A stretch of 64,000 bases of DNA from Dehalococcoidia bacterium (GTDB lineage: Bacteria; Chloroflexota; Dehalococcoidia; Bin125), in contig OZ253504.1 of assembly GCA_965262235.1 (NCBI GenBank), forward strand, positions 785,365-849,364, written 5' to 3'. Every line of letters starts with the position of its first letter. Position 1 is the first letter of the stretch. The notes under the pieces are model-generated. The model ran no database searches. It saw only the letters and a program-made list of their open reading frames with translations, and had not been told where the DNA came from. This document shows, piece by piece, positions 1-64,000 of the stretch. Position numbers and translations under genes: made by a program.

Positions 1-998
1 CGTTCGACTGCGGCTACGGGATCATGCAGATCACCAGCAAGATCATCAACGACGGCGACCCGCCGACACGCTTCGAGGCGCTGGTCGGCACGCACTTCGC
101 CTACAACATCGCGGCCGGCGCGCAGGTCCTGGCCGAGGCCTGGAACGAGCAGTTCTTCCCCGTCGTCGGCGACGCCGACCCCTCACGCATCGAGTCCTGG
201 TACTACGCGCTCTGGGCCTACAACGGCTGGGCGCTGGAGAACCACCCGGCCGGGCCGGACGTCGATCCATCCCGCACGCCCGGGTATCGCTGCGACGGCC
301 GGCGCGCGGGCTACGCCTATCAGGAGCTGGTACTCGGCTGCATCGCGCATCCGCCGGAGGTCGATGGCAGGCCGCTCTGGGAGGCCGTTGATGTCGCGCT
401 GCCCGACCTCGACGTGCTGGCCGCGCAGGGCGGCCCGCTCGACCCGGTGCACTTCTACGAAGGCTGGAACCGGCTGCGCTCGTCGGCATTCATGCTCGAC
501 GCGGGCGCATCGGCGTTCGCTGAGATGGACATGCCGCTGCCTTCGGCGAGCCGCATCCACGAAGGACCAGACCTCGGCGGCGCGGCGGGTCGGCAGCTGC
601 GCGAGCGCGTCGTCGGCGCCCCGCTGCTCGAGCTCGATGTCGAGGAGCTGGAACTCGCATCGTCGGACGGTCCCCAGTCGGCCGCGACGCTGGTGATCGG
701 AAACGGCGGCAGCGGGCTGCTGCCGTGGCGCGTCGCCGAAGCGCCGTCGTGGCTGGATTTCGATGTCTCGGCGGGCGTCGCCGTCGGTGGCGGCGACTGG
801 TTCGCGAGGGGCGGCGCTGAGCTGCCCTCGGTGCTCCGCGTGCGCGCCTCCGCGGGCGGCGTGCCGGAGGGCGAGCACGTCGGCGAGCTGCGCCTCGAGG
901 CGTCGCTCGTGGACGGTTCAACGACCGAGCGGACTGTTACCGTCTACCTCAACAAGCTCGGCGCAGCGTCCTACCGCGCAGGCACGCCACAGAGCTGA
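1..998 (+). CDS. 5'-truncated lytic transglycosylase (SLT-like) protein with C-terminal BACON/Ig-like domain
   Basis: Frame is open from the window start (FDCGYGIMQIT); SLT-like motifs GIMQI, YNIAAGAQVL, ALWAYNG; beta-rich C-terminus (LPWRVAEAPSWL). Confidence 0.55.
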   Translation, partial: FDCGYGIMQITSKIINDGDPPTRFEALVGTHFAYNIAAGAQVLAEAWNEQFFPVVGDADPSRIESWYYALWAYNGWALENHPAGPDVDPSRTPGYRCDGRRAGYAYQELVLGCIAHPPEVDGRPLWEAVDVALPDLDVLAAQGGPLDPVHFYEGWNRLRSSAFMLDAGASAFAEMDMPLPSASRIHEGPDLGGAAGRQLRERVVGAPLLELDVEELELASSDGPQSAATLVIGNGGSGLLPWRVAEAPSWLDFDVSAGVAVGGGDWFARGGAELPSVLRVRASAGGVPEGEHVGELRLEASLVDGSTTERTVTVYLNKLGAASYRAGTPQS

Positions 999-1004
999 GC
1001 CCGC

Positions 1005-1080
1005 GCCCCTGTAGCTCAACGGATAGAGCGGCGGACTTCTAATCCGCAGGCTGGAGGTTCAAATCCTCCCAGGGGCGCCA
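1005..1080 (+). tRNA. tRNA-Arg(TCT)
   Basis: Acceptor GCCCCTG/CAGGGGC, anticodon arm GCGGA-CTTCTAA-TCCGC, T-loop TTCAAAT, encoded CCA. Confidence 0.95.
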
Positions 1081-1360
1081 CCGCTGATCATTCTTATTCA
1101 GGCCCCCGTAGCGAAGGATCGAGTCGCCGCCCGACTTGTGCAGCTGGTCGCGGCTGCTGGCGCGGCTGTCTGAGGGGACTTCGCGCCCGCCGGGGGGGGG
1201 GACGAACGATCGGGGTCGCAGCCAACTCTAATGCGAAGAAGAACTGCGACGCGGCCTCTCGCTCTCGGTCCTGCCTGTCTATTTCGCGCCTACGGTTCCC
1301 CGCGAGCGGAGGACCGATCGCACCACCGGGCCCCATTCCAAGCCTTCACGTCACGCGTCG

Positions 1361-1389
1361 TTGCACGTCCCAGCGTCTCCGAATATAAT
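1361..1389 (+). promoter_or_regulatory. sigma70-type promoter, probably giving a leaderless transcript
   Basis: TTGCAC (1361-1366), 17-nt spacer, TATAAT (1384-1389); the GTG start at 1396 follows after 6 nt. Confidence 0.75.
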
Positions 1390-1395
1390 GGCTGA

Positions 1396-2823
1396 GTGCC
1401 TACGCTCCTACACATTTCAGACCTGCATCGCACCTCAGGCCCTCGCGTCCGCAACGATGAGTTGTTCGCGGCCATGGCAAGTGACGCCAAGAGGTGGGCG
1501 GATGAAGGAATCCCGCGTCCAGACCTAGTCGTCGTGAGCGGTGACTTAGTGCAAGGGGTGGGACTGGACACTGGTGACCCCGACGCAGAGATCGCTGCCC
1601 AATACGCCGAAGCAGGTGATCTCTTGCACCGGTTGGCGGCCGAATTCGTCAACTCTGACCGCTCGCGTGTGCTCATCGTGCCCGGCAACCACGACGTCCA
1701 TTGGGGGCGCGCCAAGAGCGCGATGGCGCCCCTTCCAGACTGCCCCAGAGGTGTTGCAACACAGGCCTACCAGCCCGACTCGCAAATCCGCTGGAACTGG
1801 GAAGACCAATCAGCGTACAGGATTACGGACCGGCAGAGGTACGGCTCACGTTACGATCACTTCCGTCAGTTTCGGACGGACTTTTACGCTGGGACCGGCC
1901 CCAACCCCCAACTACACCCTGATACGGATTTGATCTTTGCCGAGTACCCGTCGCTTCGCCTGGCAGTTGTCGGGTTCGCTTCGTGGCATGGCAACGATTG
2001 CTTCTGCCATATCGGCGAGATTGACCCCGCGGCGGTCGCCGCATCGCAGCAGTTGCTTTCGGACTCATCGGCCGTGGTATCGGTAGCCATGTGGCATCAC
2101 AGCATCGAGGGCGGCCCTCTCGCGCAGGACTACATGGACCGCCGTGTCGTTCACAGGCTCATCGACTTCGGGTTCAATATCGGGCTCCACGGACATCAGC
2201 ACTATCCCGGTGCCGCACCGTACGACCTTCGCCTCCCAAACCGAACGTCGATGGTCGTGGTTGGTGCGGGCTCGCTTGCCGTCGGGGACTCGGAACTCCC
2301 CGCAGGTGAACGTCGCCAGTTCAACATCGTTCATGTTGACACGACGAAGGGCTCGATCACAGTTCATGTGCGAGCGATGTCGTCCGACGGTGTGTTCACG
2401 GGTTCGCACCGAGATGATTTCGGTGGCAAAACGTCTATCACGCTCGAACTCCCGATCTCAAGCGCCAGTCCTCCAAGACCCACATCAACGAGCTTGCTCG
2501 ACGAGGCAATCGCGGCGGTAGGGCGCCAACACTATGCGAGAGCCCTAGAACTCGTTCACGCCATCGGCGGCTCTTCGCATACGTACGCGAAGCGCCAAAT
2601 CACTATTGAGGCTCTGGGAGGTCTCGGGCACGTTGACGAGCTGCTCCAAGTTCTGACTCCTCCTCAGAACGCGGACGAGGCCATGAGAGCGCTGTCATTG
2701 CTCCTTGCAACCGACCGCTATGACGAATCACTGGCAATGCTTGAAGCCTCAACGGAGTTGCTGGATCCCGGTACTTACAGGGCACTAGCCGAGCAGATAG
2801 CCGTCAGAAAGGCGATCTCATGA
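1396..2823 (+). CDS. Calcineurin-like metallophosphoesterase with C-terminal helical/TPR-like region
   Basis: All five MPE motifs: HISDLH, SGDL, PGNHD, WHH, HGHQH; helical tail of about 110 aa. Confidence 0.85.
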   Translation: MPTLLHISDLHRTSGPRVRNDELFAAMASDAKRWADEGIPRPDLVVVSGDLVQGVGLDTGDPDAEIAAQYAEAGDLLHRLAAEFVNSDRSRVLIVPGNHDVHWGRAKSAMAPLPDCPRGVATQAYQPDSQIRWNWEDQSAYRITDRQRYGSRYDHFRQFRTDFYAGTGPNPQLHPDTDLIFAEYPSLRLAVVGFASWHGNDCFCHIGEIDPAAVAASQQLLSDSSAVVSVAMWHHSIEGGPLAQDYMDRRVVHRLIDFGFNIGLHGHQHYPGAAPYDLRLPNRTSMVVVGAGSLAVGDSELPAGERRQFNIVHVDTTKGSITVHVRAMSSDGVFTGSHRDDFGGKTSITLELPISSASPPRPTSTSLLDEAIAAVGRQHYARALELVHAIGGSSHTYAKRQITIEALGGLGHVDELLQVLTPPQNADEAMRALSLLLATDRYDESLAMLEASTELLDPGTYRALAEQIAVRKAIS

Positions 2824-5126
2824 CGAAAGCTGAGCGGAAGATCGCCTTCAAGGTCGAGTTTTCTCGAATCCTTGAGCTTCTCGCCGATCAGATTTACCAG
2901 TCGCCACTCGCCCTCCTCCGGGAGAACACACAGAATGCATTCGACGCAATTCGCATGCGGGAGGCCGAGGCTCAGCCATTCGAGCCCTCAATAGCAGTGC
3001 AGGTTGACGATGAGCTGATCACGGTCGTGGACAACGGAATCGGGATGACTCCGGAGGAGATCGAAACACACTTCTGGTGGGCGGGTAGGAGCGGGAAGAA
3101 CACAGACGCTGCCCGCGCTGCCGGTGTCGTCGGCACATTTGGCATCGGTGCTCTCGCCAACTTCGGTGTTGCTGACGAGCTTTCAGTCGAAAGCCAGTCA
3201 GCGATCACCGGCGAACGCACCCTCTCAAACGTCCGAAGGTCAGAGTTGTCAACCGAGACTGAGGGAATCTCAGTCATGCCGATTGATCCAACCGAACTCC
3301 CTGGGACCATTGTGCGGGCCCGGCTCAGCGCTGAGCGAAAGATATCGCTCCAGGAGGCAAGGGCATATCTCAAGGAATTCGTGCAGTTCGTGGATGTACC
3401 CGTTTGGTTCAATGGGGAGATGCTCAGCGGTGCTCGACACCGGGATGCGCTCCCCTCCGAGAGACACAAGTGGGCCGAATCCCTCGAAGGCGTGTCGCTA
3501 CCAGGCATCGTCTCAGCTGATCTGGATCTGACGGGAATGGCATCGGGCGAGCTCCGCGTGGTGCTCGAGAACATACGAACAACGATGGGTGTCGGCAGGC
3601 CCGGCTCCATCGTCCTCATCCAAGGGCAAAACGCGATCAGAACCCTACGATCGGGGTTCGGTCTGGCCACCGTCGCCGTGCCGTCTTACTATCAATGGGG
3701 AGGCGTGATTGATCTTCCCTTCCTCAAGCCCACCGCAGGGCGCGAGGCTCTCGACGCCTCTTCGAATCAGCTGCTCCAGCAGATCGTCGCATCCCTCGAC
3801 GAAATAGTCTCGCCGCTCGCGGCGCAGCACCCTGAATCATTTTCCAACGGGAGCGTTCTCCAGTGGATCGCTTCGACGGAGCAATTTCACCTCTGCGGTC
3901 CACTTGAGGTCACGCTTCGTCCCGCGCGAAACGTCGAAACACTTGCATCAGCGGTACAGCGCAGTCACCTTCGATACTACGGCGGAAACGATCAGTCGGT
4001 GATTGACACATACACAAGCGAAGATCAGCCGCTCTTGCTCCTATCTAGGCGCTCGCCGCGTCGTGCCTGTGAACTCGGCTACTTGGTCACAAAGAACATC
4101 GAGCAAGTCGACACCACGCCCCGGGTCAAGGAGGAACTTCCGTTAGGAAGCCAGAGCATCGCTCACACGGCGCTTTCAACCCGGATCACGAGAGTGCTTG
4201 AAGAGGATTATTTCCTCGCGGCCGACATTCGCTACGGTGCATTGACGGGAGGCTTGCCTCTCCTCGTCACTGACAGGGAAACTCCCGTAGTGCTGTACTT
4301 GGACGCGGCGTATCCTGGCGTTGCGACTCTTCTCGCCCTCTATCGCGACGACTTTGTGTCGTTCGGGCCCTTGGTGAAGGACTTTGTGCGTCACTCCGTT
4401 TTCCCGCGCATATCCCACCTTGTGCCTAGCAGTACCAAGGAAGGAGCCGAGGCCTTTTTGCGGCATCTGCGCACGAATCGAGAATGGTTCGAGTACGAGC
4501 TCGACGACAGAGCGGATCTTGAAGAGATTCTCGAGGAGATACGAGCGGGCAGGCTAACACTTGCGGCGGCGACGAGGAAATTGACCGATGCGACCACCTC
4601 TGTGGTTGAGGTCACGCCCGGTGCCCAAGCACCTCTATCAGCAGTCATCGGTGGCATGCCGGAAGAACCCGAGGATGACAGCATGTCCGATCCCCTCGCA
4701 CCGCGCCCAAGTATCGATCGTCGAGACGAAGCTACGAGCGCTCGAATTCTTACGAGTGACGCGTCGGACCTGAACGGCTACACGTGCTTCTTGTCGATTA
4801 GCGATCGGGTCCAGCGCGAAAAGGGAGACTTTTTCTTACAGCCCCATTCAACCGCAATTGTGTGGGGTGGCGGAAAAGTTGTGTTTGTGTTCCAGCACCA
4901 CTCTGGCCAGTTTGGCCTGTACTATGACATCCTCTGTCAGAGTCTTGTCGCGGAAACGGCCGGAGGTGGCCCCACAGTCACATCGACGATACTCACGAAA
5001 GATCGCACATTCATTCCGATACCGGACGAACTTTCCGCCTCGTTTCTCCCTAACCCCGGAGAGACTAAACGCCTCGAAATTAGATGCGATGTCCTGTATC
5101 TGGACGAGCACAAGCGCCCTGCCTGA
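2820..5126 (+). CDS. Hsp90-like GHKL ATPase with an unrecognised ~550-aa C-terminal region
   Basis: FKVEFSRILELL..IY, LRENTQNAFDA, DNGIGMT, GRSGK, GTFGIG, GTIV; ATGA overlap with the upstream gene. Confidence 0.85.
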   Translation: MTKAERKIAFKVEFSRILELLADQIYQSPLALLRENTQNAFDAIRMREAEAQPFEPSIAVQVDDELITVVDNGIGMTPEEIETHFWWAGRSGKNTDAARAAGVVGTFGIGALANFGVADELSVESQSAITGERTLSNVRRSELSTETEGISVMPIDPTELPGTIVRARLSAERKISLQEARAYLKEFVQFVDVPVWFNGEMLSGARHRDALPSERHKWAESLEGVSLPGIVSADLDLTGMASGELRVVLENIRTTMGVGRPGSIVLIQGQNAIRTLRSGFGLATVAVPSYYQWGGVIDLPFLKPTAGREALDASSNQLLQQIVASLDEIVSPLAAQHPESFSNGSVLQWIASTEQFHLCGPLEVTLRPARNVETLASAVQRSHLRYYGGNDQSVIDTYTSEDQPLLLLSRRSPRRACELGYLVTKNIEQVDTTPRVKEELPLGSQSIAHTALSTRITRVLEEDYFLAADIRYGALTGGLPLLVTDRETPVVLYLDAAYPGVATLLALYRDDFVSFGPLVKDFVRHSVFPRISHLVPSSTKEGAEAFLRHLRTNREWFEYELDDRADLEEILEEIRAGRLTLAAATRKLTDATTSVVEVTPGAQAPLSAVIGGMPEEPEDDSMSDPLAPRPSIDRRDEATSARILTSDASDLNGYTCFLSISDRVQREKGDFFLQPHSTAIVWGGGKVVFVFQHHSGQFGLYYDILCQSLVAETAGGGPTVTSTILTKDRTFIPIPDELSASFLPNPGETKRLEIRCDVLYLDEHKRPA

Positions 5127-5432
5127 TCGTCCCGGGACGTTGGCCATTGGTCTACTCCGTGCCACTTGACGCGCCGCGCACCGCAGGAGCGACCCCCCGA
5201 CCGAGGTCGCTCGTCGCGATCTTCGATATCGGCGAGTTCTCGCCGCATCGCGTTGCCCGCGCATGCATGATGGCCGTGGACGCTAGGAAAGGCCCTCGCA
5301 CCAACCCTTGATGGCCCCACAGTTGCCGCTCGAGCGGAAGATCGAGTCTCGCTCACACAGACTGTGCAAGTCGAACGCGGCAAGATGCCCGATCAAGCCG
5401 ACCATGACCGAAACGTCATTCCCCCTACCCCC

Positions 5433-6371
5433 CTACCCACCCACCCAGGCGTCTGCGGCGGAATGCGGGTCCGTTGCGCGATCTGCTACGCGGTGCGTTA
5501 GCTCCTCGAGACGGCCCTCGCCCATCTCGCTGAGTAGACCGGCCAGCACCCGACCCCTTGCCAGCGCGACGATCTGCTGGCGCGCCCGCGCCGCCTCGCT
5601 TGAGGCCATCTTGCCTGTTTCGATCAGGTGCGCGTAATGGGTCTCGCACGCGTCGGCGAGCGCCTCAATCCCATCGCCCTGCGTCGCGATCATCCGCAGC
5701 ACCGGCGGTTCCCAGCTCTGATCGGGCGCCAGCGAGAGCAACGCCTTCAGCGCGCTGACCATCCGGGCGGCGCCCGGCAGGTCAGCCTTGTTCACGCCCA
5801 GCACGTCGGCGATCTCCATGATCCCGGCCTTCAGCGTCTGCACCTCGTCGCCCATGTTCGGCGTGTTGAGCAGCACCGTCGTCTGCGCGGTTGAGGCGAT
5901 CTCGACCTCATCCTGGCCCGCGCCGACCGTCTCAATCAGCACCACATCCTTGCCGAACGCGTCGAACACGTGCACCACATCCTGCGTCGCCGCCGAGAGA
6001 CCGCCCAGCGTGCCGCGGCTGGCCAGGCTGCGAATGAACACGTCCGGGTCCGAGTGCAGCTCCGCCATCCGCACCCGGTCGCCCAGAATCGCCCCCTGCG
6101 TGTACGGGCTGGACGGGTCGACCGCGACGATCCCAATCGTCTGCCCACGCGCGCGGCAGACCTTGGCCAGCTCGTTCGTGACCGTGCTCTTGCCCGCCCC
6201 CGGCGAGCCGGTCAGGCCGATGATCCGTGCCCGCCCGCTGCGTGGATACAGCCGCCGCGACATCTCACGCCCGCGCGCGTCGCCGTTCTCAACCCACGTG
6301 AGCACGCGCGACAGCGCGCGGCGGTCGCCGCCGAGCAGCAGCGACTCGAGCTCGTCGAGCCGCTCGCTCAC
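5433..6371 (-). CDS. meaB: Methylmalonyl-CoA mutase-associated GTPase MeaB
   Basis: [38 protein letters not shown]. Confidence 0.93.
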
Positions 6372-6790
6372 GACCGGTCGAGCGCCGGCACGTGTTCGCG
6401 CACGTACTCCGCGATGTCGCCCGTATGCGACCCCGGCCCGAACACCGCGCTGAATCCCACGCCCTGCAGCGTTCGAGCATCGTCGTCGGGAATGATCCCG
6501 CCGCCCAGAAACAGCGTGTTCTCCGGCGTGATCCCCCGCTCGCGGCAGGCCGCCACGATGCGCGGAAACAGTTCCAGATGCGCACCCGAAAGCACCGACA
6601 GCGCCACCACGTGAACGTCCTCCTGCAGCGCCGCCTCAGCGATCATGTCCGGGGTCTGGCGAATGCCCGTGTAGATCACTTCCATCCCGGCGTCGCGCAA
6701 CGCGCGCGCCACGATCTTCGCCCCGCGGTCGTGACCATCGAGGCCCGGCTTCGCCACCAACACGCGAATCTTGTCCTGCGTCGTCGTCAT
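6368..6790 (-). CDS. Methylmalonyl-CoA mutase cobalamin-binding (small) subunit
   Basis: [26 protein letters not shown]12-binding motifs. Confidence 0.93.
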
Positions 6791-6948
6791 CCGTCATGAC
6801 CTCCGCTGCGACCGCCAGCGCTTGCCGGGCAGCTTAAGCCCTCCGCTGCGAGAGCGGCCACACTCGCCCGTCCCATCCGCCATGCGGGAGGTCAGATCGG
6901 CTAACGTCCGGCCTGAGCCGTCTCATTCACGCTAGCGGGGACCGCGAG

Positions 6949-7470
6949 ATGACGAGACTCAGAACGACGGTCCTGCTCCTGCTCATCGCCGCGCTCGGCG
7001 CCGGAGTCGCGATCGGCTGGGCCGCCAGTCAAAGCAACGAAGTCGAGGTGCGCGTCGTCGCGCGGTCGCACGCCGACGGGCGGATCGAGATCGCCGTTGA
7101 GCACGATGGCCAGCGGCTGCTCCCAAGCCAGCGCTACGTCACACCGGAGCTGACGCGCACCCGAGTTGGCGTCTGGCTGCGCAGCTCGCCCGTCACCCTC
7201 GACCTGTGCGACGACGACGACCGCTACGACGACGACGACCGGTATGACGATGATGACGGGTACGACGACGACTGCGACGACGAACGTGATGACGATGACC
7301 GCCACGGCGGCGGACACGATGACGACGACGACGATGATGACCGCGGCGGCGGCGGACACGATGACGACGACGACGACGATGACCGCGGCGGCGGCGGACA
7401 CGATGACGATGACGACGATGACCGCGACGGCGGCGGACACGATGACGACGACGACGACGACGACGACTGA
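6949..7470 (+). CDS. Secreted protein with Asp-rich repetitive tail
   Basis: Signal peptide-like N-terminus, ~55-aa beta-rich domain, then (RGGGGHD7-8)-like repeats. Confidence 0.6.
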   Translation: MTRLRTTVLLLLIAALGAGVAIGWAASQSNEVEVRVVARSHADGRIEIAVEHDGQRLLPSQRYVTPELTRTRVGVWLRSSPVTLDLCDDDDRYDDDDRYDDDDGYDDDCDDERDDDDRHGGGHDDDDDDDDRGGGGHDDDDDDDDRGGGGHDDDDDDDRDGGGHDDDDDDDDD

Positions 7471-7600
7471 TAGCCGCCGCCGTGCGGCGGCAAGAACGGC
7501 CTCAGAGCCTGTCGGCCTCAGGGATGTTCAGCGCTCGCCCGGCCGCAACAGTCATCGCGGCCGGAGACACGCGAGCTGTTCCGGTTGAGCCGTCCGCGGG

Positions 7601-8416
7601 CTACGCGCCCGACAGCCGCAGCCTCGTCCGATACGTTCCCCGCGGCGAGATGAACCCGCCCTGCTCGGCGTCCGTCACCGTGATCCCGTGCTCGCGCAGC
7701 ATCGCCACTGCCGCCGCAGGGTCGCGCACCGTCAGCGCCGCCATGAACATCCCCTCGCCGCGCTGCAGCTGACGCTGGAGCGGCCCCTCCGCCGCGCCCG
7801 GCAGGCCCGTCACCAGCTCGATGTCGGTCCCGCCCAGATGCATGAACTGCGCGTCGATCCCCAGCGCTTCGTTCGCTCCGCGACGCGTCGCCGCCATCCC
7901 GTACTTGGCCGCCAACTCATCGCGCACCCCATCGACATCGTGCACCGCGACCGTCATGTGATGCAGCGCATGCGGCGACGCGTCACCGCTCGGTCCCATG
8001 TGCCGCGGCGCGTCGGCCGGTGGCTGCGCAAACTCCACGAGCACGCCATGATTCTCGCGCGGATGGATGAACCCAATCATCCCCGTCAGCCCCTGACGCG
8101 GCTCGGTGTCGATCATCTCCATGCCCGAAGCAGCCGCGGCCTTCAGATCGGCGGCGACATCCGTCGATTCGAAGCAGATGTGGTGAAACCCGGCCCCGTT
8201 GGTCTCGATGTACTTCGCGATCCCCGTGTCCGGCCGGGTTGGTTGCAACAGCTCGATCTCGCAGTTGTCGAGCGGGAAGATCACCCCACGCACCCCGTGT
8301 GCCTCCAGCTCCATATCCAGCGCGACCTCGAGTCCGAACACGTCCTGCCACAACTTGCCCGCCTCGTCGGCGTCCTCAACCGCAATCCCGATGTGATGAA
8401 TCCTCGTCAGCGCCAT
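7601..8416 (-). CDS. mce: Methylmalonyl-CoA epimerase with a second VOC domain
   Basis: IHHIGIAV, IELLQP, GFHHICF, FIHP..HGVLVEF; mutase cluster context. Confidence 0.8.
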   Translation of the reverse strand: MALTRIHHIGIAVEDADEAGKLWQDVFGLEVALDMELEAHGVRGVIFPLDNCEIELLQPTRPDTGIAKYIETNGAGFHHICFESTDVAADLKAAAASGMEMIDTEPRQGLTGMIGFIHPRENHGVLVEFAQPPADAPRHMGPSGDASPHALHHMTVAVHDVDGVRDELAAKYGMAATRRGANEALGIDAQFMHLGGTDIELVTGLPGAAEGPLQRQLQRGEGMFMAALTVRDPAAAVAMLREHGITVTDAEQGGFISPRGTYRTRLRLSGA

Positions 8417-8430
8417 GGCTTACTCCTTTG

Positions 8431-8940
8431 TCACTCTCGCTGAGCAGTATCGCCCCGCGACGCGATCCACGCTTCGAGCTGCTTGCGATGCTCCCGATCG
8501 TGCTCCAGCGCCACCCCCAGCAGGATCCGCACGGCGTTGCCCGCGGTCTCCAGGTCGCGGTCGGCGACCTCCTTGAGCAGCTCCCGACTCTCCGCCCGGT
8601 AGTCCTCGATCGCGCCAATCAGCGCCGACGGCTTGTGCGTCCGCAGACGCTCGACCGCCTTCCGGTTCGCCGTGTCGAGCATCTCCACCGGGAACTCCAG
8701 CAGCTCCGGCGGTTTGCCCTTCACGTACTCCTGGTAGGCCTCCAGCTCCCACGCCTCCCAGAACGTCCGATGCGCCAGCAGCTCATGGCACGACCACTCA
8801 CCCTCGCCCATCGGCTCGAGCCACAGATCCGGATTGACCCGCGCGAGCGTGCTGAGCAACCGCTCCCGCTCCACCTGCCACCAGTACCGAATCCGCTCGG
8901 CCTCTGCATACGTGCGCTGGGCGGCGCGGTCCGATGTCAT
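8431..8940 (-). CDS. DinB-family protein
   Basis: WSCHELLAH and EHDREH metal-binding pattern; helical. Confidence 0.7.
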   Translation of the reverse strand: MTSDRAAQRTYAEAERIRYWWQVERERLLSTLARVNPDLWLEPMGEGEWSCHELLAHRTFWEAWELEAYQEYVKGKPPELLEFPVEMLDTANRKAVERLRTHKPSALIGAIEDYRAESRELLKEVADRDLETAGNAVRILLGVALEHDREHRKQLEAWIASRGDTAQRE

Positions 8941-9001
8941 GCTCTCTGCCTCGTCGCAGCCCGGCGTCCGGCGCCGCGCACCCTCGCGGTCTGCACCGCG
9001 C

Positions 9002-10678
<1,677 letters not shown>

Positions 10679-10801
10679 CGCCTTCTCCAGTCGTGTCCTC
10701 GGACGAGGCGCCACAACACGGCGCATCGCCGTTGCGGGCAGCTCTGCAGACGCGCTTACCCAGAGGCTACTAGAGGCCGATCTGGGCTGCAGCGCTCGAA
10801 A

Positions 10802-11461
10802 TCAGGCCGGCGCAATCTCGCGCAGGCGCTCGACTCGATGGTCAATGATCGACGCCCACTCACCGTCCGCCATCTCCGCTTCCACGACTTCGCCGACGTA
10901 GGCGCTCGGAATCACGATGTCCGGCTCGAGGTCCCGCAGCGTGCGCAGGCTCTCTTCCATCGCCTCGAACGTCCCCCCGTACTGTTCGACGACAAAGCAC
11001 GACCAACGCCCGTTGATCGGGAGGATCGCGTCGCCCGTGAAGAGGTAGCTCTTGCCGTGCGGCGACTGGTAGCGGAAGCTGATGCTGCCGTCGGTGTGCC
11101 CGGGCGTCTCAAGGATTTCGAGACCATCAAGCGCCGGATCGTCGCAACCCGGTCCGACGATCAGGTCCGGCTCAGCCTCAGCGCTGACCGCTCCCACCTC
11201 AAGCTCGCTGCAAGCCAGCCGCGAGCCAAACCGCTCGCGGACCTCGTGCAGCGCAGGCCCCAGCTCATCACGATGGCTGAGCACCTGCACCGCAACTCCG
11301 CCCAACGCCTCCATCGCGTCGAGGTCGTCGCCCTGCCCCTCACCCATGCCATAGATCAGCAGGTTCCCCGATGGCCGCGTCAACAAGTACGCATGCGTCC
11401 CCACCGTGTCGTCAATCGCTCGCGCCGAAGTCCGCCAAAGGTCCGGTTCAATTTGCCTCAT
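10802..11461 (-). CDS. Metallo-beta-lactamase-fold hydrolase
   Basis: LSHRDE, TPGHTDGS, LFTGD; start ATG 11461. Confidence 0.75.
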   Translation of the reverse strand: MRQIEPDLWRTSARAIDDTVGTHAYLLTRPSGNLLIYGMGEGQGDDLDAMEALGGVAVQVLSHRDELGPALHEVRERFGSRLACSELEVGAVSAEAEPDLIVGPGCDDPALDGLEILETPGHTDGSISFRYQSPHGKSYLFTGDAILPINGRWSCFVVEQYGGTFEAMEESLRTLRDLEPDIVIPSAYVGEVVEAEMADGEWASIIDHRVERLREIAPA

Positions 11462-11564
11462 GATCGTCCCCCTCCGTGACCCCCAGCGTACCGCGACGCG
11501 GAGCCCGTCCACACCCCACTCACAGAGCCCCGCTCGGGCCCGCGCTCTGGAAGCCCTCGCCCCT

Positions 11565-11690
11565 GGGAGACTTGCGCATAATCTCCATTTCCCCTCTCCC
11601 CCCGCTTGGCGGGGGGAGATGCCGAAGGCAGAGGGGGGCTGCGGTCCCGACTCACCGCCGTGGCTGTATCTGGCCAAGCCGGGGCGAGCG
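11565..11690. repeat. REP/MITE-like element (GNA-hairpin family)
   Basis: GGAGACTTGCGCATAA...CCCCTCTCCCCCGC-TTG-GCGGGGGGAGATGCCGAAGGCAGAGGGGGG; reverse-homologous to 33060-33160. Confidence 0.8.
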
Positions 11691-11893
11691 ACGGATAACC
11701 CGCACAGCACGTTCAGGAAGTTGCTCCATGAGTTGCCCATCGCGTGGACGGCCAACACGTAGAGGCTGCTGGCGTTATCAAGCGGCCGCCAGTTCAGCGA
11801 GTCGCCGTCGAGCCCCTCAAGGCAGCCCACGAACCCGTCGACGCTATTCCTGATCTCCTCCCAGAAGAGCCCAATCTCCCGCGAGCTCTGCAT
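11690..11893 (-). pseudogene. 5' fragment of a DinB/DUF664-like gene truncated by the repeat element
   Basis: LEGLDGDSLNWRP..NASSLYVLAVHAMG runs directly into repeat-derived sequence. Confidence 0.55.
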
Positions 11894-11922
11894 CGTGCCC
11901 CCTACGTGGAATCGAAGCGCCG

Positions 11923-12050
11923 CCAGCCGTGCCGACACTCGACAAGCCCGCCACTCCCTCGGAAGCGACGGAGCGGGACTAGCTCCGGCAACAGGTCCAG
12001 AACGACTCTCAGCGCGTAGCATCGTGAGTTCATCCAAGTGGATTGGGCCT
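11923..12050. repeat. ~125-bp diverged repeat, copy A (copy B at 20342-20468)
   Basis: Identical CCGTGCCGACACTCGACAA followed by near-ungapped similarity. Confidence 0.75.
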
Positions 12051-12442
12051 ACTCACACGAGAGAGGCGCCGGCCTATTCACCATCCTGCTGCGCGGCATA
12101 GCGGCGCACCCGGACGCAGGCTTCTCGACCACAAGGTCGCCTTCGAGTACACTCCACCCAGCCATCCCCGAAGCTGATTGATCATCCCCTACTCCCCACC
12201 CTTCCATCTGAGGCAAGGAAGCCGAGACGATAGAGGTCGACGCGCCCGCGAACGCTCCGACCGAGTCTCTGCGGAACGAGTGCGGGGGACCCCATCGAAA
12301 TCCCCGCCCCTCAAGCCGACCGCGTCCCCCGTCGCGAGTGATCGGATCGACGCGCCGGGCTACACGGAACGAAACCCGTCGTGACTCGGCTGGAATGAAG
12401 AGAGACTCAGGAGCTCCCGAGTGCACCACAGCTCCGATCGTC

Positions 12443-12655
12443 CTACCGCCTTTCGTATTGGTAGACTCCCTTGATGTTCTCATTAAGGTATGTCCCGGGG
12501 GACGGTGCGGCCAGAAACTCGCCAAACACCCAATCATCAACATCGAAGTACACATACTGCCCGGAGCGCAGGAACCACACATGGAGTTCACGCGTGGACG
12601 ATTCATACCCTATTGCCTCAACGTTGCTCGAATCTACATAGTGCATCTCAGGCAT
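12443..12655 (-). CDS. KTSC-domain protein
   Basis: VDSSNVEAIGY..L.VWF..G.YVYFDV....F..FLAAPSPGTYLNENIK; 8-nt overlap with the herA stop. Confidence 0.85.
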   Translation of the reverse strand: MPEMHYVDSSNVEAIGYESSTRELHVWFLRSGQYVYFDVDDWVFGEFLAAPSPGTYLNENIKGVYQYERR

Positions 12656-14516
12656 CTCGACTATCGCCGTTCCCCATAGGTCTGTTCGGGGCCCGCATGG
12701 TGGATTGTGCGCGCCAGTTCGAAAGTGCAACCGCATAGCCAGCGATATCCGGTCTCGGCTCCGCAAGCCATACATCGGGGAGCTTCGGATCATCTCCGAC
12801 AGGTTTCTCACGAGCCTTTCGCACCCTGACACGCGTCGGGATCGGCATCATCTCACCGAGGCATATGCCCTCACCCGTCCGCAAGGACGGTAAGAGGTCC
12901 ACAAGTCCTCCTAGATCATCGGGTACCATGGATGCAACCTTTCCGCGATCGGACGAGTTAGTAAGTCGCATCGCGATCAGCGATCCGCACTGGCTCAGCA
13001 CGGTGCTGTCAAGCTCGGATGGGCGCTGCGATACGAGGACGAGCCCCACACCATACTTGCGGCCTTCCTTCGCGATCATTGAGAGAGTGCGGTGAGCTGA
13101 AGTGCTATCGCCCTCTGGAACAAACAGGTGGGCTTCGTCGATGACGATCAGTAACGGCTGCTGCCGGCCGCCAATTGGAAGTTCCTGACCCCAAAGCAAC
13201 GTATCGTAGATCACGCGTAGCACGGTGCCAACGACGGTCGGCAATATCTCCGATGGAAGCGACGATACATCGAACACGGAGACTGGTCGCTCCTGCCCAA
13301 CCCATTCGGCGACGAGGGTATCCAGATCCGAGTCGACTTCCCCATCTATCGATGGATTGAATCCGCCGCCTGGGCAGAAGAGGAACGCGAAACGGGAGTC
13401 CCGCAATCGGCTCGCCATTAGGTCGAGGTGTCGCTCGATATTTCTCTTCCGTTGATTCTTGTACGGAGCTTGATTGTACGGGCTCGCGGCCGGGAACTTC
13501 GCAGGCCTGAGCGCATCAGCATCACCAAGGTCCTCGGGTGCACATTCATCCTCAATGGTTTGCTGATTCCCCGACTTGTTGAATGTCACGCGTTCGAATC
13601 GGTCCAGCTCGTGCCACAGCTTCTTGATGCTGAACGGGATCGGGGAATCCGCGTTCAGAGTTTCCGGCCGGGGGGCATTCTCCAAGCGCTCCGACGCGAG
13701 AGACTTCATCCGTAGAATCTCATCTCTGATCGCGGATTCCTGTTGTTGCTGAAGTCCGCCCAGGGTCAGTTCTCGCAATTCGTCGAACGGCAGGGCCCAA
13801 AACGGGACCCACAGCGGCTTCTCACCGGCCGCGGTGTTCGGGGACACCCTGAACACGGTCGAACGATCGCCTAGCGAGGATCCGTACTCCCCATGCGGGT
13901 CTATCACGATGACACGGGCCTTCGGGAAGGTGCCATCGGACACTGCCTCCAGCAAGACGGTCACCAGATTGGATTTCCCAGCACCAGTCGAGCCGACAAC
14001 TGCACAATGGCGACTGACGAGACCCGCCACGCTTAGCTCCGCGGGCAGTCCCGCGGTCGCCGCTATCTTGCCGATGGGGACCGTCCCAGTGGTCATCTTC
14101 GCCCAGCCATAGATCGTCTCCAGATCAGCATTCGTGACCAGATGGACTTCATCGCCGACCGTGGGATATTCGCCGACCCCTCGTTCGAACTGGCCGGCAA
14201 CGCCCTCACCGAACAAGACAGCCGTCATCCAGCGATATCCAGAAAGCGCTTGTCCGTCATCATCCTCGAGGCTCCTACTCGCCTGTGTGTCACTTCGCGA
14301 TGGCGGCGCTGCATCCGCACCCACCTGCGTGCATACTGCATAGAGGTTTGCATACCCGAGGGGTATTCGGAGGAACGCACCCAGCTGACCCACGCGATAC
14401 GATTCACCCTCGATCATGACGAGTGTCGACAAAATGTCACCCCGCAGACGGACTCGCACGACACCTCCAGCTACGGAAACAACTTGTCCGATGAGCGTGG
14501 GAGGAACATATGCCAT
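12648..14516 (-). CDS. herA: HerA/DUF87 ATPase of a Sir2-HerA anti-phage system
   Basis: HAS-barrel-like N-terminus, GSTGAGKS, DPHGEY, IVIDEAH, KEGRKYG, SQRPSE. Confidence 0.9.
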   Translation of the reverse strand: MAYVPPTLIGQVVSVAGGVVRVRLRGDILSTLVMIEGESYRVGQLGAFLRIPLGYANLYAVCTQVGADAAPPSRSDTQASRSLEDDDGQALSGYRWMTAVLFGEGVAGQFERGVGEYPTVGDEVHLVTNADLETIYGWAKMTTGTVPIGKIAATAGLPAELSVAGLVSRHCAVVGSTGAGKSNLVTVLLEAVSDGTFPKARVIVIDPHGEYGSSLGDRSTVFRVSPNTAAGEKPLWVPFWALPFDELRELTLGGLQQQQESAIRDEILRMKSLASERLENAPRPETLNADSPIPFSIKKLWHELDRFERVTFNKSGNQQTIEDECAPEDLGDADALRPAKFPAASPYNQAPYKNQRKRNIERHLDLMASRLRDSRFAFLFCPGGGFNPSIDGEVDSDLDTLVAEWVGQERPVSVFDVSSLPSEILPTVVGTVLRVIYDTLLWGQELPIGGRQQPLLIVIDEAHLFVPEGDSTSAHRTLSMIAKEGRKYGVGLVLVSQRPSELDSTVLSQCGSLIAMRLTNSSDRGKVASMVPDDLGGLVDLLPSLRTGEGICLGEMMPIPTRVRVRKAREKPVGDDPKLPDVWLAEPRPDIAGYAVALSNWRAQSTMRAPNRPMGNGDSRDA

Positions 14517-14523
14517 GATCGGC

Positions 14524-15732
14524 TCAGATTGCTACCATCGAGGCCAAAAAGTCACAGAAACAAGAAAAGTCGCCGATCGTCATCACAACCTGCGGCGAGT
14601 ATGACCTCTCATGCTGTTGAACTGCCGAATCATCGCGCGGTCGGGCCCCGAAAGTGCCGTCCAGATAGTTTCCCCATTCCGCCCTTCGTCCACCGATGAT
14701 TCCTGTGTTAGGACCGATGACCACAATGTTATGTCCGATAAGACTCCGTGCCACCAGATCCGAGTTGTTGGTCTCTTCGCTATACTGGAGAGCGTACACA
14801 TGAGTTCTCGGACGGTTCTCTAGCGCCTCGAAGATCACGGTGTTGATGTGTTCGTCTCCGAATCCGAATCCAGCGACCACCAGCAACGCGTCGTCTTGCT
14901 CCAAAAATCGCGCCAGTCGGTCCACGAACGCCGCGTACGGCTGCTGGCGGGATTCATCGTACTTCTGAAAGGAGGGCAGGATCATCTCGCCAGCTTCGCT
15001 CGGCTCCCCTCGGACCACTCGCACCCGACCATCGACCTCCGCCTTCCGCCAAGTCACTGAGCCATGCATTTTCCAAAGCCTGGTCCAGTTGATACCCGGA
15101 GCGGAATCCGCGCGGCGAACGCTATCGGCATGGAAGAACGGTTGGTAACTTCCCACGAAGCCGTCGAACACGGGAACGCGCTCCGCCTCAAGAGCTAGCT
15201 CGAATAGAATATCGTAGTTGACGGTGAAGATCTCGATTGGGTGCTGGCGAGTGACTCGGGTAAGCCATTGTGCGAAACGTCGGTGCGGCAGCGCGTCGAG
15301 AACATGCTCGGTCGGGGGGTTGACCGCTTTCGCGATCTCCTTGCGCACGGTTTCCTCGAGCTTGATCAGGTCAGCTTTCGGCAGACCAGCGAGCGTGTCT
15401 GATTCTCCGATCGCCTCTAGCATCATGCGCAATCGGGAAAGGACATCCTCGATATTGGGATTTGGTTTACCCCGTTCACATTCCGTGAGGATGTGCTCCC
15501 AAGCACTCGCGTAGCTCTCGCCCATCGCAACCGCCGCCGTCGCACAACATTGCGTCAACCCGACCACGTCCGGAATCAGAGAGCTCGCCTCCGCGTCGTC
15601 CTGTGCTGAGGCCACTTTGACTGCACACGACGTGCCCGCACCAAACAGAAACGCGATCGGTTTGTCGTGCCGTGCTAGGTGATCGCGCAGATCCCCTAGC
15701 AACTTCTCTGCATCGTGTGTTGCATTATCCAC
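14524..15732 (-). CDS. SIR2-family (SIR2_2) putative NADase
   Basis: FLFGAGTS, TVNYD, KMHGSV, GFGFGDEHIN; 7 nt upstream of herA. Confidence 0.88.
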   Translation of the reverse strand: MDNATHDAEKLLGDLRDHLARHDKPIAFLFGAGTSCAVKVASAQDDAEASSLIPDVVGLTQCCATAAVAMGESYASAWEHILTECERGKPNPNIEDVLSRLRMMLEAIGESDTLAGLPKADLIKLEETVRKEIAKAVNPPTEHVLDALPHRRFAQWLTRVTRQHPIEIFTVNYDILFELALEAERVPVFDGFVGSYQPFFHADSVRRADSAPGINWTRLWKMHGSVTWRKAEVDGRVRVVRGEPSEAGEMILPSFQKYDESRQQPYAAFVDRLARFLEQDDALLVVAGFGFGDEHINTVIFEALENRPRTHVYALQYSEETNNSDLVARSLIGHNIVVIGPNTGIIGGRRAEWGNYLDGTFGARPRDDSAVQQHERSYSPQVVMTIGDFSCFCDFLASMVAI

Positions 15733-15797
15733 GCTGCCAGACTACCGTTGCTCGCCCGATGCTTGCATTTCGCGTATGAACGATGCAAACGGAGGGC

Positions 15798-15874
15798 TGG
15801 TGGACAACGGAGGACTCGGCCCCCCGACCTCCCGGGTGTAAACCGGGCGCTCTAGCCACCTGAGCTACTCACCC
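15798..15874 (-). pseudogene. Degenerate copy of tRNA-Val(TAC)
   Basis: Full-length homolog of 21961-22037; T-loop TTC changed to GCC; acceptor stem has three G-U pairs and a G-G mismatch. Confidence 0.85.
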
Positions 15875-15895
15875 CGACTCACGCTGGCACAGCGC

Positions 15896-16045
15896 TCAGC
15901 TCGATCTCCGCGCGCCTTCCAGATCATCCGCCGCCGCGCCGTCTAGCAGTTGTCGTGCTGCGTCCAGCCCGCTCGGATCAGCCCCCTCCACCGCCTCACA
16001 ATCCTTCGCCCCCGCGTTCGGGATCGACCTCAGCCACGCCGCAAC
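15896..16045 (-). pseudogene. Diverged duplicate of the 3' end of the TlpA-like gene
   Basis: AAWLRSI..AGA...EAVEGADP..LDAARQLLD...DDLE...RSS* matches 22059-22225 with an 18-nt deletion. Confidence 0.85.
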
Positions 16046-16296
16046 CCCAGAATCCCTGAAGCGGCGCAGCCCCCCACTGTCCCAGTCCCAATGGGTGGAT
16101 CCCCAAACAGGGCGGTCGGCGCTGATCTTGGACCGCGCCGGCGAGGGCGACGCAATCCGGGCGCTGGTTGAAGGCTTCTTCCGTCGGATCACCCCCCCGA
16201 CAAGCTGGACCCGGCTTCGCCCCTCCTCACCCCCGCCGCCCCTGTCCTCGACGCCGATTGACTACCCTGACCGGGCCCTAATAGATGAGGACTTCC

Positions 16297-17811
16297 ATGT
16301 ACGACGACATCGTCATCGGTGCGGGTTCGGCTGGAGCGGTCATTGCCGCACGACTCTCTGAAGATCCCGAGCGCCAGGTGCTGCTGATCGAGGCCGGCCC
16401 CGACTACAGCCGGATCGAAGATCTGCCGGACGATCTGGTCAAGCCCTGGATCTCGTGGGTGGACCACGACTGGGGCTTCAGGGGCACTGCACGCCAGGGC
16501 CGCGATTTTCCCATGTACCGCGGCAAGGTCATGGGCGGCACCTCCGCCATCAATGGCGCGATCGCGCTGCGAGGCGTGCCCGCTGACTTCGACGCCTGGG
16601 TCGAACTCGGCTGTGATCAGTGGTCGTACGAAGACGTGCTGCCCTGGTACCGCAAGCTCGAGTCCGATCCCGAGGGCGGCGACTTCCACGGCACGAACGG
16701 CCCCGTCCCGATTGAGCGCAGCCCCAAAGATGCCTGGCAGCCGACCCACCGCGCCTTCTACGACGCCTGCCGCGAGCAAGGCTTCGACGATGTCTGGGAT
16801 CACAATCGCCCCGAAGCGACCGGCGTCGGTCCGTGGCCACGCAACAAACGCGACGGCCTGCGCATCTCGACCAACATCGCCTACCTGATGAACATCCGCG
16901 ACCGGAAGAATCTGACCATCCGTCACGGCGTGATGGTCGACCGCGTGCGGCTGGAGCACGGTCGCGCCACGGGTGTCGTGCTCGCCGATGGAAGCGTGGT
17001 CGAAGCGCGCCGGGTCTGTGTCAGTGCAGGCGCCATCGTGACGCCGGCGATCCTGCTTCGCTCGGGTATCGGGCCGGCCGAGAAACTCGCACCGCACGGC
17101 ATCGAGCAACTCAACGCGCTTCCGGGCGTCGGCGAGAACCTCACCGACCACGTCGCGATCGGCGTCGGGGCAAATGCGAAACCCGGCGTCACCCACGACT
17201 CCGACGTCGTCTTCGAGGTCGGCCTGCGCTACACCGTGCCCGGCAGCGACCTGTTCAACGACATGCAGATCGGTCTCTGGACGACCTGGGACCGGGAGCA
17301 CGTGCGAGGATTCGAAAACGCGCCTGGCACAGTGCCGAACATCAATTGTTTCGCGATGCTGGAGCGGCCGTACTCGCGAGGTTCGCTCAGGCTGCGCTCC
17401 GCTGATCCCGCCGAGCAGCCCCAGATCGAAATGAACTACGCCAGCCATCCCGAAGACCTGCGCCGGCTGATGCAGGCGGCGCGGCTCTCTTGGGAGATCC
17501 TCAACAGCGAACCGTTCCGGCCCTATGTCGAAGAGGTCATCACGCCTCACCCTGAGGTGTTCGAGTCGGACCGGGCCCTGGCCGACTACGTCCTGGCAGC
17601 GCTATCGACGACGTGGCACATCACCGGAACCGCGCGCATGGGACAGGCTACCGATCCGCTGGCGGTCACGGATCAACAGGGACGTGTCCACGGAGTGGAC
17701 GGCCTTCGGGTGGCCGACACAAGCCTGCAACCGGACATCGTGAGTTGCAACACCAACCTGACCAGCATCATGTGCGGCGAACGGATCTCCGATTTCATGC
17801 GCTCGGAGTGA
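16297..17811 (+). CDS. GMC-family oxidoreductase (choline dehydrogenase-like)
   Basis: GAGSAG, RGKVMGGTSAING, LLRSGIG, VGENLTDH, WHITGTARMG, CNTN. Confidence 0.9.
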   Translation: MYDDIVIGAGSAGAVIAARLSEDPERQVLLIEAGPDYSRIEDLPDDLVKPWISWVDHDWGFRGTARQGRDFPMYRGKVMGGTSAINGAIALRGVPADFDAWVELGCDQWSYEDVLPWYRKLESDPEGGDFHGTNGPVPIERSPKDAWQPTHRAFYDACREQGFDDVWDHNRPEATGVGPWPRNKRDGLRISTNIAYLMNIRDRKNLTIRHGVMVDRVRLEHGRATGVVLADGSVVEARRVCVSAGAIVTPAILLRSGIGPAEKLAPHGIEQLNALPGVGENLTDHVAIGVGANAKPGVTHDSDVVFEVGLRYTVPGSDLFNDMQIGLWTTWDREHVRGFENAPGTVPNINCFAMLERPYSRGSLRLRSADPAEQPQIEMNYASHPEDLRRLMQAARLSWEILNSEPFRPYVEEVITPHPEVFESDRALADYVLAALSTTWHITGTARMGQATDPLAVTDQQGRVHGVDGLRVADTSLQPDIVSCNTNLTSIMCGERISDFMRSE

Positions 17812-17840
17812 TTCAGCTCGACTCTCCCGCTCCCCCTTGC

Positions 17841-17940
17841 AGGAGACCTGCGCGTAATCCCCATTTCCCCTCTCCCCCCGCTCGGCGGGGGGAGATGCCG
17901 CAGCCTGCCCCTGCGCAGGCAGGGGGCAGAGGGGGGCTCC
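17841..17940. repeat. REP/MITE-like element with a nested palindrome in its loop
   Basis: Same family as 11565 and 38069; extra CCTGCCCCTGCGCAGGCAGGGG inside the GCCGCAGGC hairpin. Confidence 0.75.
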
Positions 17941-18061
17941 GGGCGTCCCGCCTCCCATCACACAGCCAGAATGGCTCCGTTCTACCTCTTCATCACCGAA
18001 TCTGGACGGGCCCCAGGGCCCGTTCACACTACGAGGTCGGGTCGTCGCCAGCTCCAGATAT

Positions 18062-18392
18062 TCCGTCATTCCTGCGCCCCTCCAGTCATTCCTGCGCCCC
18101 TCCCGTCATCCCTGCGCCCCTCCCGTCATTCCTGCGCCCTCCCGTCATTCCTGCGCCCCTCCCGTCATTCCTGCGCCCCTCCCGTCATTCCTGCGCCCCT
18201 CCCGTCATTCCCGCGCCCCTCCCGTCATTCCTGCGCCCCTCCCGTCATTCCTGCGCAGGCAGGAATCCAGGCGACCGCCCAACCCTCGCCACGGCACCGG
18301 GCTCGCGACGGCCTCGCCGGCATTCGCCCACGCGCCGTCGAACATTCGAGGCCAAACACTCCCATCGTTCGCCTGGCTTCCTGCCTGCGCAG
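18062..18392. repeat. Nine 19-20-bp tandem units CCCGTCATTCCTGCGCCCCT ending in a complete GTCATTCCTGCGCAGGCAGGAATCC palindrome, with an inverted partner at 18372-18392
   Basis: Read directly from the sequence. Confidence 0.9.
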
Positions 18393-18473
18393 CGCCTGCC
18401 CCTGACTTGAACAGGCAAGTGACGAGCTTGGCGTTGAGCACAATGCCATCCCACCGCTCAGTGTGAACAGGCC

Positions 18474-18806
18474 CTACTCCGAGCCTTGCACGGCGGGCAC
18501 CGGCACCTCAATCTCCAGCAGCGGCGCGTACTGCTGACCACCGAAGCAGTCGCTGTCACCGAGGTCGCCTGAAGCGATCGGCCTGGGGAATGAGAACTTG
18601 ATCGCCAGCGCATTGTCGCAGTTGAAGAAGAGCACGTCCGCCTCGTTCTGCTGATACATCTCCGCCACCAGCTTCTTGTTCAGCACCCCCGAGTCGCGGA
18701 CCTGTTCGTACACCTCGGCGTCATCGAACATGATGTCGAAGGTGAGCACGAACGGTCCGGCGTTCTTGCTGCGCACCAGCTTGGTGACTTCCCAGAGCTT
18801 TGCCAT
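18474..18806 (-). CDS. DUF4387-family protein
   Basis: VRSKNAGPFVLTFDIMF ... AIKFSFPRP..SG...D.D.FGGQQYAPLL. Confidence 0.85.
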   Translation of the reverse strand: MAKLWEVTKLVRSKNAGPFVLTFDIMFDDAEVYEQVRDSGVLNKKLVAEMYQQNEADVLFFNCDNALAIKFSFPRPIASGDLGDSDCFGGQQYAPLLEIEVPVPAVQGSE

Positions 18807-18815
18807 GACGCGCCT

Positions 18816-20186
18816 CTAGACCCTCGCCATCTCAATCGGGAACATCTCGTAGGGATCAGCAGGTTCGACCACGTGGTTCAGGTTGAACCGGTGAGTCGCG
18901 CCCCGGTGCAGTACTGCGGGGCTGTAGGGGAACGCCAGGACGCTGATCAGGCCGTGCCATTCGGGCACCGGAAAATGCAGCGCCAAGTGATGAGCGACTT
19001 CGGCAAGTTCTCCGGCCAGGTCCGGGTCCGAAGCGGTCACCTCGATGATCAGACACACCTCGTGGGCAGGCGTCGTCACCGGCTCCAGCGCGCCCATCGT
19101 TCCGTCTCGACCGTAGACGCGGAAGAAGACCGAGTAGTCCTCGTCCATCTCCAGGCCGTCGAACGCATCCCTGATCCGCAGGGCCAATCGCTCCTTCATC
19201 CGGCCGAGCCAGTCGTCGAGTTGGCGGATGATGATCGGGTCTCTGATCGCTCCGATGATGATGCTCTGGTAGCCCGCCAGTTCAGCTCCTTCGAGCTTCA
19301 CGGTGTAGCGCTCCGCCGGAACCCAGCGGCTGTTGGAGACCTTGACGGCCCGGTCCGAGACAGCCTCATACACCGAATCGGTGGTGTCCAGCATCCCCGA
19401 CGATTCGTACAGGTGGAAGGGATCGGCGTTCTCATACAGCGTGTGAGAGGCGACGCTCTGCGGCGTGCACCAGAGTTCCTCGGCCGGCGGTTCGACGATG
19501 AAGTGGTCGTTCCGGACGGTGGCGAACATGCAATCGGGCGACTTCCTCAGCGCCACGGACGCGGCTCCGCACTCCAGGATCTTTGCTGCGTGCCAGACCG
19601 GACCTTCAGCGAATCCCCGCGCCAGTGGCATGGCGGCAAAGAGCGTGGTGTCGCTGGCTCGTCCGCCGACGATCACCTCGGCGCCGTCATCCAGGGCCTT
19701 TGCGATCGGCTCGGCGCCCATCATGCCGACGATGTGCAGGCTCTGGTCGATCACCGCTTCGTCCAGATGCGGCGCCGGCTTTAGCGGCGTGATCTTACCC
19801 GCTCTGAATTTGGACTTCAGGTACTCCCGGTCCTGCTCCGAGCGGATCACCGCGAGCTTGAACTGCAGTTCCTCTTCCCTGGCGACCTCTTCGACGATTT
19901 CCACCGTCCACTGGACATTCAGGTCCCCGCCGGCCGACCCGGCCGAGCCGATGATCACCGGAATGCCCGCCGCTCGCCCGGCCTGGAGGATCAGCCGGAT
20001 GTCCCGTTTGACCGCGGTCCGGGGAAAGTTGCTCCTCCCGGTGGCGAGCGCGTCCGGTCCGCCATCGGTGGTGCCCGCGTCGGCTGCGATGAAGTGCGGC
20101 TCCCATTCCATCGCCCGCTTCAACGACGCTTCCAGGAACCCAGATCCGACCATCCCCGTCGCCGAAAGCGCTCTAATCTCATCCAC
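18816..20186 (-). CDS. AtuA/DUF1446-family protein
   Basis: DAGTTDGGP, GSAGSAG, GGRASD, WHAAKILECG, HTLYENADP; GTG start 20186; paired with DUF4387. Confidence 0.8.
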   Translation of the reverse strand: MDEIRALSATGMVGSGFLEASLKRAMEWEPHFIAADAGTTDGGPDALATGRSNFPRTAVKRDIRLILQAGRAAGIPVIIGSAGSAGGDLNVQWTVEIVEEVAREEELQFKLAVIRSEQDREYLKSKFRAGKITPLKPAPHLDEAVIDQSLHIVGMMGAEPIAKALDDGAEVIVGGRASDTTLFAAMPLARGFAEGPVWHAAKILECGAASVALRKSPDCMFATVRNDHFIVEPPAEELWCTPQSVASHTLYENADPFHLYESSGMLDTTDSVYEAVSDRAVKVSNSRWVPAERYTVKLEGAELAGYQSIIIGAIRDPIIIRQLDDWLGRMKERLALRIRDAFDGLEMDEDYSVFFRVYGRDGTMGALEPVTTPAHEVCLIIEVTASDPDLAGELAEVAHHLALHFPVPEWHGLISVLAFPYSPAVLHRGATHRFNLNHVVEPADPYEMFPIEMARV

Positions 20187-20293
20187 AACGAGTCTCCCGA
20201 ATCCCCAATCCTCGAAGTCCCGCCGCAGCCCCTCCGACGCGCGATTTGCGCCGCAGCATACCTGGCCGGGTGCTGAAAAAGTCATCGCGCCCA

Positions 20294-20342
20294 GCCCCCC
20301 CCTCTCTGCGGGGGGAGATGTCCCGTAGGGACAGAGGGGGGC
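20294..20342. repeat. REP-like element (GNA-hairpin family)
   Basis: GCGGGGGGAGATGTCCCGTAGGGACAGAGGGGGG. Confidence 0.75.
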
Positions 20343-20468
20343 AACCGTGCCGACACTCGACAACCCCGTCACGCCCCCGGAGTCGACCGGACGGGATTGG
20401 CTCCCGCAACAGGCCCAGACCGAGCCTAAACGCGAAGGACCTTGATGTTGTCCAGCTTGGCGGACCTA
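20342..20468. repeat. ~125-bp diverged repeat, copy B
   Basis: Homologous to 11923-12050. Confidence 0.75.
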
Positions 20469-20532
20469 GCGAGCCCATCCTGCGCGGTTTCCGCTGGCCG
20501 GTCGCCATCCGAGATAGCGCGGCCGGGCGCGC

Positions 20533-21915
20533 CTACCTGTTGCCGTGTGGAATGGGTGGGGTCTGATCGTCAGGCCGGAACATCCAGCCCTGTACGGTTC
20601 CTAAGTTCTCCTGGTAGCTCGGAGCACGCAGAACTGCCCAACTCGCCGCTATCGACGTGAGCAACTCGCTCGGTTCGAATCCGAGCAGCGAAAGCGCGCT
20701 AGTGTGCCCAGTTCCGGCGTGATTACGCAGATCTTCGCCCCCGGAACCGGGACCGTCGCCGTCGACAAGCATGCCGTCGAGCCGATTAAGGAGCTCAGTT
20801 GCCAAGGCATATCTCTCGGGTGCTTCTCTCGCTTCCGGGTGCTTTCCCTGTACATTCCGTTCCAGCAGGCTGGCAACGTGGGATACCAACGCTAGCCGGT
20901 GCATGAATGGGGATTCGTAATCGGGGCACATTGCGCACATCTCGGGCTCGAACTTCGCTGCGGGTAGTGGCGTCTCATCGGGGCCTATGATGTGTTGTAG
21001 TGTGCTATGCACGGGCTCGAACCAGGAATCCAACTCGTGGTCATCCCATCCCATGAGGGATGAGTAGGCATGTAGCGTCTTCATATAGACCGACAATCCA
21101 ATGTCCAGAACGGTCAACGCCCTCTTAAGGAGGACTTCCGGTTCCTCCGAAATCGAAAACGCCATCAGGAAGGGCTGCGAATGGGTGGCGCCACTCAGCA
21201 CGCTGTACACGTCTTTCCAGTAAACCGGTTCACCCTGGCCTGCCAAGACGACTGCCTCTTTGTGACCGGGGATTTCAGAAATCCAACGGCTACGATTGAT
21301 GGACTTACCGTTCTGGCACTTCCAACCCTGGGCGATAGCCCACTGTAATGCCGTGTCTCTCACTTCCAGGCATGTCTCCCTCACGGCCGGATCGACCGTC
21401 ATGAAGCGACGGTACGAGCCTTGATCGTCTGGGAGTACGTTTAATATCTCGTGGCAGCCTCGCACGAGCATCTGGTTTGTGCGGCGAAGGCGGGTGTCAA
21501 GATCGAGACCGGGTTCAACCAACCAATAGCACGCCGCTGAAGCTTCGATCAGGGACCGTGTCAACGCCAACGAGGACCACCGGGCGTCCGGGCCAGTGTT
21601 CAAGGCGGCGTTCGTGGCTGCTTTCAGGTATTCGACGCCACTGTTGAGGAAACTCCTCGCAAAGTTGGTTGTGTATGTGAGCGTGGTCTTGTGATCGCCC
21701 AACGCCGCGTAGTCGGTCTCACATGCCCTTTCATGCAGCGAGAAGACGGAGCCAACTTCGGCCTCGCGATGGAAGTGGTGGAAGGAGTTCCAGACCAGGT
21801 CAAGGGCACGATTGAGGGCTGTCTGGAGCGTGATCTCCTGCAAGACATCCACCATGGAAGAACGGCTGGACACACGCACTCGTATCGGTTCGGCTGCACG
21901 GTCATCGGAGGGCAT
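20533..21915 (-). CDS. Hypothetical protein, DUF5677/HEPN-like helical domain plus C-terminal extension
   Basis: LTRSLIEASAACYWL and VYSVLSGATHS motifs; visibly lower GC; directly downstream of tRNA-Val; start uncertain. Confidence 0.55.
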   Translation of the reverse strand: MPSDDRAAEPIRVRVSSRSSMVDVLQEITLQTALNRALDLVWNSFHHFHREAEVGSVFSLHERACETDYAALGDHKTTLTYTTNFARSFLNSGVEYLKAATNAALNTGPDARWSSLALTRSLIEASAACYWLVEPGLDLDTRLRRTNQMLVRGCHEILNVLPDDQGSYRRFMTVDPAVRETCLEVRDTALQWAIAQGWKCQNGKSINRSRWISEIPGHKEAVVLAGQGEPVYWKDVYSVLSGATHSQPFLMAFSISEEPEVLLKRALTVLDIGLSVYMKTLHAYSSLMGWDDHELDSWFEPVHSTLQHIIGPDETPLPAAKFEPEMCAMCPDYESPFMHRLALVSHVASLLERNVQGKHPEAREAPERYALATELLNRLDGMLVDGDGPGSGGEDLRNHAGTGHTSALSLLGFEPSELLTSIAASWAVLRAPSYQENLGTVQGWMFRPDDQTPPIPHGNR

Positions 21916-21960
21916 GGCGGAACCTCTCGGTCGACGGCAGCCTCGCGTGTGCCGCAGTTC

Positions 21961-22037
21961 TGGTGGGCGATGGAGGACTCGAACCTCCGACCTCCCGGGT
22001 GTAAACCGGACGCTCTAGCCACCTGAGCTAATCGCCC
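21961..22037 (-). tRNA. tRNA-Val(TAC)
   Basis: GGGCGAT/ATCGCCC acceptor, anticodon loop TTTACAC, TTCGAGT, CCA. Confidence 0.95.
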
Positions 22038-22058
22038 CGACTCACGCTAGCGCAGCGC

Positions 22059-23261
22059 TCAGCTCGATCGCAGCGCGCTCTCCAGGTCATCCGCCGCCGC
22101 CCCGAACGCCGCCGCCGCCGCGTCCAGCAGCTGCCGCGCTGCGTCCAGCTCGCCTGGATCAGCACCCTCCACCGCCTCACGCACCATCGCCCCCGCATCC
22201 GTGATCGACCTCAGCCACGCCGCCACCTCAGCGTGCAGCGACGCCACCGCCGACGGCGCTTCCAGCTCCTCAGCCTCCGCCGCCAGCGCATCCCACACCC
22301 GCGTCTGCGCCACGATGTTCCGTTGCCAGCCCGGATCTCCGAACAGCGAGGGATTCGCCGCCCAGTCGTCGAGCAGACCGCTGCCCACCCCGAAGTTCGC
22401 CCGGCCGGAATCGATCAGGTTCAGCGCCTGCGCCGCATATTCCGGCGTCACCGGCGCCTCGCTCCGATCCGCCACTCCCTCCCCGAGCAGACCCGCCGCC
22501 AGCCCACGCATGTCCGCCAACGTGTGAATCCCCACGCGCACGTCCCGAATGATCCCCTCCGCGTCGATGTAGAACGTCGTCGGGCGACCGATCAGCACGT
22601 ACGGACCGTTCGTCAGCGCCGTCGTCGGGTCCAGCAGCACGACGTACTCCACGCCCGTACGCCCCTGGAACTCCACCGCCGTCTCCAGGTCCTCCCCGTC
22701 GTTGACGCCGATCATCGTCAGGCGATCACCGAATTCCTCATGCACGAGCTGGAAATCGGGCATCTCCTCGACACACGGAGCGCACCACGACGCCCAAAAG
22801 TTCAGAATCACCGGCCCGTCGACCTCTGAGAGCAGGAACGGCTCCCCATCCAGCGTCAGCAGCCGGAAGTCCGGCGCCTGGCCGCCCACGCGCGTCTCGT
22901 CGCCCTCGCGCTGCAGATAGCCCAACTGTGTCGCCGCGCGGAGCTGCTCCACCAGCGCGGCCGCCTCACGGCCGGCGCCGCTGTCCTCATCGCCCGCGTC
23001 CCGCAGCTCATCCAGCTCCAGCTCCGCGTCCGCCAGCTCGGCCTGCAGCCCCCGAAACATCGCCCCCGCGCCCTCCGAGACGTCGCCTGAGCCGCGCCCC
23101 AGAAACACCGGAATCACCGCCGCCGCCACCACCGCCGCGATCATCAGCACCCGATTGAGCGCATCCCGACGGCTGCGCGGACGCTCCAGCACCGCCAGCT
23201 GGACCGCCGGTAGGCCGATCCCGCGCAGCCGGCTCCAAATCGCCTTCAGCAGCGCGTTCAT
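22059..23261 (-). CDS. TlpA/ResA-like thiol-disulfide oxidoreductase, membrane-anchored
   Basis: LNFWASWCAPCVEEMP, GRPTTFYID; N-terminal transmembrane segment. Confidence 0.85.
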   Translation of the reverse strand: MNALLKAIWSRLRGIGLPAVQLAVLERPRSRRDALNRVLMIAAVVAAAVIPVFLGRGSGDVSEGAGAMFRGLQAELADAELELDELRDAGDEDSGAGREAAALVEQLRAATQLGYLQREGDETRVGGQAPDFRLLTLDGEPFLLSEVDGPVILNFWASWCAPCVEEMPDFQLVHEEFGDRLTMIGVNDGEDLETAVEFQGRTGVEYVVLLDPTTALTNGPYVLIGRPTTFYIDAEGIIRDVRVGIHTLADMRGLAAGLLGEGVADRSEAPVTPEYAAQALNLIDSGRANFGVGSGLLDDWAANPSLFGDPGWQRNIVAQTRVWDALAAEAEELEAPSAVASLHAEVAAWLRSITDAGAMVREAVEGADPGELDAARQLLDAAAAAFGAAADDLESALRSS

Positions 23262-23269
23262 CGGCGCTC

Positions 23270-23842
23270 CTAGTTGTTCTCGCCGAGGGATGAATGCCCC
23301 GGCCGCAGCACCCGACCGGCCGAGGCCTCGCCGACCGCCATGTTCCACAGCACCGCCGGATCGGCCGTCAGCAGGTCGAATCCCGCCGAGTCCAGCACCA
23401 ACCAACCGCCGGCGTCGATCTCCTCCTCCAGCTGGCCCGCGCCCCAGCCGGCGTAGCCCGAAAAGATGCGCATATCGCTGATGATCCCCAGCAGCTCCGT
23501 CGGATCGCGGCTCAGGTCAACCATGCCGAACTGCTCCGAGAGTGGCGTGAACGCGCCCTGCGGCGCTGCGATCCCCGAAGGCCTCGCCAGCGCGATCGCC
23601 GCCGTGCGTTCGACCGGCCCACCGCTGAAGATCACTTTCGGGGCGCTGATCAGCTCGCTCCACTTCGGCGCCGCCTGCTCGATCGTGACCGTGGTCGGCC
23701 GATTCAGCACCACGCCCAGCACGCCCTCGCCGTGCTCCAGGATCAGCACCACGGTGCGAAAGAAATTCGGATCGCCCAGGTTCTGCGAGGCCGCCACCAG
23801 CCGGCCGCGCAACGACGCCGAGGGATGTCTGGGTACCGCCAT
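23270..23842 (-). CDS. YqgE/AlgH (DUF179) family protein
   Basis: DPNFFRTVVLILEH, GVVLNRP, GGPVE, GYAGWGAGQLEEEI. Confidence 0.9.
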   Translation of the reverse strand: MAVPRHPSASLRGRLVAASQNLGDPNFFRTVVLILEHGEGVLGVVLNRPTTVTIEQAAPKWSELISAPKVIFSGGPVERTAAIALARPSGIAAPQGAFTPLSEQFGMVDLSRDPTELLGIISDMRIFSGYAGWGAGQLEEEIDAGGWLVLDSAGFDLLTADPAVLWNMAVGEASAGRVLRPGHSSLGENN

Positions 23843-24042
23843 CCGGACCTGCTCCCCTCCGCGGTCGCAGCCTCGGCGCAACGTGGGCGCAGCTTGGTCG
23901 CAGCCTCTGTGGCTCGTCTCCCATGGTATGAGCACCCGGCCGCTCCGGCGCACCCACCGACCGATTCGAGCATCTCACGCGTTTGCCACAACACGCCGCG
24001 ACGCGATAGCGTGGCCCAGTCCGTAGGCGTGTCTGCGAGCGT

Positions 24043-24118
24043 GGCAGCGTAGCTCAGTTGGCAGAGCAGGGGACTCATAAGCCCCGTGTCGCAGGTTCGA
24101 GTCCTGCCGCTGCTACCA
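24043..24118 (+). tRNA. tRNA with CAT anticodon (elongator Met or Ile2)
   Basis: GGCAGCG/CGCTGCT acceptor, CTCATAA loop, TTCGAGT, CCA; no initiator features. Confidence 0.9.
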
Positions 24119-24174
24119 GCCGCGCTACGCTCTGCAGACCATGCCTCGACCGCACCAAATCTCGCGATTCGCGG

Positions 24175-24251
24175 GGGCGATTAGCTCAGCTGGCTAGAGC
24201 GTTCGGTTCACATCCGAGAGGCCGCAGGTTCAAGTCCTGCATCGCCCACCA
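24175..24251 (+). tRNA. tRNA-Val(CAC)
   Basis: GGGCGAT/ATCGCCC acceptor, TTCACAT loop, CCA. Confidence 0.93.
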
Positions 24252-24301
24252 GCCCCTGCCAGCCGACCGCGAGCGCGGCGCGATCGAGGACTGCGACATG
24301 T

Positions 24302-24388
<87 letters not shown>

Positions 24389-24509
24389 CCCCCTCCCCTC
24401 CGTTCCGCGAACTTGGCCAAGCGTGCCAGCCGCCCTCCTGCGAGGGGAGCGATGGTGAGCGGCGGTCGCGAGGGCTGTGTGGAGCGCGCAAAGTGGGTGT
24501 GCTGAGCTC

Positions 24510-24869
24510 ATGACACAGCGGACGCAGTATCACGACGCAACCGGACGCGAATTCCTGGCCAAGGCGTGGGCGTATCTGGCCGAGGACGATCTGCTCCAGG
24601 CGTCGGAGAAGGGCTGGGGCGCCGCCGCGCGGATGGTCAAGGCCGCCGCCGAGGCCAGAAGCTGGCGGCACAGCAGCCACCGAGACCTCTACCAGGCGAT
24701 CGACAGGTTGGCGGCGGAAGCAGATGATCCGCAGATCCTGCGCCTGTTCAACTCGGCGGGCGCTCTGCACACGAACTTCTACGAGGGCTGGATGACCCGC
24801 AACTCCGTGGATGCCGGACTCACCGAAGTTGAGCAGTTGGTCCGCAAACTGGACGCGCTGGAGATGTAG
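24510..24869 (+). CDS. PaREP1-family (HEPN-like) protein, copy 1
   Basis: LLQASEKGWGAAA..VKA ... ALHTNFYEG. Confidence 0.75.
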   Translation: MTQRTQYHDATGREFLAKAWAYLAEDDLLQASEKGWGAAARMVKAAAEARSWRHSSHRDLYQAIDRLAAEADDPQILRLFNSAGALHTNFYEGWMTRNSVDAGLTEVEQLVRKLDALEM

Positions 24870-24954
24870 CACCGCCCCTCAGTCCCCTTGACTGACGCGC
24901 GGGCAACGACGATGCGCCGTCGCCTGCGCGGCCTCGGTGTACGCCGATCCGCGT

Positions 24955-25031
24955 GCGCCCGTAGCTCAGCGGATTAGAGCGCTGCCCTGCGGAGGCAGAG
25001 GCCGCAGGTTCGAGTCCCTCCGTCGGCACCA
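24955..25031 (+). pseudogene. Chimeric tRNA: 5' part from tRNA-Arg(GCG), 3' part from tRNA-Leu(CAG)
   Basis: Identical to the tRNA at 25599 through GGTTCGAGTCC, then CTCCGTCGGCACCA of tRNA-Leu; acceptor and T stems mispaired. Confidence 0.9.
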
Positions 25032-25153
25032 CCCCCCTCCTGTGCGTTCCGCGAACTTAGCCAGGCGCGCCAACCGCCCCCCTGCAACGGGAGCGATGGT
25101 GAGCGGCGGTCGCGAGGGCTGTGTGGAGCGCGCAAAGTGGGTATGCTGAGCTC

Positions 25154-25513
25154 ATGACACAGCGGACGCAGTACCACGACGCAACCAGGCGCGAATTCCT
25201 GGCCAAGGCGCGAACGTATCTGGCCGAGGACGATCTGCTCCAGGCTTCGGAGAAGGGCTGGGGCGCCGCCGCGCGGATGGTCAAGGCCGCCGCCGAGGCC
25301 AGAGGCTGGCGGCACAACGGACACGCCGAACTCTATCGGGCGATCGACAGGTTGGCGGCGGAAGCAGGTGATCCTCAATTGCGTGTGCTCTTCGCCTCCG
25401 CCAGCGCACTACACATGAACTTCTACGAGGGCTGGATGCCACGCGCGATGGTCGAGTCGTCTCTGAGCCAGGTCGAGGACTTTGTGGCCAAGCTGGACGC
25501 GCTGGAGACGTAG
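25154..25513 (+). CDS. PaREP1-family (HEPN-like) protein, copy 2
   Basis: Paralog exactly 644 bp downstream of copy 1. Confidence 0.75.
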   Translation: MTQRTQYHDATRREFLAKARTYLAEDDLLQASEKGWGAAARMVKAAAEARGWRHNGHAELYRAIDRLAAEAGDPQLRVLFASASALHMNFYEGWMPRAMVESSLSQVEDFVAKLDALET

Positions 25514-25598
25514 CGCCGGCCCTGAGTCGCCTTGACTGACGCGTCGGCGACGAAGATGCGCCGTCGCCTGCGCGGCCTCGGTGTACGATGGCCAACGT

Positions 25599-25675
25599 GC
25601 GCCCGTAGCTCAGCGGATTAGAGCGCTGCCCTGCGGAGGCAGAGGCCGCAGGTTCGAGTCCTGCCGGGCGCGCCA
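25599..25675 (+). tRNA. tRNA-Arg(GCG)
   Basis: GCGCCCG/CGGGCGC acceptor, CTGCC-CTGCGGA-GGCAG, CCA. Confidence 0.92.
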
Positions 25676-25741
25676 CCCCTCTCCGCCCCACTCCTCTCCG
25701 CCCCACCTCCCTCACCTCACCGACCGACCTACCCTGATCTC

Positions 25742-27712
25742 GTGACCACCGATCAGCTGCGCGCCCAGGTCGCCGCACAAGTCGCCGCTCTGCCGACCAA
25801 GCCCGGCGTCTACACCTTCCGCGACGCCGCGGGCCGCGTCATCTACGTCGGCAAGGCCGCAAACCTCCGCTCCCGCGTCCGCTCCTACTTCGGCTCGCCG
25901 CGCGCGCTCGAGGGCAAGACCCGCCAGCTCGCCGCCAAAATCGCCCAGCTCGACATCGTCACGACCCGCACCGAGCAGGACGCCCTCCACCTCGAAGCCA
26001 CGCTCGTCAAGCGCCACCAGCCGTTCTTCAACGTCCGCCTCAAGGACGACAAGCACTACCCCTACCTCAAGGTCGATGTCGACTCGCCCTGGCCGCGCGT
26101 CACCATCACCCGCCGCGTCCAGAACGACGGCGCTCGCTACTTCGGCCCCTACGCCTCCGCTAAATCAATCCGCACCTCGCTCGACCTCGTCAAGAAACTC
26201 TTCCCCTGGCGCTCCTGCGACAAGGAGATCACCGGCTCCGACCCGCGTCCCTGCCTCGAGTACTACATCCGCCGCTGCATCGCCCCCTGCACCTCCTACT
26301 GCACGCCCGACGAGTACCGCGAAGTGATCGACCAGACCATGCTCTTCCTCGACGGCAAAAGCTCCGTCGTCGTCGAGCAGCTCAGCGACGCGATGGGCGA
26401 GGCCGCCGAAGAGCTCAACTTCGAGCGCGCTGCGATCCTCCGCGACCAGCTCTCCGCCGTCCAACGCGTCACCGAGCAGCAACTCACCGCCGACTCAACC
26501 GAATCTGAAATCGACGCGTTCGGCATCGCGGTCGACGGCGACGAAGCCGTCGTCCAGGTGCTCTTCATCCGCGGCCAGAAGATGACCGGCAGCGACCATT
26601 TCTCGCTCGCCGGCGTGAAGGACGAGCCGCTCGAGACCGTGCTCGCCTCCTTCCTGCGTCAGTACTACGAAGGCGCTGTGCAGGTTCCCCGGCTCGTCCT
26701 GATTCCCAACACCGTCGACCAGATCGAACTGCTCAACGGCCTGCTCGCCGAGAAACGCGGCAGCGCCGTCGAGATCCGCCACGCGCAGCGCGGCGAGAAA
26801 CGACGCCTCGTCGAAATGGCCACCGAGAACGCCCGCGAAGCGCTCGACATGCAGCGCGTCCGCTGGATGGCCGACCGCGGCCACACCGCCGCCGCCCTCG
26901 CCGAGGTCGAGCAGGCGCTCGCGCTGCCCGCCCCGCCCAACCGCATCGAGTGCTACGACATCTCCCACAACCAGGGCGACAGCACCGTCGCCTCGATGGT
27001 CGTCTTCCTCGATGGACGCCCCGCCACCCGCGAATACCGACGCTTCAAAATCAAATCCGTCGACGGCCCCGACGACTTCACCTCGATGGCAGAAGTGATC
27101 CGTCGCCGCTTCCGGCGTTTGGGCGAGCTTCGCCAGGCCGAGGCCGCCAGGGGCTACGACATCCCCGCCGACCTCGCCAACACCAACACGGCAGCCGCGG
27201 CCAACGGCCAATCCGATCCCTCGGCCAACCGCGACGCCGACGCCGATGCCGACGCCGCAGAGCAATCCACCGACGAGGGCTGGGGCGCCATCCCCGACCT
27301 CGTCATCGTCGACGGCGGTCGCGGCCAGGTCTCCGCCGCGCACGACGTCATGCGCAATCTCGCCGTCGACGACATCCCGCTCGCCGGCCTCGCCAAGCGC
27401 GAGGAGCTGCTCTACGTCGTCGACACCGCCGAACCGATCCGCCTCGACCGCCGCTCGCAGGGCCTCTATCTGGTCCAGCGCATCCGCGACGAAGCCCACC
27501 GCTTCGCAATCACCTACCACCGGCGCCTGCGCCGGCAGCGCGTCACCGAGAGCCCGCTCGACCGCATCCGCGGCATCGGCCCCACTCGCAAGAAGGCCCT
27601 GCTGCGCAAATTCGGCTCGCTGCAGGCCATCCGCGACGCCTCAGTCGCCGACATTGCGTCAACTCCGGGCATGACGAAACGCGTCGCCGAGCAGATCAAG
27701 ACAGAACTCTGA
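25742..27712 (+). CDS. uvrC: Excinuclease ABC subunit C
   Basis: GIY-YIG (PGVY..IYVGKA), FERAA..RD, IECYDISH, DGGRGQ, RDEAHRFA, HhH. Confidence 0.97.
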   Translation: MTTDQLRAQVAAQVAALPTKPGVYTFRDAAGRVIYVGKAANLRSRVRSYFGSPRALEGKTRQLAAKIAQLDIVTTRTEQDALHLEATLVKRHQPFFNVRLKDDKHYPYLKVDVDSPWPRVTITRRVQNDGARYFGPYASAKSIRTSLDLVKKLFPWRSCDKEITGSDPRPCLEYYIRRCIAPCTSYCTPDEYREVIDQTMLFLDGKSSVVVEQLSDAMGEAAEELNFERAAILRDQLSAVQRVTEQQLTADSTESEIDAFGIAVDGDEAVVQVLFIRGQKMTGSDHFSLAGVKDEPLETVLASFLRQYYEGAVQVPRLVLIPNTVDQIELLNGLLAEKRGSAVEIRHAQRGEKRRLVEMATENAREALDMQRVRWMADRGHTAAALAEVEQALALPAPPNRIECYDISHNQGDSTVASMVVFLDGRPATREYRRFKIKSVDGPDDFTSMAEVIRRRFRRLGELRQAEAARGYDIPADLANTNTAAAANGQSDPSANRDADADADAAEQSTDEGWGAIPDLVIVDGGRGQVSAAHDVMRNLAVDDIPLAGLAKREELLYVVDTAEPIRLDRRSQGLYLVQRIRDEAHRFAITYHRRLRRQRVTESPLDRIRGIGPTRKKALLRKFGSLQAIRDASVADIASTPGMTKRVAEQIKTEL

Positions 27713-27975
27713 GCGCCTCGTCAGCTCCACCGTGGACAGCTCCGCGCTCCATCCACGGGACCGTCCACGGCATCTTCCAGTCCCCCGGCGACCGCCGCCC
27801 GACTGCCGCGAACGCGTAAAGCCTGCCCATTCTTCGCGCCGATCGCTTGTTCCGGCAGTGCCCGCATCGCTAAAGCGGAATTGGCGATTCCACGGTCTCC
27901 ACAGCTTCCCGCGTGGATGCTGTCGGCGCCCGTTGGCGATCTGCACGCCCCCATATGAAGGTAGGAGCCCAGCGA

Positions 27976-30355
<2,380 letters not shown>

Positions 30356-30375
30356 GCCTGCGATACCATTAGGAC

Positions 30376-30906
30376 GTGACCGCTTCCGCTTCCGCCGCGC
30401 CCACGCACGAAGCCCTACGCCGCTGGTGGCGCGAGGGCGTGGGCGGCCCGCTGCTCTACCAACAGCTCCGCCGCGCCGGCCCCGAAGGCTGGTCCGCAGC
30501 GCGCGCTCGCATCCCCGAGGACGACGGCCCCGAGCCGCTGCCCGCGCCCGATCGCCCGCCCGCCCGCATGATCGACCTGCCCGAGGTCCTCGCCCTCCGC
30601 GCTCTCCTGCAGGACCGCCGCGTCGCCTTCGACACCGTCGAGCGCTGGATCCGCGCCCTCACCCAGTCGGCCCGCAGCCTCGACGAGACCCGCCCGCTCG
30701 AATGGAGCGCCGACCACGTCGCACAACGCTGCGCCGACCTCGCGCACGGCGCGCAGGGCAGCCTCTGGTCGACCCTCGAAGTCGTTCGCGAACTCTGGGA
30801 GTGGCACCCCGACCGGCCGTTCGTCGAAACCCAGAGCCGGCGCTTGCTCGTCTTCCTCGAAGAAGTGATGCACCACGGTCAGGCCGACCAGAGCCGTGAC
30901 CGCTGA
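30376..30906 (+). CDS. Hypothetical protein
   Basis: Host-like codon usage; TACCAT 6 nt before the GTG; overlaps the next gene. Confidence 0.55.
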   Translation: MTASASAAPTHEALRRWWREGVGGPLLYQQLRRAGPEGWSAARARIPEDDGPEPLPAPDRPPARMIDLPEVLALRALLQDRRVAFDTVERWIRALTQSARSLDETRPLEWSADHVAQRCADLAHGAQGSLWSTLEVVRELWEWHPDRPFVETQSRRLLVFLEEVMHHGQADQSRDR

Positions 30907-31795
30907 ACCCTCCGACCCACAGCGCCCGCCACCTGCTCAGCGCATCTCTGGGATCACGTTCCCCGCGGAGCCCCCGGGCCTGCCCAAACCGCGCGACGAC
31001 GAGCCTCAGATCGTCCGCGACGCCTTCCGCGAAACCTCCTTCGCCCTCTCAACCGACATCCGCTGGCTGCTCGACGCCCTCCGCCTGCAGCACCGCATCG
31101 TCGAGCAGAGCAGCCACAGCCGCTACCGCAACCGCCGCTTCGCCTCCGCGCTGCTCTTCTGGTCGCGCGTCCACCGCGCCGGCGTCGACCTCCTCGCGCT
31201 GACCAGCCGCGCCTCCTACAGCAGCTGCCCCCCGCTGATCCGCGCCGCGCTCGAAAACCTCGGCGCCGAACAGGCCGTCGTCGGCGACGAACAGGTCGAG
31301 TTCGAAGATTGGCTGCGCGACGCCTGGCAGACCAACCCCGACCATCACGCCACCGACATCGGCATGGGCCAGTACATGGCCGGCCAGCAGATCGCGATGG
31401 CCGCCGACACCGCCGACGCCTACCGCGCCGTCTCCGAACTGTCCCGCCCCCACTTCGGCCCCTCGGCGCTGTTCAACGCCGCGGAGTCGCACGATAAGCG
31501 ACTCGCGCTCAACTGGGCCGACCAGCATTTCCACCACGGCTGGGCGCAGCTGCTCTTTGGCTGGCAGATCACCATGCAAGACCGCCAGTGCCGCTTCGCG
31601 ATCGGCTGCGGCCTCTTCGGCGTCGAAGCCGCTGACCGAGCCGAGTACCAGCGCCTCCACCGCCAGCGCGAAACCCTGCTCAACGCGCGCGACCGCTGCA
31701 CCGCGCAGTGGATCGTCGATCAGGGCCGCCAGCGCCTGCTGATCGACAACTTCCGCCGTCAGCCCTCCGCCGCCCCCAAGCGCCTGATCCTCTAA
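30896..31795 (+). CDS. Hypothetical helical protein
   Basis: 299-aa ORF with host-like codon usage. Confidence 0.65.
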
Positions 31796-31913
31796 CCACA
31801 CCCCCAATCCCCACGATTCCCCCTCCGCAGTTGTCCGCATCCCCCACCTCTGGCAACCTGCGTACAGCGCGAGCGCCCACGAGACCCACCGGACCGACAG
31901 GAAGAGCACCAAC

Positions 31914-32936
31914 GTGGTCACCAAAATCGGCATCAATGGCTTCGGCCGGATCGGACGGCAGGTCCTCAAGGGCATGCTCGACTTCCATCAGGACGAGCTC
32001 GAAGTCGTCGCCATCAACGACCTCACCGACCCCGAGACCAACGCCCACCTCTTCAAGTTCGACACCAACTACGGTCGCTACCCCGGCACGGTCGAAGTCA
32101 TTGACGGCGACCTGGTGATCGACGGCCACCGCCTCGCCGTGCTCTCCGAGCGCGACCCCGGCCAGATCCCCTGGGGCGACCATGGCGTCCAGATCGTCGT
32201 CGAAAGCACCGGCATCTTCACCGACGCCGACAAAGCCCGCGGACACCTCAACCACGGCCCCAGCAAGGTCGTGATCTCCGCCCCGGCCAAGAACGAGGAC
32301 CTCACCATGGTGCTCGGCGTCAACGACGCCGTCTACGACGCCGCCATGCACCACGTCGTCTCCAACGCGTCCTGCACCACCAACTGCCTCGCCCCGGTCG
32401 CCAAAGTGCTCGACGACACAGTCGGCATCAAGTCCGGCATTATGTCCACCATCCACGCCTACACCAACGACCAGGCGATCCTCGACACCGTCCACAGCGA
32501 CCTGCGACGCTCCCGCGCCGCCGCGATGAACATCATCCCCACCTCCACCGGCGCGGCCAAAGCCGTCGGCCTCGTCCTGCCCCACCTCAACGGCAAGCTC
32601 AACGGCATGGCCTACCGCGTGCCCACCAGCACCGTCTCCGTCGTCGACCTCGTGATCGACGCCCAGCGACCCACCACCGCCGAAGAGATCAACGCCGCCT
32701 TCGAGAAGGCCGCCACCGACCGCGAATCGCCGCTCTTCGGCATCCTCGAATACGAAACCCAGCCGCTCGTCAGCAGCGACTTCAAGGGCAGCCCCGCCTC
32801 CACGATCATCGACGCGCTCAGCACCATGGTGCTCGAAGGCACCCAGGTCAAAGTCGTCGCCTGGTACGACAACGAGTGGGGCTACAGCGTCCGCGTCGGC
32901 GACCTCTGCGTCCGCATGGCCCAGGCCGGCCTCTAG
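31914..32936 (+). CDS. gap: Type I glyceraldehyde-3-phosphate dehydrogenase
   Basis: [30 protein letters not shown]. Confidence 0.98.
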
Positions 32937-33174
32937 GAAACCTCTGAACCACCCTGATCCCCTCTCCCCCGCGGATCCCCTCTCCCCCGCGGATCCCCTC
33001 TCCCCCGCGGATCCCCTCTCCCCCCGCTCTGCGGGGGGAGATGTCACGGAGTGACAGAGGGGGGCCCCGCCCTGTCCCGCCAGATACAGCAACGGCAGGA
33101 GTCGGCGCCGCAGCCCCCCTCTGCCTTCGGCATCTCCCCCCGCAGAGCGGGGGGAGAGTTGTTCAGATGATGCT
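32936..33174. mobile_element. MITE-like element with imperfect TIRs, an 18-bp tandem stutter and two inverted REP hairpins
   Basis: GGAAACCTCTGAAC...GTTCAGATGATGC ends; (GATCCCCTCTCCCCCGCG)x3 at 32956-33009; begins at the gap stop codon. Confidence 0.65.
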
Positions 33175-33252
33175 GAGAACGACAAACATGGCGCGCGCGA
33201 GGGCCACGAAATCCCCTGGCGAGCCCGCCTGAACAGGCGCTAACCTTTCCCC

Positions 33253-34590
<1,338 letters not shown>

Positions 34591-34651
34591 ACGCGCGCCA
34601 GAAGCAAACTCAGGCTAAGCTCAAGTCAAGACACCCTCGGAGGTACTACAC

Positions 34652-34963
34652 GTGCTCAAAATTCGCCTCGCTCGACACGGGCGCAGCGGCCGGCCCTACT
34701 ACCGCGTCGTCGTCCAGGACAGCCACGTCCAGCGCGACGGCCGCTTCATCGAAATCCTCGGCCAATACGACCCCGTCGCCGACCCGGCGGTCTTCAACGT
34801 CAACCCCGAGCGCGTCACTCACTGGCTCTCCGTCGGCGCCCAGCCCACCGAGACCGTCCACCGCTTCCTCGCCAAGCAGGGCCTGATCGCCCCGCTGAAG
34901 CCCAAGCCCCGCAGCAAGCGCGCCGACGCCAAGCGCGCCGCCGCCGCCGCGAGCAACGGCTAA
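34652..34963 (+). CDS. rpsP: 30S ribosomal protein S16
   Basis: KIRLAR.G...P.YRVVV.D....RDGRFIE.LG.YDP, GAQPTETV. Confidence 0.97.
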   Translation: MLKIRLARHGRSGRPYYRVVVQDSHVQRDGRFIEILGQYDPVADPAVFNVNPERVTHWLSVGAQPTETVHRFLAKQGLIAPLKPKPRSKRADAKRAAAAASNG

Positions 34964-34969
34964 CCACTC

Positions 34970-35197
34970 ATGGAACCTCTCGTCGAATACATCACCAAGT
35001 GGCTCGTTGACGAGCCCGACGCCGTCGAAATCATCACCGAAGAGCACCCCAACCGCGTCACCATCCAGCTCCATGTGGATGAGAGCGACATGGGCCGCAT
35101 CATCGGCCGCGACGGTCGCCTCGCCACCGCCATGCGCACCCTGCTCTCGGTCGCCGGCCACGTCCGCGCCCAGGAGACCTCGCTCGAGATTCGCTGA
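34970..35197 (+). CDS. khpA: KH-domain RNA-binding protein
   Basis: DMGRIIGRDG; conserved position between rpsP and rimM. Confidence 0.9.
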   Translation: MEPLVEYITKWLVDEPDAVEIITEEHPNRVTIQLHVDESDMGRIIGRDGRLATAMRTLLSVAGHVRAQETSLEIR

Positions 35198-35760
35198 TGC
35201 CCCTGCGGCTCGGTCGTCCCTCCCGTGGCGCCCGCCGGATCGATCCCCGCCCCGGCTATCGCGCCGTCGCCATCATCGAGCGCCCCCGCGGCCTGCGCGG
35301 TGAGCTCAAGGCGTTTCCACTGACAGATTTCCCCGAGCGCCTCGACCCTGGCGCGCTCATCTACATCTCCGGCGAGCGACGCACTATCACCCGCGCGCTC
35401 TGGCACGCCGACCGCGTCTACCTGACCATCGACGGCGTCGACGACCGCGAAACGGCCGACACCTTCCGCCAGCTGCTGATCGAAATCCCCGATGTCCATC
35501 GTCCCCCCGCCCACGAGGGGCTCTATTACATCGACGACATCGAGGGCCTCAACGTCGCCACCGTCGACGGCGAACCGCTCGGCCAGGTCCGCGAAGTGCT
35601 CCGCACCGGCGCCAACGACGTCTGGATCGTCGACCGCGACGACCAGCCCGACCTCCTGATCCCCGCCCTCCTCGACATCGTCCGCAAGGTCGACCTCAGC
35701 GCCGGCATGATCACCGTCGATCTCCCCGAAGGTCTGGCGCCCAACACTTCAAGCGATTGA
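35197..35760 (+). CDS. rimM: 16S rRNA processing protein RimM
   Basis: GLRGELK..PLTDFPER, YYIDDIEGL, TGANDV, LLIPA. Confidence 0.93.
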   Translation: MPLRLGRPSRGARRIDPRPGYRAVAIIERPRGLRGELKAFPLTDFPERLDPGALIYISGERRTITRALWHADRVYLTIDGVDDRETADTFRQLLIEIPDVHRPPAHEGLYYIDDIEGLNVATVDGEPLGQVREVLRTGANDVWIVDRDDQPDLLIPALLDIVRKVDLSAGMITVDLPEGLAPNTSSD

Positions 35761-35820
35761 ATCAGCCCAATCGACCGCTGTACGCTGGCCCTCCGCTCAG
35801 GCGGAGCCGGCAGACCATGT

Positions 35821-35896
35821 GGGGATATAGCTCAGTTGGGAGAGCGCATCGTTCGCAACGATGAGGTCGGGGGTTCGAGTCCCCCTATCTCCACCA
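35821..35896 (+). tRNA. tRNA-Ala(CGC)
   Basis: GGGGATA/TATCTCC acceptor with G3-U70, CATCG-TTCGCAA-CGATG, CCA. Confidence 0.95.
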
Positions 35897-35948
35897 CCAC
35901 CCGCTCTCGGCGCTGAGCGGGGCACGAAGTCGGGATCCCACCGCTACG

Positions 35949-36050
35949 CACGCTCTGAATAACTCTCCCCCCGCCCCGCTTCCCGCGCCCCGCTCCATTC
36001 CCCTCTCCCCCCGCTCTGCGGGGGGAGATGCCGCAGGCAGAGGGGGGCCC
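35949..36050. repeat. REP/MITE-like element (GNA-hairpin family)
   Basis: CTCTGAATAACTC end; CCCTCTCCCCCCGCTCTGCGGGGGGAGATGCCGCAGGCAGAGGGGGG. Confidence 0.75.
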
Positions 36051-36147
36051 TCCTCCCAGTACCATGGCGCCAGCGCGGCTCCCCCGCGTCGCCCCAGTCG
36101 GATATGTTCCAACCACGCCGCAGCAGCCCCGTCCGCTGGATCACACC

Positions 36148-36885
36148 GTGAATGCCGAACGACTCCCCGGCCGCCTCATCGTCGTCGAAGGCATCGACGG
36201 CTCCGGCAAGAGCACCCAGCTCGACCTGCTCCACAAGTGGCTCCGCAGCGAGGGCTACGCGACCGTCTTCACTGAGTGGAATTCGTCGCCGATCGTGCGC
36301 GGCACCACCCGCCGCGGCAAGCGTCGCAAGCTGCTCACGCCGATGTCCTTCAGCCTCATCCACGCCGCCGACTTCGCCTCGCGCACCTACCGCGAAATCC
36401 GCCCCGCCCTGCAGGCCGGCGTGATCGTCCTCGCCGACCGCTACTTCTACACCGCCTTTGCCCGTGACGCCGCACGCGGGGTCAACCGCGCCTGGCTGCG
36501 CGACCTCTACAGCTTCGCCATCCCCACCAACCTCGCCTTCTACTTCGATGTCCCGCTCGAAGAGTCGATCACCCGCATCTCCCGCGGACGCACCTCCCTC
36601 AAGTACTACGAGGCCGGCCTCGACATGGGCTTTGCCAAAGAACCGGTCGAATCGTTCCGCAAGTTCCAGGGCCGCATCCTCAAGGAATACGACGCCCTCT
36701 GTGAGGAGTTCGACATCACCCGCATCGATGCCACCCTCCCGCTCACCGAGCAGCAGGAGCAACTACGCGAGCTCGTCGCCGTTCAGCTTGTCGGCGTCCC
36801 CCGCGCCCCGCGCAACGAAATCAACGACCTGCTCCAGAAAACCGGCCTCGGCGGACACTACCTCGCCAACGCCCCCCGATCCTGA
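36148..36885 (+). CDS. tmk: Thymidylate kinase-like protein 1
   Basis: IVVEGIDGSGKSTQ, ADRY; GTG start 36148. Confidence 0.8.
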   Translation: MNAERLPGRLIVVEGIDGSGKSTQLDLLHKWLRSEGYATVFTEWNSSPIVRGTTRRGKRRKLLTPMSFSLIHAADFASRTYREIRPALQAGVIVLADRYFYTAFARDAARGVNRAWLRDLYSFAIPTNLAFYFDVPLEESITRISRGRTSLKYYEAGLDMGFAKEPVESFRKFQGRILKEYDALCEEFDITRIDATLPLTEQQEQLRELVAVQLVGVPRAPRNEINDLLQKTGLGGHYLANAPRS

Positions 36886-36895
36886 ACAACCCCGC

Positions 36896-37229
36896 ATGAC
36901 CGACCTCCGCTTCTACGGCGATCCCGGTGGAAGACACACAGTCTTCCACCGAATTCGACTCCCCCGTTCGTTCTCGGTCACACCGGTCCCAACCGGTCGG
37001 CTCCAGCGCCACCAGCTCGCCAACCGCACATCGTGGAGCAACCCACGATGACCGACCTCCGCTTCTATGGCGATCCCGGTGGAAGACACACAGTCTTCCA
37101 CCGAATTCGACTCCCCCGTTCGTTCTCGGTCACACCGGTCCCAACCGGTCGGCTCCAGCGCCACCAGCTCGCCAACCGCACATCGTGGAGCAACCCACGA
37201 TGACCGACCTCCGCTTCTATGGCGATCCC
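36896..37229. repeat. 152-bp tandem repeat (about 2.2 copies) triplicating the start of the second kinase gene
   Basis: ATGACCGACCTCCGCTTCTAYGGCGATCCC at 36896, 37048 and 37200; hairpin CGGTGGAAGAC-ACACA-GTCTTCCACCG in each unit. Confidence 0.9.
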
Positions 37230-37895
37230 CCCGCCGGCCTCACCGACGAAGCACTCCCCGGCCGCCTGATCGTCATCGAAGGCACCGACGGCGTCGGGCG
37301 TTCCACCATGATCGCGCTGCTCAAAGAGTGGCTCGAAACCTCAGGCTTCGCCGTCGTCGACAGCGGCCTGACCCGCTCGCCGCTCGTCGGCCCCGGGATC
37401 GAGCGCGCCAAGCGCGGCCACGTGCTCGACCCCATCACCCTCAACCTCTTCTACGCCACCGACTTCTGGGACCGCTTCGAGCGCATCATCCTGCCCGCCC
37501 TGCGCGCCGGCATGGTCGCCCTCGTCGACCGCTACATCTTCTCCCTCATCGCCCGCGGCAACGTCCGCGGCACCTCCCGCGAGTGGCTCGAGCACGTCTA
37601 CTCCTTCGCCCTCGTGCCCGACACGACCATCTACCTCGACATCGATGTCGAGCAGCTCCTACCCCGCGTCACCGAGCGCGGCTTCGACTACTGGGAGTCC
37701 GGCGGCGACTACCTGCAAGGCCTCAGCGTCTACGACGCCTTCGTCCAGCATCAGCACGCGATGCTCGAAGAGTTCCGCGCCATGGCCGACCGCTACGACT
37801 TCCAAATCGTCGACGCCCGCCGCTCCGCCGACGCCGTCTTCGAAGACATCCGCGCCCACGTCGACCGCGTCATGGCCGACATCCCCCGCTCCTAA
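37200..37895 (+). CDS. Thymidylate kinase-like protein 2 (variant P-loop)
   Basis: IVIEGTDGVGRST, VDRY. Confidence 0.8.
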   Translation: MTDLRFYGDPPAGLTDEALPGRLIVIEGTDGVGRSTMIALLKEWLETSGFAVVDSGLTRSPLVGPGIERAKRGHVLDPITLNLFYATDFWDRFERIILPALRAGMVALVDRYIFSLIARGNVRGTSREWLEHVYSFALVPDTTIYLDIDVEQLLPRVTERGFDYWESGGDYLQGLSVYDAFVQHQHAMLEEFRAMADRYDFQIVDARRSADAVFEDIRAHVDRVMADIPRS

Positions 37896-38010
37896 GCAAC
37901 CTCTGAACAAGTCGGATTCCATCTCTCCCCCCGCAGAGCGGGGGGAGATGTCACGGAGTGACAGAGGGGGGCCGCCCTGCTGAGCCAGATACAGCGACGC
38001 CGGTGATTTG
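37895..38010. repeat. REP/MITE-like element starting at a stop codon
   Basis: AGCAACCTCTGAACAA end; GTCACGGAGTGAC hairpin; GCCAGATACAGC spacer. Confidence 0.75.
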
Positions 38011-38068
38011 ATCCTCAACACAGTTGCTCTGCCTCCCGCAGCTCCAGCTCCCAAATCGCTCACCCCGA

Positions 38069-38245
38069 GGAGACCTGCGCGTAATCTCCATTTCCCCTCT
38101 CCCCCCGCGGAGCGGGGGGAGATGCCGCAGGCAGAGGGGGGCTCCGGCGCGCCCTCACCACATAGCGGAAGCTCCCCACCGTCACTTCGTGACACCGCCA
38201 CCGCCAGGGAAGGTCGGAGCAGTGGGACTTACGCACAGGTCTCCC
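38069..38245. mobile_element. MITE-like element with 16-bp TIRs carrying a REP hairpin
   Basis: GGAGACCTGCGCGTAA ... TTACGCACAGGTCTCC. Confidence 0.7.
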
Positions 38246-38483
38246 GAGGGGGAGCTGTCGCGCAGCCACTGAGCGGGAGGCTCCCAACGCCGCCACCACG
38301 GGGGCCACACGCACTCCTCCTCCGCCTTCGGCAGCTCCAACTCCCAAATCGCTCACCCCCGAACGACGCACGAAGCGTCGTTCGGAATCCCCCGCTGTCA
38401 GCCCTCCAACGCATCGACCGTCCGCCGACGCCTGCCCCACCGCACCCCCAAACCCCGATCCCTCTGCATGGTGTCCGAACCGT

Positions 38484-38546
38484 GCCAAGGTAGCTCAGTC
38501 GGTAGAGCACACGACTGAAAATCGTGGTGTCGGCAGTTCGATTCTG
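38484..38546 (+). pseudogene. 3'-truncated tRNA-Phe(GAA) copy 1
   Basis: Identical to the intact gene up to GTTCGATTCTG; 3' acceptor strand absent. Confidence 0.9.
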
Positions 38547-38691
38547 GCTCCCGAACGACACATTGAGTGTCGTTCGGAATCCCCCGCTACCAGCCCTCCA
38601 ACACATCCACCATCCGCCGCGGCCTACCCCACCGCATCCCCCACCCCATCGCTCCCCAAACCCCGATCCCTCTGTACACTGTCCAAACCCT

Positions 38692-38755
38692 GCCAAGGTA
38701 GCTCGATCGGTAGAGCACACGACTGAAAATCTTGGTGTCGGCAGTTCGATTCTGC
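38692..38755 (+). pseudogene. 3'-truncated tRNA-Phe(GAA) copy 2
   Basis: As copy 1, with D-loop and anticodon-stem substitutions. Confidence 0.9.
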
Positions 38756-38911
38756 TCCCCCGAACGACGCACAAAGCGTCGTTCGGAATCCCCCGATGCC
38801 AGCACCCCATCGCATCAACCGTTCTCCCGACTCACAACCCGACTCACAACGCGTCGTCCCGCCCCATCCCGCTCCCCAAACCCCGATCCCTCTGTATGCT
38901 GTCCAAACCCT

Positions 38912-38987
38912 GCCAAGGTAGCTCAGTCGGTAGAGCACACGACTGAAAATCGTGGTGTCGGCAGTTCGATTCTGCCCCTTGGCACCA
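38912..38987 (+). tRNA. tRNA-Phe(GAA)
   Basis: GCCAAGG/CCTTGGC acceptor, CACGA-CTGAAAA-TCGTG, CCA. Confidence 0.96.
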
Positions 38988-39068
38988 CGCTCCCCACATT
39001 GAGTGGGGAGCGTAATTCGGTCCCTTGAATGGGAAACGTAATCCGGTCCCCACGTCTCCCCCTCCCCC

Positions 39069-42023
39069 CTACCCCAACCCCTCCGCCAACCACTCCACCA
39101 CATGCCGCGGACGCGCCGCCGTGAAGTGCCCGATCTGCTGCCGACACGACACCCCCGTAATCGCCACCGGCGTCTCTCCAGCCGCGCGAATCGCCGGGAA
39201 CAGCCGCAGCTCCCCCATCGCCTGCGACATCTCATAGTGCTCAGCCTCGAACCCGAACGACCCCGCCATCCCGCAGCACCCTGAATCGATCAGCTCCGCC
39301 GCATAGCCCCCCGCCCGCAACACCGCCAGCGTCTGCCCGAACCCCGCCAGCGCCTTCTGATGACAGTGCGCATGCACCAACAGCGACCCGCGCTGATCAT
39401 CTGAGAAGATCTCCGGCGCTCCCGCCACCGCAAGCTCCCGCACCAGCCACTCATCGAACAGCAGCGCCCGACTTGCCACGCTCCGCGACGCGTCATCCCG
39501 CAACAGCAGCGGATACTCATCCCGCAGCGTCAACAGGCACGAAGGCTCCAGCCCCACGATCGCCACGCCATCCCCGGCATACTCCGCCAGCGCCGCCACG
39601 TTCACCCGCGCCAACTCCCGAGCCTCGTCGAGCAACCCTTTCGAAATCGACGGCCGCCCGCAGCAGCCCGTCCGCTCGACCAGCACGACGCGGTACCCTA
39701 GCGCCTCGACAATCCGCGTCGCCGCCATCCCGACCTCCGGATGGAAGTGATTCGTGAACGTGTCAATAAACAGCACCACCCGACCCCGCGTCGCCACAGG
39801 CGCGCGCCGCCGCCCGAACCACTGCTCAAACGTCCGACCCGCGAACCGCGGCAGCGGACGCTCCCGATGCACGCCCGCCCGATGCAGCAGCGGCCGCACG
39901 CCCGGCAGCTGCGAAGCCGCGTTCGCCAGCCACGGCGCCACGCTCCCCGCCTGCGCCAGCCTCGCGATATTCGCGAACGCCCGATCGCGCAGCGGCGCCC
40001 CATGCTCCCGCTGACGATGCCACAGCACCTCGTACTTCAGCTTCGCCAGATCCACGCCCGAGGGACACTCCGCCTTGCACGCCTTGCACTCCACGCACAG
40101 ATCCAGCGCCTCATGCAGCCGGTCGCCAGCCAGCTCCTCGACCGGCAGCGCCCCGTTCAGAATCTGCCGCAGCAGATTCGCGCGGCCCCGCGTCGAGTGC
40201 TCCTCATCCTGCGTCACCTGGAACGACGGACACATTCCCCCATCAAACTTCCGGCACGCCCCCTGCCCGTTGCACAGCTCCGCCGCCCGCGCCAGTCCGC
40301 CCTCCGACGTGAAATCCAGCCCCTGCGGCGGCGCAACGTTGACCGTCGCCGGACTCAGCCGCAGATTGTCGGAGAAGTCCGGCGTGTCGACGATCTTGCC
40401 CGGATTGAACAGCCCGTCCGGATCGAACAGCCGCTTCGTCTCGCGGAACGCCTCCACCATCCGCGCTCCGAACATCTTCTCGATGAACGCCCCCCGCACG
40501 ATCCCGTCGCCATGCTCGCCGCTCAGGCTCCCCCCGAATTCCACGACCAGCTCCGCGATCTCCTCCGCCAGCTGCTCCGTCTCCTCCAGCCCGCGCGGGT
40601 CCTTCACATTCACGATCGGACGGATGTGCAGACAGCCCGCCGCCGCGTGCCCGTAGTAGCCCGCTCGAAGCCCCCGCGCCCGAATTGCCGCGTCGAACCG
40701 CGCCACAAACTCCGGCAGACTCTCCGGTGGGACCGCCGTGTCCTCCACGAACGCCACCGGCTTCGCATCGCCGTGCATCGACATCAGCAGGCCCAACCCC
40801 GCCTGACGCATCTGCCACATCCGCGCCTGCGCCGACGCATCAACCTCCACGACCGTCGCATAGCCCATCCCGCGCGCCGACAGGTCCGCCGTGATCGCAT
40901 CGAGCTGCTCGTGCAGCGCCGCGTCACTCTCCGCGAAGCACTCGATCAGCAGGATCGCGCCGGGCTCGCCAACCACGAAGTCGGCCAGCGGTGCATACCC
41001 CACGCTGCTCCGACACCGCTCCACGATCACCGCATCGATCAGCTCGACCGCCGCCGGCGCGAACGCGTTCGCCGCCACCGTCGCCTCCGCCGCCTGCACC
41101 AGCGTGTGGAAGTGCACCGCCGCAATCCCCCGCCGCCTCGGCAACGCTGCCAGCTGCACCGTCGCCGATGTCACCACGGCCAGTGTCCCCTCCGACCCCA
41201 CCACTAGCTGCGCCAGATTCACCGCATCCGGGTCCAGCAGCGCATCCAGGTTGTAGCCCGACACCCGCCGCGGAATATCGGGAAACCGCGCGGCGATCTC
41301 CCCCCGCTCCCGCTCCGCCAGCTCGCGCAGCGAGCGATACAGCGACCCTTCGCGGTCCCCTCGGTCCATCAGCGCCCGCAGTTCAACCCCCTCGCGACGC
41401 GAAAACTCCAGCGCGCTCCCATCAGCCAGCGCCACATCGACCGAATCCACCACATCGACCGTCTTGCCGTACAACCCCGAATGCGTCCCGCACGAATTGT
41501 TGCCAATTCCCCCGCCGATCGTCGCCCGGTTCGCCGTCGACGGGTCAATCGGATAGTGCAGCCCAAACTCCCGGGCCGCCCGGTTCAGTTGCGCCAGCAC
41601 CACCCCCGGCTGCACCCGCGCAATCCGGCGCTCCGCATCGATCTCGTGAATCCCCGCCATATGCCGCGTGAAATCCAGCACCACCGCGTGATTCACGCCC
41701 TGGCCCGCCAGACTCGTCCCGCCCCCGCGCGGCAGGACCGGCACCCCGTGGCGCGACGCCACCTCGATCGCGGCCGCGACATCCTCCGCCCGCCGCGGAA
41801 ACACCACCGCGACCGGCTCCATCTCATACAACGACGCGTCAGTCGCGTAGAGCAACCGCGACGGACGGTCGATCAGCACATCAGGCTCACCCGTCAGCGC
41901 CGCACCGAGATCGTCCGACAGCCGCCGCAGCGAGGACGGCCCATCACGCAGCAGCTCGCGCGCCCGCTCGACGCTCGCGTAGCGCGAACGCCCCGTCCCC
42001 TCCACCACGCCGCGAATCGTCAT
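39069..42023 (-). CDS. FAD-binding / 4Fe-4S / CCG-domain oxidoreductase (YdiJ/GlcDF-like)
   Basis: PRGGGTSLAGQ, GSEGTL, SGEHGDG, CNGQGAC, CVECKACKAECP, CCG motifs. Confidence 0.9.
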   Translation of the reverse strand: MTIRGVVEGTGRSRYASVERARELLRDGPSSLRRLSDDLGAALTGEPDVLIDRPSRLLYATDASLYEMEPVAVVFPRRAEDVAAAIEVASRHGVPVLPRGGGTSLAGQGVNHAVVLDFTRHMAGIHEIDAERRIARVQPGVVLAQLNRAAREFGLHYPIDPSTANRATIGGGIGNNSCGTHSGLYGKTVDVVDSVDVALADGSALEFSRREGVELRALMDRGDREGSLYRSLRELAERERGEIAARFPDIPRRVSGYNLDALLDPDAVNLAQLVVGSEGTLAVVTSATVQLAALPRRRGIAAVHFHTLVQAAEATVAANAFAPAAVELIDAVIVERCRSSVGYAPLADFVVGEPGAILLIECFAESDAALHEQLDAITADLSARGMGYATVVEVDASAQARMWQMRQAGLGLLMSMHGDAKPVAFVEDTAVPPESLPEFVARFDAAIRARGLRAGYYGHAAAGCLHIRPIVNVKDPRGLEETEQLAEEIAELVVEFGGSLSGEHGDGIVRGAFIEKMFGARMVEAFRETKRLFDPDGLFNPGKIVDTPDFSDNLRLSPATVNVAPPQGLDFTSEGGLARAAELCNGQGACRKFDGGMCPSFQVTQDEEHSTRGRANLLRQILNGALPVEELAGDRLHEALDLCVECKACKAECPSGVDLAKLKYEVLWHRQREHGAPLRDRAFANIARLAQAGSVAPWLANAASQLPGVRPLLHRAGVHRERPLPRFAGRTFEQWFGRRRAPVATRGRVVLFIDTFTNHFHPEVGMAATRIVEALGYRVVLVERTGCCGRPSISKGLLDEARELARVNVAALAEYAGDGVAIVGLEPSCLLTLRDEYPLLLRDDASRSVASRALLFDEWLVRELAVAGAPEIFSDDQRGSLLVHAHCHQKALAGFGQTLAVLRAGGYAAELIDSGCCGMAGSFGFEAEHYEMSQAMGELRLFPAIRAAGETPVAITGVSCRQQIGHFTAARPRHVVEWLAEGLG

Positions 42024-42634
42024 GCCCGCAGGCTATCCCTCACGACATCCACGATCGCCCGCGCCGCCAACCCCGGCTGATCCGCGCTCAGGATGCCCGC
42101 CCGCACCGCCACCCCCCACGCCCCCGCGAGGATCGCATCCCCCGCATTCTCCCGCGTGATCCCCCCAATCGCGTAGCACGAAATCGGCGCCAGAGCCTCC
42201 ACCATCACCCGCAGATGCTCCAGCCCATCACCCCGATGCCCCGGCTTGGAAGAGGTGGGGAAGATCGTCCCGACCACCGCGTAATCAACCCCGTCCCCCA
42301 CCGCCACCCGCGCCTCATCCGCGTCATGCACCGACCGTCCCAACGGCCGCGGATCGTCACCCCGACGCATCGCAACCGCTGGCAGATGTAACCCCACGCC
42401 CAAGGCCGTAGCCACCGCCACCCGATCGTTCACCGCCATCACCGCCCCCGCCCCCAGCGCCGCCAACACCTCAGTCGCCAACGCCAGCAGCTCCTCGTCG
42501 CCCAAGTCCTTCTCCCGTAGCTGCACAAACACCTCCCCGTCGAGCGCATCCGAGACCCCCCTCGCCACCGCGCTCAACGACCGCCCCCGCGTCACCGACC
42601 GATCCGTCACCAACATCAGCCGCGGCAGGCTCAC
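42020..42634 (-). CDS. Thiamine phosphate synthase-like protein (ThiE/TenI)
   Basis: VQLREKD, VNDRV, GRSVH, IFPTSSKPG, AIGGIT; GTGA overlap with the permease. Confidence 0.8.
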   Translation of the reverse strand: MSLPRLMLVTDRSVTRGRSLSAVARGVSDALDGEVFVQLREKDLGDEELLALATEVLAALGAGAVMAVNDRVAVATALGVGLHLPAVAMRRGDDPRPLGRSVHDADEARVAVGDGVDYAVVGTIFPTSSKPGHRGDGLEHLRVMVEALAPISCYAIGGITRENAGDAILAGAWGVAVRAGILSADQPGLAARAIVDVVRDSLRA

Positions 42635-43446
42635 GACTCCCGCCTCGCGAACCGCCACGGAATCAGCCGACGCTCCAGCAGCACGACCGACAAAAACAGC
42701 AGATACGACAGCGCCGCCGTCACAAAGATCGCCCCGAAGACCAGATCAGTGCGAAACGAGAGCCGCGACAGCTCAAGAAAAATCCCCAACCCGTCCGTCG
42801 CCCCGGCCAGCTCCCCGAAGATCGCCCCCAGCACCGCGTAGATCGCCGCAATCCGCAGCCCCACGAACAGGTCCGGCAACGCCGCGGGGATCTTCACGTA
42901 GCGATACAACTGCCAGCGCGACGCCCCAAACGTCCGCATCAGATGCAGCGCCGACCGGTCGGTCGCAGCCAGCCCCGCCGCGAATCCCAGCACGATCGGC
43001 ACGAACGTGAACAGCCCGATCACGATGATCTTCGGCAGGATCCCAAAGCCAAACCAGATGATCATCAGCGGCGCCACGACCGGAACCGGCACGGTCTGCG
43101 ACGCGACGACCAGCGGGTACACCGCGCGCCGCAGCATCGGCGACAGGTCGATCAGCAGCCCCAACGCCAGCGCGAACGTGATGCTGATCGCAAACCCCGC
43201 CCCCACCTCCGACATCGTCACCAGCGCATGCGCCCCAATCGTCTCGGCGTCCTCAATGCTCTCGCGAATGATTCGAATCGGACCCGGCAGCACCTGCGGA
43301 CGGATGTCGCTGAGCCACACGAACACCTGCCAGCCAACCAGCGCAGACGTGGTCAACAGCACCGGCGCCGCCACCGCCGCCGCCAGGCTCAACGGGCCAC
43401 GCCTCCAGCGTTCATGCCAGCGCTCCTTTTCGCCCGTGCGGATCAT
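42631..43446 (-). CDS. ABC transporter permease (ThiX-like)
   Basis: Multiple TM segments; QTVP..VAP..IIWFGFG..PK. Confidence 0.85.
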   Translation of the reverse strand: MIRTGEKERWHERWRRGPLSLAAAVAAPVLLTTSALVGWQVFVWLSDIRPQVLPGPIRIIRESIEDAETIGAHALVTMSEVGAGFAISITFALALGLLIDLSPMLRRAVYPLVVASQTVPVPVVAPLMIIWFGFGILPKIIVIGLFTFVPIVLGFAAGLAATDRSALHLMRTFGASRWQLYRYVKIPAALPDLFVGLRIAAIYAVLGAIFGELAGATDGLGIFLELSRLSFRTDLVFGAIFVTAALSYLLFLSVVLLERRLIPWRFARRES

Positions 43447-44216
43447 CAGGACACGCCGCCCGCCTCCCGCTCAGTCTCACGTCGCAACACATCGATCAGC
43501 CGGTGCGCCGCCTCAGTCTCCGCAGCCGCCGCGCTGCGCGGGCGCGGCAGCCCCACTTCAAACACGTTCGTGATCCGCCCCGGACGCTGACTCATCACAA
43601 ACACCCGATCGGAAAGCGCCACCGCCTCGTGCGGATCGTGCGTGACCAACAGCGCCGACCCTCCGATCTCACCCCACACCTCCACCAGCCAGCGCTGCAA
43701 CTGCGAGCGCGTGATCGCGTCCAACGCCCCGAACGGCTCGTCCAGCAGCAGGAACGGACGCCCCAGCAGGTAGGTCCGCAGGAACGAAGCCCGCTGCCGC
43801 ATCCCGCCCGACAGCTCATGCGGCTGCCGCTGCTGGAACCCGTCCAGTCCGAACTGCTGAAACAGCTCGTCGGCCCGCGCCCGCGCCTCGGCGCGCGCCA
43901 CACCCTGCACCTCAAGCCCCAACGAGACGTTGTCCAGCACCGACCGCCAGGGAAACAGCAAGTCCTCCTGCGGCATATACCCGAACCGCTCCAGCCGCTC
44001 CTCCGCCCCCAACGCCTCCCCGTCGACCCGAATCTCCCCCGCGTCGGCGCTGTCCAGCCCCGCGATCAGGTTCAGCAGCGTGCTCTTCCCGCAGCCCGAC
44101 GGCCCCACCAGCGCGGCGAACTCACCATCCCCGACAGCGAGCGAGACTCTGTCCAACGCCCACACGACGCCGTCGTCGGAGCGGTAGCTCTTCGAGACGC
44201 CGTCAACGCTGAGCAC
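43446..44216 (-). CDS. ABC transporter ATPase (ThiZ-like)
   Basis: GPSGCGKST, LSGGMRQR, LLLDEPFGALD. Confidence 0.9.
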   Translation of the reverse strand: MLSVDGVSKSYRSDDGVVWALDRVSLAVGDGEFAALVGPSGCGKSTLLNLIAGLDSADAGEIRVDGEALGAEERLERFGYMPQEDLLFPWRSVLDNVSLGLEVQGVARAEARARADELFQQFGLDGFQQRQPHELSGGMRQRASFLRTYLLGRPFLLLDEPFGALDAITRSQLQRWLVEVWGEIGGSALLVTHDPHEAVALSDRVFVMSQRPGRITNVFEVGLPRPRSAAAAETEAAHRLIDVLRRETEREAGGVS

Positions 44217-45287
44217 TCACTCCTCGCGCGCGGCGTCGTAGATCGCGGTGGTGAAATGCGCCGCATAGTCCGGCGCGCTCGTCAGCGGATCTCCCTCCGC
44301 GTCCAACAACAAGCCCTGCTCGAACAGCCACCCCGTGTAGCCGCTCCAGTCGTCGAGCCGCTGCGACCCCCAGCGTCCGTCCGCATCGAGGTAGTACTCG
44401 TCCGCCAGCAACTCAGCCGACGCGAACACCAGCTCGACGCTCGGGAAGGCGTCCTCGCCGGCGACATCGATCAACATCTGCGCCGCCTCCTCAGGATTGG
44501 ATGCCGCGAACTCATACCCGCGAATCGTCGCCCGCAGGAAGCGCGTCAGCAGCTCCGGATCGTCATCGATCAACGCCCGCCCCGCGATCAGAACTACCCC
44601 CGGGTAGTCGGGGATGCCGAACTCGGTGTACTTCCAGGTCCGCAGCTCGATCCCGCGCTGTTCGGCCTCGATCCCCTCCCACGTCACGAACGGCTCGACA
44701 GCCTGCACCCGCCCGGCGTAGAGCGCCTCGTAGGCCGCCGTATCGAGAATCACCCCCTCGATCTCCCCTTCGCCGCCATCGGCCTTGATCACCCACTCCC
44801 ACTGCGCCTGCTCCGCCGGCGATCCGAACCCCCCATACGTCCCGCCGTCCAGATCGCGCGGCCGCGTGATCTCCCCGTCTGCCAGCACCGCCATCTCCGT
44901 CGGATTCGACTGCAGCACCGCAGCGATGCTCACCACATCGATCCCCGACGCGCGGAAGTACGGCACATAGGTCGGGAACGAAAACGCCACATCGGCCACG
45001 CCCTGGTCGATCAGCACCTCGCCGGTCGCGCCGCTGTAGGGCAGGATCTCAATCTCAATCCCCTCCTCCTCATACCACCCCTGCGCCATCGCCACGTACA
45101 CCCCCGTGTGGTTCGTGTTCGGCAGCCAGTCCAGCTGCAGGCGCACCGCATCGAGTTCAACTGGTTCATCAGCGACTCCAGCCGACTCGAGATCGACTTC
45201 ATCCAGTTCATCGGTGCAGGCCGCCGCGAGTACCAACAGCGACAGCGCCGCCGCAATCAGCAACCAGCGCACGAGTGACGCCTTCAC
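44217..45287 (-). CDS. ABC substrate-binding lipoprotein, NMT1/THI5 family (ThiY-like)
   Basis: Lipobox LAAAC; LDWLPNTNHTG; thi operon context. Confidence 0.85.
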   Translation of the reverse strand: MKASLVRWLLIAAALSLLVLAAACTDELDEVDLESAGVADEPVELDAVRLQLDWLPNTNHTGVYVAMAQGWYEEEGIEIEILPYSGATGEVLIDQGVADVAFSFPTYVPYFRASGIDVVSIAAVLQSNPTEMAVLADGEITRPRDLDGGTYGGFGSPAEQAQWEWVIKADGGEGEIEGVILDTAAYEALYAGRVQAVEPFVTWEGIEAEQRGIELRTWKYTEFGIPDYPGVVLIAGRALIDDDPELLTRFLRATIRGYEFAASNPEEAAQMLIDVAGEDAFPSVELVFASAELLADEYYLDADGRWGSQRLDDWSGYTGWLFEQGLLLDAEGDPLTSAPDYAAHFTTAIYDAAREE

Positions 45288-45922
45288 GGCTGTCCCCCGT
45301 GCACCCACGCCGAGTCGAAGAAGTTGTACTCCAGCTCCATCGCCGTGCGGTACTTCACCGCCTCCCGCCGCCCCACGTCGGCGTTCTGGTCCAGCATTCG
45401 CTCCACGACATCGACTTTGGCCAGATAATCGCGCCCCGAGTACATCCGGATCCAGAAGCCGAACTTGTCATCGTGCGGCGCATCGGCGAGCCGCTGCCCG
45501 AGCCAGCCATACAGCCGTGAGCACGGCGCCATCGCCGCGATGTGCTCGCCGATCGTCCCCGTCGCCGCCGTCGCCAACAGGAAGTCGGTGTACTCCCGCG
45601 CCGCCGGCAACGGCTGCACATCCTCCAGCGACACTCCCAGCTCCGGCGCAGTCCGCTCGTGCAGCGTCCCCTCGGTCAGAATCCCCGCCAGCAGCTGCCC
45701 GAACTTCCGCCGCGTCGCCCAGTCCGGCGCTCGCACCACCCCGAACGCATACGAGCGCGCATACGCGTCCAGATAGAAGTGGTCCTGCTGCGCGAACAGC
45801 CCGTACCGCTCGTCCGACAGCGACCCATCCGCCAAACCCTGCAGGAACGGGTGCTCGAGGCACGCCTGCGCCAGGTCCTCGTTGTCCTGCCAGAGCTGTT
45901 GCGACAGTCTCATCTCGCTCAT
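45284..45922 (-). CDS. tenA: Thiaminase II TenA
   Basis: HPFL..L.DGSL, QDHFYL, APCSRLY, WIRMYS, ELEYNFF. Confidence 0.9.
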   Translation of the reverse strand: MSEMRLSQQLWQDNEDLAQACLEHPFLQGLADGSLSDERYGLFAQQDHFYLDAYARSYAFGVVRAPDWATRRKFGQLLAGILTEGTLHERTAPELGVSLEDVQPLPAAREYTDFLLATAATGTIGEHIAAMAPCSRLYGWLGQRLADAPHDDKFGFWIRMYSGRDYLAKVDVVERMLDQNADVGRREAVKYRTAMELEYNFFDSAWVHGGQP

Positions 45923-45944
45923 CGATTACTCCGCTGCATTGCGG

Positions 45945-48155
<2,211 letters not shown>

Positions 48156-48159
<4 letters not shown>

Positions 48160-48794
48160 CGCAGCACCGCTGCGATCACCGCGTGGATCTCCGCCGTCGC
48201 CGCCTCTGGATCCTCCCGGCACACCACCGCCGACAGCACCGCCACCCCGAACGCCCCCGTCTCGATCACCGACGCCACATTCTCCGCAGTGATGCTGCCA
48301 ATCGCGATCACCGGCTTGTCGATCCCTTCAACGATCTCCCGCAGCCGCTCCAGCCCCAGCATCGGCGCCGCCCGATCCCCCTTCGAAGTCGTCCCGAACA
48401 CCGGCCCCACTCCCAGATAGTCGACTGGCGTCGCCGCGACCCGCTGCGCCTCCTCCAGTGAGTTCGCCGTCCCCCCAATGATCGCCTGATCGCCCAGCAA
48501 CCGACGCGCCAGCTCGGCCGGCAGATCGTCCCGCCCCAGATGCACCGCGCCGCCCACTGCCGCCGCCACGTCGACCCGATCGTCAATCAACAGCGTCGAT
48601 TCCGCATCGCCCATCGCCGCCGTCATCGCCTCGGCCGTCTCGATCAGCTCCCGCGTCGTGCGTGCCCGCTTCTCGCGAAACTGGATCGTGTCCGCCCCGC
48701 CTGCCGCCGCCAGCCCCGCCAGCTGCGCGTGCGTCCAGCGCGATTGCAGCACCTCGTCGGTGATCACGTGCAGCCGGCCCACCTCGCCGCTCAT
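48156..48794 (-). CDS. thiE: Thiamine phosphate synthase
   Basis: IQFREK, IDDRVD, VHLGRDD, GPVFGTTSK, IAIGSI. Confidence 0.9.
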
Positions 48795-49591
48795 CGCGCC
48801 ACCGCCTCACGCAGCATCCAGAGATGATCGGTCGGCCCCACCCCGGCGCCAATCGCGAACCCACCGCGAATCGCCTCGGTCACGTACGCCTTCGCCGACC
48901 GCACCGCGACCGGCAGCTCCTCCTCCAACGCCAGCCTCGCCGCGATCGCCGACGCATACGTGCAGCCCGTCCCATGCGTGTGCCGCGATTCCACCCATTC
49001 GCCCTCGATCACATCGACGCCGTCTCGCGTCACCAACACATCGGTCGCGGGCGCTTCCTCCAGGTGTCCGCCCTTGACCAACGCCGCGCCGACACCCGCC
49101 TCCAGCAGCCTCCGGCCCGCAGCCTCCGCCTCCGCCACCGTCCGAACCCGCAACCCGGTCAGCGCCTCGGCTTCGTGAACGTTCGGCGTCACCAGCGTCG
49201 CCAGCGGCAGCATGCGCTCCAGCAGCGTCGAGATCGCGGCCCGCTCCAACAACGCAAACCCCGTCTTCGAAATCATCACCGGGTCCACCACCACGAACCC
49301 CGGCCGGCGCGCGACGAGCTCATCCGCAATCGCCGCGATCATCGTGGCGTCGCCCAACATCCCCGTCTTCACCCCCACCACATCGAGATCATCAAACACC
49401 GATGCGATCTGCGCCCGCACCACATCCACCGGCAGCGCATGCGCGAGCTGCACGCCCACCGTGTTCTGCGCCGTGATCGCAGTCAGCACCGAAGCCGCGT
49501 AGCCGCCGTTCGCCGCGATCGCCTTGATATCCGCCTGGATCCCGGCCCCAGCCGACGAATCAGAACCTGCGATGCTCACCACGACGCGCAC
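48791..49591 (-). CDS. thiD: HMP/HMP-P kinase
   Basis: IAGSDSSAGAGIQADIK, KTGML, VDPVM, TPN, HTHGTGCT; GTG start with GAGGTG RBS. Confidence 0.95.
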   Translation of the reverse strand: MRVVVSIAGSDSSAGAGIQADIKAIAANGGYAASVLTAITAQNTVGVQLAHALPVDVVRAQIASVFDDLDVVGVKTGMLGDATMIAAIADELVARRPGFVVVDPVMISKTGFALLERAAISTLLERMLPLATLVTPNVHEAEALTGLRVRTVAEAEAAGRRLLEAGVGAALVKGGHLEEAPATDVLVTRDGVDVIEGEWVESRHTHGTGCTYASAIAARLALEEELPVAVRSAKAYVTEAIRGGFAIGAGVGPTDHLWMLREAVAR

Positions 49592-49685
49592 GGCACACCT
49601 CAACGCAGCTGTGGGTGGTGGCCTGGCGTCGCGAACGGGATTCCGTTTCACACTCAATGTGTGAAACGGGGGGCGAGCCTGCTTG

Positions 49686-49772
49686 CGCTCCCTGCGCCGG
49701 CATTACCCGGATCAGGTTCAGCGGGTGTGTTCTCAGGCCTGCCCAGCCATCACGCTGGCGGACCACCCCGGC
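49686..49772 (-). ncRNA. TPP riboswitch
   Basis: Minus strand GGGGTG...CTGAGA..ACCC..GAACCTGATCCGGGTAATGCCGGCGCAGGGAG upstream of thiD. Confidence 0.95.
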
Positions 49773-49857
49773 ATCTCGGACGAAGCGATCTTAACACACC
49801 GCGCCCCACTCACGCCCTACCCCCCACGCACGGCCTGACGCGCCCACGGCGCGCCCG

Positions 49858-50292
49858 TTACGCACCCGACGCCGGGCGCCTCCCCGCCATGCCGCCGCTC
49901 GTCACCGCGGGCGCAAACGAGAGTGTCCGAACGCCCAGGATGTAACCCCACGCGTTCAAGCCACCCCACGACATCAAGCCCAGGCTGTTGACTCCGCCAA
50001 ACGACACCAGGCCCATGCTGTTCAGCCCCCCGATCGTCACCACTCCGATCGAGTTCGCGCCGCCGATCGCGATCAGTCCAATCGCGTTCCAGCCCCCAAT
50101 CGCCACCAACCCAATCGCGTTCGCCGACCCAATCGCCACCCAACCAATCTCCGACACCGGCACATCACCAAACAGCCCCCATTGCCCCGCCGCCACAGCG
50201 ATCATCACCCCGCCCACCACCATCATCGCCCAAAAGGCGCCCAACCCCTTCAGTTGCTCCTCAGTCATCTTATGCGACATCGACTCAGCCAT
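49858..50292 (-). CDS. Small membrane protein with Gly-rich (AIGG.NAIGL) repeats
   Basis: Hydrophobic ORF with five ~11-aa repeats. Confidence 0.55.
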   Translation of the reverse strand: MAESMSHKMTEEQLKGLGAFWAMMVVGGVMIAVAAGQWGLFGDVPVSEIGWVAIGSANAIGLVAIGGWNAIGLIAIGGANSIGVVTIGGLNSMGLVSFGGVNSLGLMSWGGLNAWGYILGVRTLSFAPAVTSGGMAGRRPASGA

Positions 50293-50332
50293 GATCACGC
50301 CTTCCCGGACGAACGCAGCTGCCCTCCGCTCC

Positions 50333-50423
50333 TTCTCTCCCCCCGCTCCGCGGGGGAGAGCCGGTCGGATCCCCTCTCCCCCCGCTCCGCGGGGGGAGAT
50401 GTCCCGTAGGGACAGAGGGGGGC
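50333..50423. repeat. REP-like element with duplicated first hairpin
   Basis: Two CTCTCCCCCCGCTCCGCGGGGG(G)AGA hairpins, then GTCCCGTAGGGAC. Confidence 0.8.
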
Positions 50424-50437
50424 CCGCCCCCGCGTCC

Positions 50438-51706
50438 CTAGTCCGAAACCAGCACCAGCGTCCCCGTCGTCGACAGCGACCCGCCGGTCCCGTTCACCAC
50501 GCAGGAACGCGCATCAGTCTGCTTGCCCGGGTCCCCGCTGAAGCCGTCATCCTCGGCCGTGCCCGAGAGCTGCCGGTACGCCTCGACCAGCAACTGCATC
50601 CCGTACATCCCCGAGTGGTTGAACGAGAGCCCGCCGCCGTTCGTGTTGATCGGCAGCCGGCCGCCCGGCGCCGCGTGCCGGTCCTTCCAGAGCGCGAAGC
50701 CCTCGCCCGCCGGCGCCAGCCCCAGCATCTCTGCCGTGATCCCCGCCGTGACCGTGAACGAGTCGTAGATCATGGCCATTTCCATGTCTTCCGGACCCAT
50801 CCCGGCCATCTTGTATGCGGACGCCGCCGAACGCGATGCCGACGTCGCGGTGAAATCGTCCATCTCCAACATGTTCCAGTGCGAGATGTTCTCGCCCGCG
50901 CCCGCAATCCAGACCGGCGGCGTCTTCGACGTGCTCGCCAGCTCCGGACCGGTGATCAGCACCGCGCCTCCGTGGTCCGTGACCAGGCAGACATCAAGCA
51001 GCTTCAGCGGCCACGAGATCATTCGTGAATTCATCACGGTGTCGACCGTGATCGGGCCACCGAACGGGTGCCCCTTTTTGCCGCCGCCCGGGTCGCCGTC
51101 CGGCAGCGCCGGCACGTCGCCCTCGCCCGCCTTGCGATACATCACCGCGCGCGGGTTCAGCGTCGCCCACTCGCGCGTCACGACTGCAATCTCCGCGAAG
51201 TCTTCCTGCGTCGTGCCGTAGCGGTGCATGTGCCGGTTCAGCGCGTGCGAGTAGCTCGTCGGCGCCCCGCCCAGGCCGTACGCGCTGGTGTGCTGCGACG
51301 CCGGATCCCACGGGTCGCCGCCGCCGCCGAAGCGCGCGCCGGTCCCCCGGCCGCGCGTGTGCCGCGCGTTCCAGCCCATCTCACCGTGCGAGACCAGCGC
51401 CACGTCGATCACGCCCGCGTGAATCGCACACAGCGCGTGATGCACGTGCATCTCGAACGAGCAGCCACCGACCGAAGTCGTGTCGATGTACTTGGGATGC
51501 AAGCCCAGATACTCCGCAAGCTGCGGCGACCAGCCGGCGCTGAAAATCCCGTCGATCGCACTGATCGGGATGCCCGTCATGTCGCAGACGTTCTTGATCG
51601 CCTCGATGTGCAATCCCAGCGACGTCTTGGGCGTCGAGGGATAGCCGATTTCGTTGGCTTCGGCGGCGCCAACGATGGCGGCCGCGCGCGATGCTGGACC
51701 TGGCAT
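50438..51706 (-). CDS. SCP2-type thiolase-like protein
   Basis: GGCSF, LDVCLVTDHGGA, IYDSFT, INTNGGGLSFNHSGMYG. Confidence 0.85.
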   Translation of the reverse strand: MPGPASRAAAIVGAAEANEIGYPSTPKTSLGLHIEAIKNVCDMTGIPISAIDGIFSAGWSPQLAEYLGLHPKYIDTTSVGGCSFEMHVHHALCAIHAGVIDVALVSHGEMGWNARHTRGRGTGARFGGGGDPWDPASQHTSAYGLGGAPTSYSHALNRHMHRYGTTQEDFAEIAVVTREWATLNPRAVMYRKAGEGDVPALPDGDPGGGKKGHPFGGPITVDTVMNSRMISWPLKLLDVCLVTDHGGAVLITGPELASTSKTPPVWIAGAGENISHWNMLEMDDFTATSASRSAASAYKMAGMGPEDMEMAMIYDSFTVTAGITAEMLGLAPAGEGFALWKDRHAAPGGRLPINTNGGGLSFNHSGMYGMQLLVEAYRQLSGTAEDDGFSGDPGKQTDARSCVVNGTGGSLSTTGTLVLVSD

Positions 51707-51761
51707 GTCTCAGTCTCCTGGTTCGATCAGCGGTTCGTGGAACGGTTCGTCGGCCGGCGCG

Positions 51762-52187
51762 TCAGGACGCGACGCGCCAGAAGGGAATGTGCACATCGTC
51801 GCTGGCGGGCTCGAATTCGATCTCGACCTTAGCGCCAATCTTGATGCTGTCCGGATCGTTGGCGTCAACGCCGCGCAGCACCGTCAGCATCCGGTCGCCC
51901 TCGACCAGGTCGATGTACGCCGTCACGTACGGCACCTCATCGGCCCAGCCCGGCCCCCACGGCCGCACCTGCACCGCGAACGTGTGGATGTAGCCCTGCC
52001 CCGACGCGGGCACCCACTCGATGTCAGTCGAGTGGCAGAACGGGCAAATGATCCGCGGGTACCAGTGCACCCGGTTGCAGTCGCTGCAGCGCGGCAGCAC
52101 CAGTCGGCCCTCTTTGGCCGCGTCCCAGAACGGCTGGGAATAAGGCTCAGGATCAGGAATCGGCTTGTTGTATTCGGCCACCACCAC
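51762..52187 (-). CDS. DUF35 Zn-ribbon/OB-fold protein
   Basis: PFWDA, CSDC, YPR..CPFC, PYV.AYIDL.EG; thiolase partner. Confidence 0.9.
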   Translation of the reverse strand: MVVAEYNKPIPDPEPYSQPFWDAAKEGRLVLPRCSDCNRVHWYPRIICPFCHSTDIEWVPASGQGYIHTFAVQVRPWGPGWADEVPYVTAYIDLVEGDRMLTVLRGVDANDPDSIKIGAKVEIEFEPASDDVHIPFWRVAS

Positions 52188-52310
52188 GCCCTCTCAAAAC
52201 AACCACGCCGCTCCGCGCGGCGACTGGCGCAGTCTATAGCCACCCCCCACTTCGCGCCGAATCCACCTCCCCCACCGCGCATCGGCGCTCCCTCATGCCT
52301 CCGTCGCCAC

Positions 52311-52492
52311 GAATCCTCCAAACAACTCGAATCCCCTCTCCCCCCGGCTCTGCGGGGGGAGATGTCACGGAGTGACAGAGGGGGGCTCCCCGCTTGCCAT
52401 GACCCAGCCACGCTGACGAATCGGAACCGCCCCCCCTCCGCCTCCAGCATCTCCCCCCACTGTCCGGGGGGAGATGCTGTTCAGCGGATTCC
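52311..52492. mobile_element. MITE-like element with imperfect TIRs and two inverted REP hairpins
   Basis: GAATCCTCCAAACAAC ... GCTGTTCAGCGGATTC. Confidence 0.65.
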
Positions 52493-52495
52493 TGG

Positions 52496-52732
52496 CTACC
52501 GCAAGCGGTAAGGACCCGCATCGATCTGCAGCGGCCGCCCAGCCCCGAACGCCGGCGCCGGGAACAGCCAGCCCTTCACGATCGACGGAATCTTGGCCAG
52601 GTTGATCGACAGCAGACTCCGCCGCGTTTCCCGCGGCAGGTCACGCCGGTGCTCCCACGCGCGCTCCAGCTCCGCCTCGCGGAACTTGATCTGGTAGCGC
52701 ACCATCGTCTCGTTCATCATCATGTCGGGCAT
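52496..52732 (-). CDS. Small hypothetical protein
   Basis: RBS-like GAGGA upstream; host-like codons. Confidence 0.45.
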   Translation of the reverse strand: MPDMMMNETMVRYQIKFREAELERAWEHRRDLPRETRRSLLSINLAKIPSIVKGWLFPAPAFGAGRPLQIDAGPYRLR

Positions 52733-52926
52733 CTCCGCCGTCCTCTCTCGCTCGCTCGCCGCGCACCTCCGACAGCCGGAGTCCGCGCCTGATCCGAACG
52801 TATGCAGACGCCCGATCCGCCGTTGTGAAGCCCGTCACACTCCCCCGCCCCGCGTCCCACGCTTGACGCAGAGTTAGCATCTCAGCACACACCCGTGACC
52901 ATCGCCATCCCTCGGAGCCGACCAAA

Positions 52927-54003
52927 ATGCTCAAGCAGTTCAAAGTCCCCGACGACATCGCAGTCCGCGTCCCCGGCGACGTTGTGCGCTCCGCCGTCGA
53001 AGACATCTTCACCCGCCTCGGCATGCCCGACGACGACGCCCAACGCTCAGCCGACACCCTGCTCTACGCCGACCTCCGCGGCATCGACTCGCACGGCGTC
53101 TCCAACATGATGCGCTCCTACGTCGCCGGCCTGCAGAGCGGCGACATCAATCCCACCCCCGAGTGGAAGCTCGAACGCGACGCCCCAGCCGCCGCCACGA
53201 TCGACTGCGACGGCGGCCTCGGCCTCACCGTCGGCCCCCAGGCCATGCAGCTCGCCATCGACAAGGCCCAGCAGATGGGCGTCGCCACCGTCGTCGCCAA
53301 CAACGGACGCCACTTCGGCGCCGCCGCCTACCACGCGGCCATGGCCATCCCCCACGACATGATCGGCATCTCGATGACCGTCGGCGGCCTCATGGTCGCC
53401 CCCACCCACGGCGCCAAAGCGATGGTCGGCCTCAACCCGCTCTCGATCGCCGCGCCCGCCGGCGAAGAGCCGCCCTTCATCTTCGACGCCTCCATGTCCA
53501 GCGTCGCCGGCAACAAGGTCCGCCTCGCCCAGCGCCTCGGCGAAGACCTGCTGCCCGGCTGGGTCGCCATGCCCGACGGCACCCCGATCATGGAGCCCCA
53601 GCAGGTACCCGAGGAGTTCCTCATGCTGCCGCTCGGCGGCACCCGCGAGATCGGCTCCCACAAGGGCTACAGCCTCGCCATGGGCATCGACATCCTCTCC
53701 GGCATCATGGCCAACGCCGGCACCGCCCTCCACCGCTTCAACGGCGTCGGGCACCACTTCACCGTCTTCAACATCTCCGCCTTCACCGATGTCGACGAGT
53801 TCAAGGGCCACATGGACACCTACCTCAAGGCCCTGCGCGAAACCCCCACCGCGCCCGACGCCGACCGCGTCATCTACGCCGGCCTCGAAGAGCACGAAGC
53901 CGAAATCGAGCGCAGCGAACGAGGCATCCCCTTCCACCCCGAAGTGATCGAGTGGTTCCAGTCCTGCCTCTCCGACCTCGGCCTCCGAAACCACTTCGCC
54001 TAA
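52927..54003 (+). CDS. Ldh_2-family oxidoreductase (AllD/ComC/malate-lactate dehydrogenase type)
   Basis: ADLRGIDSHGV, HFGAA, GLNPL, PLGG..SHKGYSLA. Confidence 0.9.
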   Translation: MLKQFKVPDDIAVRVPGDVVRSAVEDIFTRLGMPDDDAQRSADTLLYADLRGIDSHGVSNMMRSYVAGLQSGDINPTPEWKLERDAPAAATIDCDGGLGLTVGPQAMQLAIDKAQQMGVATVVANNGRHFGAAAYHAAMAIPHDMIGISMTVGGLMVAPTHGAKAMVGLNPLSIAAPAGEEPPFIFDASMSSVAGNKVRLAQRLGEDLLPGWVAMPDGTPIMEPQQVPEEFLMLPLGGTREIGSHKGYSLAMGIDILSGIMANAGTALHRFNGVGHHFTVFNISAFTDVDEFKGHMDTYLKALRETPTAPDADRVIYAGLEEHEAEIERSERGIPFHPEVIEWFQSCLSDLGLRNHFA

Positions 54004-54070
54004 GAGCGCCTGACCAAGTTTGATCCTCTCTCCCCCCGGCGGGGGGAGATGCCGCAGGCAGAGGGGGGCT
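54004..54070. repeat. REP-like element directly after a stop codon
   Basis: CTCTCCCCCCGGCGGGGGAGATGCCGCAGGCAGAGGGGGG. Confidence 0.75.
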
Positions 54071-54098
54071 CCCCGCTCCCAGCTCGCTCCCAACCCGC

Positions 54099-54971
54099 TC
54101 ACTCCGCCTCAGCAGCCCCTTCCGGCTCAGCAGCCGCCTCCGTCGCTTCGTCCGCCGCCTGCTCCAGCGCGCGTCGCCGAATCGACTGCTGAATCAGCTG
54201 GTACGACCACCAGACCAGCGCCAGCCGCAGCGGAATCCCCACCCCGCGGCTGATCCACGGGAACAGCGACGCCGACACCTCGTCCAACAGCCACACCCGC
54301 ACGATCCCCATGATCAGGTTCTCCATCGCGAAGATCGCTGTGATCTTGAAGAACGCCCGATCGTCCGCCGTGAGCTTCTCCCGCACGCCCGGGAACACCT
54401 CCCGCACCACCATGCCCATCACCGGCCGGCCGAGCAGCAAACTCCCCGCGAAGATCGCCGCCGTGATGAAGTCACCCACCGGCGACGCCGCGAAGAACGC
54501 CTTGTCGCTGTCCAGAATCCAGCCCACGATCGATCCGCCCGCAAGCAACACCAGCGCCAGCACCGCCAGCCAGAATATCGCCCCGCGATTCGGCTGCACC
54601 CGCCGCTGCACGAAGAACACCACCACCGCCGAGCCGAAGCCCACCCCAATCGCCGCCCGCGTGCCGAACAGCTCCAGCACCAGCACGTAGAGCAAGACCG
54701 GCAGAATGCTCAGCCCCACCCACGGGTCATAGTTGGGAATCAGGCCCTGCCAGCGCTCCAGACGCTCGACCTTGCTCTGTACCCGCTGCAACTTCAGCAG
54801 CTCCTGCTCCAGCTCGCTCAGGTACTTCACCCGCGCCAACAGTTCGGTCGACCCCTCGCGGCCCTCCAGCAGCCGCTCGACCTCGGCCTTGTACTCCCGA
54901 ACCTTCGCCAGCTCGCGCTCAATCCCTCCAGGCTCTCGGAGGGCCTTGCCTGCGGCCGTCAGCTCCGCCAC
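54099..54971 (-). CDS. Membrane protein (DUF3159/IspZ-like) with N-terminal coiled coil
   Basis: About six TM segments; FAGSLLLGRP motif. Confidence 0.55.
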   Translation of the reverse strand: MAELTAAGKALREPGGIERELAKVREYKAEVERLLEGREGSTELLARVKYLSELEQELLKLQRVQSKVERLERWQGLIPNYDPWVGLSILPVLLYVLVLELFGTRAAIGVGFGSAVVVFFVQRRVQPNRGAIFWLAVLALVLLAGGSIVGWILDSDKAFFAASPVGDFITAAIFAGSLLLGRPVMGMVVREVFPGVREKLTADDRAFFKITAIFAMENLIMGIVRVWLLDEVSASLFPWISRGVGIPLRLALVWWSYQLIQQSIRRRALEQAADEATEAAAEPEGAAEAE

Positions 54972-54977
54972 CGCTGC

Positions 54978-55325
54978 CTAGTGCTTCCACAGCGGGCTGG
55001 CCACGTTCAGGTCCACCCGCCCCACCACATCCGACTCGCACACCGCCTTGATCGTCACCGTCTGCGTCACATCCGCCTCCGGCGACGAGCGCGCGTGCTG
55101 CTCCGGGTACCAGTTCACCTCAGCGATGCCCCACTCGTCCGACGCGACCGTTCGCTCGCGGCCGCCCGTGCTGGCCAGCGTCCCGGGACCCACCTCAATC
55201 GTGAACGCCACCGGCGCTCCCGCCACCGATCCTTCGCGGCTGCTGATCGACGCGGAGACCATCCGGTACCCCACCTCGCCCCGGTCCGCCATCCGCACGC
55301 TGATCTCAATCGTGTCCTCGGGCAT
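54978..55325 (-). CDS. Hypothetical beta-rich (Ig-like) protein
   Basis: GAPVAFTI..GPGTL ... SDEWGIAEV pattern. Confidence 0.5.
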   Translation of the reverse strand: MPEDTIEISVRMADRGEVGYRMVSASISSREGSVAGAPVAFTIEVGPGTLASTGGRERTVASDEWGIAEVNWYPEQHARSSPEADVTQTVTIKAVCESDVVGRVDLNVASPLWKH

Positions 55326-55456
55326 CGCAACCGTTCCCTCCACTACTCGCGCCGCCCACTGATCGTAACAGCGCATCCAGTCTTCCCCGCTCCCCGCGTC
55401 CCAAAGCAGCGCTGGCGGCCCACCCGAAGGACGTTTCCGTAGAACACGACCTCCGT

Positions 55457-55482
55457 GTAGGGGCAATCCTTGTGGTTGCCCT
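55457..55482 (+). repeat. GTAG-type REP
   Basis: GTAG-GGGCAATC-CTTGT-GGTTGCCC; homolog at 61389. Confidence 0.75.
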
Positions 55483-55654
55483 CCCCGTTCACCCTCTCAA
55501 ACGCGTCACCCGCAGCGCCGCAGGTCGCCCGCGCGCCGCCTGTCTGGTGAGGCACCGGGCAGCCCGCCGAATCGACACGCCTGAGACATGCTCCGTTCCT
55601 GTACCCACCCCCGCTCGGCGGCTAGCCTTGATCCTGCCCCATACGGAGGACATC

Positions 55655-56908
55655 ATGGTTCGTCTCGCAGACCTTCACCCCGACATGGCCAAGAACCTGC
55701 TCGGCCTTGAACTCCCCCAGCTCGCCGGCGCCGACTGGATCACCCCGCCTCCGCTCAACGAGGCAACCATCGCGATCGTCACGACCGCCGGCCTCAGCCG
55801 ACGCGACGACCGGCCCTTCACCCCCGGCGCACTTGAGTACCGCCTGATCCCCGGCGACACCAAGCCCGCCGACCTGCTCATGTCCCACCTCAGCGTCAAC
55901 TTCGACCGCTCCGCCTGGCAGCAGGACCACAACATCGCCTTCCCCACCGACCGCCTCCGCGAGCTGGCCGACGCCGGCGAGATCGGCGGCGTCGCTCCGC
56001 ATCACTACTCATTCATGGGCGCACAGCCCCAGCCGGCCCGCCTCGAAGAGGTCGGTGAAGAAGTCGGCCGCCTGCTCCGCGAAGCCGATGTCGACGCCGC
56101 CTTCCTCACACCCGTTTGACCCTTCTGCACGCGCTCCGTTGGAGCGCTCTCCCACTTCATCGAGCGCCAGGGCGTTGCCACCACCGGCGTCAGCCTGATT
56201 CGCGAACACACCGTCGGCATGGCCGTCCCCCGCTCCATCGCCGTCCCCTTCCCCTTCGGGCGACCGCTCGGCCTCCCCGACCAACCCGACCTCCAGCGCG
56301 ACATCCTGCGCAAGTCCCTCGCCCTGCTCAACACCGCCACCGAATCGACCGTCGTCGACTACGAATACGACCAACCGATCGGCGATCCCGCCGGCGAGTG
56401 GGCCTGCTCCATCATGCTCCCCCAGCCTGAGATCACCGACGAAGCCGACGCCCTCATCCAGGGCCTGCTCAACGAGGTCCGCGCCCTCGCACCGTGGTAC
56501 GACGAGGCCTTCCGCGCCCGCGGACGCACCACCGTCGGCGCGACCGGCCTCAGCGCCGATCACATCGAGGTCATGGCCGCCGAAATCGCCGCCTACGCAG
56601 GCGGCGCCGACCTCGGCGACGACGCCGAAGAGGCGCCCGCCTGGGCCCACCCCAACCCGGTCCGGCTCAAGTTCATCGCCGACGATCTCCGCGCCTTCTA
56701 CCACGAGGCGATCAGCGCCCAGCCCGGCTCGCCGCCCTCCTCCGATGTCGACCTCAACACCTGGGTCTTCGGTCAGACCGCGCTCGGCGAGGTCATCCGC
56801 CTCGTCGCCGACCGCTTCCAGGGGAGCGGCGACCGCCGCCTCGCCGGCCTCGTCATCGGCCTCATCCCCGGAGGCTTCCGCTCCCGCAGCCTCCGCACCT
56901 GGGGCTGA
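55655..56908 (+). CDS. PrdB/GrdB-family selenoprotein (Sec at TGA 56117-56119) with C-terminal extension
   Basis: AIVTTAG, HYSFMG, LTPV-U-PFCTR; the frame continues ERQGVATT..REH...PRS..VPFPFGRPLG; GGAGGA RBS. Confidence 0.85.
56131..56147 (+). promoter_or_regulatory. Putative bacterial SECIS hairpin
   Basis: GCGCTCC-GTT-GGAGCGC beginning 11 nt after the in-frame TGA. Confidence 0.6.
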
Positions 56909-56940
56909 CAACGCCGATCGCCCAACCCGGCTGACGCGCC

Positions 56941-57062
56941 AAGCAACCTCCAAACAACCGTGATCCTCTCTTCGCCCGCTATGCGCGGGGAGATGTCGCG
57001 AAATTGGATCCCCTCTCCCCCCGCTTCGCGGGGGGAGATGTCACGAAGTGACAGAGGGGGGC
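56941..57062. repeat. REP/MITE-like element
   Basis: AAGCAACCTCCAAACAAC end; GTCACGAAGTGAC hairpin. Confidence 0.75.
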
Positions 57063-57141
57063 CCGCCCCATCTCCCCTACGCCCCCGATTCCCCGCACCA
57101 ACTCCCCCCGCACAGCGACACGCGAGCTGCCCACAGCCCCC

Positions 57142-58749
57142 CTACCCCCGCACCGGACTCAACGGATCCCCCTCGTCATACGACAGCGTGAAATCCACCC
57201 CCACACCCTCCAAATCCCCGCTCAAATCCTCCCCCAGCGGCTTCGCCCCAAACTCCACCCACGAAACCATCGCCGCCAAGGTCGACGCCGCCTCCAACGC
57301 GCTGAAGTTGCAGTGCCCCGCCCGACGCACCGCGCGCATCGCCAGATTCTCCCCGTAACCCGCCGCCTCGACCAACCGCTGATAGTCCCGGTCCAGATGA
57401 ATCGGCGTATACAAATCCCCCGTCGTCTTCAGGCACAACAGCGGAACCTCCAGCCGCCCGCTCGGCACACCCACACCTGGATCGCTCCGTCGCCCCGCGC
57501 CCGAACGCACCCGCACCACCTCCGCGTTCAAGCGCTCAAGATCAACATCAACCCCATCAGCCCCACCCGACAGCCTGAACTCAAACCCCGTCGTGTCAAA
57601 CGGAATCTCCGCATCGCCGAGCTCAATCACCTCCCCCGCCGCAAACGGCGCAGAGCCGATCAGCGTCGGCCACGTCAGCGCACCCACCTCAAACGAGCGC
57701 TCCCACTGGTCCGCCAAGCCCTCACGGAACGCCCAGCGCGGCCCGCCCGTCAGCTCCTCGATCACCGCCGCGAACCGCTCACCATCCCCCGTCAGCTCTA
57801 ACCGGCCAGCCGCATCAACCTGACCAAGCGCCGACCCCCACTGAACGAGTCCAACCGCGTCTAACCGCTCCGGCGGCTGCCCGATGAACCACATCGCCAG
57901 CGTGTGCCATGCGGCCAGATAGTCCGCCACCCAGACATTGCCCAGCGCCCCGCAGAACGCCACCGCCCCGCTCAGCTCCTCCGGAAACTCCTGCGCCATC
58001 AGCTGCGCCGTCGCGCCGCCCATCGATCCGCCCGCGCAGAACGTCCGCAGCGGCGCCCCGAACAGCTCGCCGACCCGGTCCTTGACCAACAGCAGGTCAT
58101 CCACCCCCACGCCCGGCACGTAGCCCGAGGACCGATACGTGCTCGTCGCCCAGCCATAGCCCAGACCGATCACCAGCTCCCGCACCGGCATCGAGAAGCT
58201 CAGCCGCTCCGTTGGACCCGTCCCGCTCTCATTCAGCCCCGAAAACCCTTGCGCCCACAGCAGCAGCGAGCCGTTCCACTCGTCCGGGACCTCGATCCGA
58301 TACCCCGCCCCCTCGATCACTCCCCACTCCGCCCGCGCCCCGGCGAGCGGCGCGAACTCAGGCTCCTCCATCGAGCAGCTCCCGCACTTCGCGTCCGGCA
58401 CAAGCCGCCGCCGCCCCGCCACAACCGGCTGGACGACCTGCTGCCCAACCTCCTGCTCAGCCACCTCCTGAACGCGAACCTGCTGCTGCGCCGCCTGCAC
58501 CTCGACCTGCTCCTCCGCCCGCGCTGCCTCCGGAGCCGCCTCAGCCTCCGGGTCCGGCTCGGACTGCTTCCCACCTGCCCCCTGAACCTGCTCTTGCACC
58601 ACACCCGCCGCCGCCGGCTCCCCCTCCGGCGACGCATCTGGCAGCGGCGGCTCCTCCGACTCCCCGCATCCCACCAGCAGCAGCGCCCCCACACCCGAGC
58701 CGATCTTCGCGCCCCGCACCATCAGCTGACGCCGGGTGAGCGCTGCCAT
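57142..58749 (-). CDS. Tat-exported alpha/beta-hydrolase lipoprotein
   Basis: LTRRQLM, LVGC lipobox, E/Q/A-rich linker, GGSMGG, GDLYTP, AGHC. Confidence 0.75.
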   Translation of the reverse strand: MAALTRRQLMVRGAKIGSGVGALLLVGCGESEEPPLPDASPEGEPAAAGVVQEQVQGAGGKQSEPDPEAEAAPEAARAEEQVEVQAAQQQVRVQEVAEQEVGQQVVQPVVAGRRRLVPDAKCGSCSMEEPEFAPLAGARAEWGVIEGAGYRIEVPDEWNGSLLLWAQGFSGLNESGTGPTERLSFSMPVRELVIGLGYGWATSTYRSSGYVPGVGVDDLLLVKDRVGELFGAPLRTFCAGGSMGGATAQLMAQEFPEELSGAVAFCGALGNVWVADYLAAWHTLAMWFIGQPPERLDAVGLVQWGSALGQVDAAGRLELTGDGERFAAVIEELTGGPRWAFREGLADQWERSFEVGALTWPTLIGSAPFAAGEVIELGDAEIPFDTTGFEFRLSGGADGVDVDLERLNAEVVRVRSGAGRRSDPGVGVPSGRLEVPLLCLKTTGDLYTPIHLDRDYQRLVEAAGYGENLAMRAVRRAGHCNFSALEAASTLAAMVSWVEFGAKPLGEDLSGDLEGVGVDFTLSYDEGDPLSPVRG

Positions 58750-58877
58750 GCTCGCGAGCGTATCGCCGCCGCGATTGCGACAGCGCAGACGCGCGGGTAT
58801 GTTCGCAATCGTCACCGAATCCCCTACGAACTCGTGCACACTCGCTCCGAGCGGCACGCAATGGATGAGCGTCGCCT

Positions 58878-60140
58878 GTGAATATCCACGAGTACCAGGC
58901 CAAAGCAATCCTCCGCGCCCACGGCGTGCCTATCCCCGCCGGCGGACGCACCACCACCGTCCGCGACGCGCGCAGCATCATCCGCGAACTCGGCGGCAAG
59001 GTCGTCGTCAAGGCCCAGGTCCACGCCGGTGGCCGCGGCAAGGGCCGCGTCGTCGCTACTGCCGGAAGTACCGCCGAGATGTACGAACGCCTCGAAGCCG
59101 ACCCCGCCAACGTCGAAGGCGCCGTCGTCGGCCCCCGGCGCGGCGGCGTCCGCCTCGCCGAGGGCATCGAGAACGCCCTCGAGGAATACCGCGGCCTCGC
59201 CGGTCACTTTCTCGTCACCCACCAGACCGGCCCCGGCGGCGCAAAGATCTCCAGCGTCCTGATCGAGGAACAGACCGATATCGCCTCCGAGTTCTACGCC
59301 GCCGTCCTGATCGACGGCAGCATCGGCAAGCCCGTCGTCGTCGCCTCCACCGAAGGCGGCCAGTCCATTGAGGAGGTCGCCGCCGAAAAGCCCCGCGCCA
59401 TCATCCGCCAGCCCGTCGACCCCGATGTCGGCTTCCCCGCCTTCCGCGGCCGCCAGCTCGCACGCCGCCTGCGCCTGCCCTCCTCCGCCATCCGCCCCAC
59501 CGGCGAGCTCTTCGCCGGCCTCTACCGCACCTTCGTCGACATCGACGCCACACTCGTCGAACTCAACCCCTTCTGCCTCACCGGCAACGGCGGGATCATC
59601 GCCGTCGACGCCAAAATCAACATCGACGACAACGCCAGCTTCCGCCAGCCACTCGAAGACCTGCGCGACCTCTCGCAGGAAGACAAGATGGAGATCGAGG
59701 CCGAAAAGGCCGGGATCGGCTCCTACATCAAGCTCGATGGCAACATTGGCTGCATGGTCAACGGCGCCGGCCTCGCCATGGCCACCATGGACTCGATCAT
59801 GCTGCACGGCGGCGAGCCCGCCAACTTCCTCGACATCGGCACCGTCAACCGCGTCGACCGCGTCATCTCCGCCCTCCGCATCATCCAGCAGGACCCCGCT
59901 GTCAAGGCCATCCTGATCAACATCTTCGGCGGCCTCGCCCGCGTCGACATCGTCGCCGAAGGCGTCGTCGCAGCCGTCAAGCAGCTCGGCATCACCCAGC
60001 CCATCATCGTCCGGCTCAACGGCTCCAACGTCGCAGAGGGCCGCAAAATCCTGATTGAGTCCGACATCACCGTTGAATCCGCCGACGAGCTCGCCGAAGC
60101 CTCACGCCTCGCCGTCGCAGCCGCCGCCCAGCAGCAGTAA
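58878..60140 (+). CDS. sucC: Succinyl-CoA ligase beta subunit
   Basis: [46 protein letters not shown]. Confidence 0.95.
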
Positions 60141-60219
60141 GTAGCAACGGCAAGAAGTAGCAACGGCAAACCCGCCAAGCGGCCCAACCGCCCGACCCAA
60201 ACGAGTTGAAGGTCCCCAC

Positions 60220-61122
60220 ATGAGCATCCTTCTCAACCGCCGCACCCGCGTCATGATTCAGGGCCTCGGCAACGAGGGTCAGAACCAGATCCGCCGCTCC
60301 CTCGCCTACGACACCAAAGTCGTCGCCGGCGTCCACCCCGGCTTCCGCGGCGGCACCAGCTTCGAGGGCTTCCCCGTCTTCCCCACCGTGCAGGACGCCG
60401 TCAAGCGCACCGACGCCAACTGCACCATCATCTACGTCCCCGCGCCCGGCGCAGCCGACGCCATCCTCGAAGCCGTCGACGCGGAAATCCCGCTCGTCAT
60501 CTGCATCACCGAAGGCGTCCCGATCCACGACATGGTCCGCGTCCGCCAGGCGCTCGCCAGCTCCAAGAGCCGCCTGATCGGCCCCAACTGCCCCGGCGTC
60601 ATTCACCCCGCCTCCAGCTGCCGCGTCGGCATCATGCCGACCGACATCTTCCGCACCGGCCGCGTCGGCGTCGTCTCCCGCTCCGGCACCCTCGTCTACG
60701 AAGCCGTCGACCAGCTCACCCGCGCCGGGATCGGCCAGTCCACCTGCGTCGGCGTCGGCGGCGACCCCATCATCGGCACCCAGCAGGTCGAAGCCCTGCG
60801 CATGTTCAACAGCGACCCCGAAACCGACGCCGTCGTGCTCATCGGCGAGATCGGCGGCACCGCCGAGCAGGCCTCCGCCGCATTCATCAAGCGCCGCATG
60901 AACAAGCCCGTCGTCGCCTTCGTCGCCGGTGCCACCGCCCCTCCCGGTCGCCGCATGGGCCACGCCGGCGCGATCATCGAGGGCAAGCACGGCACCGCCG
61001 AAGCAAAGCTCGCCGCCCTCGAAGAAGCCGGCGCCGTGATCAGCCGCAGCCCCGCCGAGATCGGCTCGACGATGGCCCGGGTCCTCCACGAGCACGGCCT
61101 CGAAGCCGCGATCAACGGCTAG
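60220..61122 (+). CDS. sucD: Succinyl-CoA ligase alpha subunit
   Basis: [32 protein letters not shown]. Confidence 0.96.
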
Positions 61123-61127
61123 CCCCA

Positions 61128-61358
61128 ATGTCCTCACACGACCAGCCTCCAACCGACGACGACCCCTCGATCACCGGCGCGGTCCGCCAGCAGCCCGGCC
61201 TCGCCGCACGCGCCGGCCTGCTCGCCCCCCTCCTCGGCATCGCCCTGCTCGTGATCCTCGGCCTCACCGTCAACGTCTGGCTCGGCGTCGCCGTCGGCTT
61301 CGCCACCACCCTCATCGCCCTCCCCCTCACCCTCTGGCTCCTCTCCCGCCGCCGCTGA
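61128..61358 (+). CDS. Small two-TM membrane protein
   Basis: Hydrophobic hairpin ending RRR; 5 nt after sucD. Confidence 0.55.
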   Translation: MSSHDQPPTDDDPSITGAVRQQPGLAARAGLLAPLLGIALLVILGLTVNVWLGVAVGFATTLIALPLTLWLLSRRR

Positions 61359-61388
61359 CCAACCCCTCCGGTGGCCCAAAACCTCCCT

Positions 61389-61414
61389 GTAGGGGCGACC
61401 CTTGTGGTCGCCCT
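61389..61414 (+). repeat. GTAG-type REP
   Basis: GTAG-GGGCGACC-CTTGT-GGTCGCCC. Confidence 0.75.
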
Positions 61415-61443
61415 CCCCGCTCACCGAACCTCAGCCCGTCCGA

Positions 61444-62337
61444 CTAGTCGTCGTCGTCATCATCCCCGTAGCACTCGAGAAACGCGTCCGCCTCCGGCGC
61501 CTCGTTCCTCACCTCCTTGCCCTCCACCGACCCCGGGTCCGCCAGGAACGCCACAATCTCCGCCATCGTCACCGGTCCCAGATCGCCGTCATCGACGATG
61601 TTCGTCCCGTGCAGATCCGTGTCCAGCACCACCAGCCGCGCCGGCGCCGCCGAACGCTCGAAATACCGCTCCGAATACAGATACGCGCACCGATTCGTGG
61701 CGCCCACGATGAACAGCTTCGGGACCGTGATCTCGCCGACCGTCTTCAACCCGTCCAGCCGATCCCAGGTCGTCCCGTCGTATCCGCGGTAGCCGTCCTC
61801 CACCCGATTGCGGAAGACGTTCGGGCTCGAAATCGCCCCTACCGCACGGAACTCGTCGCGATAGGCCGCCACCTGCATCAAACTCGTCCCGCCGAAACTC
61901 GCCCCGAAGCCTGCGATCCGCTCCGCCCCCTGATCGACCGCGTAGTCGATCGCCGCCTCCCACTCCTGCCAGACATCGGGAACGTCATCGTTCTTCGCGT
62001 TGCTGTACACACACGGGCTCTCCCCGTGGCAGCGGAAGTCCCACACCATCACCCGGTACCCCTCCTCCAGCAGCCGATCCGCCAGACGGTCCCAGGTGTG
62101 CCGATGCGTCGGGAACTGGTGACCGAGCAGCACCCAGTCGTCGCCCGTCCCACGCACCTCAGCGACGAACCGCTCGCCGTCCAACGAGCGCAACACGAAT
62201 GCATCGCTAACCGTCCCCAGCGCCAGCGGAACCGCGATCGCCAGCGCCACCACCAACGCCCCCAACGCCGCCATCGGACCCAGCAGCCGGTGCGTCAGCG
62301 CCGATCGCGCAAGCCTCAACAGACGCTCGCCAACCAT
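61444..62337 (-). CDS. Membrane-anchored alpha/beta hydrolase
   Basis: WDFRCHGES, GASFGG, LHGT; N-terminal TM segment; start uncertain. Confidence 0.75.
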   Translation of the reverse strand: MVGERLLRLARSALTHRLLGPMAALGALVVALAIAVPLALGTVSDAFVLRSLDGERFVAEVRGTGDDWVLLGHQFPTHRHTWDRLADRLLEEGYRVMVWDFRCHGESPCVYSNAKNDDVPDVWQEWEAAIDYAVDQGAERIAGFGASFGGTSLMQVAAYRDEFRAVGAISSPNVFRNRVEDGYRGYDGTTWDRLDGLKTVGEITVPKLFIVGATNRCAYLYSERYFERSAAPARLVVLDTDLHGTNIVDDGDLGPVTMAEIVAFLADPGSVEGKEVRNEAPEADAFLECYGDDDDDD

Positions 62338-62428
62338 GTTCAGCCGTTCACGCTCAACGATGATTCGCCGCAACATTCGCACAGGCTACCGCCCGTCCGG
62401 TCGACCGGTCCGCTGCTACGCTCGCTCT

Positions 62429-62518
62429 GGAGGGTTCGCATAGTGGCCTAGTGCGCCCGCCTGCTAAGCGGGTTCCGGGGAGACTCGGTCGTGGGTTCGA
62501 ATCCCACACCCTCCGCCA
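62429..62518 (+). tRNA. tRNA-Ser(GCT)
   Basis: GGAGGGT/ACCCTCC acceptor, CCCGC-CTGCTAA-GCGGG, long variable arm, CCA. Confidence 0.95.
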
Positions 62519-62594
62519 CGGAACCCCCCATTCCCTCACGTGCCCTCACGCACCCCCATCGAGAGCGCCCCCAAACCCGGCCACGAGACCACCC

Positions 62595-63932
62595 ATGCCT
62601 CAGTTTCACATCTGGACCGTCGGCTGCCAGGTCAACACCGCCGACAGCGCCAAGCTCGCCGCCGGCCTCCAGCGCCTCGGCTACGAACAGACCGACCAGC
62701 CCCGCGACGCCCAACTCGTCGTGCTCAACACCTGCGCCATCCGCCAGCACGCCGAAGACAAGGCCAGCGCCAAGCTCGGCACGCTCAAGCGCATGCGCCT
62801 CGACCGCCCCGACATGCGCGTCGCGGTCATGGGCTGCATGGTCGGCCCCAAAACCGTCCGCCGCGATGATCCGCTCTCCAAGCGCTTCCCCTGGGTCGAC
62901 GCCTGGGCTCAGCCCCAACACTTCGACCCCATCCTCGACCTGCTCGACCTCCCCCAACTCGAAGACGACGGCGGTGAGTTCTGGCCCCAGATCTTCCCCG
63001 ATGTCACCAGCCCCACCGCCTACGTGCCCGTCGTCGAAGGCTGTGACAAGTTCTGCACCTACTGCATCGTCCCGCTCCGCCGTGGACGCGAACGCAGCCG
63101 CCCGATCGACGAGATCCGCCGCGAGATCGAGGCTCACGTCAAGCGCGGCGTGCGCGAAGTCACCCTGCTCGGCCAGACCGTCGAGGCCTACGGCAAAGAC
63201 CAACCGGCTGTCGCGCCCGGCACTGACCACGCCGACCTCTTCGACCTGATGACCGCCATCCACGACCTCCCAGACCTCCTCCGCATCCGCCAGCTCACCT
63301 CCTACCCGCCTGACATGACCGACCGCATCCTCGAAGGCATGGCCAGCCTGCCCAAGGTCTGCGAAGCCTTCTCGCTGCCCGTCCAGTCCGGCTCCGACGA
63401 TGTGCTCACCAACATGCGCCGCGGCTACTCCGTCCACCAGTTCCGCGAGCGCGTCGAAAAGGTCCGCTCCCTCTGGCCCCATACCGGGATCAGCACCGAC
63501 GTGATCGTCGGCTTCCCCGGCGAAACCGACGCCGACTTCCAGGCCTCCCACGATCTCCTCGCCGAGCTCCGCTTCGACAAAGTCCACGTCGCCGCCTACA
63601 GCCCCCGCCCCGGCACCTTCGCCGACCACCGCCAGCCCGATGATGTCCCCGCCGCGATCAAATCCGAGCGCCTTCACGCCGTCGAAGACCTCCAACGCCA
63701 GGTCTCCAGCGAGATCAACTCGACCTACCTGCTACAGGACGTCGACGTGATCGTCGAACAGTCCAAGCCCGCCGACGACCCGGCCAACGAGCGCCTCACC
63801 GGCCGCACCCGCACCACGAAACTCGTCCACTTCGACGCCCCGACGGGCCGCTACCAACACGGCGACCTCCTCACCGTGACCGTCACCCGCACCGGCGCCT
63901 GGTCGCTCCAGGGCATCCCCGCCAACCCATGA
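62595..63932 (+). CDS. miaB: tRNA methylthiotransferase MiaB
   Basis: GCQVN, LNTCAIR, GCDKFCTYC, IVGFPGET, YSPRPGT, TRAM domain. Confidence 0.92.
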   Translation: MPQFHIWTVGCQVNTADSAKLAAGLQRLGYEQTDQPRDAQLVVLNTCAIRQHAEDKASAKLGTLKRMRLDRPDMRVAVMGCMVGPKTVRRDDPLSKRFPWVDAWAQPQHFDPILDLLDLPQLEDDGGEFWPQIFPDVTSPTAYVPVVEGCDKFCTYCIVPLRRGRERSRPIDEIRREIEAHVKRGVREVTLLGQTVEAYGKDQPAVAPGTDHADLFDLMTAIHDLPDLLRIRQLTSYPPDMTDRILEGMASLPKVCEAFSLPVQSGSDDVLTNMRRGYSVHQFRERVEKVRSLWPHTGISTDVIVGFPGETDADFQASHDLLAELRFDKVHVAAYSPRPGTFADHRQPDDVPAAIKSERLHAVEDLQRQVSSEINSTYLLQDVDVIVEQSKPADDPANERLTGRTRTTKLVHFDAPTGRYQHGDLLTVTVTRTGAWSLQGIPANP

Positions 63933-64000
63933 CCACCACCTCCGAGCCTCCTGCACCCGCATCTGCCGGCGTTCGCCACCCCGATGTCGCCGTCCTCGTC

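Follow-up and report, generated by a model that had tools for sequence, protein, structure and literature searches.

Between a tRNA-Arg(TCT) gene and meaB of a Dehalococcoidia bacterium lie two coupled genes, for a calcineurin-like phosphoesterase and an Hsp90-like ATPase, and they raise the question of whether such a pair is a conflict system and, if so, how an Hsp90-like protein could control a phosphoesterase. The window is the whole 64,000-nt stretch analysed (contig OZ253504.1), and the features relevant here are, in window coordinates:

1005..1080 (+), tRNA-Arg(TCT), called by ARAGORN; on the left, the variable hotspot starts at its 3' end
1086..5372 (strand not applicable), variable low-GC insert, the cargo of the tRNA-Arg/meaB hotspot, from flank identity and GC profile
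1361..1389 (+), promoter-like element TTGCAC-17 nt-TATAAT, read from the sequence; ends 6 nt before the gene 1 GTG
1396..2466 (+), gene 1 residues 1-357, metallophosphoesterase (calcineurin-like fold) catalytic domain, from Pfam, invariant ligands and fold
2485..2823 (+), gene 1 residues 364-475 and stop, seven-helix tail, putative adaptor for gene 2, from the AF2 model
2820..3464 (+), gene 2 residues 1-215, Hsp90-type GHKL ATPase domain, from Pfam, NCBIfam, PDB profiles and structure
3465..4109 (+), gene 2 residues 216-430, Hsp90-like middle domain with the A306-G307-R308 loop, from structure alignment
4110..4439 (+), gene 2 residues 431-540, region like the Hsp90 C-terminal (dimerisation) domain, from structure alignment
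4440..4601 (+), gene 2 residues 541-594, a stretch of low confidence and then two predicted helices, from the model
4602..5126 (+), gene 2 residues 595-768 and stop, family-specific beta-rich C-terminal domain, putative sensor, from the model
5433..6371 (-), meaB, housekeeping; conserved right flank of the hotspot (Pfam MeaB, E 2.6e-87)

The gene pair and its hotspot

Gene 1 (1396..2823, +, 475 aa, GTG start) and gene 2 (2820..5126, +, 768 aa, ATG start) are joined by an ATGA overlap, and ORF calls, ARAGORN and Pfam bear out the initial annotation in placing them between tRNA-Arg(TCT) and meaB. It also correctly described their lower GC3, which is 0.67 in gene 1 and 0.65 in gene 2 against 0.88 in both flanking genes; overall GC across 1501-5250 is 0.57-0.61, compared with 0.69-0.73 upstream and 0.66-0.72 downstream. 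The near-consensus promoter reported there stands in part: the -10 hexamer (TATAAT, 1384-1389) is perfect, but the -35 hexamer (TTGCAC, 1361-1366, spacer 17 nt) has three of six consensus matches, and a consensus promoter scan returned no sites, so the element was not flagged. Because the GTG of gene 1 lies only 6 nt past the -10, the mRNA of the two genes is probably leaderless, judging from the sequence. A TANNNT hexamer is found at an equal distance from the start in four other Acidimicrobiia copies (L006, L009, L013, L028).

The tRNA-Arg/meaB site is a swappable immunity hotspot. Its flanks are 93-94% identical to those of two relatives, G003 and G004, and the interior of the insert is unrelated to either; similarity to both ends at window positions 1081-1085, and 94% nucleotide identity to G003 resumes from 5433, on the meaB side. 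The cargos of the two relatives differ from one another too, with a ThiF/E1-like protein in G003 (PADLOC E1-E2, 1.3e-16) and a 910-aa NB-ARC/NACHT STAND NTPase in G004.

The pair itself is supported as obligate, accessory and horizontally moving. In 24 of 25 genome loci, which come from at least 7 phyla, gene 2 is immediately preceded by a gene 1 homologue, and the same is true of 70 of the 72 metagenome loci with at least 600 nt upstream (identity 33-52%), a co-occurrence that agrees with the two-gene system initially proposed. By our start calls, 20 of the 24 paired genome loci have a 4-nt start/stop overlap. Gene 1 is likewise present in all three IMG/VR loci with room upstream, and gene 2 is matched on three P. 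aeruginosa megaplasmids and one Rhizobium plasmid, with the pair intact in both plasmid loci examined, one from each. Around the pair, no further gene is conserved. The divergences of gene 1 and gene 2 are correlated (r 0.98 over 82 loci, which are related and not independent). Gene 2 is absent from the eight same-genus genomes (0/8) and, of 401 genomes sampled from the phylum, 4 have it at full length. MAGs of at least 7 phyla hold copies with 57-71% identity, and the gene 2 tree follows phylum only partly. In 20 of 21 loci, and likewise in the window, the pair has a lower GC than the outer flanks, and it is carried on islands as well as on conjugative megaplasmids and a few IMG/VR contigs.

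As to a defence neighbourhood, also expected in the first reading, restriction-modification and Hma-like genes, integrases and transposases are often near the pair in other loci, but at several the neighbours are housekeeping genes (for aconitase, tRNA synthetases and ABC transporters), and this evidence is a list with tallies that carry no background rate. Type ISP/IIG restriction-modification enzymes are among the neighbours at four loci (L017, L018, L019, L022), and an HmaA-like SNF2+NOV_C protein with DUF1156 is nearby at two (L010, L014). Further neighbours are a BsuBI/PstI endonuclease, GmrSD+Schlafen, a SIR2-like protein, a C5 methylase and a NACHT giant, as well as an integrase and transposases; on pPUV-9, an ABC three-component system lies 3 kb from the pair.

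Domains of the phosphoesterase and the ATPase

Pfam Metallophos covers gene 1 residues 3-271 (E 7.2e-13), and the metal-binding motifs claimed at the outset are all present, with the eight ligands D9, H11, D50, N98, H99, H234, H265 and H267 invariant among 20 aligned homologues. The closest folds are YydB (Z 24.5), SMPDL3A (Z 20.4) and Rv0805 (Z 20.2). Against the NCBIfam model DS9_1 (DS-9A) of an anti-phage phosphoesterase, gene 1 scores 41 bits with a cut-off of 420 (E 9.6e-11), the aligned positions, 195-484 of 486, being the phosphoesterase portion of the model, and the match to the DS-8 model is weak (23 bits against a cut-off of 790); scores so far under both family cut-offs mean that gene 1 is not orthologous to either. 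In 16 longer relatives of gene 1 the domain is fused to NACHT, Ras/Roc GTPase+WD40, HEAT, HAD or TPR, and in none of the 16 to a HATPase domain. These results support gene 1 as a member of the phosphoesterase kind used as effector in immune architectures, and we regard it as a putative nucleotide-targeting effector, its substrate being suggested by fold neighbours only.

Seven helices at residues 364-474 form the tail in the gene 1 model, with an AF2 pLDDT of about 77-88 over 361-400 and 93-95 from 401. The helical tail that the initial annotation called TPR is thus modelled, but its TPR nature is not established (Pfam TPR_12, E 0.27, not significant).

The Hsp90 N domain of gene 2 is intact, as first noted: Pfam HATPase_c_3 matches, NCBIfam HSP90/HtpG models match the N-terminal 200 residues, and 55 sequences all share E35, N39, D71, G73, G75, G105, G108 and G110, together with A306, G307 and R308. 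The N domain aligns with Hsp90 N-domain structures at Z 15-19.5. The remark that the remainder could not be matched to the HtpG middle and C domains holds for the sequence, in which no match to Hsp90 was found past the N domain (the PDB profile search gave profile positions 1-236 only), but not of the structure. TRAP1 N+M structures align to the gene 2 model over 1-431/433 (Z 23-24), HSP90-beta (8eob_B) aligns over 468 residues (Z 24.8, rmsd 7.2), full-length Hsp90 alignments extend to model positions 534-547 (chain residues 671-689), and an isolated Hsp90 C-domain (8oxu_A) matches 441-534 with Z 7.5. In its predicted structure, gene 2 is a whole Hsp90 from residue 1 to 540, comprising N, middle and C domains. 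Gene 2 is like Hsp90, HtpG and TRAP1 in fold and in its intact ATP-binding motifs, and differs from them in that its sequence resembles theirs in the N domain only, that about 230 residues, with the beta-rich domain, extend past the Hsp90 fold, and that it is accessory, mobile and always paired with an effector gene.

Past the Hsp90 fold, pLDDT is <50 at 544-565, helices are predicted at 564-575 and 581-589, and a sequence-variable, partly acidic stretch lies at about residues 600-630. Across 41 sequences the beta-rich domain has a mean column identity of 49%, which is good conservation, its conserved residues including F83, F84, H88, W94, Y113 and Y114 in the numbering of alignment A6. Residues 595-768 have no PDB sequence relative and no Atlas lead, and lie outside every structural match. 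The C-terminus is variable, with no conserved docking peptide. The best 150 gene 2 relatives are all at most 813 aa; P0193, the sole apparent phosphoesterase-ATPase fusion, looks like a read-through fragment.

The two proteins may plausibly be linked through the gene 1 tail, for which complex prediction with gene 2 gave an ipSAE of 0.60 (runs 0.58-0.61; best of three controls 0.00), with contact agreement between runs of at least 63% and partner pLDDT of at least 82. This score lies in the weak band: in the calibration of the tool, the mark was reached by 58 of the 80 solved complexes and by 2 of the 110 mismatched pairs, and a score of 0.60 or lower was seen in only 7 of those 80 solved complexes and in both passing mismatches. 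At L118/L119, the upstream gene has hydrophobic membrane-type segments in place of the enzyme domain and keeps a tail-like C-terminus (in L118, hhalign probability 63%, E 7e-5). This swap, seen at one independent locus and with modest tail similarity, keeps tail and ATPase while a membrane domain replaces the enzyme, and so fits an effector slot and not a specific phosphodiesterase function.

Relation to described systems

PP5, a TPR phosphatase, docks on the conserved MEEVD end of Hsp90. The present pair resembles Hsp90-PP5 in function only, in that an enzyme of metallophosphoesterase fold carries a helical module by which it may bind an ATPase of Hsp90 fold; the Hsp90 structures matched by gene 2 include one of Hsp90-PP5 (8gae). 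As homology, the parallel drawn at the outset is not supported: the helical module of gene 1 is C-terminal and has no significant TPR, its best folds are others than PP5, and the variable C-terminus of gene 2 has no MEEVD-type end.

That the pair was new, matching no named system, was overstated. Hsp90-like proteins coupled to calcineurin-like phosphoesterases have reportedly been predicted computationally by Nicastro, Burroughs, Iyer and Aravind (Nucleic Acids Res 2023). In the outline given by a preprint (10.64898/2026.09.30.754977), such predicted Hsp90-like conflict systems use HD or calcineurin-like phosphoesterases as effectors, fused at the N-terminus, and their C-terminal domains are modular and evolve fast. 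Our pair shares with the systems so outlined an Hsp90-type ATPase coupled to a calcineurin-like phosphoesterase in a conflict-system context, and an extra C-terminal region for which infection sensing and the activation of a nucleotide-hydrolysing effector are proposed. Unlike the fusions as the preprint describes them, the effector here is separate, translationally coupled and equipped with its own helical tail, and the gene 2 C-terminal domain is conserved throughout the clade. On that description, the novelty looks to be the split form with an adaptor tail. The good conservation of the gene 2 C-terminal domain counts against reading it as a sensor, the class being described with rapidly evolving sensor ends.

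DS-8 and DS-9 are described as requiring the metallophosphatase catalytic residues for defence (PMC13092281), and a Calcineurin-CE enzyme as converting dNDP to dNMP and also cleaving NAD+ (PMC12871103); from these accounts, we infer that PUA-Cal-HAD of the latter is DS-9 of the former. The catalytic effectors of PUA-Cal-HAD/DS-9 and DS-8 (metallophosphatase-NACHT) are metallophosphoesterases broadly of the gene 1 kind, and the NACHT fusions among gene 1 relatives recall DS-8, but the pair has no PUA sensor, HAD partner or NACHT domain, and its regulator is an Hsp90 paralogue. Tiamat (TmtA) and MORC/paraMORC, as described in the same preprint (10.64898/2026.09.30.754977), likewise have an N-terminal GHKL ATPase in a large defence-associated protein, with effector modules swapped among relatives; gene 2 has no PADLOC TmtA match, lacks a DUF3684/NOV_C nuclease and, unlike MORC, follows Hsp90 in its fold past the ATPase. 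The pair is covered by no PADLOC or NCBIfam model, and none of their defence models matches it at family level; our literature search found no experimental test of a phosphoesterase/Hsp90-like pair.

Competing explanations and the proposed mechanism

A DNA-targeting, restriction-like module, in which gene 1 would be an Mre11/SbcD-like nuclease and the GHKL protein an ATP-driven DNA clamp, a role that has been proposed for MORC/paraMORC proteins in restriction contexts, is unlikely in our view. Mre11 is indeed among the gene 1 folds (Z 16-17), but YydB, SMPDL3A, Rv0805, Lmo2642 and GpdQ outscore it (Z 20-24.5); the N and transducer parts of gene 2 match GyrB/ParE, MutL and MORC2 (Z 17-20), but the alignments that run past residue 430 and through the C domain are all with chains of the Hsp90 family; and although restriction-modification genes are common neighbours, the nearest longer gene 1 relatives are STAND/GTPase effector architectures and not SbcC/Rad50 partners. 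We give still less credence to an everyday role in proteostasis or signalling, with gene 2 as a specialised chaperone of HtpG type and gene 1 as a protein phosphatase directed at clients, by analogy with Hsp90-PP5, which is very improbable even with the complete Hsp90 fold of gene 2, the helical tail and its weak predicted binding. The patchy distribution, foreign composition and cargo swaps at the hotspot argue against it, as do the gene 1 folds, which are not PPP-like, the lack of a significant TPR, and the gene 2 C-terminus without a conserved docking peptide; moreover, the true HtpG of other genomes matches in the N domain only (67 of 401 genomes).

Rv0805 and Lmo2642, listed among the fold matches as phosphodiesterase structures, have cyclic-nucleotide activity. 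SMPDL3A is described as cleaving cGAMP (PMC13092281). Such an enzyme, a cyclic-nucleotide or oligonucleotide phosphodiesterase, might instead be counter-defence or signalling cargo, removing immune second messengers or setting cNMP levels with the Hsp90-like protein as chaperone or regulator, and both the mobile carriers of the pair and the SMODS-domain neighbours (2 of 88 flanking ORFs) are consistent with this. A 768-aa ATPase with an extra domain is, however, an oversized partner for an enzyme that simply degrades signals, a membrane domain can take the place of the enzyme while tail and ATPase stay, and the alternative cargos of the hotspot are sensor-type immune proteins; we consider the chance of this explanation small.

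The reading of the pair as a conflict system is well supported. Of the initial suggestion that an Hsp90-like protein controls a phosphoesterase effector, the pairing, the hotspot and the kind of effector are supported, and the docking of the tail is plausible, with weak support from complex prediction. We favour, with some reserve, a self-contained, horizontally mobile conflict module, most likely anti-phage. Gene 2 would be an Hsp90 paralogue that kept the ATP-driven N-M-C clamp, gained a C-terminal beta-rich domain, and acts as an NTP-dependent sensor and switch. Gene 1 would be the effector, a dinuclear metallophosphoesterase of nucleotide-phosphodiesterase type (Calcineurin-CE-like), which the C-terminal helical tail may tether to the Hsp90-like protein and which would be kept inactive. 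An infection signal, detected through either the clamp or the extra C-terminal domain, would change the conformation of the ATPase and release the phosphoesterase; the freed enzyme would then degrade free nucleotides (dNTP/NTP, NAD+ or signalling nucleotides), and phage replication would be stopped, probably at a cost to the cell.

The insert and its tRNA-Arg/meaB site

The pair forms a compact, same-strand insert next to a tRNA gene, and the initial description of a coupled low-GC two-gene insert running from tRNA-Arg to meaB was borne out in its positions, in the overlap of the two frames and in its composition:

1005-1080: tRNA-Arg(TCT), left of the pair
1396-2823 (+): gene 1 ORF, 475 aa, GTG start; metallophosphoesterase with a C-terminal helical tail
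2820-5126 (+): gene 2 ORF, same strand as gene 1, 768 aa, ATG start; Hsp90-like ATPase with an extra domain
5433-6371 (strand opposite to the pair): meaB (Pfam MeaB, E 2.6e-87)

The two ORFs are separate genes sharing an ATGA overlap. In the GC profile of the window, GC is 0.57-0.61 across both genes against about 0.70 on either side, and GC3 is 0.67 in gene 1 and 0.65 in gene 2 against 0.88 in both flanking genes. A promoter-like element runs directly into gene 1 (TTGCAC, 17 nt, a perfect TATAAT at 1384-1389, 6 nt, then the GTG start); the consensus promoter scan left it unflagged because its -35 hexamer has only 3/6 matches. A TANNNT hexamer stands at the same distance from the start in four other Acidimicrobiia copies, whereas a Dehalococcoidia copy has AGGAGG in its place, and from this comparison gene 1 of the window can be read as leaderless and host-adapted. 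Leaderless mRNAs are common in Actinomycetota. The scan for terminator-like sites found none, and when the far edge of the insert was searched for an att-like repeat of the tRNA 3' end, this gave only short, chance-level repeats, the best of them a 16-nt direct repeat at 88% (1110-1125 and 5333-5348).

The two closest relatives with the same flanks, genomes G003 and G004, match the window at 93-94% identity as far as 1081-1085 and from 5373-5433 onwards, and between these points they carry approximately 3.66 kb of different low-GC DNA:

G003 (L041:1988-4475): ThiF/E1-like 524-aa protein (PADLOC E1-E2, E 1.3e-16) and a 315-aa protein with a weak PDC-S31 match
G004 (L042:1993-4725): 910-aa NB-ARC/NACHT-type NTPase

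The G003 and G004 cargos show no relationship to one another. With matching flanks around differing contents, the tRNA-Arg/meaB site is a hotspot for which three or more alternative cargos are seen; two of these have immune-type domains, and the G003 and G004 cargos are themselves candidate defence genes.

Copies of the pair in other genomes have these neighbours:

Genes neighbouring copies of the pair (locus: neighbour)
L017, L018, L019, L022: Type ISP or IIG restriction-modification enzymes
L010: HmaA-like SNF2+NOV_C helicase and a DUF1156 protein; genes of L014 cluster with them
L020: BsuBI/PstI endonuclease
L016: GmrSD+Schlafen protein
L027: SIR2-like protein
L009: C5 methylase
L023: 1873-aa NACHT protein
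L006: P4-type integrase, directly upstream
Plasmid pPUV-9: ABC three-component system with a DUF3732 protein, 3 kb away

A tally of 183 flanking ORFs holds many methylases, restriction enzymes, AbiEii, AAA_21/AAA_15 ATPases, SMODS, transposases and recombinases, together with housekeeping genes; these lists and tallies carry no background rate and are to be taken as context rather than as statistical enrichment.

Elsewhere in the window (within 11500-22100), tRNA-Val(TAC) occurs twice on the minus strand, at 15798-15874 and 21961-22037. The two copies have in common the tRNA body and, upstream of it, a leader of about 38 nt, and are divergent downstream; low-GC stretches adjoin them (0.59 at 12-16 kb, 0.61 at 20-22 kb). 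The pattern suggests that islands have been inserted, or sequence duplicated, at other tRNA genes as well.

Domain structure of the two proteins

Gene 1 is a calcineurin-like metallophosphoesterase: residues 3-271 match Pfam Metallophos (E 7.2e-13), the DxH, GD, GNH[DE], H and GHxH motifs are all present on a predicted alpha/beta sandwich fold, and the metal ligands D9, H11, D50, N98, H99, H234, H265 and H267 are invariant in 20 homologues. The AlphaFold2 model (mean pLDDT 79.8) divides into a catalytic sandwich (1-357) and a seven-helix tail (364-474), with the tail block at a pLDDT of about 77-88, rising to 93-95 from residue 401. Its best structural match is B. subtilis YydB (Z 24.5, rmsd 3.6, 298 aligned), followed by SMPDL3A (Z 20.4) and by Rv0805, Lmo2642 and GpdQ (Z about 20).

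A further motif, GNDCFC (residues 199-204; 1990-2007), containing two cysteines, is likewise invariant in the 20 homologues. It lies outside the standard metal-ligand motifs in a low-confidence loop (pLDDT below 50 at 202-206) and might serve in regulation or redox chemistry.

In a collection of 5.8 billion proteins, 16 longer relatives of gene 1 combine the domain with further parts: NACHT together with either HEAT repeats or FGE-sulfatase, Ras/Roc GTPase with WD40, HAD with TPR, or TPR alone. Judged by domain composition, the domain stands in the place that effectors occupy in sensor-type immune architectures. None of the 16 has an HATPase domain, and the best 150 relatives of gene 2, which reach at most 813 aa, likewise contain no effector-Hsp90 fusion. 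One protein, P0193, begins within the enzyme domain of gene 1, continues from the C-terminal part of that gene across a junk-like junction into the N and M domains of gene 2, and stops within gene 2; it was rejected as a true fusion and read as a frameshifted or read-through fragment.

Gene 2 has a GHKL/Bergerat ATP-binding N domain (Pfam HATPase_c_3) with the E...N, DxGxG and GxxGxG motifs; E35, N39, D71, G73, G75, G105, G108 and G110 show no variation across 55 sequences, and neither does the loop A306-G307-R308, which we take to be the counterpart of the catalytic arginine of the Hsp90 middle domain. By sequence the resemblance to Hsp90 ends with the N domain. The NCBIfam HSP90/HtpG models match over their first 200-220 or so positions only and far below cut-off (61.2 bits against 371 for PRK05218, 96.3 against 455 for PRK14083), so that gene 2 falls outside the HtpG/HSP90 equivalog as defined by a full-length match at the curated cut-off. 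A search of PDB sequences with a 55-sequence profile found the N domains of Hsp90, TRAP1, GRP94 and HtpG (about E 1e-23) and no match past profile position 236.

The predicted structure extends this resemblance through all three domains of full-length Hsp90 chains. The AlphaFold2 model (mean pLDDT 85.3) aligns over residues 4-534 with residues 11-671 of HSP90-beta (8eob_B; Z 24.8, rmsd 7.2, 468 aligned) and with TRAP1, HtpG, GRP94 and Hsc82 at Z 23-24.6; an isolated Hsp90 C domain (8oxu_A) aligns with model residues 441-534 at Z 7.5, while the matches of GyrB/ParE, MutL and MORC2 go no further than about residue 350 (Z 14-20). The Hsp90 middle domain and C-terminal dimerisation domain are thus present in the predicted structure. 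On this model, gene 2 is a whole Hsp90 paralogue carrying an extra domain, as opposed to an N domain on an unrelated body.

Past the Hsp90 part the model has a low-confidence stretch (544-565), two helices and then a beta-rich domain (595-768). Foldseek and wider PDB structure searches with the whole model returned only GHKL/Hsp90 chains, none spanning 595-768; a 41-sequence profile of this region gave a chance match only (E 1.5) against PDB sequences, and the best score of a protein-atlas feature search, 0.76, was uninformative. The C-terminal domain is conserved within the clade. More distant relatives, P0218, P0225 and P0231 among them, align over the first 340-515 residues of gene 2 only, and their ends may differ from it.

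Pairing, spread and the helical tail

In the 120 clusters of relatives nearest to gene 2, all proteins have a length of about 770 aa and an identity of at least 66%; most come from metagenome assemblies, and "ATP-binding protein" is their only name. An exhaustive HMMER search gave 156 representatives at E <= 1e-30, about 45 of them full-length at 24-63% identity. Among contigs sampled at one genome per species we found 25 gene 2 loci, 57-71% identical, with MAG labels from Acidimicrobiia, Dehalococcoidia and other Chloroflexota, Latescibacterota, Acidobacteriota, Gemmatimonadota and Alpha- and Gammaproteobacteria. Many of the record titles (L006-L030) denote MAGs and at least one names a sponge-linked taxon (Candidatus Poriferisocius); going by these titles and the 57-71% identity across phyla, the cassette may be exchanged among members of a single type of microbial community.

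In 24/25 of these loci gene 2 is immediately preceded by a homologue of gene 1, with the 4-nt start/stop overlap kept in 20/24 (by our start calls), and no other gene is conserved around the pair in the 25. Two loci hold decayed copies: gene 1 is missing and gene 2 in three pieces at L026:8001-10290, and at L030:6539-7861 a Mutator-family transposase sits between the two genes and gene 1 stops prematurely. Contig ends truncate L007 and L025, and gene 1 is split in L024. The arrangement holds beyond these genomes: gene 1 is upstream in 70/72 of those among 80 metagenome loci (33-52% identity) that have at least 600 nt upstream, in 3/3 IMG/VR contigs with room, and in a divergent copy adjoining smpB in another genome, G280. 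Full-length relatives of gene 2 are also found on four conjugative megaplasmids, with gene 1 upstream in both of the two examined, one a Rhizobium plasmid and the other P. aeruginosa pPUV-9 (L160, NZ_MT732187.1 420627-424396), a conjugative IncP megaplasmid whose copy is 33% identical, is annotated "metallophosphoesterase" and "ATP-binding protein", and recurs on two sister plasmids. Over 82 loci, which are related to one another, the divergence of gene 1 and that of gene 2 from the copies in the window have a Pearson correlation of 0.98. The GC of the pair lies below that of its own outer flanks in 20/21 loci, and a quick tree of the copies groups them only partially by phylum, with short branches between phyla.

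Among 50,697 phage records there is no full-length relative of gene 2. Two Klebsiella phage records, OX335406.1 (unannotated) and PP738785.1 ("RIIA lysis inhibitor"), match its ATPase domain at about 31-32% identity, and a 668-aa HATPase_c_3 cluster in the protein atlas is mostly viral; phages carry Hsp90-like ATPase domains of their own.

At one locus the effector is exchanged. Upstream of gene 2 in L118 lies a 459-aa protein (L118:1321-2700) belonging to no Pfam family and lacking phosphoesterase similarity, with strongly hydrophobic stretches at 22-77 and 225-260, and its residues 355-454 align with residues 376-473 of the gene 1 tail (hhalign probability 63%, E 7e-5). This swap counts as one independent locus, L118 and L119 being 99.8% identical. 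The membrane-segment variant (P0288) has only three clusters of relatives, two of which (270 and 277 aa) correspond to its N-terminal membrane part and lack the tail. Since the tail is kept beside gene 2 in L118 and is absent from the shorter relatives of the membrane part, it appears, from this one independent locus, to be a unit of its own that accompanies the Hsp90-like partner. Complex prediction with tail residues 352-475 and gene 2 scored 0.60 (runs 0.58-0.61) against 0.00 for the best control, with contact agreement between runs of at least 63%, partner pLDDT of at least 82 and no interface in the output. In calibration the mark was reached by 58/80 solved complexes and 2/110 mismatches, and scores of 0.60 or under occurred in just 7 of those 80 solved complexes and also in both passing mismatches; the prediction hints that the tail may bind gene 2.

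Known systems and the proposed conflict module

The initial annotation had likened the pair to eukaryotic PP5 docking on Hsp90, a contact in which a TPR domain binds a conserved C-terminal peptide of Hsp90. As homology the analogy is not supported: unlike a PP5-type TPR phosphatase, gene 1 has only an insignificant Pfam TPR_12 match (E 0.27) and its best folds are YydB, SMPDL3A and Rv0805, while the last 8 or so residues of gene 2 are variable among 24 homologues.

Defence by DS-8 and DS-9 needs the metallophosphatase catalytic residues (PMC13092281). The "Calcineurin-CE" enzyme of E. coli PUA-Cal-HAD turns dNDP into dNMP and can cleave NAD+, and free-nucleotide hydrolysis is shown for the E. 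coli PUA-Cal enzyme only (PMC12871103). PUA-Cal-HAD and DS-9 would appear to be the same system. Gene 1 may belong to such Calcineurin-CE conflict effectors: it has weak, sub-threshold matches to NCBIfam DS9_1 (DS-9A; E 9.6e-11, 41 bits where the cut-off is 420, covering the phosphoesterase part of the model) and to DS-8, and longer relatives of it are fused to NACHT, GTPase-WD40, HEAT or HAD. Nicastro et al. in 2023 reportedly treated modules related to HSP90 and HSP70 as counterparts of the STAND and GTPase domains, linked to effectors of this type. A 2026 preprint on Tiamat summarises Nicastro et al. to the effect that the C-terminal domains of Hsp90-like conflict systems sense infection and activate the effector (10.64898/2026.09.30.754977). 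The systems so summarised couple an Hsp90-like ATPase to an effector that is either a calcineurin-like phosphoesterase or an HD enzyme; our pair has the phosphoesterase form of this coupling, maintained in 24/25, 70/72, 3/3 and 2/2 loci. Unlike them as summarised, where the effector is fused N-terminally, it consists of two separate, overlapping genes.

The claim of a new system stands only in part. PADLOC-DB v2 and NCBIfam r20 hold no model matching the pair (PADLOC gives only PDC-S60 over the first 100 residues of gene 1, E 6.8e-7, and REase_II ATPase-domain matches for gene 2; all NCBIfam matches are far below cut-offs), full-text literature searches found no experimental test of such a pair, and the records examined use only the names "ATP-binding protein" and "metallophosphoesterase". 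The kind, an Hsp90-like ATPase with such an effector, is already predicted (Nicastro et al., via the summary in 10.64898/2026.09.30.754977). What differs from the kind as summarised there is the two-gene form with an adaptor tail and a conserved extra domain, the natural effector swap, the three-cargo hotspot and the wide cross-phylum spread.

In the mechanism we propose, the Hsp90 paralogue would be the ATP-dependent sensor and switch of a conflict module, holding the phosphoesterase by its tail, and on infection gene 1 would be released as a nucleotide-degrading effector. We consider this mechanism rather probable. What the analysis establishes is the predicted structure, the motifs, the pairing, the mobility and the genomic context, and it supports reading the pair as a conflict system, as had been suggested at the outset; the trigger, the substrate and the defence phenotype are inferences.

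Three other readings are less well supported. Gene 1 could be a DNA-targeting nuclease with gene 2 as its clamp; Mre11 does match its fold, at Z 16-17, and stands below the phosphoesterases YydB, SMPDL3A, Rv0805, Lmo2642 and GpdQ. The pair could also be a messenger-degrading cargo of mobile elements; against this stand the exchange of the enzyme for a membrane protein that keeps the tail, and the sensor-type immune proteins among the other cargos of the hotspot. The third reading is a housekeeping chaperone-phosphatase pair; against it, gene 2 is missing from 8/8 same-genus genomes and full-length in 4/401 sampled genomes of the phylum, 67 of the same 401 having HtpG-like frames of about 633 aa that match at profile positions 2-235 only (N domain).

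Beyond the conflict-module mechanism lies a broader and distinctly more speculative idea, to which we give limited credence: the Hsp90 paralogue might be an immune switch in its own right, with a socket into which effectors plug, where unrelated effectors (a nucleotide phosphodiesterase or a membrane-inserting protein) would be docked by the same helical tail and the beta-rich domain would read the infection signal. It would then be the equivalent, derived from a chaperone, of STAND/NLR sensors, and would be spreading in the form of a two-gene cassette over at least seven bacterial phyla and conjugative megaplasmids.

Hsp90 is among the best-studied chaperones, and in the literature we found the case for an Hsp90 paralogue as a prokaryotic immune sensor or switch comes from comparative genomics alone. 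The pair is a compact, well-conserved two-gene version in which the Hsp90-switch idea can be tested, with both active sites intact by their motifs, clear tail boundaries, a natural effector swap and homologues in culturable hosts, on Pseudomonas and Rhizobium plasmids. If it protects against phage, it would add a new NTPase class beside the STAND, GTPase and ABC/SMC sensors, would open another way of studying nucleotide-depleting metallophosphoesterase effectors, and would inform the question of how immune receptors came to be connected with chaperone machinery.
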